Part shown: piece after piece, positions 1-64,000 of the stretch
How positions within the stretch are numbered: the stretch's first letter is position 1
Layout: each line of letters starts with the position of its first letter
Notes under the pieces: model-generated
The model's input: only the letters and a program-made list of their open reading frames with translations
Told to the model about the DNA's origin: nothing
Database searches by the model: none
From: Amoebophrya sp. A120
Lineage: Eukaryota; Protista; Dinoflagellata
Reading direction: 5' to 3'
DNA length: 64,000 nucleotides
NCBI GenBank assembly: GCA_905178155.1
Contig: CAJINV010000003.1
Coordinates: forward strand, 9,679,979-9,743,978
Made by a program: the position numbers and the translations under genes

Positions 1-29
1 GCCCCATCAAATTCTGCTGCTGGTCTTCA

Positions 30-170
30 CCTTCGGGCTTTGCTTTTCGTTTTTGTTTTCAGGTTTGCTCTTTGCTTTTGCTTTTTCGCTTTTCTTTGCT
101 TTTTGCCTTTGGTAGCTTTTTGCGCTTTCGCTTTTGGTTCCCCGTTGGCTTTGCTTTCATGTTGCGGAGT
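30..170. repeat. Low-complexity (TTTGC/TTTCGC)n tract; same family as 21330-21600 in the opposite orientation
   Basis: Degenerate TTTGC repeats. The 16-mer GCAAAAGCAAAGAGCA at about 21451 is the exact reverse complement of 66-81. Confidence 0.6.
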
Positions 171-2553
171 ATTAGTTTGGCCGTCGCAAGTCTACGCGTA
201 GCAAGGGCCGCGCGCCATCTTGCTAGGCAGTGCCGCTCGTATCTAAATCTCTCTCTATGTAGCAACGAACAGAGAGAGTGCGCAAAGTAGTGGAGCAATA
301 AGCGACATACCCGGCTTCTTCTTGTCCGACACATCTACCCAATCCGGAGAAAAAGCATCGCGCTCGCATTAGGTAATCTCATCGCAGCCCAGCACTCGAG
401 GACGAGAGAAAGCATGCGCGAGGAGGCCCGCAGCCTCCTGGCTACGAAAGTCGCAAGGGCGGCGCTCTTCATCCGGTTGCGGGCGCGGCACGGAATACGC
501 CAAAGCCCCCCAAGCGCTTGCGCACTTCGCCACTGCAAGCGGCGCTCCCCCTACTAGCATGCAATGACCCCGCAGGCGGCGGACTTCTTGCATCTTGGCG
601 AAGCCAACCTCGCGCATTCTAGCAAAAGCAGGGCGGGCCCGCCGCGTCACGCCCTGGCGCGCTTTCCCTTTTTTCCAAGCACAGGCGCTGCCGCCTTATT
701 ACGTCCGGCGCCGCGCAAGCAGTCGGCCCATCGAGGGCGCCGCTTTTTCGTTCGGACAACGCGGGCCACAATGGCGCCTGCGCCACGCGCGCGGGCGACT
801 TGTCTCCCGGTCCCGCCAAACTGCGCCCGCCTTCGAGGGCCCATAACAAAGAACCCGGCAGGCTGGGCCGAAGGCGGCCTTCGCCCGGGGGGCGCCGCTT
901 TTGCCGGACCACTTGCTTGAGCTTTCCAAGCGGTACACGGTAGAGCCCCGCGGTAGAAAATGCAACGCCGGCGCGGCCCGAGCCAAGTGGGCGCCGCAGC
1001 ACTTTCAGCCACAAAAACGTTTCCGGGCGTGTCGCTTTCTGGGTGACGAAAAAGCCGCCGGGGCTGAACGTTTGCCAACTCGAAACACACCAGAGGCTCC
1101 CTGCGCTGGCATCTGTGGAACGAAAGCAGCGGCATTACTGTAGGAGAGAAAAGAAAAAGCCGAATCTTCAGAGAGCACGCAAGCAAAAGAGCTGGGCTGC
1201 GAGGGTTCCCACGCACTTAGCTGTGGCGCCGCCAATTGGCCTCGCCGCCCCTTTCGCTTTCCATGAGCCATGCAGCTGGCACATGTCGCAGGAAGAACGC
1301 GTCGGCTGTTTCTTTGTGTGTTGTGGCCGTCCTGGGAAGGTTGGAGCACAAACGCACGCCCCCGGCCGCCTTCCTGTTCTCGGCCGGCCTCCCGCCGGTC
1401 GAACGTCCCGTGGCCAGCAGGCAGCTGCTTGCCAGTTCAGTCCGTGGTTGGCACATTGGGGATGCGCGCGGGCAACCGGCTCGAACTGGGCCAATGGAGA
1501 ACGCACTGGCCCTCGAGCGTGCCTGCTGTGCTGCCTTCAAAGCACGCGCCGCGAGGGGAGCGCGCCGCTCCCTTCTGACCCCGCGAAATCTGCGACCCCG
1601 TCCGTCACTGGGGGCGCCGCAGCAGGCTGCGCGTGCCGCGGTTCTTCTCGCCACTCCACCAAGCGCTGCAAGCCTGCTGGCACTTTGGCCTCCCGCCCGG
1701 TCATTTTCTTGTCCACTATCACATACCGCCAGCGGAGGCGGGGCAGCGGCCGCTCGCTCTGAATACCACGGCCACAGCGGCCCTATCGCGCTACCTGGAA
1801 AGGCCCTCGCCGATTTTCTTCTTGCGGTGCACAGAGTGTAGCTGCCGCCTTTCGCTTCAGGTAATAAGCCGGATGGTGGTCCAGGTCCCTGCGCGTCGGC
1901 CGTTTTCCTCTATGGAAAACGACACCAACAAGCGCCACCAGTGCCTCTCTCATTGCCGCCCCGCTGCAGAGATGCCAACTACTAGCGCGGCAACCTTCTG
2001 TACCTTGGTTCATCAGTTTCCGGCGAAACACTCTACGCATTCGGTTTCGGGCGCCGAGGCCGACGCATGCGCAGGCCGGTATCGCTGCGTTAATATATAT
2101 GCAAGAGCACGGCACCCTTCTGCACATGTTTCTGCACCCTACCGGCACTCCTTTCAGTATTGGCACCTTTCGCGCACAAGCCCGGCAGCGCCGGAGCGTG
2201 ATACAACGATACCGCGCCAGCGCATTAAATGCGGCGCGCGAACAAAATTTGCAGCGCCCAGCCGTTGGGATAGTTCATGCGAGCGCGACACTTTTTATTT
2301 TTCGCCGGATATTCCTCGCTGATCAACAAAATCTTCGAGAGCACCATATCAGCGTAAAAACGGCCCCATGTCCTGGCATCAGTCAGGGGATGCAAAGGAG
2401 CCGCGGTCGCGGTCGATCGAAGTGCAGGCCTGAAGTCCGAGTTGCAAAAGAGCGTGGCTTCCTGCACGTCGCTTCATTTGGCAACTTTAATTCTTGCAGC
2501 AACAACGACCACAATGCAAACTAAACGACCTGGGCCCTGGGAGCGGGGCAGTT

Positions 2554-2748
2554 TCACACATGGTACGCCGCCTGCATCTTCTTGATGGTGTGTGGGTCCA
2601 TACGATTCCACTTCACTTGGTCCGGCTTCGTGGATTTCACTTGTGGGTGCCCCGTGTCATGCAGAAACTTCCACAAAGCCTTGGACAGGGCCAGCAGGAT
2701 GACTGGAGCAGGATTCGGGAAGGACGCAAGCTTCGGCCATGCCTTTAG
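2554..2748 (-). CDS. Candidate terminal exon of an unidentified gene (LKAWPKLASFP...DPHTIKKMQAAYHV*)
   Basis: A CTAAT branch-like motif and CAG acceptor at 2751-2749 are followed by a 64-codon open frame with protein-like composition. No homologue recognised. Confidence 0.3.
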   Translation of the reverse strand, partial: LKAWPKLASFPNPAPVILLALSKALWKFLHDTGHPQVKSTKPDQVKWNRMDPHTIKKMQAAYHV

Positions 2749-3129
2749 CTGTTCCGATTAGTTTTTGCTTTTCCAGGAGCTCTGGTCTATCGGCTCCTGC
2801 CGCTCTATTTTTCAAATACAGCGCGAAGCAGGCTTCTTGGACAGATGCAACATGTGTGCTCGCCTCTAGTTGGGCGAGATACTGTCTGGGCACTACAAAT
2901 ACAAAGAAAAGCCCGGGAGATGGATACTGCGCCCCCGACGTCGGCGTTTTTTTTTCCGCACACAATGGCGCCCCGCCCGCGAGGCGAACGGGGCGCCTTC
3001 GCTCGCGCGAGGCATTCACCAAGCTCCTTAGCGCCTTTGCTTATGCACTTCTAGGCGTCGGGCATCACGGGCCCCCCGGAGACGCGCAGCGGACTTTGGC
3101 AGGAGTTCCTGCAGAATTGCCCCAGTGAT

Positions 3130-3990
3130 ATTCCAAAATCCCTTATCGAGCCGCCCGGGCCACTCCCCGTCGGCATGCGACCGACCTTGCCCGAGGTGCC
3201 TCCGCAGGTGAATTCCTGAGGAGACTGCTGCCCCGAATCGGGCCGCCTGAAATGGCCCTTCCCCAAAGCGCGCGCCGATTTTACCGGGGGGCTGCGCCGG
3301 GAACCCGGACAAGCGTTCCGGCCCCACAACCCCTAGTGCCGTACCGGAGTCCAATGGGCCAACGTTAAATCCTTCCCGAGGCCCGTCACAGGGCGGCGTC
3401 ATTAGCGGGGCCGCCCTGGGGAGAGGATTCGCCCGAAACAGCTCGCCCCCTTCGGAGCCCCCCTCCACGAGAGCAATTCCCCTGCCTTGGCCGAAGTCGG
3501 TGGCCGCCCCCTCCGCCCGGCAAGGCTGCACACATTCGCCGGCCGCCGGGGCGGCAGGTCCCCGGCCTGGGAACGGAGCGGGCGGGGGCATTCCCGGGAA
3601 GCATTTGGGTCCTCCGGGGCAACGCAGATTCCTCTCCAAGCGGACGGACATTCCCGAAGATGGGGGGCCCAAAAGATGGGCGAATCCCAAGGCCGGCGTG
3701 CGGGCGCAGTCCTGGGCCGAGGGTGGGCTCCCGGGGTACGGCGGGAGTGATTGCGTGGGGGGGATCTCGCGGTGGGGAGGGACCCCCTGCCCCGCGCCGT
3801 CGCAGGTCCTTCAAGCTGCCGCTGCTCAATCTCGAGAGCCCCCGGCCATGCTTCTCAATTGAGGTCCGCCCGCGCCAGGGCCTTCAAAAAACATCGCTCC
3901 AACTGCCCCCGAAAAACTTCCGCGCCCTCGCCCCAAATCGCCCAACGCCCTCCCAAACCTTTTGGCGGCCTTCAAAATCGCCAAGGACGC
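3130..3990 (-). pseudogene. GC-shifted relic of an LRR + LRRcap protein (DNAAF1/LRRC50-like)
   Basis: Broken frames read AVGAMFFEG..PQLRSM, then FAHLLGPPSSGMSVRLERNL..KCFPGMPPPAPFPGRG..ECVQPCRAE. This resembles DNAAF1-type 'ALxLEGNG..LRxL', 'HLLxxPSLSVLDLxxN..FxxMPxLxxLxLxGNP..IxxYRK' with L->P and Y->C changes. Judged by eye only. Confidence 0.4.
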
Positions 3991-4789
3991 GGCGCCCGCC
4001 CTCGGCGCGGCCAGGGGGGAGGGGCGCGGCGCGCGGAAGAATGCCCGAACCGCTTCACGGCGGCGCTTCTTTGCGGGGCCTTGCTGCCTTAGCGCACGAA
4101 GCGCGGGGCGCCGATGTTGCGGGGAGGCGGCTTGGCGGGGGCCGCAGGAAACTATGCCCGGCCGCGCCAGGCTGCACACCAGGAACCAACACTCCCTTCC
4201 TCCGGCCCGCGGCACACTGCCTCGGGCACCGCGCGCGGGGCGCAGGTGTTGACGAAGGGCGCCGGGGCTGGGTGGTGGGCGGGGGATTATGCACGGAGGC
4301 GCCCGCGAGTGGCATGCGGCATGTGCGCCAGCGTGTTTTTCTTCCCCGGAAAGCGAAGGCGCGGCCCCCGGGCTCCTTCGCGAAATCGCGCAAAAGTGCC
4401 CCCACGAACCAACCGAAAACTTGAATGGGGCGCCGGCGGAAATTATTTGCGATAGGTGGCAAGGAGCGCGCTCTCGGACGCGGCTGCGCCTTTTGAAGCG
4501 GGCGCACAGCAAACCTCGCGGACCGCCTTGGCCCTGGGGCCCTCGGCTGGGCCGCCGGAAGAGGCTAGAATTTCTCGGGAAGCCTTCTGAAGTGGGATCG
4601 CCAAAACCCGCAAAGACGCCGCGAGCCTACGCAAACTACCGAGAACAAGCGAGCCCGAGATGGACGGGAACAAGGCTGGCGGACGAGGATCAGCTCGGCC
4701 TCGGCCCGCAGCCCAGCTTCCAACAGCCATTCTCCGGAGGCACGATGGCCCGAAAGTAAGCTTTTCATCATCATCATACCGCCGCGACT

Positions 4790-4856
4790 CAACGCACTTC
4801 TGATGGTGCGCGCAAGAAAAGCAGGGCGCAGCAACGCACTTCTGGTGGTGCGTGCA
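4790..4856. repeat. Short direct repeat CAACGCACTTCTG(A/G)TGGTGCG x2; a second pair ACGGTCATGCAGTGCA x2 at 4917-4972
   Basis: Seen directly in the sequence. Confidence 0.8.
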
Positions 4857-6232
4857 GGCACTACGCATCACGCTCCAATGAGCAACAGCTCACGTTTTAC
4901 ATCTTTATACTCTCCGACGGTCATGCAGTGCATTTTCGGCTGTTTTTCAGAGGCAAACGGTCATGCAGTGCAGCTTTTTTCAGACGCAAAAAAAGAATAA
5001 AGCAGTAGCCGCGGGAAGGCTTTGGCTGAGTTCCCGGAAGCAGGGCGCAAGCCGCCGGCGCGCTTTGCTTGACTCTTCTGCGCATTTTTTTTTTGCTGCA
5101 GTTACTTGTCCCCCTTGTCTCCTGCGGTTGAAATTGTGACTTCTGCGCCTAGTTTTTGCCTAGCCGGCGCTGTTGCCGTGGTGCATTGAAAATAGAACGG
5201 CGCTGTTGACGTGGCGCCATTTACATTTGCGCGGCCTGGCGATTGGCTGCTTTTCATCATTCAGCCGACGGCTGCATCCTATGGCGTGGGAGCAATACGT
5301 AGGGCATGGCGCAGATGAATCGTAAGAGCAGGCACTTTGCAAAAGTTTGCGAAAGCTTCGCCACCAAAGGCAGACCAAACGCTGCCCGTTTTGGCATTGA
5401 CTGAGCGACCAAAACCAAAAGCAAGGGGGGCACGTAGCGTAACTGGGTCGACAAACACAATGCCGTTTGCTTTTCATCAGCAGAAGTCAAAACTAAGGGA
5501 GTCAATACATCCGCCGGCCCGGGTTGCACGTCAGCCTCAATCGCCTGGATGATTCCGTCATTGTCTTGCATATGCAGAATCGCCAGTGGTGTCAAACTGT
5601 GAAGGTATTTTCATTTTTGATCATGCGCACCAGGCCCCTTTCCCTTTTGCTCTGTTTGGTCTTACCTTGAAGAACCGACAAAATAGCAGCCGAACATCAA
5701 CCATTGACATTCTTACTTCCAAATGCTATCAATACGCTTACCTTTTGTTGTTTTGCCGCTCTATGATGGCTGTCATAAAATAGCCGATGCTTCGGAGCGA
5801 GAACAGGTTTGCCTCAAGACTGATGTAGGAAATAGTCGGCGCGGTGGTAATAATTTGGCAGCGTTCCACGAGAAATCCTGACCCTGCGCTCGCACACAGC
5901 GCTGCTGCCAACAGTGGCCGCAGAGCCGAAGGCAAAGGCCCCCCCACCGGGAGTGCACGATCCCCCGGGGCGCGCAGTCTCAACATGGCGAGCGCAGTGA
6001 GGGTCCGGGCGCACACTATTTCTTTTTGCTAGCCAGCCAGCAACGCAGTGCGGGAACGCGCGCCATGACTTTCCGCTGATTCAGGTCTGGTGGCGCAAGC
6101 GACTTCACCCGGGTTTTAATTGCTCTTTGTTGCTGTGCTGTCACCACAGCTGTGCGTGCGCCCTTGGACTATCATCTTCATCATCATCGTCGCCGTCTAG
6201 CCTGCGCGGGGTATTGCGCAGAGGGTTAAAAT

Positions 6233-8250
6233 TATGAAGTCACACTCATTTATTCCGGTACCATCGCGATTACGATAGCTATCGGGAATTCAAGCGAAAA
6301 ACTGTTGCGCTACCGTGTATCTACTGCCGATGCAGTGCCCCGCGACTAAGCCACGGGGCACTTGACTGCAACCACGACCGCTCGCCAACGCGGGGGCGTT
6401 GGCGATTTTATTTCGGCCATCTTGCTTACCTACCTCTCCCCCTTGGCAGTAAATCGGCTGCGGCATTTTGAAACGCAATACCATGCCGCAGGCAAGAAAA
6501 AAAAGGGCGCAGGCAAAAAGCCGGCCAACAAGCGATTTAAAAGAGCAAGGCGGAGAACCAACAAGAGGCCACGCGCCATTGCGCGGCATGAGGGGCGCTG
6601 ACTGCTTCGCGGCGGAGCCAGGCCCGCTACCACCCCACAACCCTGCGCGCGGAGGGGTGCGTAACGCTAGTGCCGCTACATCAATGTGGGGCCCGTGCCA
6701 TGCCTTACGCGGGGCGCATGCAATGCGCCACGAGGGCGATCAATCTCCCCCGCGGCCCGGCTACCCAGGGGCGCCCATTGTGTACGGCCTTGAAAGGGCG
6801 CAGGGCCACGGCTGCCCGGCAGGCTGTGGGACTACTCGGCAAGCCCCCGCGGGCTAGCAAAACAAAAAAAGGCGGCGGCGCGAGTGCCCGCCCGGGCGTC
6901 GGTCGCTCGGAGCGAGGCCATTGGCCATTCGCCCCAATACTTCCGTCGCAGGCCGGGTTGCTACCCCAGGCCCAGGGCCTTTGCGCCCAACAATCCGAGA
7001 AAAATAAAAAAACCGGGTAGAATGGCACCTGAAACACAAACGCAGCGCGCCACACAGGGCAGGCTGGATAAAGCGACGGCCATCTTCCCCCGAAGGGGCG
7101 CCATTCACTGAGGAAGCAGGGCTGGCCAAAAATCACACTCGGCCAGGCAAAGAAAAAGCTGCGCGGACGGCGGGCAACCAGGCCTGATTTTCCGATTTTA
7201 TCGTCGAAACAGCTCGTCGCAAGCTGTTTCGACGTCGAAACACCTTCGCCCGAGCTGTTTCGACGATAAAATCGGGAAATTGGGGCCGGGCCGCTGCGCG
7301 CCGGCGGCACATCCAGGGCAGCAGAAAGAGAAGGCGCCCCCGTGGTGCCGAGGCGCCGACGAGAGTCTAATGCCGGCGGAAAATGACGGAAAAAAAGTGG
7401 GGTGGCGCGGGGGCTGCACTGCTTCCTTGCGGGGGCAGACGAAGGCAAGGGGGGCGGAGGGCCACTGCTGGAAATACAAATAGGCACAATGAATCAGCAG
7501 GGCGCCCCGGCTTTCCTGACAGAAGGAAAACTACTTACGCCGACCCAGCCGCGAAGCGCTTGCAACATGTTGCCGGCGCTGAAAACTTTCGTGGGGCGGT
7601 GCGCTTTATTTTCTAATCAGACAGACATTGCAGATTTTCGCGGCCGGGACTGGCGCCAGAGGCTGCCACACGGCAGCCGGCGCCCGAGATAAAGATCGCG
7701 CGCGCGCTGCCTGTCCCCCGGAAGAGGGCGCGGGCGTGTGAGGCTTCATGGCCTCGCTTGCGGGAAAACAACACGCCCCAGGTCCGGCCAGGACGCCGCT
7801 TGGGCTACACGGCCCCCCCGTCCCCAATGCGATCAACCCAAAGCCGGCAAAACATGCGCAGGGCGGGGTCTGCGATAAGCGCGCCAAGAAGCTAGAAAAA
7901 CTTCGCTGCCTAAAGGAGCGCGCTGCCAGAAGCCGATCTGGCGGCTCGGGGGAATCAACACAGCGCGCCGCCCTGGGCGCAAGACGTCCCCCCTCGAGCT
8001 ATGTCCAGACCTCTCGCGGCCGCTGACTGCAGGAAGTGGAAGACACGCACTGGCGCTTCTCGGCCGCGTCGAATAATGTCTCATTTGCATGCACTCCGCG
8101 ACACGCCAAGAGCGTCGCCAATCGCCGGAAACGCTGCAAAGCGAGCCGATCGCGCTGCTCTAGTTCTTGCAATCGGGAGTCTTATCGTAGTGGTTTTCCG
8201 ATAACTATCGTAATTCCGATGGTACCGGAATTCTATTCTGTGACTTCATA
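6233..8250. mobile_element. 2018-bp non-autonomous DNA transposon with ~55-bp TIRs and an 8-bp TSD (hAT/P-like TSD length)
   Basis: Left end TATGAAGTCACA..TTCCGGTACCATCGCGATTACGATAGCTATCGG (6233-6285) is inverted at the right end CCGATAACTATCGTAATTCCGATGGTACCGGAA..TGTGACTTCATA (8198-8250). Perfect TSD GTTAAAAT at 6225-6232 and 8251-8258. No transposase ORF recognised. Confidence 0.9.
7187..7280. repeat. ~94-bp near-perfect palindrome built from four TCGAAACA/TGTTTCGA half-sites
   Basis: ATTTTCCGATTTTATCGTCGAAACAGCTCG...CGAGCTGTTTCGACGATAAAATCGGGAAAT, centred on GAC|GTC at 7233/7234. Confidence 0.9.
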
Positions 8251-8814
8251 GTTAAAATAAAGCTGGGGGCTGTTTGTTAGCGTGTTCGGAGTAAGTTCGT
8301 TCTCAAGAAGGGGTCTAACCACCAACATCGATCTTCTGCGGAAGTAGCCGCCGAGGCAGAAAATAGCCGCAGAGGCGGAGGTAGTGAGGCCCGCGGCGGC
8401 CCCTTGCCTTGCGTCAACTGCCACAGGGGCCAAGCCCGTTGGGCCGCGCGACGTGCGGTCGCGGGGCGCCCCCGGCGCCCTTTTCAGCTCCGCCGTATCT
8501 GTTTCGCGGGCCAGGGCCACCACCTCCTCACATTAAACGTTACTAGGCGCTATTGCGGGGCGGTCGGTTGCCAGTCTTGTGTAATTCCTTCCGGAAGCTA
8601 CCCCGCAGGGTGCGGGCCTCTTTTGGGCGCCTGGGAAGGCGCCCAACAATGGTCGGGCATTCGGCTCCATAACATGTGGGCCGCCTTCGTGGGTTGGGCG
8701 CGTTTTGTATTTCTTGCGTGTCATTTTTCTAGGGCGCCGCCTCCCTGAAGCTGCCCAGCCTTGGGAACCGGCGCAACGGCGACGGGGTGCGCGGTCGCCT
8801 AAAATTCTCCGAAA

Positions 8815-9322
8815 TCATGGACACGCCATGCAGGCATCCAATGCAAATATGTCTGACGTTTTGTCTGCAGACAAGACCTTGGCACAGCACAGGCAAGAAG
8901 ACGACTCAATTTTTTTGAAAGGACTTCGTAAAGCAGCTGCTAAGAAGTAGAGAAAGGGCCAGCGCATGCTATGACGTCCAGCACCAGCTGCATAAGGCAC
9001 TATTACGAAGCTTTCTCTGGGCGACATAAATAAAGCTGAGTGCTATTAACTTCTGTCGGGGGCCCGCGGCCTCTGCCGAGGTGCTACGCTGGCCAAAGCG
9101 ATAAGCACGCGGGAGCCTGTGGGTGCTCGCGCAGTAGTGTCATGGGCGCGCAAATAGCACCCCGTGGCTGCATGCTCACTACTATTCGCTGACACTAGTA
9201 GTACCGTCTGGGCCTGGACAGTGCAACACTTGTGCTTGTGCTGCAGATTCCATTTTGCATACCCCACGCGGTGAGATGCGTAACACCTGCCCTGGCGTCA
9301 CGAATTTTGTGAGGGCTTCCAT
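8815..9322 (-). CDS. Fragmented exosome cap subunit-like sequence (Rrp40/Csl4 class); possible further exon at 5740-5890
   Basis: MEALTKFVTPGQVL resembles the 'VxPGxxL' N-terminus, and CAKVLSADK..FALDAC resembles the S1-domain 'ARVxSAxKxxxxxLxC'. The pieces are in three frames and the splicing is unresolved. Confidence 0.3.
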
Positions 9323-10038
9323 GCCTATGCCGTGCGAGGCATGCCCTTTCCGCGTAAGAAAAAATAAAAACGGACTTCTCTTGCTGTGCACGCAGTGTCG
9401 ATTTTCATAGAATCCGCGAGCACTGCCACGAGTTGCACTCTTCCTTCAGGGTGGCTACTCTGATTTTGCGCGCGGTTTTTGTGGGCGGCCGAAACCGCCG
9501 AAACCTAGCTTGGGGCTTGGGTTTCGGCGGCTAGGTAAGACGGCTGAAGCCTGACGGGCACCACTTTTACCCACTCGTCATCGGCATAGTTTTCCAATTG
9601 GCGAGCAGTGCAAATCCGTCGCGATTCGTTGACAACAAACCCAACCGGGCTAGAGAAGCATGGCTCTTCTTCAACTAAAAAACTGCTTCATAGGCCTAGA
9701 AAATGCGGGCCGTTTTTGACGCTTACTCGCAGGAAAGTTACCAACTAGGGCCGCTCGGTAGCCGCACTACACACAAGGCTCCCTGGATCGGGCGCTCGCG
9801 CCGTCAAAATCATATGAGCGCGACGGCTGCGTGGGACGTCAGCAAAGCTGAGACTTAGATGAACCCTCGCCGCCTCACCAGCTACGACAACTAGACATAC
9901 TTAATCAGCACGCGAGGTCCTCGGCCTCACTTACAGCGCACGCGCGCATATCCCAAAACGAGCGTACAAGGCAGAAGCGCACGTGCTCACAAGCCTCAGG
10001 ATTTTTCTGGAATAGCAGATGTCCGAGCAACTGTCCAT

Positions 10039-10113
10039 GGTCAGCTGATTCTTCGACAAGTCCAGGGTATGCAGGCTCGGACAATTATGGAAACCGCAAC
10101 CATTGTTCTCGCT
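10039..10113 (-). pseudogene. Isolated leucine-rich repeat fragment (GFHNCPSLHTLDLSKNQLT)
   Basis: Manual translation of the minus strand gives a canonical LxxLDLSxNxL. An in-frame stop lies about 10 codons upstream. Confidence 0.5.
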
Positions 10114-10659
10114 AGCCGTTTGGTTTTAGCAAATTCTAATTCTTGACGGATGAAGGCTCGTATGAAAATAAAGAGCCGCGCAAGCTTAGTTTTGCAAAGC
10201 AAAACAAGGATCCTTCACTCCAGATGAATGCTAGTGCGCTCCTTCCTACTCTGGTAATCGCAGCAGACGTCGTCGAGAAGAAGTAGAATAAGAAAAATGC
10301 GCTCACACTCCAAACGCCAAGTGAGGACTAGCGGGGTTCCCGACAGCATAGCAATCGATCAGAACTTGTGCCTGTCCGCGGTTGTTTTTTTGTTTGGTTC
10401 ACGCCATATGCATGGACCACACGGCTCCAGTATCCTCCGGGGTCGCCCTTGGGGTCCAGTGTCTTCCGGGGTCCTTTACTGCTTGGAGCGCCGTACGTGT
10501 GCAACACATCGACACGGCCAACGCGAAAGTGGCTCTATACTTTACGCACCGCATGCTTAGCCTATACAATTCGAGGCCCTCAAACTAAATCCCGTCCGAA
10601 ACATAAATCCGCAAACAACATGGAGGAAGTCGCTAAGCCGTAAAAAAGGCCAAACGCGC

Positions 10660-10793
10660 ACGCGACATAATCCCTGGATATGCTCATCGTACGAGATTCC
10701 AGCATATTTGAGCAGCGCGCCGAAATTGAGCGAGTCTGCACTTTTCAAATTGATCGTAGCGAGCCAGGGCTTGTCGAGGCAAAAAAGCGCCAT
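10660..10793 (-). CDS. Possible first exon of a GST-N/metaxin-like protein
   Basis: MALFCLDKPW..SADSLNFGALLKYAGISYDE resembles the metaxin/GST N-terminal 'SLxxxxxLxxxGIxYE'. Downstream exons were not established. Confidence 0.3.
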
Positions 10794-11120
10794 GGCGTCG
10801 TAGATGGGGGCCGATGGGCCTATCCGCTGGGACAGGACACAGGTGGGGCAACAGGAAGAAAAAAGAATAAGAATTGGCAATAAGTCTTTGGACCAGGAGA
10901 CCACCGCGCCGGCCAAGCTCTCTCACCGCGTGTTCGCCGATTGAAGACTCCGCCTACGGCGCGCTCATTGGGAGTCTTGGAATGTGAAAGTTGCTGCGAA
11001 AACGATTGTCAAAGAAACGGATAGGGGCTACGCTTGCGCAACTTGCAGTTGGGCAAAGCCACTGCAATTATTTTTCATTCTGTGCGTGGCGCAGCGATCT
11101 GTTCGATGCTTCGCCCCTTG

Positions 11121-11179
11121 TACCGCGGGGCGAGCACCCTACATGGGCACTTCACCCTACCGCGGGGCGAGCACCCTAC
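11121..11179. repeat. 22-bp direct repeat TACCGCGGGGCGAGCACCCTAC x2 (period 37)
   Basis: Copies at 11121-11142 and 11158-11179. Confidence 0.85.
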
Positions 11180-11759
11180 GCCATGAGTTTTTGCTTCAGC
11201 GGAGAGGCTCCTGGCCTTGATCGTTCACGGGTCTTCCGGAAGGCGCTGCCTCGTCAGTCTAAGTACAGCTACAGTTTGTTTGCCTGCATAAGAAAAGTCA
11301 TTCGCTGAAGGTTAATCAAGCAAATGCCCTGCCCGTGTCCAGTCGTCAATTAATTGTCTATGCCCTTGGTGGAACTTGCTACCAAAACAATGAACGCACG
11401 ACTGGTGACCTGTTGTGAGTAAAGCACGGGGAAAACAAAGCTAAGTGCAAGAGCTAGATACCAGAGTAGAAAACCCAATGTCCGAGATCGCACTTCCTCG
11501 CAACAATGCCTGTTCCAAGTCGCGCTGCCTTAACCATTGATCGACCTGACCAAGAGTGGGAAATCAATCACAGAAAGCTCTCAACCAGTGCGACTAGGAC
11601 TACTAGTACTACATACAAATAATGCAAGTAAGCACTGCGTCTGTGCTCCGTATTTCCGTTTTTCCGACTATTGCAACTGAATTCCTTTGCGACACAGTAA
11701 ATTCGCCATCGGCTTTAGTTTCTATCAAAATTCCCGAAAAAAAGTAGCTCATCCGCCGA

Positions 11760-12369
11760 TTATACCGTGCGAATAATTTTCGTAGCAGCCTTGGCCGCCT
11801 CTGGTGGCCCTTCCTCATCGGGTCGCTTCACTTGTTTTTTCGCCTTCCCGCTCTTGCCCGTGTCTTGCGTTTCTTTCTGTGATGTTATTAAAATCAGAAA
11901 GTCAGCAAAGCAGAGTGAGAAAGTACACGACAAAAATGTCAGCGAGTCGCGCTCTACCTGGCGAGACAGGTTACACACATGCCGCTGCTTATTTGGCACT
12001 AAGGGTGGCGCATGCTCTCGCCTTGTTTGCCGCTATCGCCAGAGAATCACAAATAAGAGCCAACTCGACGCGCCTCTTATGTTTGTACGTTCGCGGGCTC
12101 GCGGAACTTATACAGACGCGCGCATGGAAAATCAAGTAAAAGAGTACCAGCTGAAGGCCAAGGATGATATTTTGGGCCTCAATCTGTTCCCTTTTTCCGA
12201 GCTCGGCGTCCACGGATTTTTGAAGTGTAACGATCTTAGCTTTTAGCTGTGATATTTCGTCGTACTGATGCTGGCCGGAAGATTGCTGGGCGGCCAGCTT
12301 ATCTTGCAGCTCCGCAAGCTCCCGCTTCAGAGCTTCGTTTTGCTCCTCGACCGGAGCCATATTCGCCAT
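11760..12369 (-). CDS. Small spliced coiled-coil protein of unknown function
   Basis: ATG at 12369 just after a CAG acceptor. Heptad-rich NEALKRELAELQDKLAAQ...EISQLKAKIVTLQKSVDAE, a GTACTC donor after LGLQL, and a probable last exon ..KGKAKKQVKRPDEEG-like ending at 11760. Confidence 0.55.
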
Positions 12370-14601
12370 CTTTGGAAACCTGCACTGTATTGATTCGCTG
12401 AGAGTGCGTGGTCTCACTCAGAAAAAAAACGAGCCAAGTGCACGGCCGATATCTTTTCTCCGGGCGTGCGACGAAGAAATCTAGCGCGAGCTTTCGCACT
12501 CCTACTCGTTGCTGGTTCACCTGCATAGGTTCAGGGTTTCGGGCCTGAGAGGTGGCGGGGCCGACACGGTATTCCCCCACTTTTTACCGCGAAAGCGAAG
12601 CGACTGCACTGGTGATTCCAGCGAGGGGTGCGCGAGGAGATGTGCCAGTGCCAAGCCTCTCATGGCGGCGCGAGGCCAAGCAGTGAGGCAGTATACTAAA
12701 CCGACAATGGGGGCCCCAGCCTGCCCTGTCTGACTCGCCCGCCAAGGCCTATAAACGCGCGCCCCTGCGCTTGTCGCAGCGCGCGCAGACCCGGTCGTGG
12801 CCGCGCGCGCTTGCACTGCGCCCGTCTGCCCGGGGCCGGCAAACCTGACCTTGTGGGGGCGCGGCGGCTTCTTCTAAGACCCCTCCGCCAGGGCTCTAGC
12901 AAAGGTAGTCGGGCCGGCCGGGCGGCCCGCGAGCGGCCGCAACCCTGGCGGCCGCGCCCCCGCCCGCCGCGCGCTACCGGGCCCGGGCGGCCCGCGGCCG
13001 CTTCATCCTAGTACGGACGGGCAGGCCTTTGCGGACTTGCCAGGCGCGTGCAAGCCCGCGGGGGACCTGCCACACAGCAAAGGCCGCCGGCGTAACTATC
13101 TGGACACGCCACGCTCGGCGGAGGGGCCGCCCGTGCCCCGCGCGGAGGCAGCCTAAGGCGCGAAGGCTGCCAAACATCCCGGGTTCCCGCTCGCGGGCGG
13201 CCGGCGCTTCCGCTCCAGTAGTCGGGCCGCCCCCGTTCCGGCCATCCCCCCTTCGCCCTACGCGGCGCGGCTCCGCGCGCTTCGCGACAACAGCTTCAAG
13301 CATCGCCTCTATCCTTGCGTGACCAAACTGTCGGGCTTGGCAACCACCACTAAGGCAGCGGGGCGGCCGCTACAATGCCACGCGCGCCATTGAGGTGGTA
13401 CTAGCGGCATTGTCTCATCGGGCTTGCGTCATCAGCGCTCTCCCTGTCCCTATACCTTCGCTGGCCCCAAAAATTAGCGCTCGTGCTTACAAAGAAATCA
13501 CCGGCTCCCGCTGATAGAGCCACTGCAGCGCCGCCCCTCCTTCGTGCCCCGACGTCGTCGCTCAAAGCTCATCACACATGAGTTCTCAGCCGAGAGATCA
13601 AGCGGGTACGTCTCACTATGGGCGCCTTGAGGAAATGGTCCCGCGCAGAGACCTCCAAGAAGATAGCCGCGCCGGCGCTTCGGAGCACTTTTGCTAACCT
13701 TGGCGAAAGCCAACTAAGCGCGCTGGGTGTAGTTACGCGACGGCACATGATTGATGCGGGCGCCGATATGCGCATCAGGCTAGCCGTACATCAACGGTGC
13801 GTCGATGTTAACCCTCAGCGTCCGGAAAGACCCGTCCACTCGTGCCGGCAGTTCCCACGCAGCGCAAAATAAAAGAACGAAGCCGAAATCCTCAACACTC
13901 CAATTCTCTATCTACTCTTTAGCATCGCTCAGTGAAGTTCGGCGGCAAAATCAGATTGCAGCCGTGGGTTGGTTGCGCAATGCTTTCCTCTCTCTCCTCC
14001 TTTGTGTTACATGCGCTGCTAGTAGTTCAAACAAGTAAAAGTGCTGGAGAACGAACACTTGCAGCAAAAAGCAGTAATGTGCTTGATCACCAAGCAGATA
14101 AAGGCTTTCTTCGATGCTTTTCTCTCCTGCTCTTCAAAGCGGGTTCACATATCATAACGAGAAATAAATACGAAGGTCACATCAGCTGGCCAGAAAGTTA
14201 GACTGGTTGCAGCCCTAAATGGCCATAGGAAAGTACACCACTAAACGCACTGACACATCGTCTTTAACCTGACTCGTTCTGGTGCATTGCGACCGGCTAA
14301 AACGACTGACTTCAGCGACTTCATCATCTCAATAGATCCTTCCTCCAGCCACCGGCAGAGAGCAGCTAGCAGTCGAAGCACACGTACTCCAGTCGTCCAA
14401 CATAGCGGCGCGCCGCATCACGTTACGAGACAAGTAAAAGCATATGCATGGATTCAGAGTCTGGTGGACGCCTCCGCCTCCCGTAAGGCAATCTCTCGGT
14501 CGTGATCGGTTAACAATTACAATCCGTGACAAGCGTACAAGTTATGCTTCAACCGGTCATTCCGAAACTTTTTCATTTAGAAAAAGTTCAGGCTCGAACC
14601 T

Positions 14602-16129
14602 TTAGGAACGCCCAATCGAGTAGACGTAGATGTGTCCGTCCGTTGAACCGGCGAAAAGCGTGTTACCGTCGGCGGACCACTGCAAGGACACACACCACGG
14701 GATGCCGGACTTCGGAATAGTCTTGGTTGTCAGCTCGTCCAAGATCAGTTTGTTCTCCAAGTCCCAGATTTTGATACTCGTGTCTGTGGCAGCGCACAGC
14801 CAGTAGTTTTTCGGCGAGAAGCACATGGCATTGATAGTGGAATTGGCGTCCAGGGAGTAGAGATGTTTGCCGTCATTGACGTCCCACAGCATCGCAGTTC
14901 CATCTTTCCCACCGGAACCGCAGAGAGAACCATCCGGAGAGATAGTGATGGTGTACAAGACGCCTGATTGCAGATGATCATTATATTCGGGAGTCAAGAA
15001 GTTATGCAGGATCATGTTCATCTTCATACTTGAAGAGCACGCTTTCTACATGTTCCGACCGACTGAGTTACGGCAACACGTGAAGGCGAAAGCAAAGTGT
15101 TATTATTTAGAAAGGATTGCGAGCACGATGCAGAACGCATCATCTTGTCGGCCCACTGCCACTGAGAAGTGGCGAGACTCAAACGCTACTTCTTAATGTG
15201 GAATAGCCAGGAAGTCGTCGCGCATGTTACTCTTTGTACGTGCCATGCCTCACAACGGCATGCGAGGGCCCACAGTTCCCCAAGCTCGAGCTGCGCACGA
15301 TTTTGACAACAGGCCTATCTTGAAAAATGATACAACGCGATGAGAAATGTTTGTTATCAACATTTAACAGTCAATATCTGAGTTGTACCTGTGTGTCCCG
15401 CCAAGTTGGTCTTCAGCTTGCAGTTGTTCAGATTCCAAACCTTGATCAACTTGTCCCATCCGCATGACACGATCAGCGGATTCTTCGCGGAGGGAGAAAA
15501 GCGCACACAGGAAACCCAATCGGTGTGATTCTCTTCCGTGATTGTGTACTTGCACTCAGCGAGTGTGTTCCACAACTTGATGGTTTTATCACGCGACCCG
15601 GACACGATCTGGCGGTTATCCGCTGAGAATGCCACGGAGTTGACGTCCTTCGTGTGCCCACGAAATTTGCGGACGGACTGACCGGTGTTCAAGTCCCACA
15701 AGCGCATCGTGCTGTCCATAGAACCCGTCAGCGCAAACTGACCATCGGAACTGATCACGGTATCGCACACCGCTTGGTTGTGTCCATGCAGGCAGCGACG
15801 AGCATAACCTTACAATTTCAAATTGGAAAACGACTTGGAATTACTAGACACTTTTTCACACAGTTGTTCGATGGCATAATCTACTCAATATACGATCACA
15901 ATCAAGCCTAACCGCGGAATAGAATAAAGAATATGCGAAAAGAAGAACTCCGAAAATAACGTAGGTTTGTACCGGGGGAGGAGGCATCATTCGGAGTCAA
16001 TTCCCACACAACAGCGGTCTTGTCACGAGAACCGGACACAACCAAGTTCGACTGCTCGTAGGTGGTCGCGATAGAGGTGACCCATCCAGCGTGCCCCTGG
16101 AGCGCTCCGCGATACGTGATTTCGGCCAT
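14602..16129 (-). CDS. RACK1: Receptor for activated C kinase 1 (WD40); exons 16129-15973, 15808-15389, 14963-14602
   Basis: Hallmark motifs [11 protein letters not shown], [41 protein letters not shown], SPDGSLCxSGGKDG and CxSLxWSADGxTLFAG. GT-AG introns at 15972-15809 and 15388-14964 restore the frame. Confidence 0.97.
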
Positions 16130-17510
16130 TTTGCGAATTTCGTTATAATATCTGCCCTTCTGTAAAGAGAAAGCAATGGACCCTGAAATGATTATATGAT
16201 CAAATTTCAGTAATGTTTGACGTCTGAACAACCAGGAGATTGATTTGAGGTAGCAATTGTGAGCATTTGCACGGATCAATGCGGCTTCGACTGCGTCAAC
16301 CTCGTCGCCGTTCGAGCAACAAATTTCCGTTTGCACCCAACTGATGGCAGATCCTCCCGCTTTCTTGTGAGGTAGCAAACTAGGATCACACGTTTTAATG
16401 ATCTCACGGCCATGCCGAGTGATTCTCAGAAGAATTCGTTCAGATCCAGAACTTCACAGCAGCATATTTCAAAGAGCCTCGGGCTCGAGTGATTGTGAGC
16501 AAAAATTCCAACATCGCCGACGATGATTTAAATCTGTTCGACTCCAAGTCTAAGCCATCATCGCAGAACGATCATCAATAACAAGCAGAACAGGTACATT
16601 TTCAAGAGGGCTCAAGTAATTTGTGGCTGTTCTTTCAGCTTTACATCCCTGTGACCGATGATAAGATCCAACACGAGCTTTTTTTTTCTTGCCATGTTGC
16701 TTTCGGATCCCCAACATGCTAAGACAACTCGTAGAAATTCTGATCCATGAAAAAAGACGTAGCATCTCTTGATCGTAGAGCTCGGTTCGATGATTCTCCA
16801 GGTTTCGTGACCAAAAAGTAGGTGGACAGAACGGAAACAAATCTCGCATCAAGTCTGCAGTACGACCTGGTGTATGTGCTCGACTGTCCACGATCGCTGG
16901 CTCTGCACACGCTGGTCTTTGGAGGGGAGTTCCAAATTGATTTTCACATGTAGCTAGCGGCTGTTCGGTTCCTCTTTCACCGACGTTTCTTTTCATAAAT
17001 GAAAACGCGTGTCTGCTCCTTGCGCGCTGCGCTAAGCCACTCTTCCGTGTCTGCGAAACGCTCTTGAGTGTCAAAGTCCGAAAAGCCTTCACTGCAGTGA
17101 TTTACGAGCCATGCTCACAGCCAACGCATTGACTTCTCCATGCTGAGTGGTTGATGGCGGTGGCGTCTTAGCACGTGACTACCAAGACGAACGCTTTTCT
17201 CCGCTTTCATCCCCGGGAACGTGACGGCCAGGCGCCGGCGCTCCGCTTGGTCGTCAGCGCCTGTCCGGAAAATCCGCGTCGCTCCAGGACAGCTCCGCGA
17301 GGAGTCGACGACTAAGCTCACTACTTTGCCCGTTCTTCGTCGCCCATGATTTGCTGGCGCAACGTTTCCAAGTTGTGCTTTGGCGGCCCTCTAGCGTGCG
17401 GCGGCGATAAGCTATCCCGACGGGCGAAGCGTTTGAGTACGTCATCCGTTGACTTCTGCGCACATTCGTCAACTACTACTACACAGCAGGCAGGGAGCCT
17501 GCGGGGCGCG

Positions 17511-20500
17511 TCAGGTTTCGTCGTTGCTGCCGTCGCCCCCATGGCGGAGCGCTTCGCTGTTACTCGTCTGTCGAGCGGGAGAGCTAGCCGCTCCCGGGAT
17601 CTCATTGCGCTGCTGCTCGTTGACAGTCCAAACGGGCCTGCTCCCGGGTCGTTCGTGGCCCTCCTCTTTGGTAGATAGTGGAGGAGAATGGGTCGCCGTA
17701 AGAGCGAGCTGAGGATCGCCCGTCACCGCAGCAGCTGATAGCGGAGATTTCTCGCCGCGGCCTGCAGCGCCGGCATTTTTCCGCCCTTCGTCTAATGACC
17801 CAAGGCGGGCGGGCTGCTCCCGCGACTGCTTCCCTGTCATGGAGCTGCTAGCACTTGCATCGCCGCCTCTGCCATGTCCTTGATCTTGGTCAGAGACCCC
17901 AAACGTGCTCGGTGTCGCCTGCAACGACAACGGGTCTCCGCGCCTGAGCCCCCCATCAAGCTGCCCGGAGCCCCTAGGCCCTCCTCCGTCTGCTTCCTGA
18001 TCTGTGTGGGAAGCTGCTTGCGCGATAAGCGCCGGCGCTCGGCGATGCGCCACAATTTTCCACAGCTGCAAGACATGCGGGCTTCCGCGAATGCCAAGGC
18101 CCAAAATAGTCGCATTAAACACAATTGCGTCACCCTCTTCAATGTCTGCGAGAGCGTCTTCAAGTTCGGGATTAAACAACAAAGTCATGGAATCCAGAAA
18201 AGAAAGCGCGGCGCAGTGCCCGCCGCTACTGCTGAAAAAACGCCTCGCGTCTGCATTTGTCTGTAAGCGCTGGAGCGCGAAGAGAAACAAAAAGAGCAGA
18301 GTAGCGCACTCACGTCATATCTGCCGGCCAGCCCTGCTGCTGGTGGGCGAAGAAGCAGAGAGGGAGGGAAAATATAACGCGCTCAACAATTAAATTCAAA
18401 AATTTTGCGCAGGGGGGTATCTTTCGTTGCTTTCTTTGCATTCTTTTCGAAGGCGAGGGCTTTCCAGGTCACCGGCCAACAGTGTGTCTCCAGGCCTTGT
18501 GGCCTTGCCGCGCGATCCGCGCAACCTTGTGACGCAGAGACACTGTTGGCCGCCTGAGTAGTGTTCGCCCTTCCTGGTTCTGTTATTTTGCGCGCAAATT
18601 TGACGACGCTCACTGCCTGTCGCCTTCATGCTGGCACGCGCGAGAGGGCTGGCGCCGTTAGCTGCTCATTCAGAGGGCCGGCCAGACTCTACCGTCATGG
18701 CCATCCCCTCGTGAAGGTGAGACTGCCTGAAAGCGAAAGCCCCCTTGATCCTCACACATGGAGCTCGCGGCCGAGCTGCCTCGGCTGCGGCAGCCAATCA
18801 CGCCAACAGTAGGGGATAGCAGGGGCGGCCAGCCGCGCCCTCCAATGTGCCAGGCAACCCTGGGAGCAGACGCAGCGCGCTTCTATTCGTGGAGAACACG
18901 CCCGGCAGCGCATGCGGCACGTGGGCGTGTCTATCGATGTAGAAACACGGCCCCAAAGAAATTCACTGCGCCGGCCATTCGCCGAAAATAACGCGCAGAC
19001 CTGGGGGCAACAATATTGGGTATGGGGCGAGTCTCTGCACGGGAAAAGGGCGTGATAGCCACGAAGGTGGACAAGCGCCGCGCCGGAGTGGGGTCTTGGC
19101 TGCTCCCCATCGCATGTCTCCTCTTGCCACCTGGGCAACGCGTGGTAGTGGAAATAGAAATCGGATGCCGTTCTGGCCAGATATTCCCCGCGGGCTTTTG
19201 GTGTTGCTAGGGGCGTGGGGCGGGGATGGCAGGGCTTTGGCAACAACGCCCGCGCCCAGACCCTTCGGCGCCTTGAAACGCCGCAACGCCCTTCATGCGA
19301 AGCTCGGCTTCGCCCAGTTTCCGCAGAAGAGTCTCCTTGACCGGCCAGCACTTATAGGGCCCGTGTAGCGCTGCGAAACTAGCGAAGGCAGCGACAATAC
19401 AAGGCGCCTACCCAGACGGCGGCTGGAGGGGCACTGGTGCGCTCAGCTTCACTGCAGTTTGGCCCCGGGCGAACCCCGGAGCAGGGCAGCTTCGCACGCG
19501 ACGGCGCCTACCAATAGCGCGCTTTGCGGAGCAAATACATGCTCGCCCTCGGAGGTGTTTTCTGTGAACCACCAACAGACTTCCCCACGAGAGCCTCGGA
19601 CCCTTATAGGAGACCCCTATAAAGGGGGGGTGTTAATAGTTGAGAATTAGTCCACCATACCATGGCGAACTAAGTTCGAGAACACACCACATGAGGCCTT
19701 ATAGCCGACCCCCCTTGGGCACCCCCTTAATAGTTGAGATTCTTGGGTGAGAACTGTCGAGAATCAGCTCAATTCCCATTCGGATTCTGGCCCCGTTAGG
19801 CGTAGGTCGTCTGCTGCTTTCTGCGCTTGGGGCGCATCGCTTTCGTGGAGTTGTGTGGCTGTGCGGCATCTGTTTAGGCGCGGCGCATCGAGCTTCGCTG
19901 TGTTGGCCAGCTTTACCCTGCTATAAACGGGGCCTACCAGAATTCTGCCTCAGCAGCCTCGCGCCTATGTTGCGCGCACTGCCCGATGACAGATGGCGCC
20001 GTGGGGCACGCCAGGCGAGGGGGCCAACCCGCGGCGGGTTTTCCATCGCCATTCGGCTCGGGGCCGTAGGCGCGGGCCCTCCAACAATGCAGGCCATAAC
20101 GCGTGGGCTGTGCGCGAATGAAGTTGGCGAAGTTGGAAAAAGGCCTGCGCCGCCCCGATTCTGCTTAGGGTTGCTGCCCATCAGGGCGCGCGATACACGG
20201 CAGCAGAGTGGGGCTCGTGCGAGCGCGGGCGGCGGTTGGATTATCAACACAGCCGCCCGTGACAGGAATGGGTGGGGGCAGCACGCTTCTGATCCAGCCC
20301 GCGTTCCGGCCGTTCTGAATATAGGGCCGAATAGCAGCGCAAGGGAGCTTTCCTACCGCGCCGCACACCGTCTTTCATGCCCCCGACCAATGGAGTGGGC
20401 TTCAGATCGCGCGCCCCCCCATCAAGATTCGGCAGCCCAGGGCGTGTGGGCTTCGTTGCCTGCGCCCGGTGGTTTGGGGTGCAAAAGTGATTTGGTGGTC

Positions 20501-23500
20501 TGTTCTATGGTATTTGGGCGCGCTTTTTTGCCGTCCTACTTGGGGTTGGCTCACGTGAGCAAGTTTGCCGGCGCGTCGGCTCCAAGCAATATGGGCGAAG
20601 CAGCCTAAAACCCAGAGGAGTGGCGATGGCGGAAGCGCTATGGCAATCTCATTGGCGCTCTTGCCGTCGCGCTCGGCAGCTTGTTCGCCTGGTGGCGCTG
20701 GCATGCCTCGCGGTGGTGGGGAGTTTGGTCACATGGGCGCCCACCCGGAAAAAAAGGGCTTCTTCGTTTAATCAAGAAGCAATGCGGCCGACAAGGAGAG
20801 GCGGGCGCCTCGGTACCCAACGTCCGGTGGGGATTGCGGTTCCTGCTTCAAGCTACTGAAAAAGTCGGGGTGTCGCGGTGACTTCTTCACAGAGAGAGTG
20901 CACACGAGTACAGGTCGCGCGATTTTTAAATTTAATTGTTGAGCCCGTCATAGAAAACAAAGCGCATATATAATATCCAGAAGAGCACCCTTCTCCTCTT
21001 CTTTTTTGACTACTTGATCACGAAAACGAAAACCGACTCCCTGCATATGATATGGGAAGGCTCGGCTGTAACATTCCAGACTTTGGCTCTGACGCGATAC
21101 CGATGGCCTACTTAATGACGCGAATAATTGCCATGCAGCTTCTACACCTACAATGTGCAGATGCGCCCGCTCTCTTTCCATAAACGCTTGCATCAAAAAG
21201 AAAGCAACACAATGTCACAACCCAGAACGATTTTCATGGTGCGCTCGCAATATCCGTAAGTGGTCAGATGCTTAGTCACGGCCACGCTTTACAGGGGGCG
21301 CGTATCAGGCTAGGACGCAACAAGCGTATCCCTTGAAAGCAAAAAGCAAAAACAAGTGGAGCAAGCTTCTTCGTAACTATTATTAGTAGCCGAGGCGACA
21401 TCAAAGTCAAACAAAAAGCGAAATCAAACAAAAACGAAAAGGAAAAAAGCGCAAAAGCAAAGAGCAAGAACGCAGGGAATGCAAGTGCAACGGCTACAGG
21501 GCAAGTGGGAAGATTGACACTGGCATATGACGACTAACGCAAAGCGCTGGGACTGCAAAAGCGAAAAACAAAGCAAGCGGAGCGCGCCCTTAGTACCAAG
21601 TAGTTGTCAACTGAATGAAAAGGCTGCGCAAGAAAGGCAATGAGCGCGATGCCGCCCCGGGTCGCAACGCACCCCAGCACCACAAGATAAGACAACACGA
21701 ACGAAGCGGAAAAGGCAAGGCCTTGCCTGCTAATGCCTATGCTGGCAAGCGCTTTGCTTAGCACGTCGCACTTTGTGCGTGTTCCAACTCCTCCGCGTTG
21801 TTCCTATCGATCTCGATCTCAAGCACAGCAACGACGACACGCTCCTGCCTAGCTTAGTCGCATCGTTGTGGTTCCGAAACAGAGCGAGTCAATCCATCTT
21901 GAAACACGACCTCAAAACGTCCTGAGTCAAACGATGCAAACTCGACCGCTCTTCGTATGCTTATCAATGTGCTCAGAATCCTAACAGCCTACCCAAAAGC
22001 TAAAAAGGAAGTAGACATGACGGGGAACGTGCGTGCCCGTGGCGCGCATGCTTCTCATCGCGGCGTGAAGATGTTTCGTGGCCACCGCGTACAGGCATCC
22101 GCGATTGCATTTTTCCAAAAGTGCCAAAGCCAAAAAAAACCTAGAGCCGAACAGCTACAAACAAGAAGAGCCAAGGGCCCCGACCTAAAGAGCCGCCCTC
22201 GCGCTCGGTGCTTGGCGCTGTTCGCCGCGCTGCCGTCGGTCTGCCCAAGCTGCGGAAGGCCGTACCCTGTCAGGCCTGCCGATGCAAGTAGTCGGCTGGT
22301 CGGGCGGGCCCCCGAGGAAACTATCAGGAAAGCACCGGCCCGGCCGGCTGGGAGCGATCTAGAAAAACGCAGTAGAGAAAGCAAGCGCAGAAGCAAGCGC
22401 AAAAAGAAAAGCCCCTGCTCGCCACTCTGCGCCGCGCCGTCTTACGCTCAGAGGATCTTGCCGGGCCTGACCCAGCTGAAGGGTCCGACGGGTCCTACCT
22501 ACTGTTTACGCCCGACCCGGGCGGGCCGGCCCAGAGGGGCGGACCCCGGCAGGCCTGCTGCGCACACGAGAAGCGCTCGCAGGCCTGCAAACCGCCTCCC
22601 TAGCCTCGGCATGGAGGGCCCGGCGAACACGCGCCGGCTTGCTGAGATAGTACGAAAGTTAGTACTGGCGAGCCCCGGCATTGCCAGGCCTGGCCGGCCG
22701 AGTCGAAGAAAGGGCCTCAAAAAGGGCCGGCGAATGTGGAAGCGGCCAAGCCCCGTCTGTTCCGACGGATTGGGGCGGGCCAGGTGAGAAGGCCGGACAG
22801 GCGGGCCCCGGTTTGCCCGGAGCACTTTGCTGGCGGGCGCGCGAAAATCGCGCCGGGTGGGAGATCTAGCCGCCCCAAGCGGGTATCAGAAATCGGGCCC
22901 GGCTTAGTCGGGTATTCCCGTCTTTCTTCTTTTGCCGAGCCCCATTGTCCTTCTGTTCTTTTTTTTCTTTTCGCCTGTCGCTCCATGTATCTAGCACCTA
23001 TGTAATTGCCCTCCTCTTTACACACTACAGGCAAAGCGTACGTTGCTAGTTATGCTTTGGTAACTAGCAAACGCAGTGATTACGTTATACTGCATATCCA
23101 ACCTGTTGAATCAATTTGTGGTACGGTCTGACCCATCAAAGGCGACTTCGACACTCTCTTAGAGGTGCTGCGACTTCGACACTTCACGCATAGCTGCTTG
23201 AAGCCACCAAAGCGCATCGAGTTTTCGCTAGTCCCGAAATCTGCACGAGACACCTCCAAAGAATTCGTCTGAGTTCTGGCATGGTATGCTTTTTCACATG
23301 ATATTCGGCGTTCCGAGAGTTTTCGGCCGGAATCATGTCCACTTTTATCATGCCGGGTGCGTCCCAAAAAAAGATATGAAACCCCTCCAGAATTTTGGAA
23401 ACGCGTCCCTCCCAGAGCACACGGTTCCCAGCATACATCTCGTCAAATTTCCGGCGCGCTCGTAGCGGGTTACCTAGAGACTTGCGGTAGCCGCAGAACT

Positions 23501-24032
23501 TCAGGTATCCCGGCCAGGTGCCTGTCTCGCCATCTAAATCCCGCCCGCCAGTTGGTGCATCGAGCAGGAGGTGACTCCCATGGTGATCACCGCGCCACAA
23601 AAAGATGAAAATCAACAGGAGGAGCACGCAAAAAAGAATGAGGTACTTTTTCGAAAGCACCACCGCACATCCGCTCATTTCCATGGTAAAAACCTCATTC
23701 TGAACACGCGGGCAGCGCACGCGATTTTTCTTGGCGAGAACGTTGCGGCAGTCAGGACACCGGTGGACAACGGTGCGCAGTACGGGCCAGACAAGGGGTA
23801 ATAAGCAGAGACTGAACCAACCACACGCACAGAGTATACAGAAGGAAAGGGCATAGGTCATGGCAGAAGCCTCGTGGTCGACGAAACTCACTCCGTTTTT
23901 CCGCCGGCAGTATGGGCACTCAACAAATTCCACCGGAAGCTCGCCAAACTCAATCGCATCGTTCGGGTCTTGCATACGTGCGCGCTCCATACGCGGAAAG
24001 TATCTCATCCACGCTGGGCGCACTGCGGACAT
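17511..24032 (-). CDS. LITAF-like zinc-ribbon membrane protein; exons ~24032-23305 and ~18192-17511 separated by a ~5.1-kb intron
   Basis: LITAF motif ECPYC...hydrophobic...HRCPDC plus a transmembrane segment. The second ORF (TLLF..GDAIVFNATILGLGIRGSPH..LW) resembles, from memory, the C-terminal half of the same alveolate domain. Both ORFs are in the same frame register. Confidence 0.7.
21330..21600. repeat. Low-complexity (AAAGC/AAAGCG)n tract
   Basis: A-rich degenerate repeats sharing a 16-mer with 30-170. Confidence 0.6.
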
Positions 24033-24760
24033 GGCTACTTAGTGGCAGCACGTGAATCTTTGCAACCTAAAAGGCAGCTGCCAGCATGAGAAAGCTTCCT
24101 CCTTGTCTTCCCCGGCTTCAATGACTCTTTACACTTAATCCGGACCGTTCGTCCGGCAGTGGGTTCGAATAAACAAAGGGGGCCGAGACGTGCAACGCAG
24201 TGAAGTTAAGGCGCTACGCGTCTGAGACTAGTACGTAAAAAGACCACTGCAGAGCAGACCAACTGACTCAGCGGATATACTTGTTTGATGGCATGGCGTC
24301 CCCCGACGGCAGGGTGGTGCACGACCTTGCAAAGGAATATCGCCAAGGAGGTGGCGTGACATAGAAATTGTGGAAGCACTGCAACGCCGTCAACGAAAAG
24401 AAACGGGACACGCGCTCTCTCAGTATGCCCTGCACATGAAAAAACTTCGCGAGCACTTGCTCCGTGTTCATGCTCCCGCGTGCTGTGTGAGCATTAGGAC
24501 ATGAAGAACATCGAATGCCCTGCACGCAAAAGCCACAAACCAATGGGCTAGTACAAGAGGCGCAGTTGTATACGAATGAATAGGAAGAATAGACCGTGGC
24601 GGCAGGAAGTGCAAAACGGAGCCCGACCAGGATCATTCAAAATCACGACGAAGGCGCACCGTTTTCATCTAATAGGGGCGCCATGATAAATTGGAGGCGC
24701 GACGGTGCGGGCGCTTCATTCGTTGGCCGGGCCGAGCGCGAGTGCTACGATGAGGAGCTG

Positions 24761-24845
24761 CAAGACGCGGCGCCTGCAGCTAAGAGCATGGAGGCGCAGT
24801 CCGCCTGCATCTAAGAGCAAGACGCGGCGCCTGCATCTCAGAGCA
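24761..24845. repeat. Three-unit tandem repeat of ~27-30 bp (CAAGACGCGGCGCCTGCA.CTAAGAG)
   Basis: Seen directly in the sequence. Confidence 0.8.
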
Positions 24846-26833
24846 CACATGGGCGCACCCGGGGCAATTTTAGCAGTGGCCGGCCATCGCTCTGAGGCCA
24901 CTGTCGCCGCTCTCCTCGTAGAACTACGACCAAGAAACGGACGGGGTTGCCATCTCGCCCACGAAACCTGAGCGAGCCACCCAAGCGAACTGCCTAGCTT
25001 CCCCCAGGGGGCAGGACTCGTGAGCGCTAGGGCCGGCGGCGGTGCGCGAGGCAGTCGCGCAACGCATCACATACATATGAACTCCTCGCCCGACCGGGCG
25101 GTATGGTAATCAATCGCTGCGCTTTTCGTCTGCGATGTCAAACGCGCGCCGCCTGCACTTCCACGACCGCGCGCAAAACGGGGTCACGGCCCTGGCTTTT
25201 CGCGGTCCGCGACCGAAGGCGAATGCCTGAACGGGGGGGCGCACAGCCTTCGTCTTGGGCCGCGCCCCCAAGGTGCGGGTCGGGCTCCTGGCTATGCGGG
25301 GGCGGCCATGCGCAAAGCCAAACGCTTTGGCGCGCCATACCGTCGCGCCTACTTAATAAAATTTTGCCTCGCAGTGCAATAAAATTTTGCCCCGCAGTGC
25401 ACGGCGCACGCCTGCTTTTTGCCTGTTTTCGTTTGTGCTTTTTTCGTTCATTTCGTGCATTTCTTCGGCGGGTGCTTTCGCAGCTCAAAAACGGGGAGCA
25501 CCCGCTTCATCAGGCGGAGGCCCCCTGCCCAAAAATGGCAAAACGTTGCGCCTCTTTTCGGACGCAAAGGTCGGCCCTTTCCCACCTTTCCCGGGCGGGA
25601 TGCTGCGGCTTCGGCGCGTCGTTGCCCGGCCACTCGGCTGACCCCGGGCCCAGCTTCGCAAGCACTCCCCTCGGAGGAGCTGCCCCACCTTGGGGGGCGT
25701 CGCTTCGTTCCGTCTAGGTCTCCCGCAAAGTAATCCGCCTTCGCCCCGTTGCTTCGTAAATGGGAAGGGTATAGTTTTTTATATTCGAACGGGGTAACAA
25801 ATTCAAAGCGAGTAGTTGCAGGCCAACTTGTCATTGCAAATGCAAATTAAAATAAAAATCAATTTGCAATTTCAAAAAATAAAGAACTACTTTTTTTTCA
25901 GTCCACGAACCACGGGACCCCATGGGGGAATTCGCTTCTCGCAAAAAATAGAACTTCTTTTTTACACTCCCGCCCGCTTAAAAACTGCCGGGCGTTTTGC
26001 AGTCAAAAAAGCCGCCAGCAGATTGATTGGAAAGCTCGTAACCTCACTATATGCGATTGACTCAAAGCCGAAGCCGATTACACATCTTCACATTTCCTAA
26101 GAAGTCTAAGCCGAAGACAGAATCACTTTAGACCACGTGCTAGTGGTCCGCCATTTTTTGCGAAGGACAGGAGCAAAAAGCCGCCAGGTTGAAACGTTCG
26201 GGACTTCACACAACGCGCGATATTTTTCGGGGCATGTATTTATACGAGTAGGCCTCCCCCGAAGTGGTTAGCTTTACATGCGCGAACAGATTCTTCTTAC
26301 TCCAGTCTCAAGAACAAAGTGCCTCTGGCTGCTCTGTCAGCGTCGACATCAACAGCACCATATCGACGTGAATCGCAGCGACTTTGTACAAATATTGTAA
26401 CTTTGCCCACTGCTCATCTTCATGCGCTCGTCTACGCTTTTCGCATGTAGATGCGGCTAGGGCTATGGTCAGGTTTCGCTCTTGCACTGCTCGTTAGTCT
26501 TTATGACGCATCAGCTTTAGACTATTATATATAAGGGGGGCGTGATCGCGCGACGATTTAGTCAGCCATACACCTATTTCATTTGGGCCACGGAAGCAGT
26601 GGCGCTGGCAGCACAGCGAAGCCTCTTTAGACATCTTCAGCAGATTATGAACCTGCGAACACCAGCCCGGATGGTGAGCCGATGTTTTGCGACGCGACAC
26701 ATAGACGAGTTTTCCATGAGATTCAGCTGACGCGCCTGCAACTCTTGCAGTTCTAGTCTATGCAGCTACGAGGTAATGCTATGTTGAATGCATCCCTTTA
26801 TAATTTGCGTGAACAAAGAACCACCTCATCCGG

Positions 26834-28777
26834 TCATGCGGGCCCAAGATCCTTCACGCCGTGAGTGGCGAGACAAGCGAGCATGTCAGGTGAAAACCAC
26901 TGATGGCGAAGTCCCTCCGTCATGTTCTTCAGGCCGTGGCCAAGTGGGTGAATGCCGGTCTTTGAGGCCCACCAATCCGGCGCCCATGCGTCTTCTTTCG
27001 CCAAGATTCTAACACGCAGACCGGGGATGACACGAGCTGGATGCAGCAAGGTGTCCAGTGGTTCACTGCGGAGCATCATTGTGGCCACGCTTTCTGAAGA
27101 TGGTTCCGGTCTTCCTCCACTGCGGTAAGCTGCATCGCTGAGTTGGCTCGCATTCGTGGGAATCTGGGGCCCTGCTCGTGCCATTGAGCTCACGTTAGCC
27201 AATAAGCTAATGAGCTCTTCTCTTTGTGATGCGTTCGAGTGCAAAGCTGCTGCAACCAGCGTAGTATTGTCATTTTCCGACCTCGAATGAACGACAAATG
27301 CGGGACTGGTTTGCAGCAACAGCCCTCCAGCCCTCTTCTCGAACTCTTTTCCTGTTCGGTCCAGCGGCGTGGAACCCATACCGAGGTGTTCGCGGACGCA
27401 CTTCAAAACGTTCGCATATGGTGTCAGGTTACTCACGTATGCTGTCAATGTCGCAAACTTTTCCTGGCAGTGGGACATGGGAATTCCAAGTGCCTCGGGC
27501 ACAGCTAGGTGAATAGCGCCGTTGTCCGCAGAGCTGTACCCCTGTGGCCGCTCCTGCTCCCACGATGCCCACTGGCGCAGAAACCGCCGCGCCCTCGGCG
27601 TGTTTCGCACCATCAGGGCTCCTGCCATGAGCTCGTTATGCTGCTCTAGGCCCCACGCCCTCTCAAAAAGCATTACATCGACTGGATGAAATTGATCTGC
27701 ATCCACCTCCGGCACGCGGCGTCCGAAATCCGTAATCTCAATGTCTGATTCTTCCACGCGATCTGAAGGGGTGTCCCCTCTAGCAAACTTTGGGAATGGG
27801 GACGGAATCCCGCCCTTCGCAATCGAGATGTTCGAATGCAAGGGGACCCCAAGAGCGAGCCCTGCCCATCGGCGTAGACTCAAGTCGAAACCGCGCGCAC
27901 CAATATCAGAGTCCAAAGCGAAATAAAGTCCGGATGGCCCTCCCGGTCTGTCGTCCTCTTCTCTCTTAGAATCCAGATAGGCCGCTAGTAAGCAGTGGCG
28001 GAGGAAAAAAACATCTTGCGTCTTTCGCAAGCATCCCTCTCGCGTCTCTGGCGCGGCGTTACGGGCCCACGAAGCTGCCGTCTTGCTCAGCGAAAACACG
28101 TGAAACTGATATCCGAGTTTGTCTGCGTAGCAACGCAAACTCGCCAGCTGACCCTTATATTTGAGCTGAAATTCTTCATTCGCAAAGACCACCAGCTCGA
28201 CCTTGTAGAAGGCCTTCGCGCCGTCAAAAATTCGACGAACTTCATCATCTTGAGCAACGCGGTTCAGTTCGCTCGCGCCGTTTTGGAAAAGCCTGAAGGG
28301 ACTTTGCTGGTGCAAGCTCACGGCTGAGGTTCTCCTTGGCTGGGATGCGACGCTCATGGCACCCGCCGTCGCGGTCCCAGTCGCTTCTTCAGGCATTGTT
28401 GTTCTCGACGTCGCTATTTTTGCAGTGCTGCTCTGCATGGTCTCCTCGCAACAACCATTTTGCTGTTCTTTCTGCTGTTGCTCTTCCGCTTCCCTGCCAT
28501 CAACGAGCCGCTCCACGAGAAACTCCGGAGCGCCATCCTCCCCCAAGAAAGTCGAAACTTCTTCGCGCCGAATAAGCTTGCGACTGCCATGTGTGGCGGG
28601 CACATCCGCGCTGGCACACACCGAGGCTCCCTGTTGGTAAAAAACCCCCAAAGCTCCAAGGACAGTCATCAACCTTGTTCGTGCAAAGGCTAGCACGGGC
28701 ACGAACATTATGTGTATGCGTCCACTTTTTGCTAGTAATGCGACGGCGATCATTGCCTTGGTCTTATATATTTCCAC
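26834..28777 (-). CDS. DUF273-like nucleotide-diphospho-sugar (GT-A) transferase, intronless, with an N-terminal hydrophobic anchor
   Basis: 647-aa ORF with SLRCYA..GY, FFLRHC, DxD (LDSDIG), ELMAG..VRNT..ARRFL..WA and SADNGAIH, matching the remembered DUF273 motif order. True start uncertain. Confidence 0.75.
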   Translation of the reverse strand: MEIYKTKAMIAVALLAKSGRIHIMFVPVLAFARTRLMTVLGALGVFYQQGASVCASADVPATHGSRKLIRREEVSTFLGEDGAPEFLVERLVDGREAEEQQQKEQQNGCCEETMQSSTAKIATSRTTMPEEATGTATAGAMSVASQPRRTSAVSLHQQSPFRLFQNGASELNRVAQDDEVRRIFDGAKAFYKVELVVFANEEFQLKYKGQLASLRCYADKLGYQFHVFSLSKTAASWARNAAPETREGCLRKTQDVFFLRHCLLAAYLDSKREEDDRPGGPSGLYFALDSDIGARGFDLSLRRWAGLALGVPLHSNISIAKGGIPSPFPKFARGDTPSDRVEESDIEITDFGRRVPEVDADQFHPVDVMLFERAWGLEQHNELMAGALMVRNTPRARRFLRQWASWEQERPQGYSSADNGAIHLAVPEALGIPMSHCQEKFATLTAYVSNLTPYANVLKCVREHLGMGSTPLDRTGKEFEKRAGGLLLQTSPAFVVHSRSENDNTTLVAAALHSNASQREELISLLANVSSMARAGPQIPTNASQLSDAAYRSGGRPEPSSESVATMMLRSEPLDTLLHPARVIPGLRVRILAKEDAWAPDWWASKTGIHPLGHGLKNMTEGLRHQWFSPDMLACLATHGVKDLGPA

Positions 28778-29489
28778 GCGAACAAAGACAAACTCGTCCT
28801 CCTACCTACTTTCTTTAGTTCAGTTGTGTAAAAGTATGAGAATAGGCGAAGTACCACTGAGGGCAGTGATGCGCCATTTCAATATTCGCGCCGCGCCGAG
28901 AGGAGTAATCCATCTCCATCTCTGCCCGTGAAACACCATTTGCCGCCTTGGTAAACAAGCGCTCTCATCTCGACGCCTCTCCCGAAACCACACGGACCGA
29001 CGTCGCAAACGAAGCCGAGCACTGTCTTGAAACAGGTGCAACAAGATTGGAACAATAGAGAGGCAGCTCGCGTTCCATGCCATAAATATCGACAGACTCC
29101 ACGCCCAAAAAAACCGACCGCGCGATGCAAGTTTTTGTACATTTTTCCTACTCAGCATCAGCATTAAGCTCAAGGGCTGCAGTCACGTCACTGGGTGGGT
29201 GGCAGGTCGCTATCTTTCTATCACCCTAGCCGGGCGGTAACATGGCTAGAAGCGAGTAGATGATACCTAACCCGAGCCCCTAGGTAATAGTAGAGGTAGT
29301 GCCTGTCCGAACGGGAACACCCGTTCAGTACAAACCTAAGCTGCAGTACTTCCATTAATCTTCCTGAGTATGTAAGAACCAATCCACGCGGCGTGCGCCG
29401 CGTGGGAAAAAGTATATACATCATTCAGGTTCGACGCAGTTGATTTCAAATCAAAGCGCATGGCCCGCAGCCCTCTGATAGAATTAATA

Positions 29490-30000
29490 GCCGGAAAACT
29501 TCCCCGAAGACTTTCGAGGCGTGGCAGCGCGGGAATTTCGCAAACGCGCCGCGCGTGAACGCATGGGTCACAAGTGGCCTGCCTTCTGTCTGGAAAAGTT
29601 TTTGAGAAACAAGGGGCCTGCCTTCCGTCGAGAAACATACGGGGCGAAGAGTCCGCGACTTCTTACTTCGGGAAAGTTTTCGCTTTGTCTTCGAAAGTCG
29701 GACTCGGAGCCAAAAAGTGCGCGCTTTCTTGGAAACATGAGAAGTCACTGACCTTCAACTTCTGGAAAGTTTTCATTCTGGAAACCACTGACTTCTCATT
29801 TCTGCAAAGATTTCATTTTGGAAAAGTGAAACACTTCCGAAAAGTTTGTTTTCATTTTGGAAAAGTGAGGAGTCGCTGCCTTCTCACTTTTGAAAAATTC
29901 TCACTCTGGAATCGGAGTCGCGTTCACTCTTCCCAGAGTGAGAAATTTCGAAAAATGCGAAGTCAATGACTTCTCGCTCCGTTTCGCGAAGGTCTTCGAG
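29490..30000. repeat. Repeat-derived segment rich in GAAAAGT/ACTT motifs with an imperfect inverted repeat
   Basis: TTTCATTTTGGAAAAGTGA x2 (29811, 29850). CGAAGACTTTCGAG at about 29505 is inverted as CGCGAAGGTCTTCG at about 29985. Confidence 0.5.
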
Positions 30001-30227
30001 CTCCCGAAGCCCAGAATCGCGAGGGCAGTGCGCGAAGCATCTGAACGCGAGCGATACCCAGTCGGGCTCTTTTCACACGGCGAAAAGTAAGCGCCCGACT
30101 GGCACCGGTGCCTCTGCTAAAGAGGGCGCGCCTCCGCTTGGCGTCAGCCGGAACTTCATCACGAGCCGGGCGCAGTTTGAGTCAACGCTGGAGCCTTTTG
30201 CTTGTGTTTAAACAGCGCAAAGTTAAC

Positions 30228-30935
30228 AAAACCTTCAGAAGGCAGCTTCAGAAGGTTTTGAAAGCATAATCTTCAGAAGCTCTTCAGGAAGATTTTTTGA
30301 CCTTCAGAAGGTCAAAAAAAGCTGCGTCATTTTTTTCGCGTTTTTTGATAAAAAGTGGCAATTTTCGTTTTCCACCTTCAGAAGGTTTTGAAAAAACGAC
30401 CTTCAGAAGGCCAAAACCTTCAAGAAGGTCAAGAATTATTTTTGGCAAACCTTCAGAAGGTTTTTTGGGTCAAAAATCTTCTGAAGGTTACAACACACCT
30501 ACTGAAGGTATGAGTCTTCTGAAGGTTTTCAAAAAAGGCGAAATTTGTGCAATTCAGGACCTGACTCCGTTTCAGTTTTGCGCATCAAAAAAAGTGTTGA
30601 CTTTTGGATCTTCTGAAGGTTTTCTGATTCTTCTGAAGATTCTTCAGAAGGTTTTTCTTCTGAAGGATGTTATGACTTTTTTCCTTATAGTCCTTCAATT
30701 AGTACCAGTCCACATGGGGCAGATACCGTCGAAACCGAAAGCCCTTAGAATATAAGTAATTCCTTCACGCGACTCTAGACAAGCCAAAAGGCCGTACGAA
30801 TATCACCACCATTGACTTCTGGCGAACAGGCAACACGCGGCAGAAGCCAAGCTGGTAGCTCTATATTGTTTTTTGAACCGTCAGAAGGTCTTTCGATTCT
30901 TCCGTGGATTCTCCTGAAGTTTTACGTTCTGAAGA
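30228..30935. mobile_element. CTTCAGAAG-motif element, copy 1 (subterminal-repeat/foldback type)
   Basis: Many CTTC(A/T)GAAG motifs, mostly the A form before about 30470 and the T form after it. Shares CTTCAGAAGAATCAG and CTTCAGAACGT (inverted) with 43150-43590. Confidence 0.7.
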
Positions 30936-30980
30936 GTCTCACTGATTTTTCCCCTAGAGTACTTCTATTTGTCCATGAAT

Positions 30981-32555
30981 TTATGGGGCCCTGTCCCCCT
31001 CGGACGGACAGAGCGACATGTTTGTCGTTTGCGATCGTTCTGTCATAAGGCCTTGCACGAAATAGCACTGAGGTATCTTTTGCAAACTCTTGCTCCATAC
31101 TTGCACGCTGGTAGAACCCAAATCGAAGTACAATCGCACATTTTTTGACTCTAAGGCTTTATCTGCAAAGACGAGGAACCCATCGCAGGCGGAGACAGTC
31201 CGAGCAGCACCGCGCAGAGGTTTCTGCTTTTTCCTCGCTGACCTATATCTGCCGCTATTCTTTACATCGGCACCTATCATGCACTTCGTTCGCAAACTTT
31301 CGCCTTCGTCCGCAGCTTCTGCTTTCGTCATTTCATTCTCGTGCCGTATATTCCTCTGGTACAAAAAGAAGGGGCACGCCACTGCTGGTGGGAGCTGTCT
31401 CTCGAAGAAGTTCTGCACTTGGCTCATACTCGCTCTGTGGACCGACCTGACCAGCACTGAGACGGTTTTTGACTTCTGTTTCTGTAGCGCGTCAAGAAGA
31501 ACCACCTCGCTCACACAACGGCAGGCGTGGTGCGTGGTGAGCGTCATGACAAAGGTTTCTCCGTCATTCACCGACCAAAGCAGAGAGTGCACCAATTGCA
31601 CATCCCTGGCGATTTTGTTTGCATGGATGTAAAAATCCCAAGGGGAAGTTCGCCTTCTTTCTCTTTGCTCTCCTGCGTTTTCTTCGGCTTCGCCATCACC
31701 TTCGCATCTTTCTGCCTGAACGCGTCCCGAGCTACCCCCCGCCTTACGAAGCCCGGATTCCGTGGGCGCATGAGCCAGTGACGTTACCGCGAGGGACGTA
31801 CTTCGCGTCTTGCTCGTGCTCTCGCTGTAATTACCATCACTATGGGGGACTGAACTCAGATCGCACCCAGACCGTGCTGGCGTACACGAGCCAAGGACAT
31901 TGCGCGACTTGATCGCTGTAATCCAATTTGACGCTACAGCGGATCCGAGGAGCCTAGAGACCTCACCAGATCGTACATCCGTCGACCGAGGTTCAGGGTG
32001 TTCGTATGTGCTGTCTGGAAACGAGCATGCCGATGCGAAACCAGGCCCGTCTGTGACGCAAATTCTTGTGTCTTCTGTCGCTGCTGCCCCAGCTTGGGCC
32101 TGCGCAGCGCACGCGAAATAATTCATCCGCACGTTGGCTTTGCAATGCCGGATCACATTCTCGCATAGGAACCGATAAACGGGTTGCGGGAGCTTGACCA
32201 TGTCCTTTTTCTGTCGCTTCGCTGCTGGGGCTGCAACCCCTACCTCGTGCGACTTCTCATGCGAGCAGACACTTTCCTCGTCGTCTTGCAAGTCCTCGAC
32301 GCCGGATCGCGAAACCGGCAACGTGCCTTCCAACGTGTTTACTCGTCCGGGGCCGTGTGCTAGTTCCACCGCTGATCTTTTTAGCGAATGCTTCAGCGTC
32401 TGCTTTCTCGGCAATGCCTGCGCGATGTCAATACTGGTTGCACAGGGCGGCATAATGCCAATAATAGCCACCGGGGTGGGGTCAGTAAGGTGGTCGGGAG
32501 CGTTTTCTTGCCTTGACCCGGCAGCACTCGGTCCGCGCCCACAGCACGCTGACAA
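30981..32555 (-). CDS. Hypothetical protein (524 aa)
   Basis: Long ORF on the gene-bearing strand with normal coding-like composition. No family recognised. Confidence 0.65.
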   Translation of the reverse strand: MSACCGRGPSAAGSRQENAPDHLTDPTPVAIIGIMPPCATSIDIAQALPRKQTLKHSLKRSAVELAHGPGRVNTLEGTLPVSRSGVEDLQDDEESVCSHEKSHEVGVAAPAAKRQKKDMVKLPQPVYRFLCENVIRHCKANVRMNYFACAAQAQAGAAATEDTRICVTDGPGFASACSFPDSTYEHPEPRSTDVRSGEVSRLLGSAVASNWITAIKSRNVLGSCTPARSGCDLSSVPHSDGNYSESTSKTRSTSLAVTSLAHAPTESGLRKAGGSSGRVQAERCEGDGEAEENAGEQRERRRTSPWDFYIHANKIARDVQLVHSLLWSVNDGETFVMTLTTHHACRCVSEVVLLDALQKQKSKTVSVLVRSVHRASMSQVQNFFERQLPPAVACPFFLYQRNIRHENEMTKAEAADEGESLRTKCMIGADVKNSGRYRSARKKQKPLRGAARTVSACDGFLVFADKALESKNVRLYFDLGSTSVQVWSKSLQKIPQCYFVQGLMTERSQTTNMSLCPSEGDRAP

Positions 32556-33631
32556 GCGGCCGCATTTTCAAATGCAGCCCGGTCCTCATGAAGATACAGG
32601 TAGCCCACAAACCGGGAAGTCGGAAACACGGGGCGGGCTCGAAACGGCTCCCCTGTTTAACATCCTACCAGGGCACCCTGTACTCACCTGTTTACCTTTT
32701 TTTATGCCCGCGGCACGCCCCGCGGGGAAGTGGCCGAATTATAGTATGCCGGGCATTAGCTAGACAAATACTCAAGCAGTTCGGCAACTTTACTCGCAAA
32801 GCCACCCTCCTGCCCCCGCACCTCTTGCCACCGCGCCTGTTGGGAGTGGCAACATGGCAGCGCTCTACCACAATAGCAATAGGCGGGGGCACCAGGGTCC
32901 TGCCCGATGCAACAAGAGCCACTCGATCGAATAAGGTCAGAAGAACAAGCGCGACCGCAGACACTTACACTTCTTCCCCCTCGAACGGAGGGCCTCCGGT
33001 TCCCGAGCTCTGCAAGAACGAACTCGGACCCCCCGACTCCGGAGCGCAGCGCCCACGTTTCGGGAAACCCGAAGTCCCTCCGTGCGCTCAGCGACGCCCT
33101 ATCACGCGGAGCGGTACCTTCAAAGGGATTGCCATTGCCTGGGCTTTGACGCTTTTCCTCCTTAGATAGATACTCCATACCGCAGCGCGCCTTTTCCTTT
33201 TGCCATTTTTTCATAAATAAATTTATACGCAGCTGCGCTCCGGTCGAAACTGCACCAGCTTTGCCGACCGGGGAACTATTCAAAAAACATCTGCCAGATT
33301 TCATGTGTTGGCGTCTTCCCTTTTTGCCTACATTTGGCTGGGCCGAACGGTCACAATCCAAGGCAGCAGACCTTTGGTGAAGACGCCACTACATTTCACA
33401 AGTTTCCTGCGTCGCTGTCGCAATCTTCGGTAGAATGTTTAAGCACCGCCACAGCACGTTTAAGCACAGCCACAGCACTGCGCGGGCTTTTGTGTAACAG
33501 ATCCGATGCCACCGATCTTGAAGCTGGCCACTTCGCGTCTTTTCATTTGGAAAGAACATCCGCGACGGCTGAATTCCACTACTCAAGTCGGCGGCCGGTC
33601 TCAAGCACAAAAAAACTCGTAAATTACGACC

Positions 33632-34228
33632 TTACTGACCTCGCTGCATACCAGAGCCATGGGCTGCAGAGCAAGAAGAACGCGACTGCTGGTCCTCCCG
33701 GTGTAGTAGCGCCGCTGCTTCTCTTGCAGACTGCTGTCGCTGCTTTTCAAGGTCGTAAAAAGGACTGTCGACACTGCCGTGATGGCCCGGGTTTTTTACG
33801 TCCGCTTCTGTGCACATACGAAACTGGATCTTCTTCTGTCCGTACAATCCTAGCACCGGAGCCTCTGTCGTGCGCCACACGGCCTCTGGATCGGCAACGA
33901 GAGTGGAGGAAGAACTTCGCCCGGCGGTGAGGCAGTACTCGAACTGGTCGTGCGTGCTTGGTAGCACTTTCTCGACCGCTTTTCTCAATTGTCCGGGGTT
34001 GTTGTACACGATGTTTAGCGACGAATCGTCTAGCCATTCAAATCTCTTCACTCGGGCTTTGCCGAAGGCACTCTTGCGCAGGTCTTGGGTCACGCAGGAC
34101 TCCACCCCAAAGAGGTGCAGCACAGATGGGCGTACCGGTGCATGACTCACGAACGGTCGGCGATCCATAATGAAGCGCTGTCTACGGCTCCGATAGGGAC
34201 CCACACCGGTAGCAGGCTTTGAACGCAC
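33632..34228 (-). CDS. NCBP3: Nuclear cap-binding subunit 3 (DUF2414)-like RRM protein, partial
   Basis: RPSVLHLFGV..TQDL..FEWLDDSSLNIVY and RMCTEADVK match the NCBP3 pattern 'RPxxxHxxGVD..EWIDDxSxNxV..RxATxxDxK'. Terminal exons unresolved. Confidence 0.7.
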   Translation of the reverse strand: MRSKPATGVGPYRSRRQRFIMDRRPFVSHAPVRPSVLHLFGVESCVTQDLRKSAFGKARVKRFEWLDDSSLNIVYNNPGQLRKAVEKVLPSTHDQFEYCLTAGRSSSSTLVADPEAVWRTTEAPVLGLYGQKKIQFRMCTEADVKNPGHHGSVDSPFYDLEKQRQQSAREAAALLHREDQQSRSSCSAAHGSGMQRGQ

Positions 34229-34857
34229 AACTTCTGCCGATGCTCAAGGCAAAGGGCACAACATCACGAGAAGTGCCTGGGCCATTATCTCCATCGCCAT
34301 TTAGGGATCAACACTAACATCTTCGAAATCTTCCAAGCAACTAGAAGACATATTTATACTTTAAGATTATAAACTTCTTCGACCGCGTGCCTGCTTTGCC
34401 ATCGAGAGAGTAATCTCTTTTCATGAAGATACTGGCATCAGATTTCAAAACTCGTCGCGACAAGAGAAATACAACAAAATAAAGTATCCTAAAACCATTA
34501 TAGAAAAAACGTACTTAAAACTAAAACTAATAGAGCGCACCTAATTCGCTGATTATTTCATTTAGATTTTTCAGAGAGCGGAAAGGAAGGAGCATGGTAA
34601 ACCAGAAAGAAAGCGAGGAAAGAGCAGGCGGGGACTCGCTTGTATGCATTCTGGTGGTTAGCTGGATTTTATCTTTGTGAACGTCAATCGATCATGATCT
34701 GCGGCCATGTCCATTCGGGCTTGTTCGTTATTGTGCGCATGCGCAATGATTTTTACTGGGGAGCCTTGAAGTTCCAACGACATGGAAGGAGATCAGCTTC
34801 TTACCATTTACATCTCTTTCATTTTGTGGAACAAAATAGATTCAGTTTTTCAGTCCG

Positions 34858-35097
34858 CCGAGACGGGACCCCGAAAGGCGAGTTTACCTATACCTAGCGT
34901 GGGACAGAGAGGTTCCCGGGTACCCCAAAAACATGCATAAAAAAACTAGAACTTGATGCGCGTTTCAAATTCTTTAAATCCCCCGAGGCGGGACCCTTGC
35001 GGGCAAATTCGCATACCCAGCGAGGGAGGATGCGGCTCCCGGGTACCCCAGAAAAAGGGCACCTTCTGTCTGCCGAAACGGGACCCTTACGGGCAAA
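34858..35097. repeat. 2.3 copies of a ~74-bp direct repeat (CCGA..CGGGACCC...TCCCGGGTACCCCA); related fragment at ~25895-25921
   Basis: Units start at about 34858, 34983 and 35073. TTTTTCAGTCC..ACGGGACCCC is shared with about 25895. Confidence 0.75.
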
Positions 35098-35269
35098 CGC
35101 AATCGATCCAGTGTGATTTTTTCTGGTATTTCATTCTGGAACTAGGTAGACGGCTCGCACTTCAATAAATCAGCCTAGCAGTTCTTCTCCGTCCCACAGT
35201 TGTAGGAGGATGCAATGAAGATCTTGATCTGAATACCAATGCATTTCGTGCTGATGCTCTGAGCGACTT

Positions 35270-35366
35270 TCGTCTGGTCCGCGGGCCGAGTCCCAGGTTC
35301 GCAGATTCTCTGGTCCGTAGGGTCCCTGGTCTGACCAGGATCCGCTCTCTGGTTTACCCAGATACC
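35270..35366. mobile_element. Right end of a MULE-like MITE (same terminus as at 53328 and 43145)
   Basis: CTGGTC(C) subrepeats ending GGTTTACCCAGATACC, compared with GGTCTACCCGGATACC at 53313-53328. Left end not clearly found. Confidence 0.5.
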
Positions 35367-35376
35367 GACTTCCTAC

Positions 35377-38300
35377 CTATCTGTCGCAACAAGGTGCAAC
35401 CGCGCCATCGGAAAACACTTTGAAGTCTCGCGATCTACCTTCATCGCCGTACCAAAAGTGCGGGCTGGGACTGCTGACATTTTCTGTCGAATCGCTTTGG
35501 CGCAGATGCGACTGTGGAGCGACGCGCAACAAAGGTCCAGGCTGACCCGGACGCGAGCTTCTTGCCTTTCTTGCGAGTTCGTTACGATAGAAGCCGAGCA
35601 GAGAACGCAGATCCGAGACGCTCGGGTGGATCACTTTTCGTGGCGAACCTGCTCCAGGATCATCTCGACCTGAACTGACCACAGTAGCGCGCGTGTTCTG
35701 CGTATCCTGCTGCCAGTCTTTCCTCTGCTTCTGCATCGAGAGTTGACGCACCTCTGCCGCCGAGCTGCAGCAGCCGGCGGTAATAAACGGTGCCCTGCTT
35801 GCCTCCCCCACCCTGGTGTCAGCGCTACGGTCTGCGTTTTTGTTTCTTGCTGGACAGTGCGCGAAGAAACACTTCCGCCACACGGGCGATCGCAGATGCC
35901 GCAAAACCGGCGACAAACTGCAGCTGCGCTTGTCAGGGCTTGTTCCTTTCTCTTCGACAATATCGCACGGCCGATCTATTTCTACTGGAAAAAAGTCAAG
36001 GCCGTGGGGCGGCAACATAGACAGCCCCGCCGAAGTATCGGCCACTGCCCTCGAAGGACTAAGCGGGATCGGCGATGAAAAACGTGGGTCGGGGTAGAAC
36101 TGCAGAAGCGTCGTCGTGCTCCCTAGTACCGTGTTGGGATAGGGGGCGTCGTGCCCCTGCGGTGCGGCCCGGTCTTCCGCATCTTGTGCTATCTCCTCGC
36201 TTGCGCTGCTCGTAACGGAATTTCTGTGTTTTGCTGACAACACCGAACGGGCAGCAAATATATTATTCTCCTCCTTGCGCGGCCGATAGTCCGGCTCCAT
36301 AAGCGGGTTTCTCCATGTTGCAGACGTCTCTGCCGCATGCTTCTGACAGTCTGGTGAAGTGGCTGAATTTGCAGTCGGGCTAAGAACCTGCATAGATGCA
36401 CTGAGCTCGGGAACACCGGGGGATGCGGAGAAGATTGTCCCGGCGCCGTGCCTCCTGAGCCGAGGAGTCGCCGCATCGGTTGAACTTGACCCTCCTACCG
36501 GACTGTCTTTAACGGCCAGGGGTGGCGCCTGCGTGGGCACGTCATCTCCACTAGTGGCAGTTCTCGCGGGGAAAGCTCCATCGTCCGGAATGGATATCCG
36601 ACTTGTAGCTGCATGCCACCCCGGTGCGTCATCCGAAAAAATTGCGTACAAGCGCTTTTTCGCACCTGCTCCTGTAACGTTTGTCATTGGCTGTGCCTCT
36701 ACGAGGAGCCGACCGCTTTCAAGGCCTGGCGACGCGAGCGCTGTGCCTAGGCGAGGAGGATATGCAGATCCTGGAGAGCGCGACCGGGTCGCGCTGCTTC
36801 CAGAGGAACGAGACCCTGTGACACGAAGGTGTGCGACTTGATCGCGGGCACCGGCGAGTACTCTTTGCTGCCTGGACTGCAATTCGCTCGTCTGTTGCTG
36901 CTTCTGCCACCACTTTCGCAAGTCCGCAACTTCAGGAAACGGCGACACAACTGCGTCCGACCGCTTCCGAAAACGGTCCTCCAGAGCGCGGACTGCAACC
37001 GACGGACGTGCAACGTCATCGGTGCTGCCCGTGTCAACTCCTGCCGCTGCTACCGGTTTGTTCCTGAGCGAGCTCATATTAGACCGGAAATCCGAAAGAA
37101 GTGCGCGCTTTCTGGTTCTTGAATAAGCGGGGCACGGTACGTATGTGGCCCACCGACCGGGACCTGGCGGCAGCCCCCCCCCCGCCCTCACTCTCGAAAT
37201 CCAGCACCGGCAAACGAAGGGGCGCGACACTGCACAGAGCCGCTGCCTGAGGATTGATGGCCGAGGCCAAAGCGTTGGAGCACGGCGATGCACAAGAGCG
37301 TCCGAGGCTCTCCGCCGCCGGCCGGCCTTAAAATGGGTCGGACGTGCGCGGGCCGATTTCCGGGCAAGAAAATTGGGGGGACCCCCGAATTGGCGCCTGG
37401 CCCGAAGCCACCGGAGTGCCGGCGTTTGATTAAGACCTTGAAAGCCGGTTCGGCTCCGCACCCTCGCAGCGGAGCGGCACGCAGTGGGGCAAAGCGGTAA
37501 GCAAGCCCCCTCGTTTTACCCCCTAGCTTCGGCGTTGCCCGCCGGCACGGGGGGGGCGACACTTGGGAGCGTTTTGTGCGTTTTTACTCCCCGGCGAAAA
37601 GGCTCAGAACTCGGCCACGCTTGCAAAGTTTAGGGCTCCAAGATCCGCCGAGGGCAAGAAGCCCCGGGCAAGCTTCGCCCCTTGTCCGGCGCGCCGTACT
37701 TGTTGCCCTCGCTGCTGCGTCCGAAGCCCACTCGAGGACCAGAAGGCGCGCACTTCGTCCGGATTCCTGGTCTAATGATGCGATCGATCGCTTGTCGCAA
37801 ACTCTCCGAGATAGACTCCAGTGCCCGGTGGTACATCAGGCGCGAGTCTTCGGAAGTGGACCGCATCTTTTCAAGCTCAACACACTGCTTGCCTGCGAGA
37901 AGCTCCGCCCTGCAGCGCTCCTTCACTAGTTGAGCCGCGTGCTTACGCGCCATATGCCGGAAAAACCCGAGCTGGATTTTGCGCAATGCCAAGTCCCGCT
38001 CCTGCACGATCACGGACCGGGGGCGTTCTTCGCCCGCACACAGGGGCCGGTGCGTCTCCGACCGGGTACCGGTTTCGAGGTCGGCAAAAAAACATTGCTC
38101 CTGGCGAGACTCCTCCGACTTCACCTTCGGTGGCGCCGCGACAAGTCGAGGCTTATCAGGTGCCACGAAAGGCGTGCTGCGCTCTGCCAACGGGTAGGGA
38201 TGTAATGTGCTGTTGCGTATTGACTTTTTTTGCGACGCCACTGTCCGGACCACGTGGCCGGTATTCAGGGCGGCGCGGAACGACATGAACTTCGACACCG

Positions 38301-38925
38301 CTCCTGCAACCCCACGAGTGCCTCGGCTGATATCTTCACTCTTGGTCTCCTGCGCCCGCGCGATAGACCGTGCTGTGACAGCACGGAGCGTTGTGCCGCT
38401 GAGTCGGGGCGTCGCTTTCTTCTCTCCGTGGTAGGAGTCCCGGTTGCGCTGGTTCTCGAACCTCCGGGGCCCGCCTTCCCGGTTTGCAGCGTCGGTGAGG
38501 ATGGAGGAGGATTCTGATGCGGAGCTTCTGCGAATTGACGAGCGATCTTTCACCCTATTGTTCGCAGGTGCGTCTAGCACTGCACGTGCAAGCGTTGCGT
38601 TCGAGTCGACCATTTGGCTGCTACTTCCCAGTTCTACTGTTGAAACGAGGCTCCCTAGCACGATATTGGCTGGACCACCGAGCCAGTCGGTAGGTTGGGG
38701 CTGTGAGGTTGTGAATGAAGTAGAGGTGGAACCACCACGCACTATTGCCGCGCCAATATTCTTTTCCACCTCCGGTGTGCCTTGTCCCGCCTCGCTCTGC
38801 TTACTGTCTGGGAAGGACGACAGCGTCTGCAATGTGGAAAATTGAAGAGGTTTCGTTCCAAACTTCCGGAAACCGACTGCTGATTCATTGTAACTCGTGA
38901 ATACTTGGTGGGTCCTAAAATTCAA
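35377..38925 (-). CDS. Large S/P/A-rich hypothetical protein; exons ~38925-37777 and 37077-35377 joined across a TIR-bounded insertion
   Basis: Two long same-frame ORFs fuse (..AIDRI|MSSLRNK..) when 37078-37776 is removed. 5' end uncertain. Confidence 0.65.
37078..37776. mobile_element. 699-bp introner-like element with ~51-bp TIRs interrupting a coding sequence
   Basis: ATTAGACCGGAAATCCGAAAGAAGTGCGCGCTTTCTGGTTCTTGAATAAGC is inverted as GCCCACTCGAGGACCAGAAGGCGCGCACTTCGTCCGGATTCCTGGTCTAAT (10 differences). It contains an in-frame stop, and its length is a multiple of 3. Confidence 0.85.
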
Positions 38926-40111
38926 AACAGCAAAGCCGCAGACAATGTGGCATGTCCTCTATTCTGCTTGTCAACTGGATCGGCTCGTCTGTAGCGAAAG
39001 AGCTATATGGAATTCGCACTACTAATTGACGCACAGAAGGATAGAAACAAGAGATTTATGTACAATGCCACTCGCACCAATTTTCGCCATCTTGTTCGCT
39101 TCGCCCTGCTCAGTCCTCTCGCGGCTCATCTGCATTTCTGTCGCGAAGACACTTCTCTTGTGACCATACCGGATAGATACTGCGGAGAGGCGAGCTTTCT
39201 CCTGAGGCACTCGCGGCTTATCGCCCGGAGACAGCGCTGCCATGGTCTTGAATTGCTTGACCACCTGCTTTCGCTTTCCGGTGTTGAAATACACAGCAGG
39301 TTCACAATGAACCTAGCCGGCCCTTCTGGGATTCCTGCTAGTTGGACCGCAACGCAAGTGAAAAATATGCGCGGATCGTCATATCTTGGGAAAGCCACCG
39401 CTCTCTTCAGAGCGATATCGGTTACGATACACGAACAGCTGTTCCGCCTGCACTTGCAAATCCTACTTACACCACCCACCATCTCACCCAAAACAAAGAA
39501 AAGCCGCTTCGCATCTCTACTCACGCGTAGTTCGACCCCTGACGAGGAGTAGTCTTCTTTTGATGCCCAATCGTGTCTCCCGAATTGTGTCCGATTCCCT
39601 CTCAGTCTCACTCAGGCACGTCCGTTAACCACATCGGCGAATCCCCTTCCCCGTGAGCGATGTCTTTGAATGCTGGTGCGGAAGTGCCAGACAAAAGCAG
39701 AACCACGTACGTGCCGCCTTTGCCTCTGCATGACGCTACAGATTGATACATGTGCACGACTGTACCTCTAGACGACCACACTCACAACCTGACAAGAACA
39801 CCGCTAACAGGCGAAATGCTGGCACAGTTTTGCGCTTGTGAATCCGCAGTAATTGAGATTGACGCTCAGGCTCAGTGTTGCAAGTCAAAATAGATACGCG
39901 TCTTGCTGCAACTACGTATGCACACTATTAGCAATATGAAAATACCAAGGTGCATAGTTAGTTCGGATCATCGTTTCGTCGCTCGAGTACTAGCTTCAGC
40001 TCTGCGCTAATTACACAGCGTCATGTAACTGCTCCAACGCGCGCTCCCGGGGTCGGATAGATGTTGTTGAGAGGACTTGTATATACTTCGTTCTGCCAGA
40101 GCATTTTGCTT

Positions 40112-43100
40112 TCAGTCATGCCGCTTGCGAACCAAACAGATACCGTTCTTGCAGCTTCTGAGCGTTTCCCACCGCCCTAGCCGAGGTTCCTTACCAACCG
40201 CACAGATGAAGAAACTTTCGCTTTCGACGATTTGATTCACCACGCCCGCTACGGGAATCGCTTCTTGTGGAACGAGCGTCTGCTTGGTCTGCACGCTCTT
40301 ATTCCTTCGACCATTGCACGCAGTCGCCGCACCAGAATCCAGCTTCTGCTGCTTTATTACGTCGTCACCTGTTACGCCGGCACTCTTTTCTCGGATTTTC
40401 CAGGACCTGAGGTAGCCATCGCTGCTGCCAGATAGAAGGTAGTTGCTGTGGCGCACGCATCCGAGACTGCTAATCCACATGCCGCCGTGCGCGTTTTCGA
40501 ATGACGCCTTGGGCTTGCTACTTTCTGCGGACCAGAGATGCAGGTGGCCGTCCATTCCGCCACTAGCGTAGGCACTACTCTGCAGCGCACAGACTGCATC
40601 TACAGAACTCGTGTGCTTTGCGAAGAGCAAGTGCGAATCTTGTGTAGTCTGCGAAATCGTACAGTTTTTGTTTTTGCCACAAAAAATTATATAGTTACGT
40701 AGCAAGAATGGTCCAAGCGTATAGTAGAGTCTGAGTGCGTGCGATCTGGCGCATTGCTATTTCATGTCTTTTCTAATGCGGTCAAAGAAGTAAACAAGTA
40801 CCTTCCAAAGTCTCGCAGACTTGTCGGCGCTTCCTGTGATCGGCCTGCTGGTCTGATTCAAGTCGATGCACGTGACAGCTTCGGTGTGCCCCAAGTACGT
40901 GTCAAGGCACGCAAAATGCTGCAGATCCCAGAGCTTGACGAGCTTGTCGGTGCCGGTGGTGAATACGTTCGTGCCATCGACCACCACGCCAGTAATGCGG
41001 GCGCCGCGCTGGTGCCCCGCGAGTTCCCGAATGCAACGATTCGTGAAAACGCGAGGGTCCCAGACTCGAACCAAGCTATCCCCCCCGACACTGACCAAGA
41101 GCTGCAGGGCCTCGCAAAACGCTACATCAAGCACCTCAGCATGATGTCCACCGCACGCAAAACTGTTGTGTTCGTTTATTCATTCTGTAAGTACCGTTGG
41201 TTACCACGACGCATTTTTGAAAAGTGAAAGTTGAAATATTGTACTTAAAATTTCGGGCAACAAGTTGACGTCCGACGTTGGTGTTCTCCCGCCAACATCA
41301 CTTTCAGGTCTATATATACACACAATTGTAAGCAGATTAGGATTACTCGCGGGGGCTGCCCGAGAAACGAACTTTCTTTCGTGATTCGACATCCCACTCG
41401 TAGACGACGCAATCCTTGCCGCCGGAATACACTCTGGTCTGGTCTCTTCTTACGCACGCGCTCGTACCTGTAGGTGTATGGACGCAACCCGTAAACTGTT
41501 TCGCTGCGGCTGCTAATCCAATAAATATAGGGACAAGAAAGCTGCAAAGGATTGCTGCTCCTTCTTGAGAAGGTTTTTTTTCTTTATGGCCCTCCTTCTT
41601 GAGAAGGACCCCCTTTCCGATACCGAAAAGGGGGGGGTAGGTGCAGTCGGTCGTCTGGCGGGCCGTATCCAGACATGGCCGGGTCCCTCCGGACCCGACC
41701 AGTTTTTCTTTTCGGACTTCAAAAATGTAAATCCGCAATTTCCCCGCCCCGGCAAAAAAGCGCTTCGTTTTGTTTGCTGCGGCTTCTCAGCGCGTCTCCC
41801 TTCTGCTGCGGTTTCTGTGGTGTGGCTGGAACAGAATGAAACACAACAACAGAAATAAATTTCTTGGGCGCGCGCGGACCGGCATACGGATGCAACAACA
41901 GAAAAGGCTTCAAGCGCGCGATGCGCGCGCGCAAACTGAGAAAAAGCTCGCGGCGCGCGCTGGTGCGCGCGCGCAGCGGAGAACATGCAGCGGAGAACGT
42001 GCCGCCCCAGTGGTCAAAGTGGCCGCCTCAGCTTTTCCAAATGCAGGAAGTGCTGAGATGGTCGCTTCAACATCCCGAGGGTGGTTGTCGTGCAATGCTG
42101 GGCTGCACGTAGCTGCCCCCTGGTGGTCTATTGCGTGGCAGCCCTGTTTTTGTGCAATAGAGCTACTTCACAGGAGAAGAAGCGTCGCCATGATGCATTG
42201 CGAACCACCTCCGTTTTTGAGCGGTAGAGCTGCTCCACAGTGGGTCTACGTCTACAAACTGCGCCCAAGCTACTGCGAAGCAGCTTTTTTTTTTGCGCAG
42301 TAGGTCCACGGCCTACGTCTCCAACCAAGTGGGGTGGCTATCAAGTTGGAGATGATTTACACCGGGGCAGCTGTGCTGCTGCTGGGCTCTGTGAAAGAAA
42401 GCCGCCCCCTTTGTTTTCGGAGATCGGGAGCCGGCTTTATTTTGAGAAGCAGAAAGCGCGTCGGTTCCGCTTTGCTTCCCTTGCGCTTCTTTTTTTATGA
42501 AAAGAATAAGAACAAACGAGAACTCGCTCGATAGCGTCGGCGCTGTGTACTTTGCGCACGGTAGTGCGCCTCGCAATCCATCGAAGCTGGCCGCCGCATG
42601 TGGCTGCCGTTGCGCTTTTTAAAAAACCAAGCGGCGAAAGGCGTTAGGCGCGCCGTGCCGTTGGGATTGAAATTCGCGATAGGTTTCGCGATAAACAGCC
42701 CCTTGATTTCGAAAAGGGGGGCGTGGGGGGGGTAAGCTCGGTCAGAGTCCCGCTTCTACCCCCCTTTTCGGTATCGAAAAGGGGGTCGATTAATCGTACA
42801 GCCTTTAAGCCCTTCTGAAGGCATGCAAAGGCGCGAACCAGGCGCCGCGCCCTGGGATCAGGTACCCTGGACCGGACCAGGTACCCTGGACCAGGTAACC
42901 CGGAGAATCAGGTGCCCAGTGAGCCGGGTGATCCGGAGTGTGGCGTCAGACGGCCACGCCGGGCGTCGGAAGGGCAGACCAGGCGGCGGACGACCAGGCC
43001 GGGCGGCAGACGGCCGGAGTGCGCGGCCGACGTGGTTGCTGGCAACCCAGTTCCCCGGGTACCCGGTCCACAGGGTACCTGGTCCAGAATAGTACCTGGC

Positions 43101-44709
43101 CCCAGGTGCCTGGTCTGGCCAGGGTACCTGGTTCATGCAGATACCTCTGAAGGTCGAAGGTCAAGACTTGGACCTTCAGAAGAATCAGCAAGAGACGCAT
43201 TTTTTTTGCTTGAAAATAGGATCGGGATAATCGTGAATATTTTAACCTTCTGGCGGTCGTGCTTTCTGCAGGTTTTTTTGAACTTCACAGTAAAAACGTG
43301 AAAAAGATGCAAAAAAACCTTCGGAAGGCCAAATCTTCAGAACGTTGAAAACCTTCAGACGGTCGAACTTTCTTGACCTTCAGAAGAGTTTGCAACTTTT
43401 TAGACAAAAAGCAAGCTTTCAGAAGGCCACTTTGATAAACCTTCGGAAGGTTCAAAACCTTCAGAAGGTTTTTCGCTTTTTATCAAAGTGCAGCAATTTC
43501 ATTCTGCCTCTTTCAAATATTCTTCAGAAGTTTTGCCACCTTCTGAACCCGACCTTCTGTAGATTCCTCTGAAGGCGCAAACCTTCTGAAGCATATCCAC
43601 GAGAGCGCAAATTCTTGAAAAATTCAACAACAATGCTGACAGCGACAGGCACTCACACGCATTACTTTCTTGCGCGATTGAAAAGCTCTGCCACCCGTGT
43701 CGGGCATTATCATATATAAAAAAGGCGGCTCCTGCGTTTACACTTGCAAAAGCTCGCGCTGCTTTTTGCCTCTGAGAGGCCGCCTTTTCGGCTGTTTTGA
43801 ATATCCTGACCTGATATTGGTTTTTCCTCTCTTTTCCGTGTTCGAGTTTAATTGTACGTCTTAAGTGCTGTCAGCTTGGTGAGAGAGCCCTGCCGTGGAC
43901 GGCGTCGCTAGTCTTCCAGCATCGAGAACCAGTCGACTTCTCGCTATCTGTTATCTGTTCTCACTAACCAAGTACAGAACATACAATGACTCCAAATGTG
44001 GCCCGGCAACAATCTGAGTAAGCCTTGCCTGCGATCGCGTTCACAGAACAAAAAAAGAGGACTCCACCATGAAAAATTAGTACATGTGCCCTGATGTCCG
44101 CGAGGAAAAAATATCGGCGTGTCGAGTTGAAAGGTTGCATCGGCGACTTGCGGTTTGTCAAAATCCTCTGCTACTCGTTTGCGTTTGCCAATGCTGTTGC
44201 TGTCCGTTCCCGCGATGGTTCGCAAATACTCTTTCGCGATTCGCAATCGCGTCTCATCGACACCCTCCTGCTCCGCAGGATCTTCGAAGAATTCTGTAGG
44301 ATTGGAAAAGATCGACCATATGATAGATTCGTAAGTGAGTGATTTTTTTGTATCATATGAATACAGTGCGTGCTCCCTGCTAGGCGAAAAAGATACTCCC
44401 AGGGTGCTTTCACGTTTCAGCGAGCAGATTTCTCCCGGAGGGCCTGGGCTCGAGGGCATCTCGTGTGGCCCAGCAGCCACCCGCTTTGAACCCGCGTGCC
44501 TTCAAAATTGCAGTCAGCCCAAACAGTCTCGAGCATCATAGTGAAGCCGACATACGTAGTGAGGTGTGTAGCTACGTGTAAATCAATATTGGAAGCTGTA
44601 GTACGTGTAAATCAATATTGGAAGGCAAGAACAAATTGTTACCGTCTTCGCTGTGAGGCGATTGTCGCTCGTGGTCGGCGTGGACTCCGTTGTGTTTGTG
44701 AACGACCAT
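40112..44709 (-). CDS. RRP9: U3 snoRNP WD40 protein Rrp9/U3-55K; exons 44709-44643, 44293-44084, 41467-41347, 41162-40802, 40648-40112
   Basis: Motifs ETRLRIAKEYL, RGHQGT|CTSA..VYSGGKDC, CGGH..VL, DKSARLWK, SGSSDG.LR.W and AVGKEPRLGRW. Four GT-AG introns restore one frame. The first exon is less certain. Confidence 0.9.
41607..42787. mobile_element. 1.18-kb element with ~32-bp TIRs that are themselves hairpins; no TSD
   Basis: GACCCCCTTTCCGATACCGAAAAGGGGGGGGTAG (41607-41640) is inverted as CTACCCCCCTTTTCGGTATCGAAAAGGGGGTC (42756-42787). Located in RRP9 intron 2. Confidence 0.8.
42811..43591. mobile_element. CTTCAGAAG-motif element, copy 2, interrupted by a MITE; may extend left to ~41550
   Basis: Numerous CCTTC(A/T/G)GAAG motifs, plus CTCCTTCTTGAGAAGG x2 at 41558 and 41592. 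Confidence 0.7.
42823..43145. mobile_element. 323-bp MULE-like MITE with GGTACC/CCAGG subrepeats and a 9-bp TSD
   Basis: TSD TCTGAAGGC (42814-42822) versus TCTGAAGGT (43146-43154). GAACCAGG..CCTGGTTC inverted ends and the terminus ..GATACC, as in 52717-53328. Confidence 0.7.
44573..44624. repeat. Tandem duplication TACGTGTAAATCAATATTGGAAG x2 in RRP9 intron 1
   Basis: Seen directly in the sequence, period 29. Confidence 0.85.
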
Positions 44710-46080
44710 TCTTCAATATCAAAATGAAATCCTTCCCCTAAGTGCGTCGGCGGCAACCACGAATTCGTGCTTTCTAGTGCTTCACATTGCAAAAAAATCG
44801 CACTATTGTTTGGCTACCAAACCCTGCATGCGCGCGCGCGACTGAGCAGCAATCCGATGCACGACATGCCATCGCGTCTTACGTTACCCTGCAGGGCTTT
44901 GGAAGCAAATCGCCCGTCTCAACTGAGTTTAAAATTCAATTTTGGAAAGCATATTAAAACTTTTTTGCATGAGAACAGAAACAGGATTATTTCTTTGGAT
45001 TCAGTCTGCTCTGACTTTAAAACGAAGAAGCCCTCCCAAATGTTATGGCCCGGAAAGGGCCTCCGCCAGACTGGAGGCCAAGGTCGTGCCCCATTTATAA
45101 AACAGGGACAATCTTGCGGCTTTTTGCGGGCCGTTGCCGTTAGATTGCTTTTTCCTGTCCTTCGGAAGTACGTGGCAACTTTTGCTAGGCCCCCCGGCAC
45201 TGCGCGAGAAACTGCCACACTAGGTGCCCCACGGGGTACGTGGGGAACCTAGTGCGGCAGTTTTCGTCTGCCTTTTCGCGGGAACGGTGGGCGCCTCAGA
45301 GGGGCGCAACACGTTCGCGGCTTGAAAGTCGCTGCTCGCGGTACATGCCAGGATCGCCGCCAGGATAGAACGCCCGGGACCCAGCAATATCCGTACACAA
45401 GGGACGCATGCTGCTTACCGGCCGCAGGTGGAAAAAAAAAACGAAAGACGCGGAGCAGTTAAAGGGGGCCGCACACCCAAATTTGGGCGCCGGCTATTAA
45501 GAAAGGCAGCAACAGGCGGCTAGTAGGGCACTGCGATTTTCCCCTTTGCGGGGAGTGCGACAAAAATCAGAACCCGGTAACCGGGGAAAATTGAGCGCGA
45601 ACAGCGCGCGATCTTGCAACTAGACGCGACGGCGCGCCCCGCTACCAGCCGGCGGCGGCATTAGTGAGAGAGAGGGGATAGCCCAAAAAATCGCAAGCCC
45701 TCCCGCCGTACGCCAGTGCCTGCGACTAGTAAAAAACATGCGCGAGCGGGAGCAAGGGGCCTCACTCGTATGGCCACCATAGCGGTGCTTTTTGCGCAGA
45801 GTGACTAGGGAAGCCCGCGCCGGTTGACCTAGTAGTGGCGGGCGGGAAAAAGACACGAACGCAAGGAGAAAGGAAACCACCAGCGACTTCTTTCCCTCTA
45901 AATTTACCCCAGGGTCTCCTTCCCGGAAGGTCAGAGCCGTCAAAAGCCCCGCAGCTGTGCGTTGCGTTTGTGCTGCTTTGCATCAACAAAATGAGTCGCT
46001 GCTTTCATGTCTTTTCATGCGATACAAATTCACCCGCCATTTTTCCGCCCTGCCGACTGGCGCGGAGCAGGTGCTCACTT

Positions 46081-48504
46081 TCAATACATAGCATCGGCGG
46101 TGGTTGTGAGTGGGACGACTGCGCAGTATTTCTTAAAATGCAGTCGCTTTTTGCAGCTTAACGAGAAGGTGACTTCCTGCGAATAAGACACGTCGTATCG
46201 CGGCACCGCTAGTGTATGTTCCTCGATCGCACTCACCAGCGTTTTTGCCTTACTTTGGTCTACTCGTCGTGCCTCCGGATTCTTCTCCTGCTCCTCTCTT
46301 CCGATCGTCTCGCAATTCACGTCACCAACGATATCACTGTCAGAACCAATACTGAGCAGGCAACTACGACTTTGCTCCGTGATACGGTTCGAAGTGGATC
46401 CGCTTGAAGATGCCGGGGGTACAAAGGAATCGCTGAAACTGGTAGTAGCTGCTGCACAAGTCAGAGTGTCCGCCGTAGTGCGATTGCTGTTGGATTCTTT
46501 TCTCCAAGTTGTGTGCTCGGCAGGCTCGGGCCCGCGAAATCGTCCCGCTCCCCAGGTATTAAACCTCGGAGGTTTATTCCCAGCCTCAACTTTTTGAACC
46601 TCTGGATGATGATGATGATGATCTCGAGCTCGACTCGGCACTAATCCCACCTCTGGACTTTGCTTCTCGGAAAAAAAACTGCACAAAATTGACAAACTGT
46701 TCTTGTTCACAGTTTTTTCTTCGCACGAACACAGACTCGATGATTGATCGTATCCTCCTAACTTGCTGACCGTCCAGTCGTAGCTGTGTTCTCCTTTCGT
46801 GCTGAGAATTTCCAAAGACTTGCTCTTTTCGCTTTCGAGGCGACAAGAGCGACTGGGCCTGCCTGAACTTTTGCACTCCACGCCAAACAAAAGCTCAGCC
46901 GTCGGAGAAAATGCGCTGGCACTGGCAGTTAAGCTGCTGCCCGCGTTAGAGGTCGACTTGCCCTGCACAGACCGACGCGTAACAGTCGCACAGCTTGATT
47001 TTCGTTTTCGTGTGGAGTTGTAGCAGTCGGACCCAAAGTGGGTGGCCTCTCGCTCGCGCTGCTGTGCTTGCGACCACGAGAGGGTACTTTGGTAGGCAAA
47101 ACCGCTCTTTCCCTTGCTCGTTGTTGGATTGTGAGAAGAGCTACCAGCTGCTGAGGCGGCTTGACGACCCGAGACTGAGACGCTTTCTCTCGCACCTGCT
47201 TTAGCTCCACCGATGCCGGATGGTGAGGCACGTACACTGTAACCGAAGGCTTGGCAGTGAGATGTGGACGCGCTCGATCCAGTTGTGCTCGTACTGGCGC
47301 CGCCAACTGAGTTACTGCTACCGCTCGACCCAGCCTTGAATACCGAAGATCCGCGAAAAGTGGCACTGGAACCGCCACGATAACAATCGGAACCGTAGTG
47401 ATTTTCCTGGCAAGGTCTTGTACAACTCCCAGGTATGCTGGTCTCGTATTTGTTGAGCGTTGGTCTCGAGTCCGGTCGTCTATTTCTATCTCTATGCTGC
47501 AGCACGAGCTCACCGGTTTCTTCCTCTGACGAATGACCAATGGCACTAGCGTTTCCAAAAATAGACCAAGCAGCTACGTGCCGCGTGGTCGTGAACTTTT
47601 CCGCCTGTTGCAGGCTTGGTTCAAGGCTTGAACCCTGTCTGACGTCCTGCTCGATCCCTCTGGTAGTCGACGAGGACCACTTTCCGCGTTGATCGATCAA
47701 AGTGCTACTGGTCCTCGCGCGCTTTACCTGTTCCCTGCCACTGTCATTGATAACGTGTTTGCTTGTCCCACGACTAATACTTAATTCCGTAGAAGACGAC
47801 GTGGCACTAGTACGATCGGTTCTTGAAGCAAGGCTCGCTTGGCTCTCCTTTCGGATTCGCTTTTGTACCGTTGCGAAATGCGACCAGACGGAACGGAAAA
47901 ACCCTAGAAGACCTCTTGCGCTTTTTGAGGATCCCGCGTTCGGCGGATGCCCTCGATGCGGCGCTAAGGCTGAGAAGGGACCGGCCTGTCGTGTACCACT
48001 ATTTCTGGAAGAGGTAGTCGACGAACCTCCTCTGCTTTTCAAAAAGTGGTTCTCAATTGAGCTGTCTGCTCTTTCCAGTTGCTGTGTCGCTCTTGCCGGT
48101 GGCCGCGCTGCAGTCCCGGATACAATTGCTAGGGGCTCTGCTTCGTCGTGTTTATTTTGATAGTTCTTGTAGACCCTGTTCCTGTTTGACGCTGTAGTCC
48201 GACAGTTTCGCCTTGGTATATCAGGATCGTCGTCCTCCTGCTCCTCCGCGGGGCCTGGCACCTCAATGCCACTGCGCCGCCCGTTCTGTCCTGCGTCCGG
48301 CCCGGCCGCCAGCCGCAGGAAGCTAAAGCAGCACGTGTCCGAAATCTTCGACGGGATCCCACTTGCCGTCTCTTTCTGTAGACGCCTACAACAATGGAAA
48401 CAAAACAAATACCGAAGACAGCCCAGAAACGGCCACTTCGAATTCCAATAGTCCCGAAGCTTCTGATAAAGATAAAAGTATACTTTAAGCTTCAAAAAAA
48501 TCAA
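46081..48504 (-). CDS. Ser-rich low-complexity hypothetical protein (807-aa ORF), probably the last exon of a membrane protein
   Basis: Long ORF on the gene-bearing strand with a hydrophobic, Cys-rich start. No family recognised. Confidence 0.65.
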   Translation of the reverse strand: MIFLKLKVYFYLYQKLRDYWNSKWPFLGCLRYLFCFHCCRRLQKETASGIPSKISDTCCFSFLRLAAGPDAGQNGRRSGIEVPGPAEEQEDDDPDIPRRNCRTTASNRNRVYKNYQNKHDEAEPLAIVSGTAARPPARATQQLERADSSIENHFLKSRGGSSTTSSRNSGTRQAGPFSALAPHRGHPPNAGSSKSARGLLGFFRSVWSHFATVQKRIRKESQASLASRTDRTSATSSSTELSISRGTSKHVINDSGREQVKRARTSSTLIDQRGKWSSSTTRGIEQDVRQGSSLEPSLQQAEKFTTTRHVAAWSIFGNASAIGHSSEEETGELVLQHRDRNRRPDSRPTLNKYETSIPGSCTRPCQENHYGSDCYRGGSSATFRGSSVFKAGSSGSSNSVGGASTSTTGSSASTSHCQAFGYSVRASPSGIGGAKAGARESVSVSGRQAASAAGSSSHNPTTSKGKSGFAYQSTLSWSQAQQREREATHFGSDCYNSTRKRKSSCATVTRRSVQGKSTSNAGSSLTASASAFSPTAELLFGVECKSSGRPSRSCRLESEKSKSLEILSTKGEHSYDWTVSKLGGYDQSSSLCSCEEKTVNKNSLSILCSFFSEKQSPEVGLVPSRARDHHHHHPEVQKVEAGNKPPRFNTWGAGRFRGPEPAEHTTWRKESNSNRTTADTLTCAAATTSFSDSFVPPASSSGSTSNRITEQSRSCLLSIGSDSDIVGDVNCETIGREEQEKNPEARRVDQSKAKTLVSAIEEHTLAVPRYDVSYSQEVTFSLSCKKRLHFKKYCAVVPLTTTADAMY

Positions 48505-50447
48505 TTAACAAGATGGAACCGAGCAATAAGTATCAGCAGCGTGTTGACAATATTCGCGCATGAGAGGAATGTGCTAAATTGTGTTTCCACAGTCACTGTG
48601 TGAGCGGGGCGTAATTTCGCGTGTATGAGTAAGTACGCAGCATAAGTCTGCGTTGAGTTGCAATGACATTCGGATGGCCATTTGATCCGCTTCTCGGGCA
48701 TATTTCTGATCTAGTTGCACTTGGAGCCTGAAAACAGCTGCACCACAAGGACAATCATGTCACACGCTTGCCAATAAAAGACACTGAGTGACTGGATATC
48801 GCAATGCGCTCAAAAGATACGATAATAGTGGCGACAGCCCGGCCTCGGCGCTTCTCGGGGCCGCAGTACGGCTCCTGCTGACAGTCGCCCCCACTTTTGA
48901 GATCCACTCTAACTTTTCACTTGTCAAGCGCTTAGACTGTCGCGAAAGTGCAATTATCCACGCTTTGTGCTATGTGTGCCGATGTGGTAAAACTACACAG
49001 CTCCCAAGCGGGCGTCCACTCAAGGACAGCCGAGAAATCAAATGGTGAGCCTTTTCGCGCGCCCAGCGCCTAGTTGTGCCAAGGCCGGCCACAAGGGCGG
49101 GGCGCAAAAGTTGCGGAGTAGAAAAGCCTTTCGAGACACGCGACCGCTCAGACTTTGTCGCTCGGCCACACAAATGAAACAAAGCCGCACCAGCTTGAAA
49201 GCGTTGAGTGGTTGCCGCACAATGCCCGCGAACAAAAGCGCTGGCGTGGAGCCCGGGCAGCTGCAACGGCGGGTCAGTGCTAACGCAAAGAAAAAACAAG
49301 GAGAGGAGCAGACGCGCGACCCAATTGATTACTGCGCCCCCCCTGCCGATTGAAGGAGGACGCGAGGTGCCTGGGTGGCAGGAGGAAAAAGGCACGCGCG
49401 GAGAAGCTGTAGCAGGAAAGAAGCCCGCGTGTTTCCAACAACTGGATTGGACCTCCTTCAAGCATTGGCGCGCCGCCTCAGTGCGACATCGTACTGCGAA
49501 GGCGGCCCGCCACGGTGCAAATTTTGCAGGCGGGCAAAGGGCTACCCTCTGGTGGGCTCGGTGCCGCCCAACGACAGAACCAGGCCTCGGCACTCCTTTT
49601 TGGCTGGTTATCTCCATGAAAAGCGCGCAAACATTATCATTGCAAAGCCCTGCAAAAGATTTGGTGCGACGACTCGTCTGCGCGTACCCAGGCCACGTCA
49701 TAGACAACAACTGTCATTTTCAAGCGTATACGCATGCGTGCGCTCTTTTCAACTATTCCTAATTCTCCTGATCTTCGGACTCGCGTAGGGTCAGCAAAAT
49801 GCAAAGTGCGATCCTCTACGCCTTGGCGTATCGAGCCGCTGAATGCCTCGATATTTGTCAACACTTTTCATGCGGTTCCGGAGCTGCTACCTCCTGTAGT
49901 TCAAACCTGTTAACGCGACTGATCTCAAATTTAAGGAACATCTTTTTTGGGTAAAACCCAATATTTTTGCAGTATCGATTTTTTTGACCTTCATTGGAGG
50001 AAAAAATCTTCGATGATTTAGGCAGTAATTTTTGATCCATATCCATCGAGGCTTGTCAATTTTCCGTGTCCACTTTCGAACCAGTGCATAATTTGCAAAA
50101 AAAAACGGTGCTGGCTAGCGAGATAATTCGAGCGATTCTTCTGAAAATTTTCATTCTTCTGCTGCTTATCATCGAAGGCTGAAAAACTAAACAATCTTCT
50201 GTAGCCGCACTCTTTCGTTTATTGATCCGAATTTTTCAACAGAGAAACTTTTGAGTCTAGTTACGCTTTTGATGGTGCAGAGCGTTTATAAACGCAGACA
50301 TAAGGGGCGCGACTGCGACGGGTCCAATGTCAAGTCAAGGAGTATCGCGATGCGGGGTCGCGCATCCAACTGATATCCTAGAGGAGTTCTTGTTCATGCC
50401 GTAAATGAATATCTCTGCAACAAATACTTCACACTTAATGATCTGAG

Positions 50448-53400
50448 TCACCTTGTCTCGCTACCGCCGCCTGCATCAGGTGCCATGCGCGCTGCGACGG
50501 TGTTTCCAATCGCAGGCGAGTCGCGGGCGGTAGTGAAGAGCTCGCCTCTTCTTCTTCGCGCAAAGTAGTCGCTTTTTGCTGCCTGCAGCTCGTTCTTGTA
50601 ACGGTTTACATCTAATCGCAGGTCCTCACACGACTTGTGATATCCGGAAAGCTCCTTCCCCATGGCCCGCATCTGGTTACTCTTGTCTCGCAGGGACTTT
50701 GTGTACCAAGTGAGCTGCTCAGACACTTCAGCACCCGGCTGGCGAGCCAGGATGTTCTTAAGCTGTACATAAAGCTTTTCCTTTTCCTGGATCAGCATGT
50801 CACACTCGATGACTTCTTCCGTTTTTGTAATGAGTCTACGCTGCAAGTTCTTAATGTTGTGTAGCAGCTCATAGGACTGCGGATCTGACCCTTCCAGTCT
50901 GCGCCATCGATGTACCTGTGGTTGGGGATTGCTATATATCCTGGCCCGATCGCCCATTGCAAGCCGCACTGTGTTTCCTTCATCGGCTAGTCTTTCGCTA
51001 AAGACAACATCACCAGTATTGATAGTAGAAAGAACAAGTCCTTGGACATCAGGTAGCTATCAGAACGATAGCGCTTACGCACAAAGAATTGCAGCTACGT
51101 TCATGGGGTTCTTCATTTCCTCTTCCAGGTGCTTCACCTTGCATTGTTCGTGTATGAGCTCGCGCTCGAGGCGGTGGATCTCCCGCTTGATGTTTGTCGT
51201 AGAACTCATCTGCCCACGACACCTTTGCACCTCGTCCTTCAACTTGTCTATCTGTTTCTGCATGTCGACCACAGCTGTGTTGTATAGTGACCGATATCGC
51301 AGCTTCTCAACGGGGGGGGCCTTGCTGCCGCCATACTACTATCTACAACAACAAAAATGCGCACTACGAAGGCGACTTTTCAGGTGAGTTCGTGATACGT
51401 CCAGATGGGCCTGTGAAAAGCGCACACAACTGTCGCATGAGATTTGAAGGACATCGAAGAGGCCAGCAGCTCCTCGACCAAGGGCAACAAAGCAAAGCGT
51501 GCTGATCTCATTCAGTACCCGCAGAGGCAAAAGCATGGTCGAGCGGGCTATCATATCAAAATCAATCTAAAGCCTGAAGCTGCAATCCATTAAGCGCTTT
51601 CGACTTGGATGAGTGCCTCATCATAGCCTTGATGAGAAGTTTCCAAATCGTTGCTCTTAAGGGACAAGGTCCGAGTCGTCTTTCAGGCGAGGACAGAAGC
51701 TGCGAAGGTGGAAAGCAGCGAAACGAAATCGCGAGCGAATTCGTCTCGACATCCATGATCACCATCACGGTCACCATCGACCGCACGCATTAGCCATCGC
51801 ATTACTTATATTAGAGACTTGAAGCAATATATATTGAAGAAAGAGCGCCTGACTAGCCTTGGCCCTGACTAACATGACCGGAACCCAGACACATCCGCCC
51901 GGGCACATATTAATTTGCACTCAAACATCGTCGCCTTTTTTTCGCGATCAACTGTGTCTAAGTCTAATACGTCCTTCAAAATACATTACGCTTCGTTACC
52001 GCTCCAGGAAAAGATGTGTAGTATGTTTTTTATATCCGACAAAAAAAATACAGTCGCAGACAGCTTTGTATTCGTTTTCGCCGTGAAGCATGTTTGACTG
52101 CTGAACCTTCAGTCCTTCGTAGAGTTTTTCAAGTTCTTCGTTGCGGCGAATGAGCTGTTTAGTCAAGACCCCGCGTTCGTCCACGACGCCCTTGCACTCC
52201 TTTTGCTGTGTCAGCTTTTCCGCCTCCGCAGTCTGGATGACTTTCTCAAGCTTCTTGGCTTCTTGTTGCTGTGTGTGAATGATGCCGGTCAGATTTAACA
52301 ATCGCTTCCTGCTGCGCTCCAGCGATTCCCTGATAGCTTCGTTCCCCTTCGCCAACTTTTGCTCTTCAAATTTTTCCCGAATTAGGTTGTGATCCTTTTC
52401 GCGAATTTCGTCCTTCACTTGAAACTTTCATATTGAAAAAAGCCTCCGTTCATTTGAGCAATATTGCTTTAGAAGTAGCATATACGGGATGGCCCCATAT
52501 GGCAACGCCAAAGCCTTCTCGCTCTTTATTTTGCGATGGGTGTATATCACAGCACGCAGATGCGTTTCCTGTTGATGCCCAGCACACCAGCACATGCGAG
52601 CGCTAGGTCATGCAGCTCTAGCTACCAGCTTCCCTGTAGTGACACCATAGTGGGTGAGTGAATGATTTACCCAACTGACGGTGACTGGGTTTTAATATTC
52701 ATTAGCAATATTTTTCGGTAAAGGTGTAGACCAGGGCCCCTGGGACTAGGGCCCCTACGGACTGGGGCCCGTACGGACTGGGGCCTGCGCGGTGTCTCGG
52801 ACTCTGGTGTCCCGGAATCTGGTGTGCTGGAGTCTGGATGGATCTGGAGAAGTTGGGGCATCGCTCTGCGGGCGTTTGCATTCGAGACGTCTCTCGTTAG
52901 CAGTTTGAGCTGTATCCACACTGTCCACTCGAGCAGTGCTGTCGCTGTTGCTGCGAAACATTTCGAATACAAAAGGCGCCCGTCGATCTGTGAGTAGTCA
53001 GCAGACTGCGCCACATATTACGTGTGACCTGCATACTTCCACTTCCTGGCCCGATAATACGACTTACATGACACGCATACTTGTACGCTGCTAGATACTT
53101 GTACGCTGTACTATTATTTGTACGCTAGTAGGCCCAGATTATTTCGACTTGATACGCCGCTAGACAGCTCCGCTTCCGGCCGCGCCTCGCCGTGTACCAG
53201 ATTCCGGGACGCCGTTCAGTCCGTAGGGGCCCCAGTCCGTCGGGGCCCTGGTCCATGGGGGCCCTGGTCCAGGGGCCCCTGGTCTAGGGGCCCTGGTCTG
53301 AGCAGGGGCCCTGGTCTACCCGGATACCATATTTTTCATTCTATTCCATATTCCGAACAACTCCTTTCATTCATAGCCCGCTTGTGCGCAGCAGCTCGAA

Positions 53401-56400
53401 ATGCCTGTGGCATCCGACAGGTGGGAACAAATACGTCCAGAGATGACTTTTCTTGGCCTTCTACCTCTCTCTTTCTGTCTCTAGCGTGCGAACGTCCACA
53501 CTCTTCCGAGAGGAGGCTTTTTTTCTTCATGATAGTGATATATCGTTGTGCATCACCTTGAACTGCACCTCCATGCCCGCGATTTCCTCGTTCGATGCGA
53601 TCAAGTTCTTCGAGTACATGTTTCCTGTGCAGTGAGTGTACAGCAGCAGCAATGACCATCAAGTGTAACCGAATTAAAGAGGACTGTTTTGCTGTATTTT
53701 CATTTGCGAACCAGAAACTAGTCATGCATATACTTTGTCCCGTTAAAGTGTGAGACTAAGTCCGGGTTTTGGGCTTGCGTTTTCCGAGGACCCGAACTCC
53801 CGTTGAGTCTCAGTCTGATTTCGATCACTAAGTTTGACCTTCAGTCAAAGGAAAAGCGCTGACTTGTTCTGAGTTCGCGCATTAGACGTAGACCTGAGTG
53901 TCAGTCTGAAAACGGACTTCGAGTACCCGAGGCCTGAGCTCCCCCGTCAGGCCCGGACATCTAAGTGGGAGTGAGACGTCTCACCACGACGACCGGTCTG
54001 CGAAGCGCGCTCCAAGCTCTTTCTTGCGCAAACGCAAAGGCACACACACACACTAAGCTATGAAACTTGGGCGAAGCTACCTTCTTCCAGGGCGGGCTTT
54101 TCGCACTCTGGTGCTTGCGATATGTCGCACCGCGCAGATCAGGAGCTGAGATATTAGGACGGGCGACATGTTGCAGCCGGGTGCAAAATTTCTTGTAGTA
54201 CGCGCTTGCTGCAGATAAAAGCATTGCGCTTCATGGCGTCTGCTGAGCGCTTATTTTTTTTTTGTTTTTCAGGTTTTATCGCTTCACTTCTTTTGTATCG
54301 AGCTAGCCAAGCCCAAGGGACAACGCATGTGTGGCCGAGTTCATTGCTATGATCAGACATGCGAAAATTCGTCTTTCATGATGGTACTCTACCGGCCGGC
54401 CAGAATGTGAAAAAGTGTAGCGCAATCCGATTCAAAGATATGTATGTAAGTATATGAATACGATCCGAAACCACCGCATCATAAAGACTCTTCTGGTTGG
54501 CCAGCTTTGTGTTGACGTCCGAAATTTGTTTGTGGATTTCGTGCAGCCGTTCATCACGGGCTTTGAGCTCCTCCAGGCCGTTGTAGTATTTTGCGTTCGC
54601 GACCGACAGCTCCACAGCCGCTGCTTCCCGAAGCTTTTTCGAATGACATTTAAAAACTCTTCCATATACAGAAGCGAAACTACTTGCGTGCTGGTTTGAT
54701 CTATATGTATATACCATAATGGACAAGACATTTCGGCGCTCCTCCCAAAAGCTTCGGAGGGTTAGACAGGTTCAATCAGCCTGTGCATTTTTATAGAAGC
54801 TCGTGAGAACTTCGCAGCATTTTTGTTGCTGCGCAAATCGCAGAACTCTCTTCCGCTGACTGGTTTCGTTAGTTTCAGTCTTTGCAACCCGGAGAAGGGC
54901 AAGGCTTCTGGTGGTTTTCACTTTCCCAAATTTCGTTGGTTTTTTACGATGAAAAACCGCCAACAGTTGTCTTTTGTAGATCGTTACAGGGTGCGCGTCA
55001 GCGTTTTTTAGCGCTCTGCTATTTTTCATACCCGGCAGTGCGCGCCCTTACTGGAAAACTGGAAATCTGCTAAGATCCTAAACCTGACCATGGTGGACAC
55101 GGCTACGAATGGCCAGCAGAAGCCTCATATATTTTTTTTTGCGGGGTATCGGAACATGCGGGGCAAAAAAGGCACAAACACCCCTACCCCCCAGGGGGTT
55201 TGCCGGGCTTTGTCTTTTTCCCCTGCCATGCCCTCCGCCCGCCGAGGCGCCGGCCCTGGCTGGCACTTGCGCAGCGCTGCAAGAAGAGCAATGGAAGCGC
55301 CCAGCTCATACGGGCGCCGCTCTTTTCAAGCGGCGGCGCCCTCCGTGCTCTTTTTCCGGATATGGCGCGACTCACTTCCCACCACAGCACTCCCCGGGCT
55401 TTCCGAGGCTGCGGAAGTAATTACTTCGAAGACGGGGGGCAGCCGGGGAGCCAAAACCCGCTCCCTCAGACCCCGGCTTCCTCAGCGCGCGCCGCTTCCC
55501 CTCGTCGCCCCAATTCCCCAAAGCGCTTCACTGACTCCGCCCTCAAAGAAAGGAAACCGCGCGCGGCCGCCCGCTAGCAGGCCACGTTCTGCATCCTCGG
55601 GCGCAGATGCCACCCAAGGGGGCGAGAAGGAGCATACCCAGCCGCCCGCCTGCTGGCAGACACGCGGGGGGGGAGAAATGGAACGAACCGCGGCGCGCAG
55701 GCCTGTAAAGGGGCAAAGCGGTTAAGGGTTCGCTTCGGCGATTGGTCGACAACTTTCCTGCTACCCAGGGGAAACAGAAAAAAAGAAGCGGCTAAAACGG
55801 GCGCAGTGGCTGACGTCGTCGCGGGCCTCGCAGGTGAGTATCTGCCTCCGAGCAGTGCTCCTCTTTATATGGTAATGACGAAACAGATTGACACGCTCCG
55901 CCTGAAGTTTGTCCAAACGGCCCCCACTTGAAAGGCTTTCGGGGTGCACATCCAGAACGAAGCGCGGCGCCCTTTCGTGCTGCGGAAATGCTGGCGAAAA
56001 ATGTCGCAGGCCGGTGGCTATCTGCAACGAAGTGCCTGACCTTTGCAGCAGCTGCAAAACCTCGACAAGTATGGCGCCCCGGTACCTCTCCGGGAGAGGC
56101 CTCGAGGGGGGTCCCTCCGTCGTTAGCCATGGCCAGCGCTCACCGGGGGACGGGACGCGCCATACTCAAAAAGAGCGGCCCTCTTTGATCTCGCAGCGCC
56201 TCTAAGTATTCGCGATCCCTCAAGCAAAGCCGAGGCCCTTCGGCCCCCCATCTACTATTCTGCGCAACAGTTGGGCGACTCAAAAACACCGAGCCGGAGA
56301 GAGAGCGAGCCCAGCGAATCTCTGTGGCGCTCCTTCCTTCTTCAGCACGCAAGGGGCGGGGCGCATGTGGAACACGGCGGAAGCAGACCGGGTGGTGGCT

Positions 56401-59400
56401 GCAATACGCGGCAAACCAGAGAAATGCGGGGTAAAGGGCACCGGCCGCACGAACGAAGGAGGGGCGTGGGCGCCAGGCTGCAGCGGGAGAAAATCGGCGG
56501 GGCCGGGCCTCGACGCCCCTAAACGCCGAACTCTGCCCCCTAGACCCTAAACAGGCGTCGTCTCTCTTGCATCGCCTCCCCGCCGACAAGGAAGTCGCGT
56601 AAAGGGTGTGGGGAAAGGAGGCAGGGGAGGTGCGCGAGTGAGGCGCTTAGGGAAATGGGTCACGGGCTTGGGGAAGTGAGTCGCGCCTTTTCCTCTATTT
56701 TCGGTCCGGCGTCCCCAATCTCAGACGCCGGGCGCTCGAGACCAACGCCGGCCGCTTCCGATTTTTTCGGCTCGTTGCGTCGGCTCTGCAGGCGGCGAAT
56801 GAGAGCGCAGCGTCCCGAATCGATGGCAATACTGCCCTGGGCGCTAAGTTGTTCAGTAAGAACCTCCGCGAGATAAAACACCTGCGAGCACAAAGGTCAT
56901 TTTCTCCCACAAGACGTCAAAAAGCTAGCCAATTACTAGGCCGCTGCTGAATGATCCTAATAAATTGGCGCGAGTGTTGTCGGGACACAGGGGACACGCG
57001 GGGGCGCCGCTTTGTTCGCGTGGAAGCCAGGCGTCTGCCCCCCCGGAAACCTCAGCCGCGCGCTTCTGCGTAACACTCCGCCGACTGCTGTGGAGTGCGG
57101 CTCCTGCCCGTGTGGCCGATGTTTGGCCCCGCGAAGCGGCCGCGGCCAGGCTGACGCAGTGCGCCTTTGCTCCTCGGCCGCAAGGGCTGCCAAGTGTTCG
57201 GCGCCCCGGCGCTGCTCTGCGCCTGCAGAGCGTGCGTGCCGTCGCCGGTCGGGCTTATGCTTGTCCCCGGAGTACTGCAAGCGTACTCCCAGGGCCGTGG
57301 GGCGGTGTGCTTTACCGGAGAACACCCCGCGGCTGTTCCGGGGACCCGGGTGGGGGACCAAGCCGCCAAGTTCTGCCCGGCTGCGCTGTGTGTCTCTCTG
57401 TGCCCCAGTCCCGAGGCATGCGCGGGGCTATTCTCGACATGGGGCCCGCGGCTTCGCCCCTTCGCTAGCAGTAGGCCGGCCCGCCCAGGACACGCCCGCG
57501 GGGTGCGCCTGCTGCAGGGCGTGGCCACTGCTGCCCTGTGTTCGGTCCACCGGTCTGGCTTTCCTACGGCCCGCCCGGGCGTCCGCTGGGCGCGCTTGGC
57601 TTGAAAAGCAGGCGCGGTCAAATGCGCAACAATTGCGACGCTGGGCCCGCAGGGCCAGCAACGATTCCGACAGACCGGGAGACCGCTGCCGCGGGCAGGT
57701 GCCGCGTGGCATAGTCGAACTCGGTCGCGCGGGCTGCTCGCGTCGGCGAAACCAACGGAAAGCCCAGCCCCACCACGGTCCTGCGCTGCGTAACAAATCG
57801 CACCAAGCTCGGCGCGGGGGGACCTCGGGCGGCTCATTCTGTCGCTATGGAGGTGGGTGCGCAGCTTGTGCCCTCGGCGATTTTCCCCACTGGGGCCTCG
57901 CTGACTCACAGCAGGGCTCTGACGACGCTGTCGCTTTTGGGGCGCGTCGCTGACGCTGGTGCGTGGTACATCTTCCGACTTTTTCACACCAAAAGAGACC
58001 GGCTGCGTCGCTTACTGCGGCCGTGTCTGTTTATGCTACAGGTCCTTCCCCGCTGGGATTCCGGTGACCAGCCGGAGTTCCAGTTCATAAATGAGCACAT
58101 GCACACACTCGCCTACATACAAATACTAATGAATCGGCCGAGTCCCGACCATGCATCGACGGAAGGAAACCCAGCATTTTTTGAAACACAAGCCTCAATG
58201 CGCGGAGGTGCTTTGCAGGACCGCTGTGAATCGAAAGCAGTCGCTCTGTAATTGGGATATGTATTTGCAATCAGATACTCCATTTGCAATATCTTTTTGC
58301 GAAAGCGCTGTGCTTCCACTTTCCACTTTGCGATATCCTTCTTCAGCTGTGCGACTTCCGTTTCCTTGTTCCGAACCTGTTTTAATTACTTTCAGCTGCA
58401 CCAGTTGCAGTTCGGGTGAAGGTGTTGATCTAGCCTCGGTATAACACGCCAGTCCGAAAAGTACGAGGACCTCTTGGATCGCGCAAAACGACCGAAAACA
58501 TGGACTATGCCCAAAAAAGAGAACTCACAGAATCGACGGCGCTTGTCTCTCTGTACGATGAAATGAGCAGACGAAAAAGCAAATCTCTTGAGACTCATAC
58601 GCCAAAATATAATGGATACCAGTTCTATTTGCTGCTTTGTCTTCTCATCCGCTTTGACAACATTCTTGTTGAGTATGTCCCGCCTGTCATCCGTGGGAAA
58701 AGTGTACACAATGCAAATGCATCATCATACTCGAGACGTAGTTCTTTCGTCCACGCCTGGAACCATTCCTGTGCTTCACATCCTAGAACAGATGTTATTC
58801 ATTGCAGGTCATTCTATTTCTGCTATCTAATCGCAGGCGCATATAAGTTGCACTTGCATACTGAAGTATGTATATAATATCGCGCAAAGACCGTTGGCAA
58901 TTTAAGGTGCTTTGCATTTGGACTTGGAGGCTTCGCCTTGACGGAGTCAGAAAAATAAAAATAGAAACTGCTGCAACATAGACTTGCACGTAGCACAAAT
59001 TTTCTCCCTGCGATACTCGCGCAAGAGGCTTTCGATTCTCTTCTGTTCCGCGTCGCAGTCTTTTCCCAGTGTTTTCCTCTGCTCCTCCGCCTCATAATTA
59101 TGAAAGTTCAGAAGCCCCGCTGACCTCCTTTGGCTACAAATTCGGTTCCGGTCAAACTACGCATTCGATTCGGCGAACAATAGCAAGGCTGTCTCCTGGG
59201 TTCATACAAACACGCCTACAAAGGCCCCCCGCAAGAGACGTCGCGCCTTGCAAAAAAAACTATACCAACGGCCGTTCCCCGAACGATCAAAACAGAGCAT
59301 CCGTCCGTAGGCTGCTTTTCCCCTCCATTCTGCGCGCTCTTCTTCCACCTCATCGTTCATGAGATCCAATTCGGACAAAGGCATACACATCGCATATATG

Positions 59401-62400
59401 AGTCACCATGCGAAAGATTGTTTCTGCGTACATCAAGTGCTTCCATTTTCTCGAAGCAGTCTTGCGCTCCCGGGGCCCGGCACGCTGGTGCCGGCGCTCG
59501 AACGACGAGAGGACCGCGCCCACGAGAACGGGGCAGCGCGTGCTCACCTCGTCCGATATCAATCGATTAGGGTGGTGGGTATGTCGGGCTGCGCCGGGCT
59601 CGCAGCAAGGTGCGGGACCAAGTAAGGCGGCAACAACAGAGTCGGCCGGTCCTAATGAAACAGCGACAAATAAGGTGGGCGCCTGCTTCTCTGCAGACCA
59701 TGCGCGCGCGGGACTGCTCCCGTGGGCCTTCCGTGCCTTTGCAGCATAAAGCGAAACGGGCGACCCTTCATATATAAAGGTCACGCCCGGAGGGCGATAG
59801 GGGTCGCGTGTCCAGCCGGGGGCTGGGCTTCTTGGCCCCCGGGGGCGCCATCCCTTCCCAAGTGGCGCGCCTGGCGCGGCAAGGGCCCCGCCGGTATGCC
59901 GAAAAATCTGCGCCAGTTTGCCGGGCCGGCAGTCGGCCGAAGCTAGGAGCCCGGGGGAATCGGCGCGACGTGCTGAACGCTGCGCATACCGCCAGGCCAA
60001 CAGTCCTCGGACAAAATCGGGCCAATGCTTCCGGGGGTCGGGCACGGCCTTCCCAGGAGACTCGATTCGGGCCAGAGGATTGCAATGGCCTTCCAGGGGG
60101 TCTCTCTGAGGTAGCCAGCCTGGTCGATTCGGCCCGAGGCAGCGATCTCCGGCGGCCCGATCTGGGCCAGCGGACTCCTGCAAGGGTTTTGGGCGCCTTT
60201 CCGGAGGCACCTCCGGGCCGAATCGCTCCTCCACCCCTAGGGGAGCAGCCGTCGCAGGCGGCGCGATTTGTTTGGGCCACCGCATTCCGGCGGAGGTTTT
60301 GAAATCCCTGCAAGACTTCTGGGCAAGTCGGCCCCCCGTCCTAGGGACGCAGCCTTCTGAGGCGGCCCGGTTTGGGCCGCCGTCTCTCGCAGCCCGATTT
60401 TGGGCCAGGGGCCCCATGAAGGATCTCGGACTGCGTGTCGGAGTCATCTCCGGACTCCTCTGGCCGAATCGCCTCCCAGTAAACAAGGGGGTAGCCGTCG
60501 CAGGCAGCGCGACTAGGGCACACGGGTGCCCCGTAAGATCTAGATCTTCCCGGGCCCCTATGGCCAAATCGGCCCCCGGCCCTTGGGAGGGCAGCGGCCT
60601 CGGGTTCCCGAGCCGCGGATTTCCCGATACGCTTTTGCAATCCTTGAAGGAGCCCTCTGTTCCGGAGAGACCTCCGACGGCCCGATTTGGGCAAGGGGGC
60701 CTACAGGAAGGCTTTCGGGATCCTTCTCGGAATCAGCCGGCCCAAATTGCATCGCCTAAGTCGACCGCTTCTCGTGGATCGGGGGCCGATTCGACCACAG
60801 GACTCCGACCCAATACATAGAGTCGCCGAGGCGGGGGTAGCGGGGCTGCTGGCGCCTTCTTGCTCTGGTGGGGCTGCGTCACGATGTTGATTCGTCCGGG
60901 CGCCCCGCGCCCTCGTGGGTCGTGTAGGGCTGCACGGGGTGGCGGCCAACAAGGAAGCGCCGCCAACTCTGCTAACTGTAGGCCGCCCATCGCCGAAAGC
61001 CAGCCCCGAAGGTCTGGGGTCGGAAAAGGATCAAAAATTGGCCGGCCAACATCCTGGGCTTGCCGCGCTTTCTCTTTTTCGAGCTTCATTTTGGAGGGCG
61101 CCACCTTTGCTAAGCTTTTTCGCAACAGGAGCCGGCGAAAAGGTGCCCGCTTCAGCGGCCGCCCAAGTTGTTCGCTCCGAAATCGCCCGCGGCCGCGCCG
61201 TGCGGCTACGCTGTTCTGATTTCGCACGCGAATTTTTTTTTTTTGAAACCGGCGCGGAAGTCCAAAACCGCCGGAAACCCTTCAGCGGGCGCTCCCGAAA
61301 AGCGCCCCGTTTGCTTACTGCCAGAGCGGAGCGGTTCTGTGATCTAATTGCGTGCCAAGGGTAGCTGACTCCTTGGAGGTGCTGGGGTCAGAGCGGCGCC
61401 GTGCCCAGGGGCTTGACGCGATGCGCCTGCCGGGCTCGGAGGGGCGTTGCTTTTCTGTGCGCCGTACCGACACCCCTGCCGTTAATCCCAGTCCGCGTGC
61501 CCTGGCGCATAGATGCAGGAAAAATCGCGGCAAAAGCTTCGCAGCTTTTCGACATCGCAAACACACCTACTCTACACAGCTATGGCCCCGCCTGGGTCCT
61601 CGACCGGCCCGGCCCGATGGGCCCCCAAATGCGGATTGGCTTTCGGTGGCAGGTGCGTTCTTTTGTTTTTTCAGTCAAAAGAGCGCAGCCTCTGCGCTGC
61701 CCGCCACCTTGGAAGTTGCCCACTTGGGCTGCCGCTTCTGCGGCCTTCAAAAGTCGGCAAAAATGGCGCCAAGAGCATGCGCACTTGCGCTTCTGCCTTC
61801 TTGGCAATTTTTGGGCACCCAGTTCTGGGCGCTTCAAATCTTGCGCCGGGCGCCTCAGAAGGGCGCCCCTGTTGCCGACTTCCCTGTGTAGATTTGTCAA
61901 GCGGCAATCGATAGAATTCCCTCGGGCTTGTTTGGTAGCAAATCTTCGGCTGCTTGATAAGTGATGAGTTTAGATGTGTCAAAACTCTGCCGGCGGCTTG
62001 AAAATTTTCGGCAGTTTTTTTGCTGTCCTGGCGGAAAAAAAACCGCCAGGCTAGAATGCTCGTGACCTTACTAAATATTACGCTCCAGAAAGAAGCGTCC
62101 TCACCGGAGTCGGTCCTCTCCGGAAAGAAATTCTCACCAGAGTCGGGCCTCTTCGGAAAGAAGCGTCCCGGTTTGGAAATCCAGGCAGGAATCTTCTCAG
62201 GAATCCTATCTGGAATTCCTTCGCCCACCATATTGCCCTCCTAGTGTTGGGGAACGGCCGCGGAAATAAGAGGTGTGACGACGAAAAACGCGCGCCCGGC
62301 TAACGTGCGTCGAGTCGGGTAACGGCCTTCCACAGGGTCCAGACCAGAAATGTGCGCCGGCTTTTCGGGTCAGCTACTTTGGGCAAAAACCGCTATAGCT

Positions 62401-63315
62401 TCTTGCGCTTTGCCCGTTTTGAAACGGAGCCGCAACGCGTTACCTCGCTGGCCACAAACCGCACGGCGGTCCGCGGGGTTTGTGCGCTTCTGTTAAACTG
62501 CGCAACGCACCTGCTAAAGCGGAGTCGCCCACTCCCCGGGAAATGCTTTTTGCCCTTACAGGGGCGGACGCGTGTACTTTTGAGGGCTGAGAGCGTCACT
62601 TTCTGCAAAAATGAAACCGCTGCCGACGGTGAGTGCTTTGCCAGTTATACTATACTTAGCTCAGGTAAGTGCGTGGCCATTGGTCGGGCGTCTACAAAAA
62701 AATCCGCGCCGGGAACTGGGACGACTGGCTGGCCGGTCAGGCCAATGAAGTGGTAGCACCGGAGGGTAGGCGAATGCGTGCCAGTTAGCATCTATAGAAG
62801 CACACCAAGTAAAGCGGTAGAGGCGGACAAATAGTCGCGGAGCCACAGCTGATGGCTCACAGCGCTCAGACCAGCCTGGCGCGTGCACTGCTGCGAAAAT
62901 GTGCGCGGGGTCGCGAACGTATCCGCAGGCAAACAAGGCTCCACAGAAGCGAGAACGCGTAGACGTATCGTGGTCCGTTAAGTGCCCCTATTTTCACGAG
63001 CGTGCGCTCCCTTTCTAGAATATTTTGGCAGCGGGCCAGTTTTGACTGGAGGCACCATGTTGAAACATGAGCCCCGGTGAAGTGCTACACTTGCAAACAA
63101 GCACAACGCATATCGGAAATGTGCCCGCCGAATGGTGCAACTTTCGCCATGCGCTACCCTCCTGTAAGGAATTATAATTACGACGTACCTTTTTTCTTTC
63201 CTCGTCGGCTTCCACGGTTTTTTCCGTAAGCGCGTCAGACAGACCTGTAAGCCGGACGTCAATCTCCTTGCGAAGTTGTTTCCGGATGCTCGATTTCTCC
63301 TTCAGCACAACAGAC
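50448..63315 (-). CDS. CFAP58: Cilia- and flagella-associated protein 58, 3' portion; exons ~63315-63189, (~59466-59408 tentative), ~59090-59017, 58683-58620, 58376-58279, ~54637-54462, 53624-~53535, ~52420-52052, 51274-51099, 50915-50448; continues 5' towards the window end
   Basis: Motifs LLRE|RDILNKN, LYDAVVSDR|NMYSKNL, QLIRRNEEL..LYE, NPMN|VHRWRRLEGSDP, LQRRLI.KTEEV and IQEKEKLY..LKNILARQPG.EV.EQL. Confidence 0.9.
52424..53536. mobile_element. Inverted-repeat-bounded (introner-like) intron in CFAP58
   Basis: ACTTTCATATTGAAAAAAGCCTCC (52424-52447) is inverted as GGAGGCTTTTTTTCTTCATGATAGT (53512-53536), and both arms abut conserved coding sequence. Confidence 0.75.
52717..53328. mobile_element. 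612-bp MULE-like MITE with a perfect 9-bp TSD, nested in the CFAP58 introner
   Basis: TSD ATATTTTTC at 52708-52716 and 53329-53337. Ends GGTA.....GTAGACCAGGGCCCCTG / CAGGGGCCCTGGTCTAC.....TACC, with inverted GGGCCC subrepeat arrays. Confidence 0.9.
53750..53984. repeat. Degenerate ~235-bp foldback element in a CFAP58 intron
   Basis: GTGAGAC..GTCCGGG / CCCGGAC..GTCTCAC, plus an internal imperfect arm match (..CGAACTCCCGTT / AACGGACTTCG..). Confidence 0.5.
59890..60755 (+). pseudogene. GC-shifted leucine-rich-repeat gene relic, antisense within a CFAP58 intron
   Basis: MPKNLRQF, KLGARGNR, LRRPDLGQ, LKSLQDFWAS, LQSLKEPSVPERPP and DPSRNQPAQI match LxxLxLxxNxL repeats with CTN->CCN (L->P), TCG->CCG and AGC->GGC changes and frameshifts. 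Confidence 0.6.
62100..62162. repeat. 33-bp tandem repeat x2 (CTCACC.GAGTCGG.CCTCT.CGGAAAGAA) followed by GGAAT(C/T) subrepeats
   Basis: Seen directly in the sequence. Confidence 0.75.
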
Positions 63316-64000
63316 CTACGAAAAACGATAAGAAAAAAAGCTACTCTATCTGCGAGCATGAGGGAATCTTGGATATTGCAGTCCGTTTCGGTAGTTCCCA
63401 GGCGTCGACATTCTTTTGGATAGTTTGCAGATACCAAACGGCACTTGCAGACTTGTCCACTTGTAGCAATGAAGTGGCGATGTGGAAAAGTAGCCGTAGC
63501 AAGGAATCGCGACCAAGAGTCGCGGACCTTCTGTCTCCGAAGCGCGCTAAGCCTTCTCGCATGCTATGGCCCCTCCAGGCCCCCAGTTAGGGCGGGCACC
63601 ACTGGCGGGCACACAACATGCGGCCTGTCTCACGGGACTGGGCGAGTTTTGCGCTTTTACGTGTTATTCATCAAATGCGCGTAAGGAAGAGCTCCCGAAA
63701 CACAAATAGGCGCCCAGAGCGGCCGCTTTATTGGCCTCAGAGAGAGGGCGGCAACGCTGCCAATACCAAGCGGATCGCCGTTTTTTTTGCGCTTCTGCTT
63801 TTTTCGTGCCCTTCTTTGGTCACCCCAGTTCAGCGAATGCAATGCGCTGGGTGTCTAGGAAGGGAAAGGGCGCCGCCTTGCAGGCTCCACCGCGTCTCTT
63901 TCCTTGTAATGGAAGTCAGTGAGCTTTGTTTGACAACGACCCCGGCGCGCAAGAAGATTGATGGTCCGCCGTAGATGTTCTGTTGTGAACATGATTCAAA

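Follow-up and report, generated by a model that had tools for sequence, protein, structure and literature searches.

Amoebophrya is a marine parasite of algae, and the window analysed here is a single stretch of 64 kb (64,000 nucleotides) of DNA from strain A120. On its minus strand lies a gene of three exons, the first two of which are separated by a canonical intron and the last two by an intron that has no GT-AG ends. In the order of transcription, and with all positions given in the coordinates of the window, its parts are as follows.

39064..39396, minus strand: host exon 1, to the limit of the contig, with the first ATG at 39243-39241 (X1 contig)
38827..39063, minus strand: canonical GT-AG intron, 237 nt, 43% G+C (X1 contig)
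37776..38826, minus strand: host exon 2 (X1 contig); matches residues 376-564 of a protein of strain A25, E 1.1e-10
37074..37775, minus strand: excised non-canonical intron, 702 nt, 64% G+C, ends TT..GA; or, equally, 37075-37776 with ends AT..TG (joint in X1-X4)
34901..37073, minus strand: host exon 3, to the limit of the contig, with the stop TAG at 35379-35377 (RNA contigs)

Read from the ATG at 39243, the three exons give 975 codons in a stop-free frame, and retention of the second intron would stop this frame at codon 459. A sequence-only reading of the locus had proposed that the removal of an element between two open reading frames restores an open frame that exceeds 900 aa. A frame of 975 aa is indeed restored, and it needs the GT-AG intron at 38827-39063 to be removed as well. 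The two ORFs do share one frame, as that reading pointed out, but this is uninformative since it follows from a length divisible by three. The element was also said to sit exactly at their junction, whereas the ORFs, taken from stop to stop, run 48 and 146 codons into it. Moreover, the sequence does not force the removal in the way that had been supposed: 699 nearby GT/GC/GA..AG pairs also open a frame of more than 600 codons, a number whose agreement with the 699-bp length of the element is coincidental.

The sole relative of the host protein, in a search of 1.84 billion representatives, is the Amoebophrya A25 protein GSA25T00008158001. Its matches to the three exons are collinear, with 23-30% identity in the three best segments; the N-termini of the two proteins align, and residues 425-514 of the spliced product, in exon 3, correspond to its residues 711-801. 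Since the matches follow the three exons in order, the two ORFs are parts of one gene, and the alternative that they are separate genes is contradicted. As to the length removed, the alignment is non-discriminating, with 59.7 bits for 702 nt versus 58.5 bits for 699 nt. Pfam holds no family for exon 2, exon 3 or GSA25T00008158001, and the top match in the Atlas (0.87) is an IQ-motif cluster, which is a lead only. None of 7989 candidates from a 90% collection was a longer relative of exon 2, which is weak evidence. For a second gene of the window, the best named match is an A120 protein at 43%. These two matches place the host in the genus Amoebophrya, and the low identity to the A25 protein speaks against strain A25.

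The genes of the window are written in the standard code: three of them, counted spliced or unspliced, have no internal stop in 2303 codons, and their 103 Gln codons are all CAA or CAG. Stop-codon reassignment was rejected on these two counts. No full match to a spliced-leader remnant was found in the window. A short repeat in the 3' untranslated region of the host gene (34846-35058) is shared with numerous further contigs, of both DNA and RNA.

Excision of the intron and its boundaries

Evidence on the RNA comes from four RNA-type runs (X1-X4), all of one sample (S1), in the form of assembled contigs whose RNA status was guessed by software; the genomic DNA is represented by two runs (X6 and X7) of one sample (S3), different from the RNA sample. 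In all four RNA-type runs covering the gene, position 37073 is joined to position 37776, with 702 nt skipped and a slide of one base, and the shorter side of the joint carries 225-255 letters. The X1 contig, 3557 nt long, has no letter that differs from the window, and because it skips three GT-AG introns, one of them in the same transcript as the 702-nt intron, it behaves as RNA. Contig depth matches the exon-only expectation in all nine bins, from which it follows that no RNA contig lies inside the intron, although contigs drop rare variants and minor isoforms could be missed. In both DNA runs an unbroken contig runs through the element and the joint is absent. A raw-read run (X8) placed 0 reads on the window, and a wild metatranscriptome (X5) covers only a neighbouring WD40 gene, the host gene being without coverage there. 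We are confident that the 702 nt are a real RNA intron without GT-AG ends. The sequence-only reading, which had suggested the mapping of RNA as a check, was right that the element is skipped and that its boundaries have no GT-AG; neither retention nor a cryptic GT-AG joint is seen in contigs X1-X4.

The precise form of the intron turned out differently from what had been proposed. A 699-nt AT..AT intron is absent from all four runs, which show 702 nt with AT..TG or TT..GA ends instead, and the proposed junction CGC ATC|ATG AGC, reading R-I-M-S, is in no run. An intron of that length, splicing at a cryptic GT-AG pair, or translational read-through of the stops is the least probable of all the alternatives weighed here. 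In their favour, AT-AT ends make up 2% of A120 introns (PMC7789003), many donor-acceptor pairs would open the frame, and a review (PMC11453091) reports reassigned stop codons in Amoebophrya sp. ex Karlodinium. However, such joints are absent in 4/4 runs, which contradicts them as the main form and would leave at most a minor isoform, and read-through is opposed by the standard code of the window.

The 702-nt intron consists of the 699-bp element and a 3-nt tail, ATG, and its ends are marked by two short features.

37777..37779, minus strand: ATC, an Ile codon of the exon; direct-repeat copy that is retained (kept in the X1 contig)
37075..37077, minus strand: tail ATG, outside the inverted repeat, removed with the element

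The tail probably represents the 3' copy left by a target-site duplication. The two copies of the direct repeat differ at one base, ATC/ATG (2/3) or ATCA/ATGA (3/4), and the exact slide is 1 nt, in place of the 2-nt AT repeat and its slide that had been read from the sequence. Since the C is present in the message, each cut must fall after the mismatch of the repeat, and it is this mismatch that limits the junction to two registers. The spliced protein reads R-I-S-S at the junction. An AG one base from the 3' cut is unused; the TA..AG form would give R-I-I-S, which is unseen. Relative to the stem, the 5' cut falls at its base or one base inside (offset 0-1 nt) and the 3' cut 3-4 nt outside it, in keeping with the distance of 1-6 nt from the splice sites that is described for such introns. 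The GT/GC..AG ends of U2-type introns are found in three neighbouring introns and not in this one. U12-type introns have AT-AC or GT-AG ends and the U12 5' consensus, and such ends are not found here either, the intron being AT..TG with the 5' end ATTAGACC.

Two further alternatives would do without splicing. The first is that the joint is a template switch of the reverse transcriptase across the base of the hairpin, which we regard as very improbable. Non-canonical sites, a strong stem and an end repeat are together a described signature of this artefact (PMC10275267), the RNA evidence is all cDNA from one sample, and a word search of the main text of PMC7789003 met with no RT-PCR, direct-RNA or template-switch control. 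The exact homology at the joint is, however, only 1 nt, a single joint is found in 4/4 runs with no contig inside the element, and a retained element would end a conserved frame at codon 459, exon 3 being homologous to the A25 protein. The second, which is more improbable still, is that the organism sampled for RNA has an empty allele at this site in its DNA; RNA (S1) and DNA (S3) do come from different samples. The arms of the element have drifted 16-20% apart, and a pre-insertion allele should therefore differ from the window elsewhere too, but the X1 contig departs from it at no letter in 3557 nt. A cut-and-paste footprint, for its part, would be expected to keep both repeats, that is, to give the 699-nt form, which is unseen.

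The inverted-repeat element and other repeats of the window

On the coding (minus) strand, the 699-bp element spans from ATTAGACC to GGTCTAAT, between the exon end CGC ATC and the ATG tail. Its features are listed below in transcript sense.

37726..37776, minus strand: 5' arm of the terminal inverted repeat, with a 45-nt core at 37732-37776 (arm comparison)
37630..37632, minus strand: first in-frame TAA in the intron, codon 459 if the intron is retained
37516..37518, minus strand: second in-frame TAA in the intron (frame reading)
37078..37128, minus strand: 3' arm of the terminal inverted repeat, with a 45-nt core at 37078-37122 (arm comparison)

The features that the sequence-only reading had described in the element itself hold up well. 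It had reported terminal inverted repeats of about 51 bp, and the arms are 84% complementary over the 45-nt cores and extend to 51 nt with 10 differences; nine of these are transitions, eight of which have G/C in the right arm, again as reported. Where it had noted an in-frame stop there are two, both TAA. The inverted repeat is beyond chance by blastn (E 4e-8 against the 64-kb window) and by its ungapped arm score of 24, as compared with a maximum of 18 in 200 shuffles. The fold of the element has a z of -3.7 (20 shuffles), and the four stem pairs tested have predicted pair probabilities of 0.67-1.0. The two strands give similar folds (z -3.71 and -4.03). Among the 10 arm differences, G-U pairs number 5 for the sense strand against 4 for its complement, and the predicted duplex is -79.6 kcal/mol for the sense strand versus -83.0 for the other. 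Among these 10 differences there is no wobble-pair bias towards the sense strand, the bias looked for as a sign of selection on the RNA strand, and since both strands fold and the G-U counts are 5 vs 4, the arms bear no mark of such selection. The asymmetry of G/C in 8/9 transitions has p = 0.039 for a comparison chosen post hoc, with a direction of change that cannot be polarised, and CpG decay accounts for one of the eight same-arm transitions. The element is without coding capacity, as 0/8 internal frames match Pfam at E 0.1, and Rfam gave 0 matches at E 0.1 for positions 34500-39500.

The sequence-only reading had also advised a count of genomic copies. DNA depth is flat across the element, at 24.4 and 42.2 in the two DNA runs, where other elements reach 311 and 792, and in both runs a single 6651-nt contig spans it unbroken, at 82-90% likeness. 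Blastn found no other copy within the 64-kb window. The element is thus a singleton at 82-90% likeness, with diverged copies possible, and in these DNA runs and the window it shows none of the close copies that an introner element in the strict sense, a member of a repeated family, would have. A metagenome scan with a 16-letter arm pattern gave 119 loci, in which the longest blastn match to the element was 21 nt, hardly longer than the pattern, and was taken as chance. Exact 8-nt arms starting with TTA-R-R form two pairs in all, fewer than in shuffles, and this seed misses the present element, which has a mismatch at position 8-9.

A 594-bp inverted-repeat element with internally repeated arms lies at 52726-53319, between the coding frames of a coiled-coil gene that is presumably CFAP58. 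At its ends, nine terminal bases of one arm of the 699-bp element recur three times. Including the 699-bp element there are four matches to this 9-base terminus against 0.2 expected, for a pattern picked post hoc, and as a likeness of sequence it may be a lead to a shared transposon superfamily. Short repeats related to the 594-bp element are found at 35293-35339 and at about 42860-43125.

The window contains a second non-canonical intron.

32458-33650, minus strand: non-canonical intron, 1193 nt, in a gene with an NCBP3 domain; spliced in 3/3 runs

It has a 3-nt repeat and a 3-nt slide, one register of which gives GT..TG; its arms are degenerate, and its removal restores the frame.

Several other observations were made along the window. 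In a LITAF-like zinc-ribbon gene (18188-23304, minus strand), X2-X4 join 18187 to 23305 with a CG that comes from neither side; the joint restores the frame, and the 5' end of the intron fits TAT-N7-AAA. The CG would reflect an A-to-G change next to the junction, or else a micro-exon, for which the one candidate, a 7-letter match near 18310-18316, may be chance. Nested in this intron is a 2580-bp inverted-repeat element (18373-20952) with TAT..ATA ends and a perfect 5-bp direct repeat, over part of which the DNA depth is raised. A piece of an X3 contig begins at 20953, a single base beyond this element's arm, with 25 unplaced letters, and the element may be spliced on its own. A multi-copy inverted-repeat element with 29-nt arms (41607-42787; DNA depth up to 311 vs 24) sits in a GT-AG intron of about 2.6 kb (44083-41468) of the WD40 gene, which resembles RRP9. 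At that gene's 3' end, X5 skips 130 nt (40087-40216) with a 4-nt repeat, while X1 keeps them, so that the skip would be either a strain indel or an optional intron. High-copy repeats rich in CTTCAGAAG-type palindromes are located at 29230-30650 and 43130-43600, with a DNA depth of up to 792 vs 42. Further stretches bounded by inverted repeats, known here from sequence alone, are 6252-8231, 24695-25350 and 55364-56687.

Likeness to known introns and possible routes of excision

Introns of this sort were described by Farhat et al. 2021 (PMC7789003), who report more than 60% of the introns of A25 and A120 as non-canonical and leave the mechanism of their removal open. Their inverted repeats are 8-20 nt long and lie 1-6 nt from the splice sites, their direct repeats are 3-5 nt long, and tens of thousands of singleton introner elements were found; in A120, a 4-nt repeat immediately precedes the 5' arm and recurs no more than 2 nt after the 3' arm (PMC7789003). 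The same source describes a nearly complete U2-type spliceosome with U1 snRNA undetected, and reports the snRNAs of the minor spliceosome as absent. Diverse TIR-derived introners in A120 are reported in PMC12130899 as well. No later test of the excision mechanism in Amoebophrya was found in the literature searched, which had most subscription journals outside its scope.

The present intron belongs to this inverted/direct-repeat non-canonical kind, as the sequence-only reading had recognised: RNA contigs skip it, and the relative of its host protein is from A25. Like the described introns (PMC7789003), it is without GT-AG, has paired ends and an imperfect border repeat placed as in A120, is raised in G+C, lies in a poorly conserved gene that has a canonical intron too, and, at 702 nt, falls in the range of 40-1000 nt that was analysed. 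The start of its arm, TTAGA..G, is like the A25 motif, and one arm has TAT-N8-AAA, which is near the A120 motif TAT-N7-AAA (PMC7789003). It differs in its arms of 45-51 nt as compared with 8-20 nt, in the imperfection of its direct repeat and in having no close copy, and neither TT-GA nor AT-TG is among the rows of Table S4 of that paper.

Similar introns in other lineages are treated in PMC11282704, which covers the MITE-derived introners of Micromonas and Aureococcus. These share with the present intron the TIRs, a 3-nt target duplication (here putative) and the exact restoration of the frame, and in Micromonas the intron is likewise the element plus one copy of the repeat; they use GT/GC and AG from the element or the duplication, however, whereas both ends are non-canonical here. 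The MITE-derived introns of Fritillaria borealis have both the transposon hallmarks and non-canonical ends, and their removal is credited to an adapted spliceosome; AG-AC and AG-AT prevail among them, neither of which is seen here (PMC11282704). Nonconventional introns of euglenids, from an unrelated lineage, also have paired ends, variable dinucleotides, a 3' spacer longer than the 5' spacer and a purine at the start of the next exon, but the present intron is without their fixed-spacing CDG/CHG motif in both registers (PMC12501133).

The best explanation, in which we have middling confidence, is that an old non-autonomous TIR transposon serves as an intron and that its paired ends present the cuts to a relaxed spliceosome. 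The transposon origin of the element, taken by itself, is quite probable. The insertion would have duplicated a 3-nt target (4 nt with the shared A), of which one copy later changed, to leave ATC vs ATG; splicing would take out the element with the 3' copy of the repeat and so return the exact pre-insertion frame. The stem would bring the 5' cut, at its base or one base in, beside the 3' cut 3-4 nt beyond, and the catalyst would be a U2-type spliceosome that tolerates odd ends. The explanation is supported by the same joint in 4/4 runs, the element kept in 2/2 DNA runs, a restored frame that is collinear with the A25 protein, and the similarly built non-canonical joint of a neighbouring gene (32458-33650). 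Counting against it, the second non-canonical intron has far weaker arms, so that long pairing is not a general need, and against mobility, no close copy of the element is seen in the DNA runs or the window. The proposal of the sequence-only reading, that base-pairing of the ends defines the splice junction, may on this explanation hold for the present intron.

A less probable explanation, though one that carries some weight, accepts the same intron and takes the hairpin for a fossil of the transposon, the relaxed spliceosome using short cues (TG|purine and CTAAT) together with exon definition. It would account for wobble pairs without strand bias, for a 3' cut outside the stem, and for TG before a purine in both introns with a clean joint (AT..TG|A here and GT..TG|G at 32459-33651), although this last rule rests on n=2, and the 5' cut is within one nucleotide of the stem base. 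The CTAAT that makes up the final five bases of the 3' arm resembles the branch-point consensus, but branch points usually lie farther from the 3' cut than the 5-9 nt measured for this word. GT-TG ends make up 1.3% of A120 introns, and inverted repeats were scored in only 11% and 30% of Amoebophrya non-canonical introns (PMC7789003), which would also suit a spliceosome that has no need of the hairpin.

It is unlikely that the intron is removed by a structure-measuring, non-spliceosomal nuclease with a ligase, as supposed for euglenids or for splicing of the tRNA type. For the tRNA type, pairing of exon CAU with the AUG of the tail is predicted behind a bulge of 1 nt, at a probability of about 0.4 and with the polarity of a bulge-helix-bulge. 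That motif has a 3-nt bulge, a 4-bp helix and a 3-nt bulge, however, and the predicted bulge of 1 nt and helix of 3 bp fall short of it; the same transcript, moreover, carries a GT-AG intron. For the euglenid type, the 3' spacer is 3 nt longer than the 5' spacer, as in Euglena (3 vs 5-6 nt), but neither register carries the Euglena signature N3-CDG..CHG-N5-6|R (PMC12501133). U1 snRNA, as noted, is undetected in Amoebophrya, which would favour such a cutter, while nearly all spliceosome proteins are present (PMC7789003), which would not.

In its general form, the idea that Amoebophrya hairpin introns are cut by a spliceosome-independent, stem-measuring cutter, with cuts staggered at 0-1 and 3-4 nt in convergence with Euglena, seems to us unlikely to a similar, perhaps slightly greater, degree. 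If it were true, non-sliding introns, in which the direct repeat is mismatched, would reveal the stem-measuring rule. On its own, the present intron is a single case of a kind that numbers tens of thousands. Direct repeats usually blur the position of the cut, but here a mismatch fixes it to two registers, and with long arms that offer a clean target for unpairing and rescue, the locus is a good test case.

Follow-up and report, generated by a model that had tools for sequence, protein, structure and literature searches.

Non-canonical introns are abundant in Amoebophrya sp. A120, a parasitic marine dinoflagellate: more than 60% of its introns (about 65% of those with RNA support) are of this kind (PMC7789003). 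The same source (Farhat et al. 2021) describes introners of A120 that carry both inverted and direct repeats, in an analysis limited to 40-1000 nt; it reports U1 as undetected in A120, the remaining snRNAs being present, and putative transposases only for strain A25. A120 introners have since been assigned to a variety of retroelements and TIR DNA transposons (PMC12130899; Gozashti et al. 2025), and two further papers confine odd introns to A25 and A120 (PMC12005148, PMC11453091).

The intron considered here, 1114 nt long, lies in the flagellar gene CFAP58 of A120, within a window of 64,000 nucleotides (the whole stretch of DNA analysed). It is a member of the A120 introner and non-canonical intron class published in PMC7789003, and as a single locus is a real but ordinary instance that matters little, the class being already described. 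It does illustrate the class cleanly: the gene is conserved, relatives are empty at the site, the joint is exact, and a nearby GT and AG, in frame, go unused. In our literature search, neither an earlier description of a MITE nested in such an intron nor a solved splicing mechanism came up.

The CFAP58 gene and its splice joint

CFAP58 is read from the minus strand. The exon at 52052-52421 (minus strand) matches Pfam PF21771 (CFAP58_CC; E 1.2e-20), and its top database match, at 100% identity, is P0001, an 864-aa protein named by NCBI as of Amoebophrya sp. A120; ten exons of the window map exactly to residues 305-864 of P0001. An Rfam search gave three matches, every one far under its gathering score. 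The features at the joint are:

53536..53624, minus strand: CFAP58 exon upstream of the intron, ending ...VMHNDIS (joints 53623/54461 and 52420/53535)
52422..53535, minus strand: non-canonical intron, 1114 nt, CT..TT (joint in X3, X4 and X5 contigs; alternative register 52421-53534, TA..TC)
52052..52421, minus strand: CFAP58 exon downstream of the intron, starting QVKDEIREK (Pfam, protein mapping, contig joint)
53555..53556, minus strand: GT of the canonical in-frame alternative, unused (sequence; no such joint listed)
52425..52426, minus strand: unused AG, 3 nt ahead of the actual 3' cut (sequence)

Contigs from all three RNA-like runs with cover here (X3, X4, X5) skip exactly 1114 nt (52421/2-53534/5), the depth at joint 52420-53535 being 229, 158 and 117, respectively. 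The same length follows from mapping of P0001, and the message across the joint reads I-S-Q. A slide of one base leaves two equivalent registers, 53535-52422 (CT..TT) and 53534-52421 (TA..TC). The RNA status of these runs, all from one sample, is our guess, none of the runs listed being on record as RNA; our reason for treating them as RNA is that GT-AG introns, ten in number, are exactly removed in their contigs. The metagenome run X9 contributed short pieces only, none of them reaching over the site. Five joints (34868, 34871, 52857, 53083 and 53084) were left out of the intron count because X1, a DNA-like run, shows them too and they fall within repeats, where they reflect other copies; the joint 59094-59311 was accepted on the basis of a loose end and the protein rather than as a listed joint. 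The intron is non-GT, and CFAP58 transcripts lose it precisely even though it contains a MITE.

Canonical splicing is offered by a GT-AG pair at 53556..52425, present and in frame, that would remove 1132 nt and drop the six residues VMHNDI from the protein. Over the intron site P0001 reads KVMHNDISQVKDEI and P0002, a transcriptome protein from a related Amoebophrya, reads KVMYNDIGQVKDEI; the two align without a gap and both retain the six residues. The 1132-nt joint is absent among the joints listed for all runs, though contigs may lose rare isoforms, and its donor is GTG, as against GTA in all 11 canonical introns examined. As the major form it is refuted by the RNA-like contigs, which carry only the 1114-nt skip in all three runs with cover, and we regard the chance that canonical splicing is the explanation as close to negligible. 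The joint might instead derive from an allele or paralogue free of the insertion, from excision at the DNA level, or from editing of the intron ends to a canonical form before splicing. Possible editing is reported at 2-4% of intron borders (PMC7789003) but would here have to make three changes at the two ends. Against a source free of the insertion stands run X1, whose contigs 42775-52745 and 53301-54199 pass both intron borders without difference, at a flat, single-copy depth of 42, and among whose listed joints the 1114-nt one is absent; X1 is possibly the source of the assembly, and so not independent support for the sequence. We consider this group of explanations very improbable.

The site is empty in related loci. 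All nine examined, of 39 fetched, are continuous over residues 515-540. Two of them, L001 and L002, are the closest relatives (71% identity); they are genomic and have GT-AG introns of their own, one of which shares its position with the A120 intron after residue 407, and they are uninterrupted at the site, as are six more distant loci and L025. Since relatives lack it, the intron was most likely gained specifically in the A120 lineage.

The original prediction, drawn from homology, was that 1114 nt are removed and VMHNDI retained; the P0001 mapping and the RNA-like contigs bear out the former, and both proteins and the I-S-Q message the latter. It had also pointed to the in-frame GT-AG alternative that deletes VMHNDI, a pair which exists, though its joint is not seen in RNA-like contigs, and had proposed comparison with an orthologue lacking the insertion, which is indeed absent at every locus examined. 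Its list of possible ends (TC-AG, CA-GT, AC-TT, CA-AG) was right in that all are non-GT, but omitted the actual CT..TT or TA..TC.

An outer inverted repeat and a nested MITE

Two elements, one inside the other, can be distinguished within the intron:

53512..53536, minus strand: 5' arm of the outer inverted repeat (A120 introner motif TAT + 7 nt + AAA from 53534)
52424..52447, minus strand: 3' arm of the outer inverted repeat (3' cut 3 nt past the base opposite +1)
52717..53328, unstranded: nested MITE, 612 bp, 59% GC, multi-copy (sequence, loose ends, depth)
52708..52716, unstranded: left copy of the MITE target-site duplication, 9 bp (sequence)
53329..53337, unstranded: right copy of the MITE target-site duplication, 9 bp (sequence)
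53322..53327, minus strand: donor-like hexamer at the start of the MITE sense strand, identical to the 6 nt that open the canonical intron at 58619 and used by no joint listed

The arms of the outer inverted repeat span 1113 nt and show 20 identities in 25 columns, with a perfect core of only 12 bp. Their similarity exceeds shuffled expectation (local-alignment p ~0.001), and the end duplex of the intron, at -22.3 kcal/mol, is likewise stronger than in shuffled sequence (p 0.002 vs 500 shuffles). TCA is present at both intron borders, one base out of register, and the RNA joint slides by 1 nt only (the direct-repeat criterion for introners is 3-5 nt). Subtracting the MITE and one duplication gives an outer intron of 493 nt. 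The window holds no second copy of this outer element, and X1 contigs traverse its outer parts without a break; near-identical copies are therefore lacking, and of the two elements it is probably the older. Derivation of the intron from a transposon is likely, judging from the end repeat and the empty site in relatives.

The terminal inverted repeats of the MITE are imperfect (52717-52742 / 53303-53328, 26 nt at 85%) and are extended by subterminal repeats; its 9-bp duplication is perfect, a match with a chance of ~1e-5 at a fixed place. Other copies are evident from loose contig ends exactly at 52717 and 53328 and from a summed X1 depth of 165-343 over the MITE, compared with 42 on its flanks. 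The contigs at its borders penetrate just 28-30 bases into it, slightly below the bridging threshold, which is what a break of the assembly graph at a repeat should produce. A target duplication of 9 bp is a hallmark of Mutator transposons. The element shares with Mutator-like MITEs its terminal inverted repeats, the 9-bp duplication, multiple copies and a length too short for encoding a transposase; assignment to this superfamily is putative. A search of other long introns for duplication-flanked elements yielded none that was convincing, with a filter (9/12 end bases) insensitive enough to miss the known MITE too.

Features shared with neighbouring introns

For comparison we took five RNA-supported non-canonical introns (34200-59400), this one included, and 11 canonical introns. 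An N-T-A start, with T-A at +2/+3, is a possible reading of all five non-canonical introns (post hoc chance ~6e-7); the register is unambiguous in two of them, and three have two equivalent registers. Every canonical intron starts GTA (10 by RNA-like joints, one by protein only). T also stands at +2 in each of the nine predominant non-canonical end pairs of A120 (PMC7789003, Table S4).

A significant end repeat is found in two of the five, the 1114-nt intron and that at 37075-37776; the other three (local-alignment p 0.87, 0.13 and 0.90; duplex p 0.06, 0.77 and 0.03, the last borderline) are joined exactly despite the lack of a significant repeat by local alignment. Summed over the five, end pairing is maximal where +1 faces -4 (offset 3), with 25/40 positions paired vs 5-16 at other offsets, a peak absent in the canonical introns. 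Two of the introns account for most of this maximum; among the remaining three, offset 3 does no better than a tie with offset -4 (11/24 each). Moreover, in the 702-nt intron (37776/37775-37075/37074) the N-T-A register gives an offset of 5, not 3, so that a 5' rule and a fixed-offset rule are incompatible there.

In the folding model the terminal stem of the 1114-nt intron forms with a probability of ~0.25, in competition with a local hairpin. Removing the MITE from the model leaves the outer pair probabilities as they were, since it is predicted to close into a fold of its own. Long introns and inserted elements occur elsewhere in the region: another non-canonical intron of CFAP58 measures 3641 nt, and the canonical intron 41468-44083 holds a multi-copy inverted-repeat element, so that tolerance of an insertion cannot separate one mechanism from another. 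On these predictions the nested MITE is not informative as to how the intron is spliced.

Much of what had been anticipated from the intron's structure thus holds: the end inverted repeat spanning 1113 nt, the 612-bp MITE with its perfect duplication, and splicing despite that MITE, the joint being present in each RNA-like run with cover. What is not supported is the conclusion that paired ends, rather than internal sequence or length, determine splicing; self-folding of the MITE, the modest stem probability, the three introns of five with no significant repeat and the common N-T-A start all tell against it.

We think it probable, though with real reserve, that this is a transposon-derived, lineage-specific intron, spliced with a younger MITE inside it by an altered spliceosome that uses a relaxed N-T-A 5' signal and a decayed stem. 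In such a history an old inverted-repeat element would have inserted at codon 527 and become an intron by virtue of an end that resembled a 5' splice site; the MITE would have jumped in later and been tolerated as a closed, folded domain. The altered spliceosome would read N-T-A in place of GTA, recognition of +1 being relaxed, and the decayed terminal stem would probably help to position a 3' cut free of AG. An A120 spliceosome relaxed at +1 and at the 3' AG, and aided by the stem, is the mechanism we favour on these sequence comparisons, the sample being small.

Pairing alone might suffice. On this view, which has been put forward for nonconventional introns of euglenids, structure guides the cut to the foot of the terminal stem irrespective of the sequence at the ends, possibly without a spliceosome. 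The significant end repeats of the 1114-nt intron and of 37075-37776, the pairing peak at offset 3, the failure to detect U1 in A120 (PMC7789003) and the neglect of nearby GT and AG all point in this direction. Exact joining of the three introns that lack a significant repeat by local alignment argues against it, as do the N-T-A start common to the non-canonical introns and the low predicted occupancy of the stem, and the MITE, with which predicted outer pairing is the same as without it, provides no test of length; we hold pairing alone to be unlikely, if still to be taken seriously. A twintron-like removal in two steps, in which the MITE is excised first from its own donor-like start and the 493-nt outer intron afterwards, draws on the identity of the MITE start hexamer with a canonical donor of CFAP58 and on the paired MITE ends. 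Against it, no joint from 53327/53328 to 52710-52717 is among those listed for the RNA-like runs, and a low-depth X3 contig (53299-53429) covers the border between MITE and outer element. We judge it very improbable.

The altered, relaxed spliceosome may be taken further, to a single rule for A120 introns: a spliceosome without U1 would recognise an N-T-A 5' end, whatever its first base, and cut 3-5 nt past the foot of a transposon-derived stem with no need of AG, a rule that would survive decay of the stem and insertions of kilobase size. We offer this tentatively, as a possibility that we rather doubt. The N-TAT start may instead have been inherited from the terminal repeat of the element and be no splice signal at all; and the N-TAT register may already be shown in the Fig. 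3 logos and Figs S19-S25 of PMC7789003. If T-A at +2/+3 were true genome-wide it would favour a relaxed spliceosome over a separate machine that works on structure only, and would allow better gene prediction in the Amoebophrya lineage; a hidden N-T-A rule, if true, would make the splicing question for A120 introns testable genome-wide.

Relation to described introns

With the A120 introners of Farhat et al. 2021 (PMC7789003) the CFAP58 intron shares the strain, non-GT-AG ends, a strain-specific position and a predicted hairpin. Those introners are recognised by an inverted repeat of 8-20 nt linking both ends, here 12 bp of perfect match, and by the motif TAT + 7 nt + at least 3 A, which is read from 53534 downwards. 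They form repeated families, singletons also being recognised; the outer element here has no further copy in the window. The CFAP58 intron differs in exceeding the 40-1000 nt range analysed in that paper and in carrying a nested MITE with a 9-bp duplication, the word 'nested' being absent from that paper's main text. Where splice sites lie with respect to the hairpin is variable according to PMC7789003, whereas the five introns compared here suggest an N-T-A 5' register.

The introners of Gozashti et al. 2025 (PMC12130899) arose, as this intron probably did, from transposons in the same strain; they form recent multi-copy families, whereas the outer element here looks old and single-copy. The nonconventional introns of euglenids (PMC3935182) likewise have variable non-canonical borders that are brought together by RNA structure, but belong to an unrelated lineage; in A120 a GTA-like N-T-A 5' end is kept, and the pairing has often decayed.

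Further introns of CFAP58

CFAP58 contains two other non-canonical introns besides that of 1114 nt:

54638-58278, minus strand: non-canonical intron, GT..AA, 3641 nt; joint seen in both X3 and X4, two of the runs treated as RNA
59095-59310, minus strand: non-canonical intron, CT..TA, 216 nt

The longer has a GC-rich interior with a 23-nt inverted repeat (55358-55380 / 56671-56693), and a search of its ends for an inverted repeat pairing them yielded none of significance; in the shorter, the joint is free of positional ambiguity (slide) and the ends pair little. An unspliced contig lies over the upstream canonical intron (53625-54461, minus strand), with a depth of 34 in X3 and 16 in X4, whereas cover of the 1114-nt intron is near zero, the contig depths over the two being no measure of levels.

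Repeats elsewhere in the window

41607-42808: high-copy repeat, inside canonical intron 41468-44083

This repeat carries a 29-nt inverted repeat (97%), and many of its other copies end near 42804-42808; no target duplication was found for it. The end of the 612-bp MITE nested in the 1114-nt intron has diverged matches at 35310-35366 (77%) and 43046-43145 (69%).

Other features of the window

Open frames at 14605-16453 (minus strand) resemble exons of a putative RACK1 gene. Two more non-canonical introns were noted:

44713-46186, minus strand: non-canonical intron, TT..GA, 1474 nt, in a WD40-repeat-like gene
37074/5-37775/6, minus strand: non-canonical intron, 702 nt

The 1474-nt intron has a joint without slide and a decayed end repeat, and the RNA-like contig of its gene extends from 48618 to 39866. 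The 702-nt intron, with a strong end repeat of 43 columns (duplex -44.9 kcal/mol), is probably a young introner, a member of the published transposon-derived intron class of A120.
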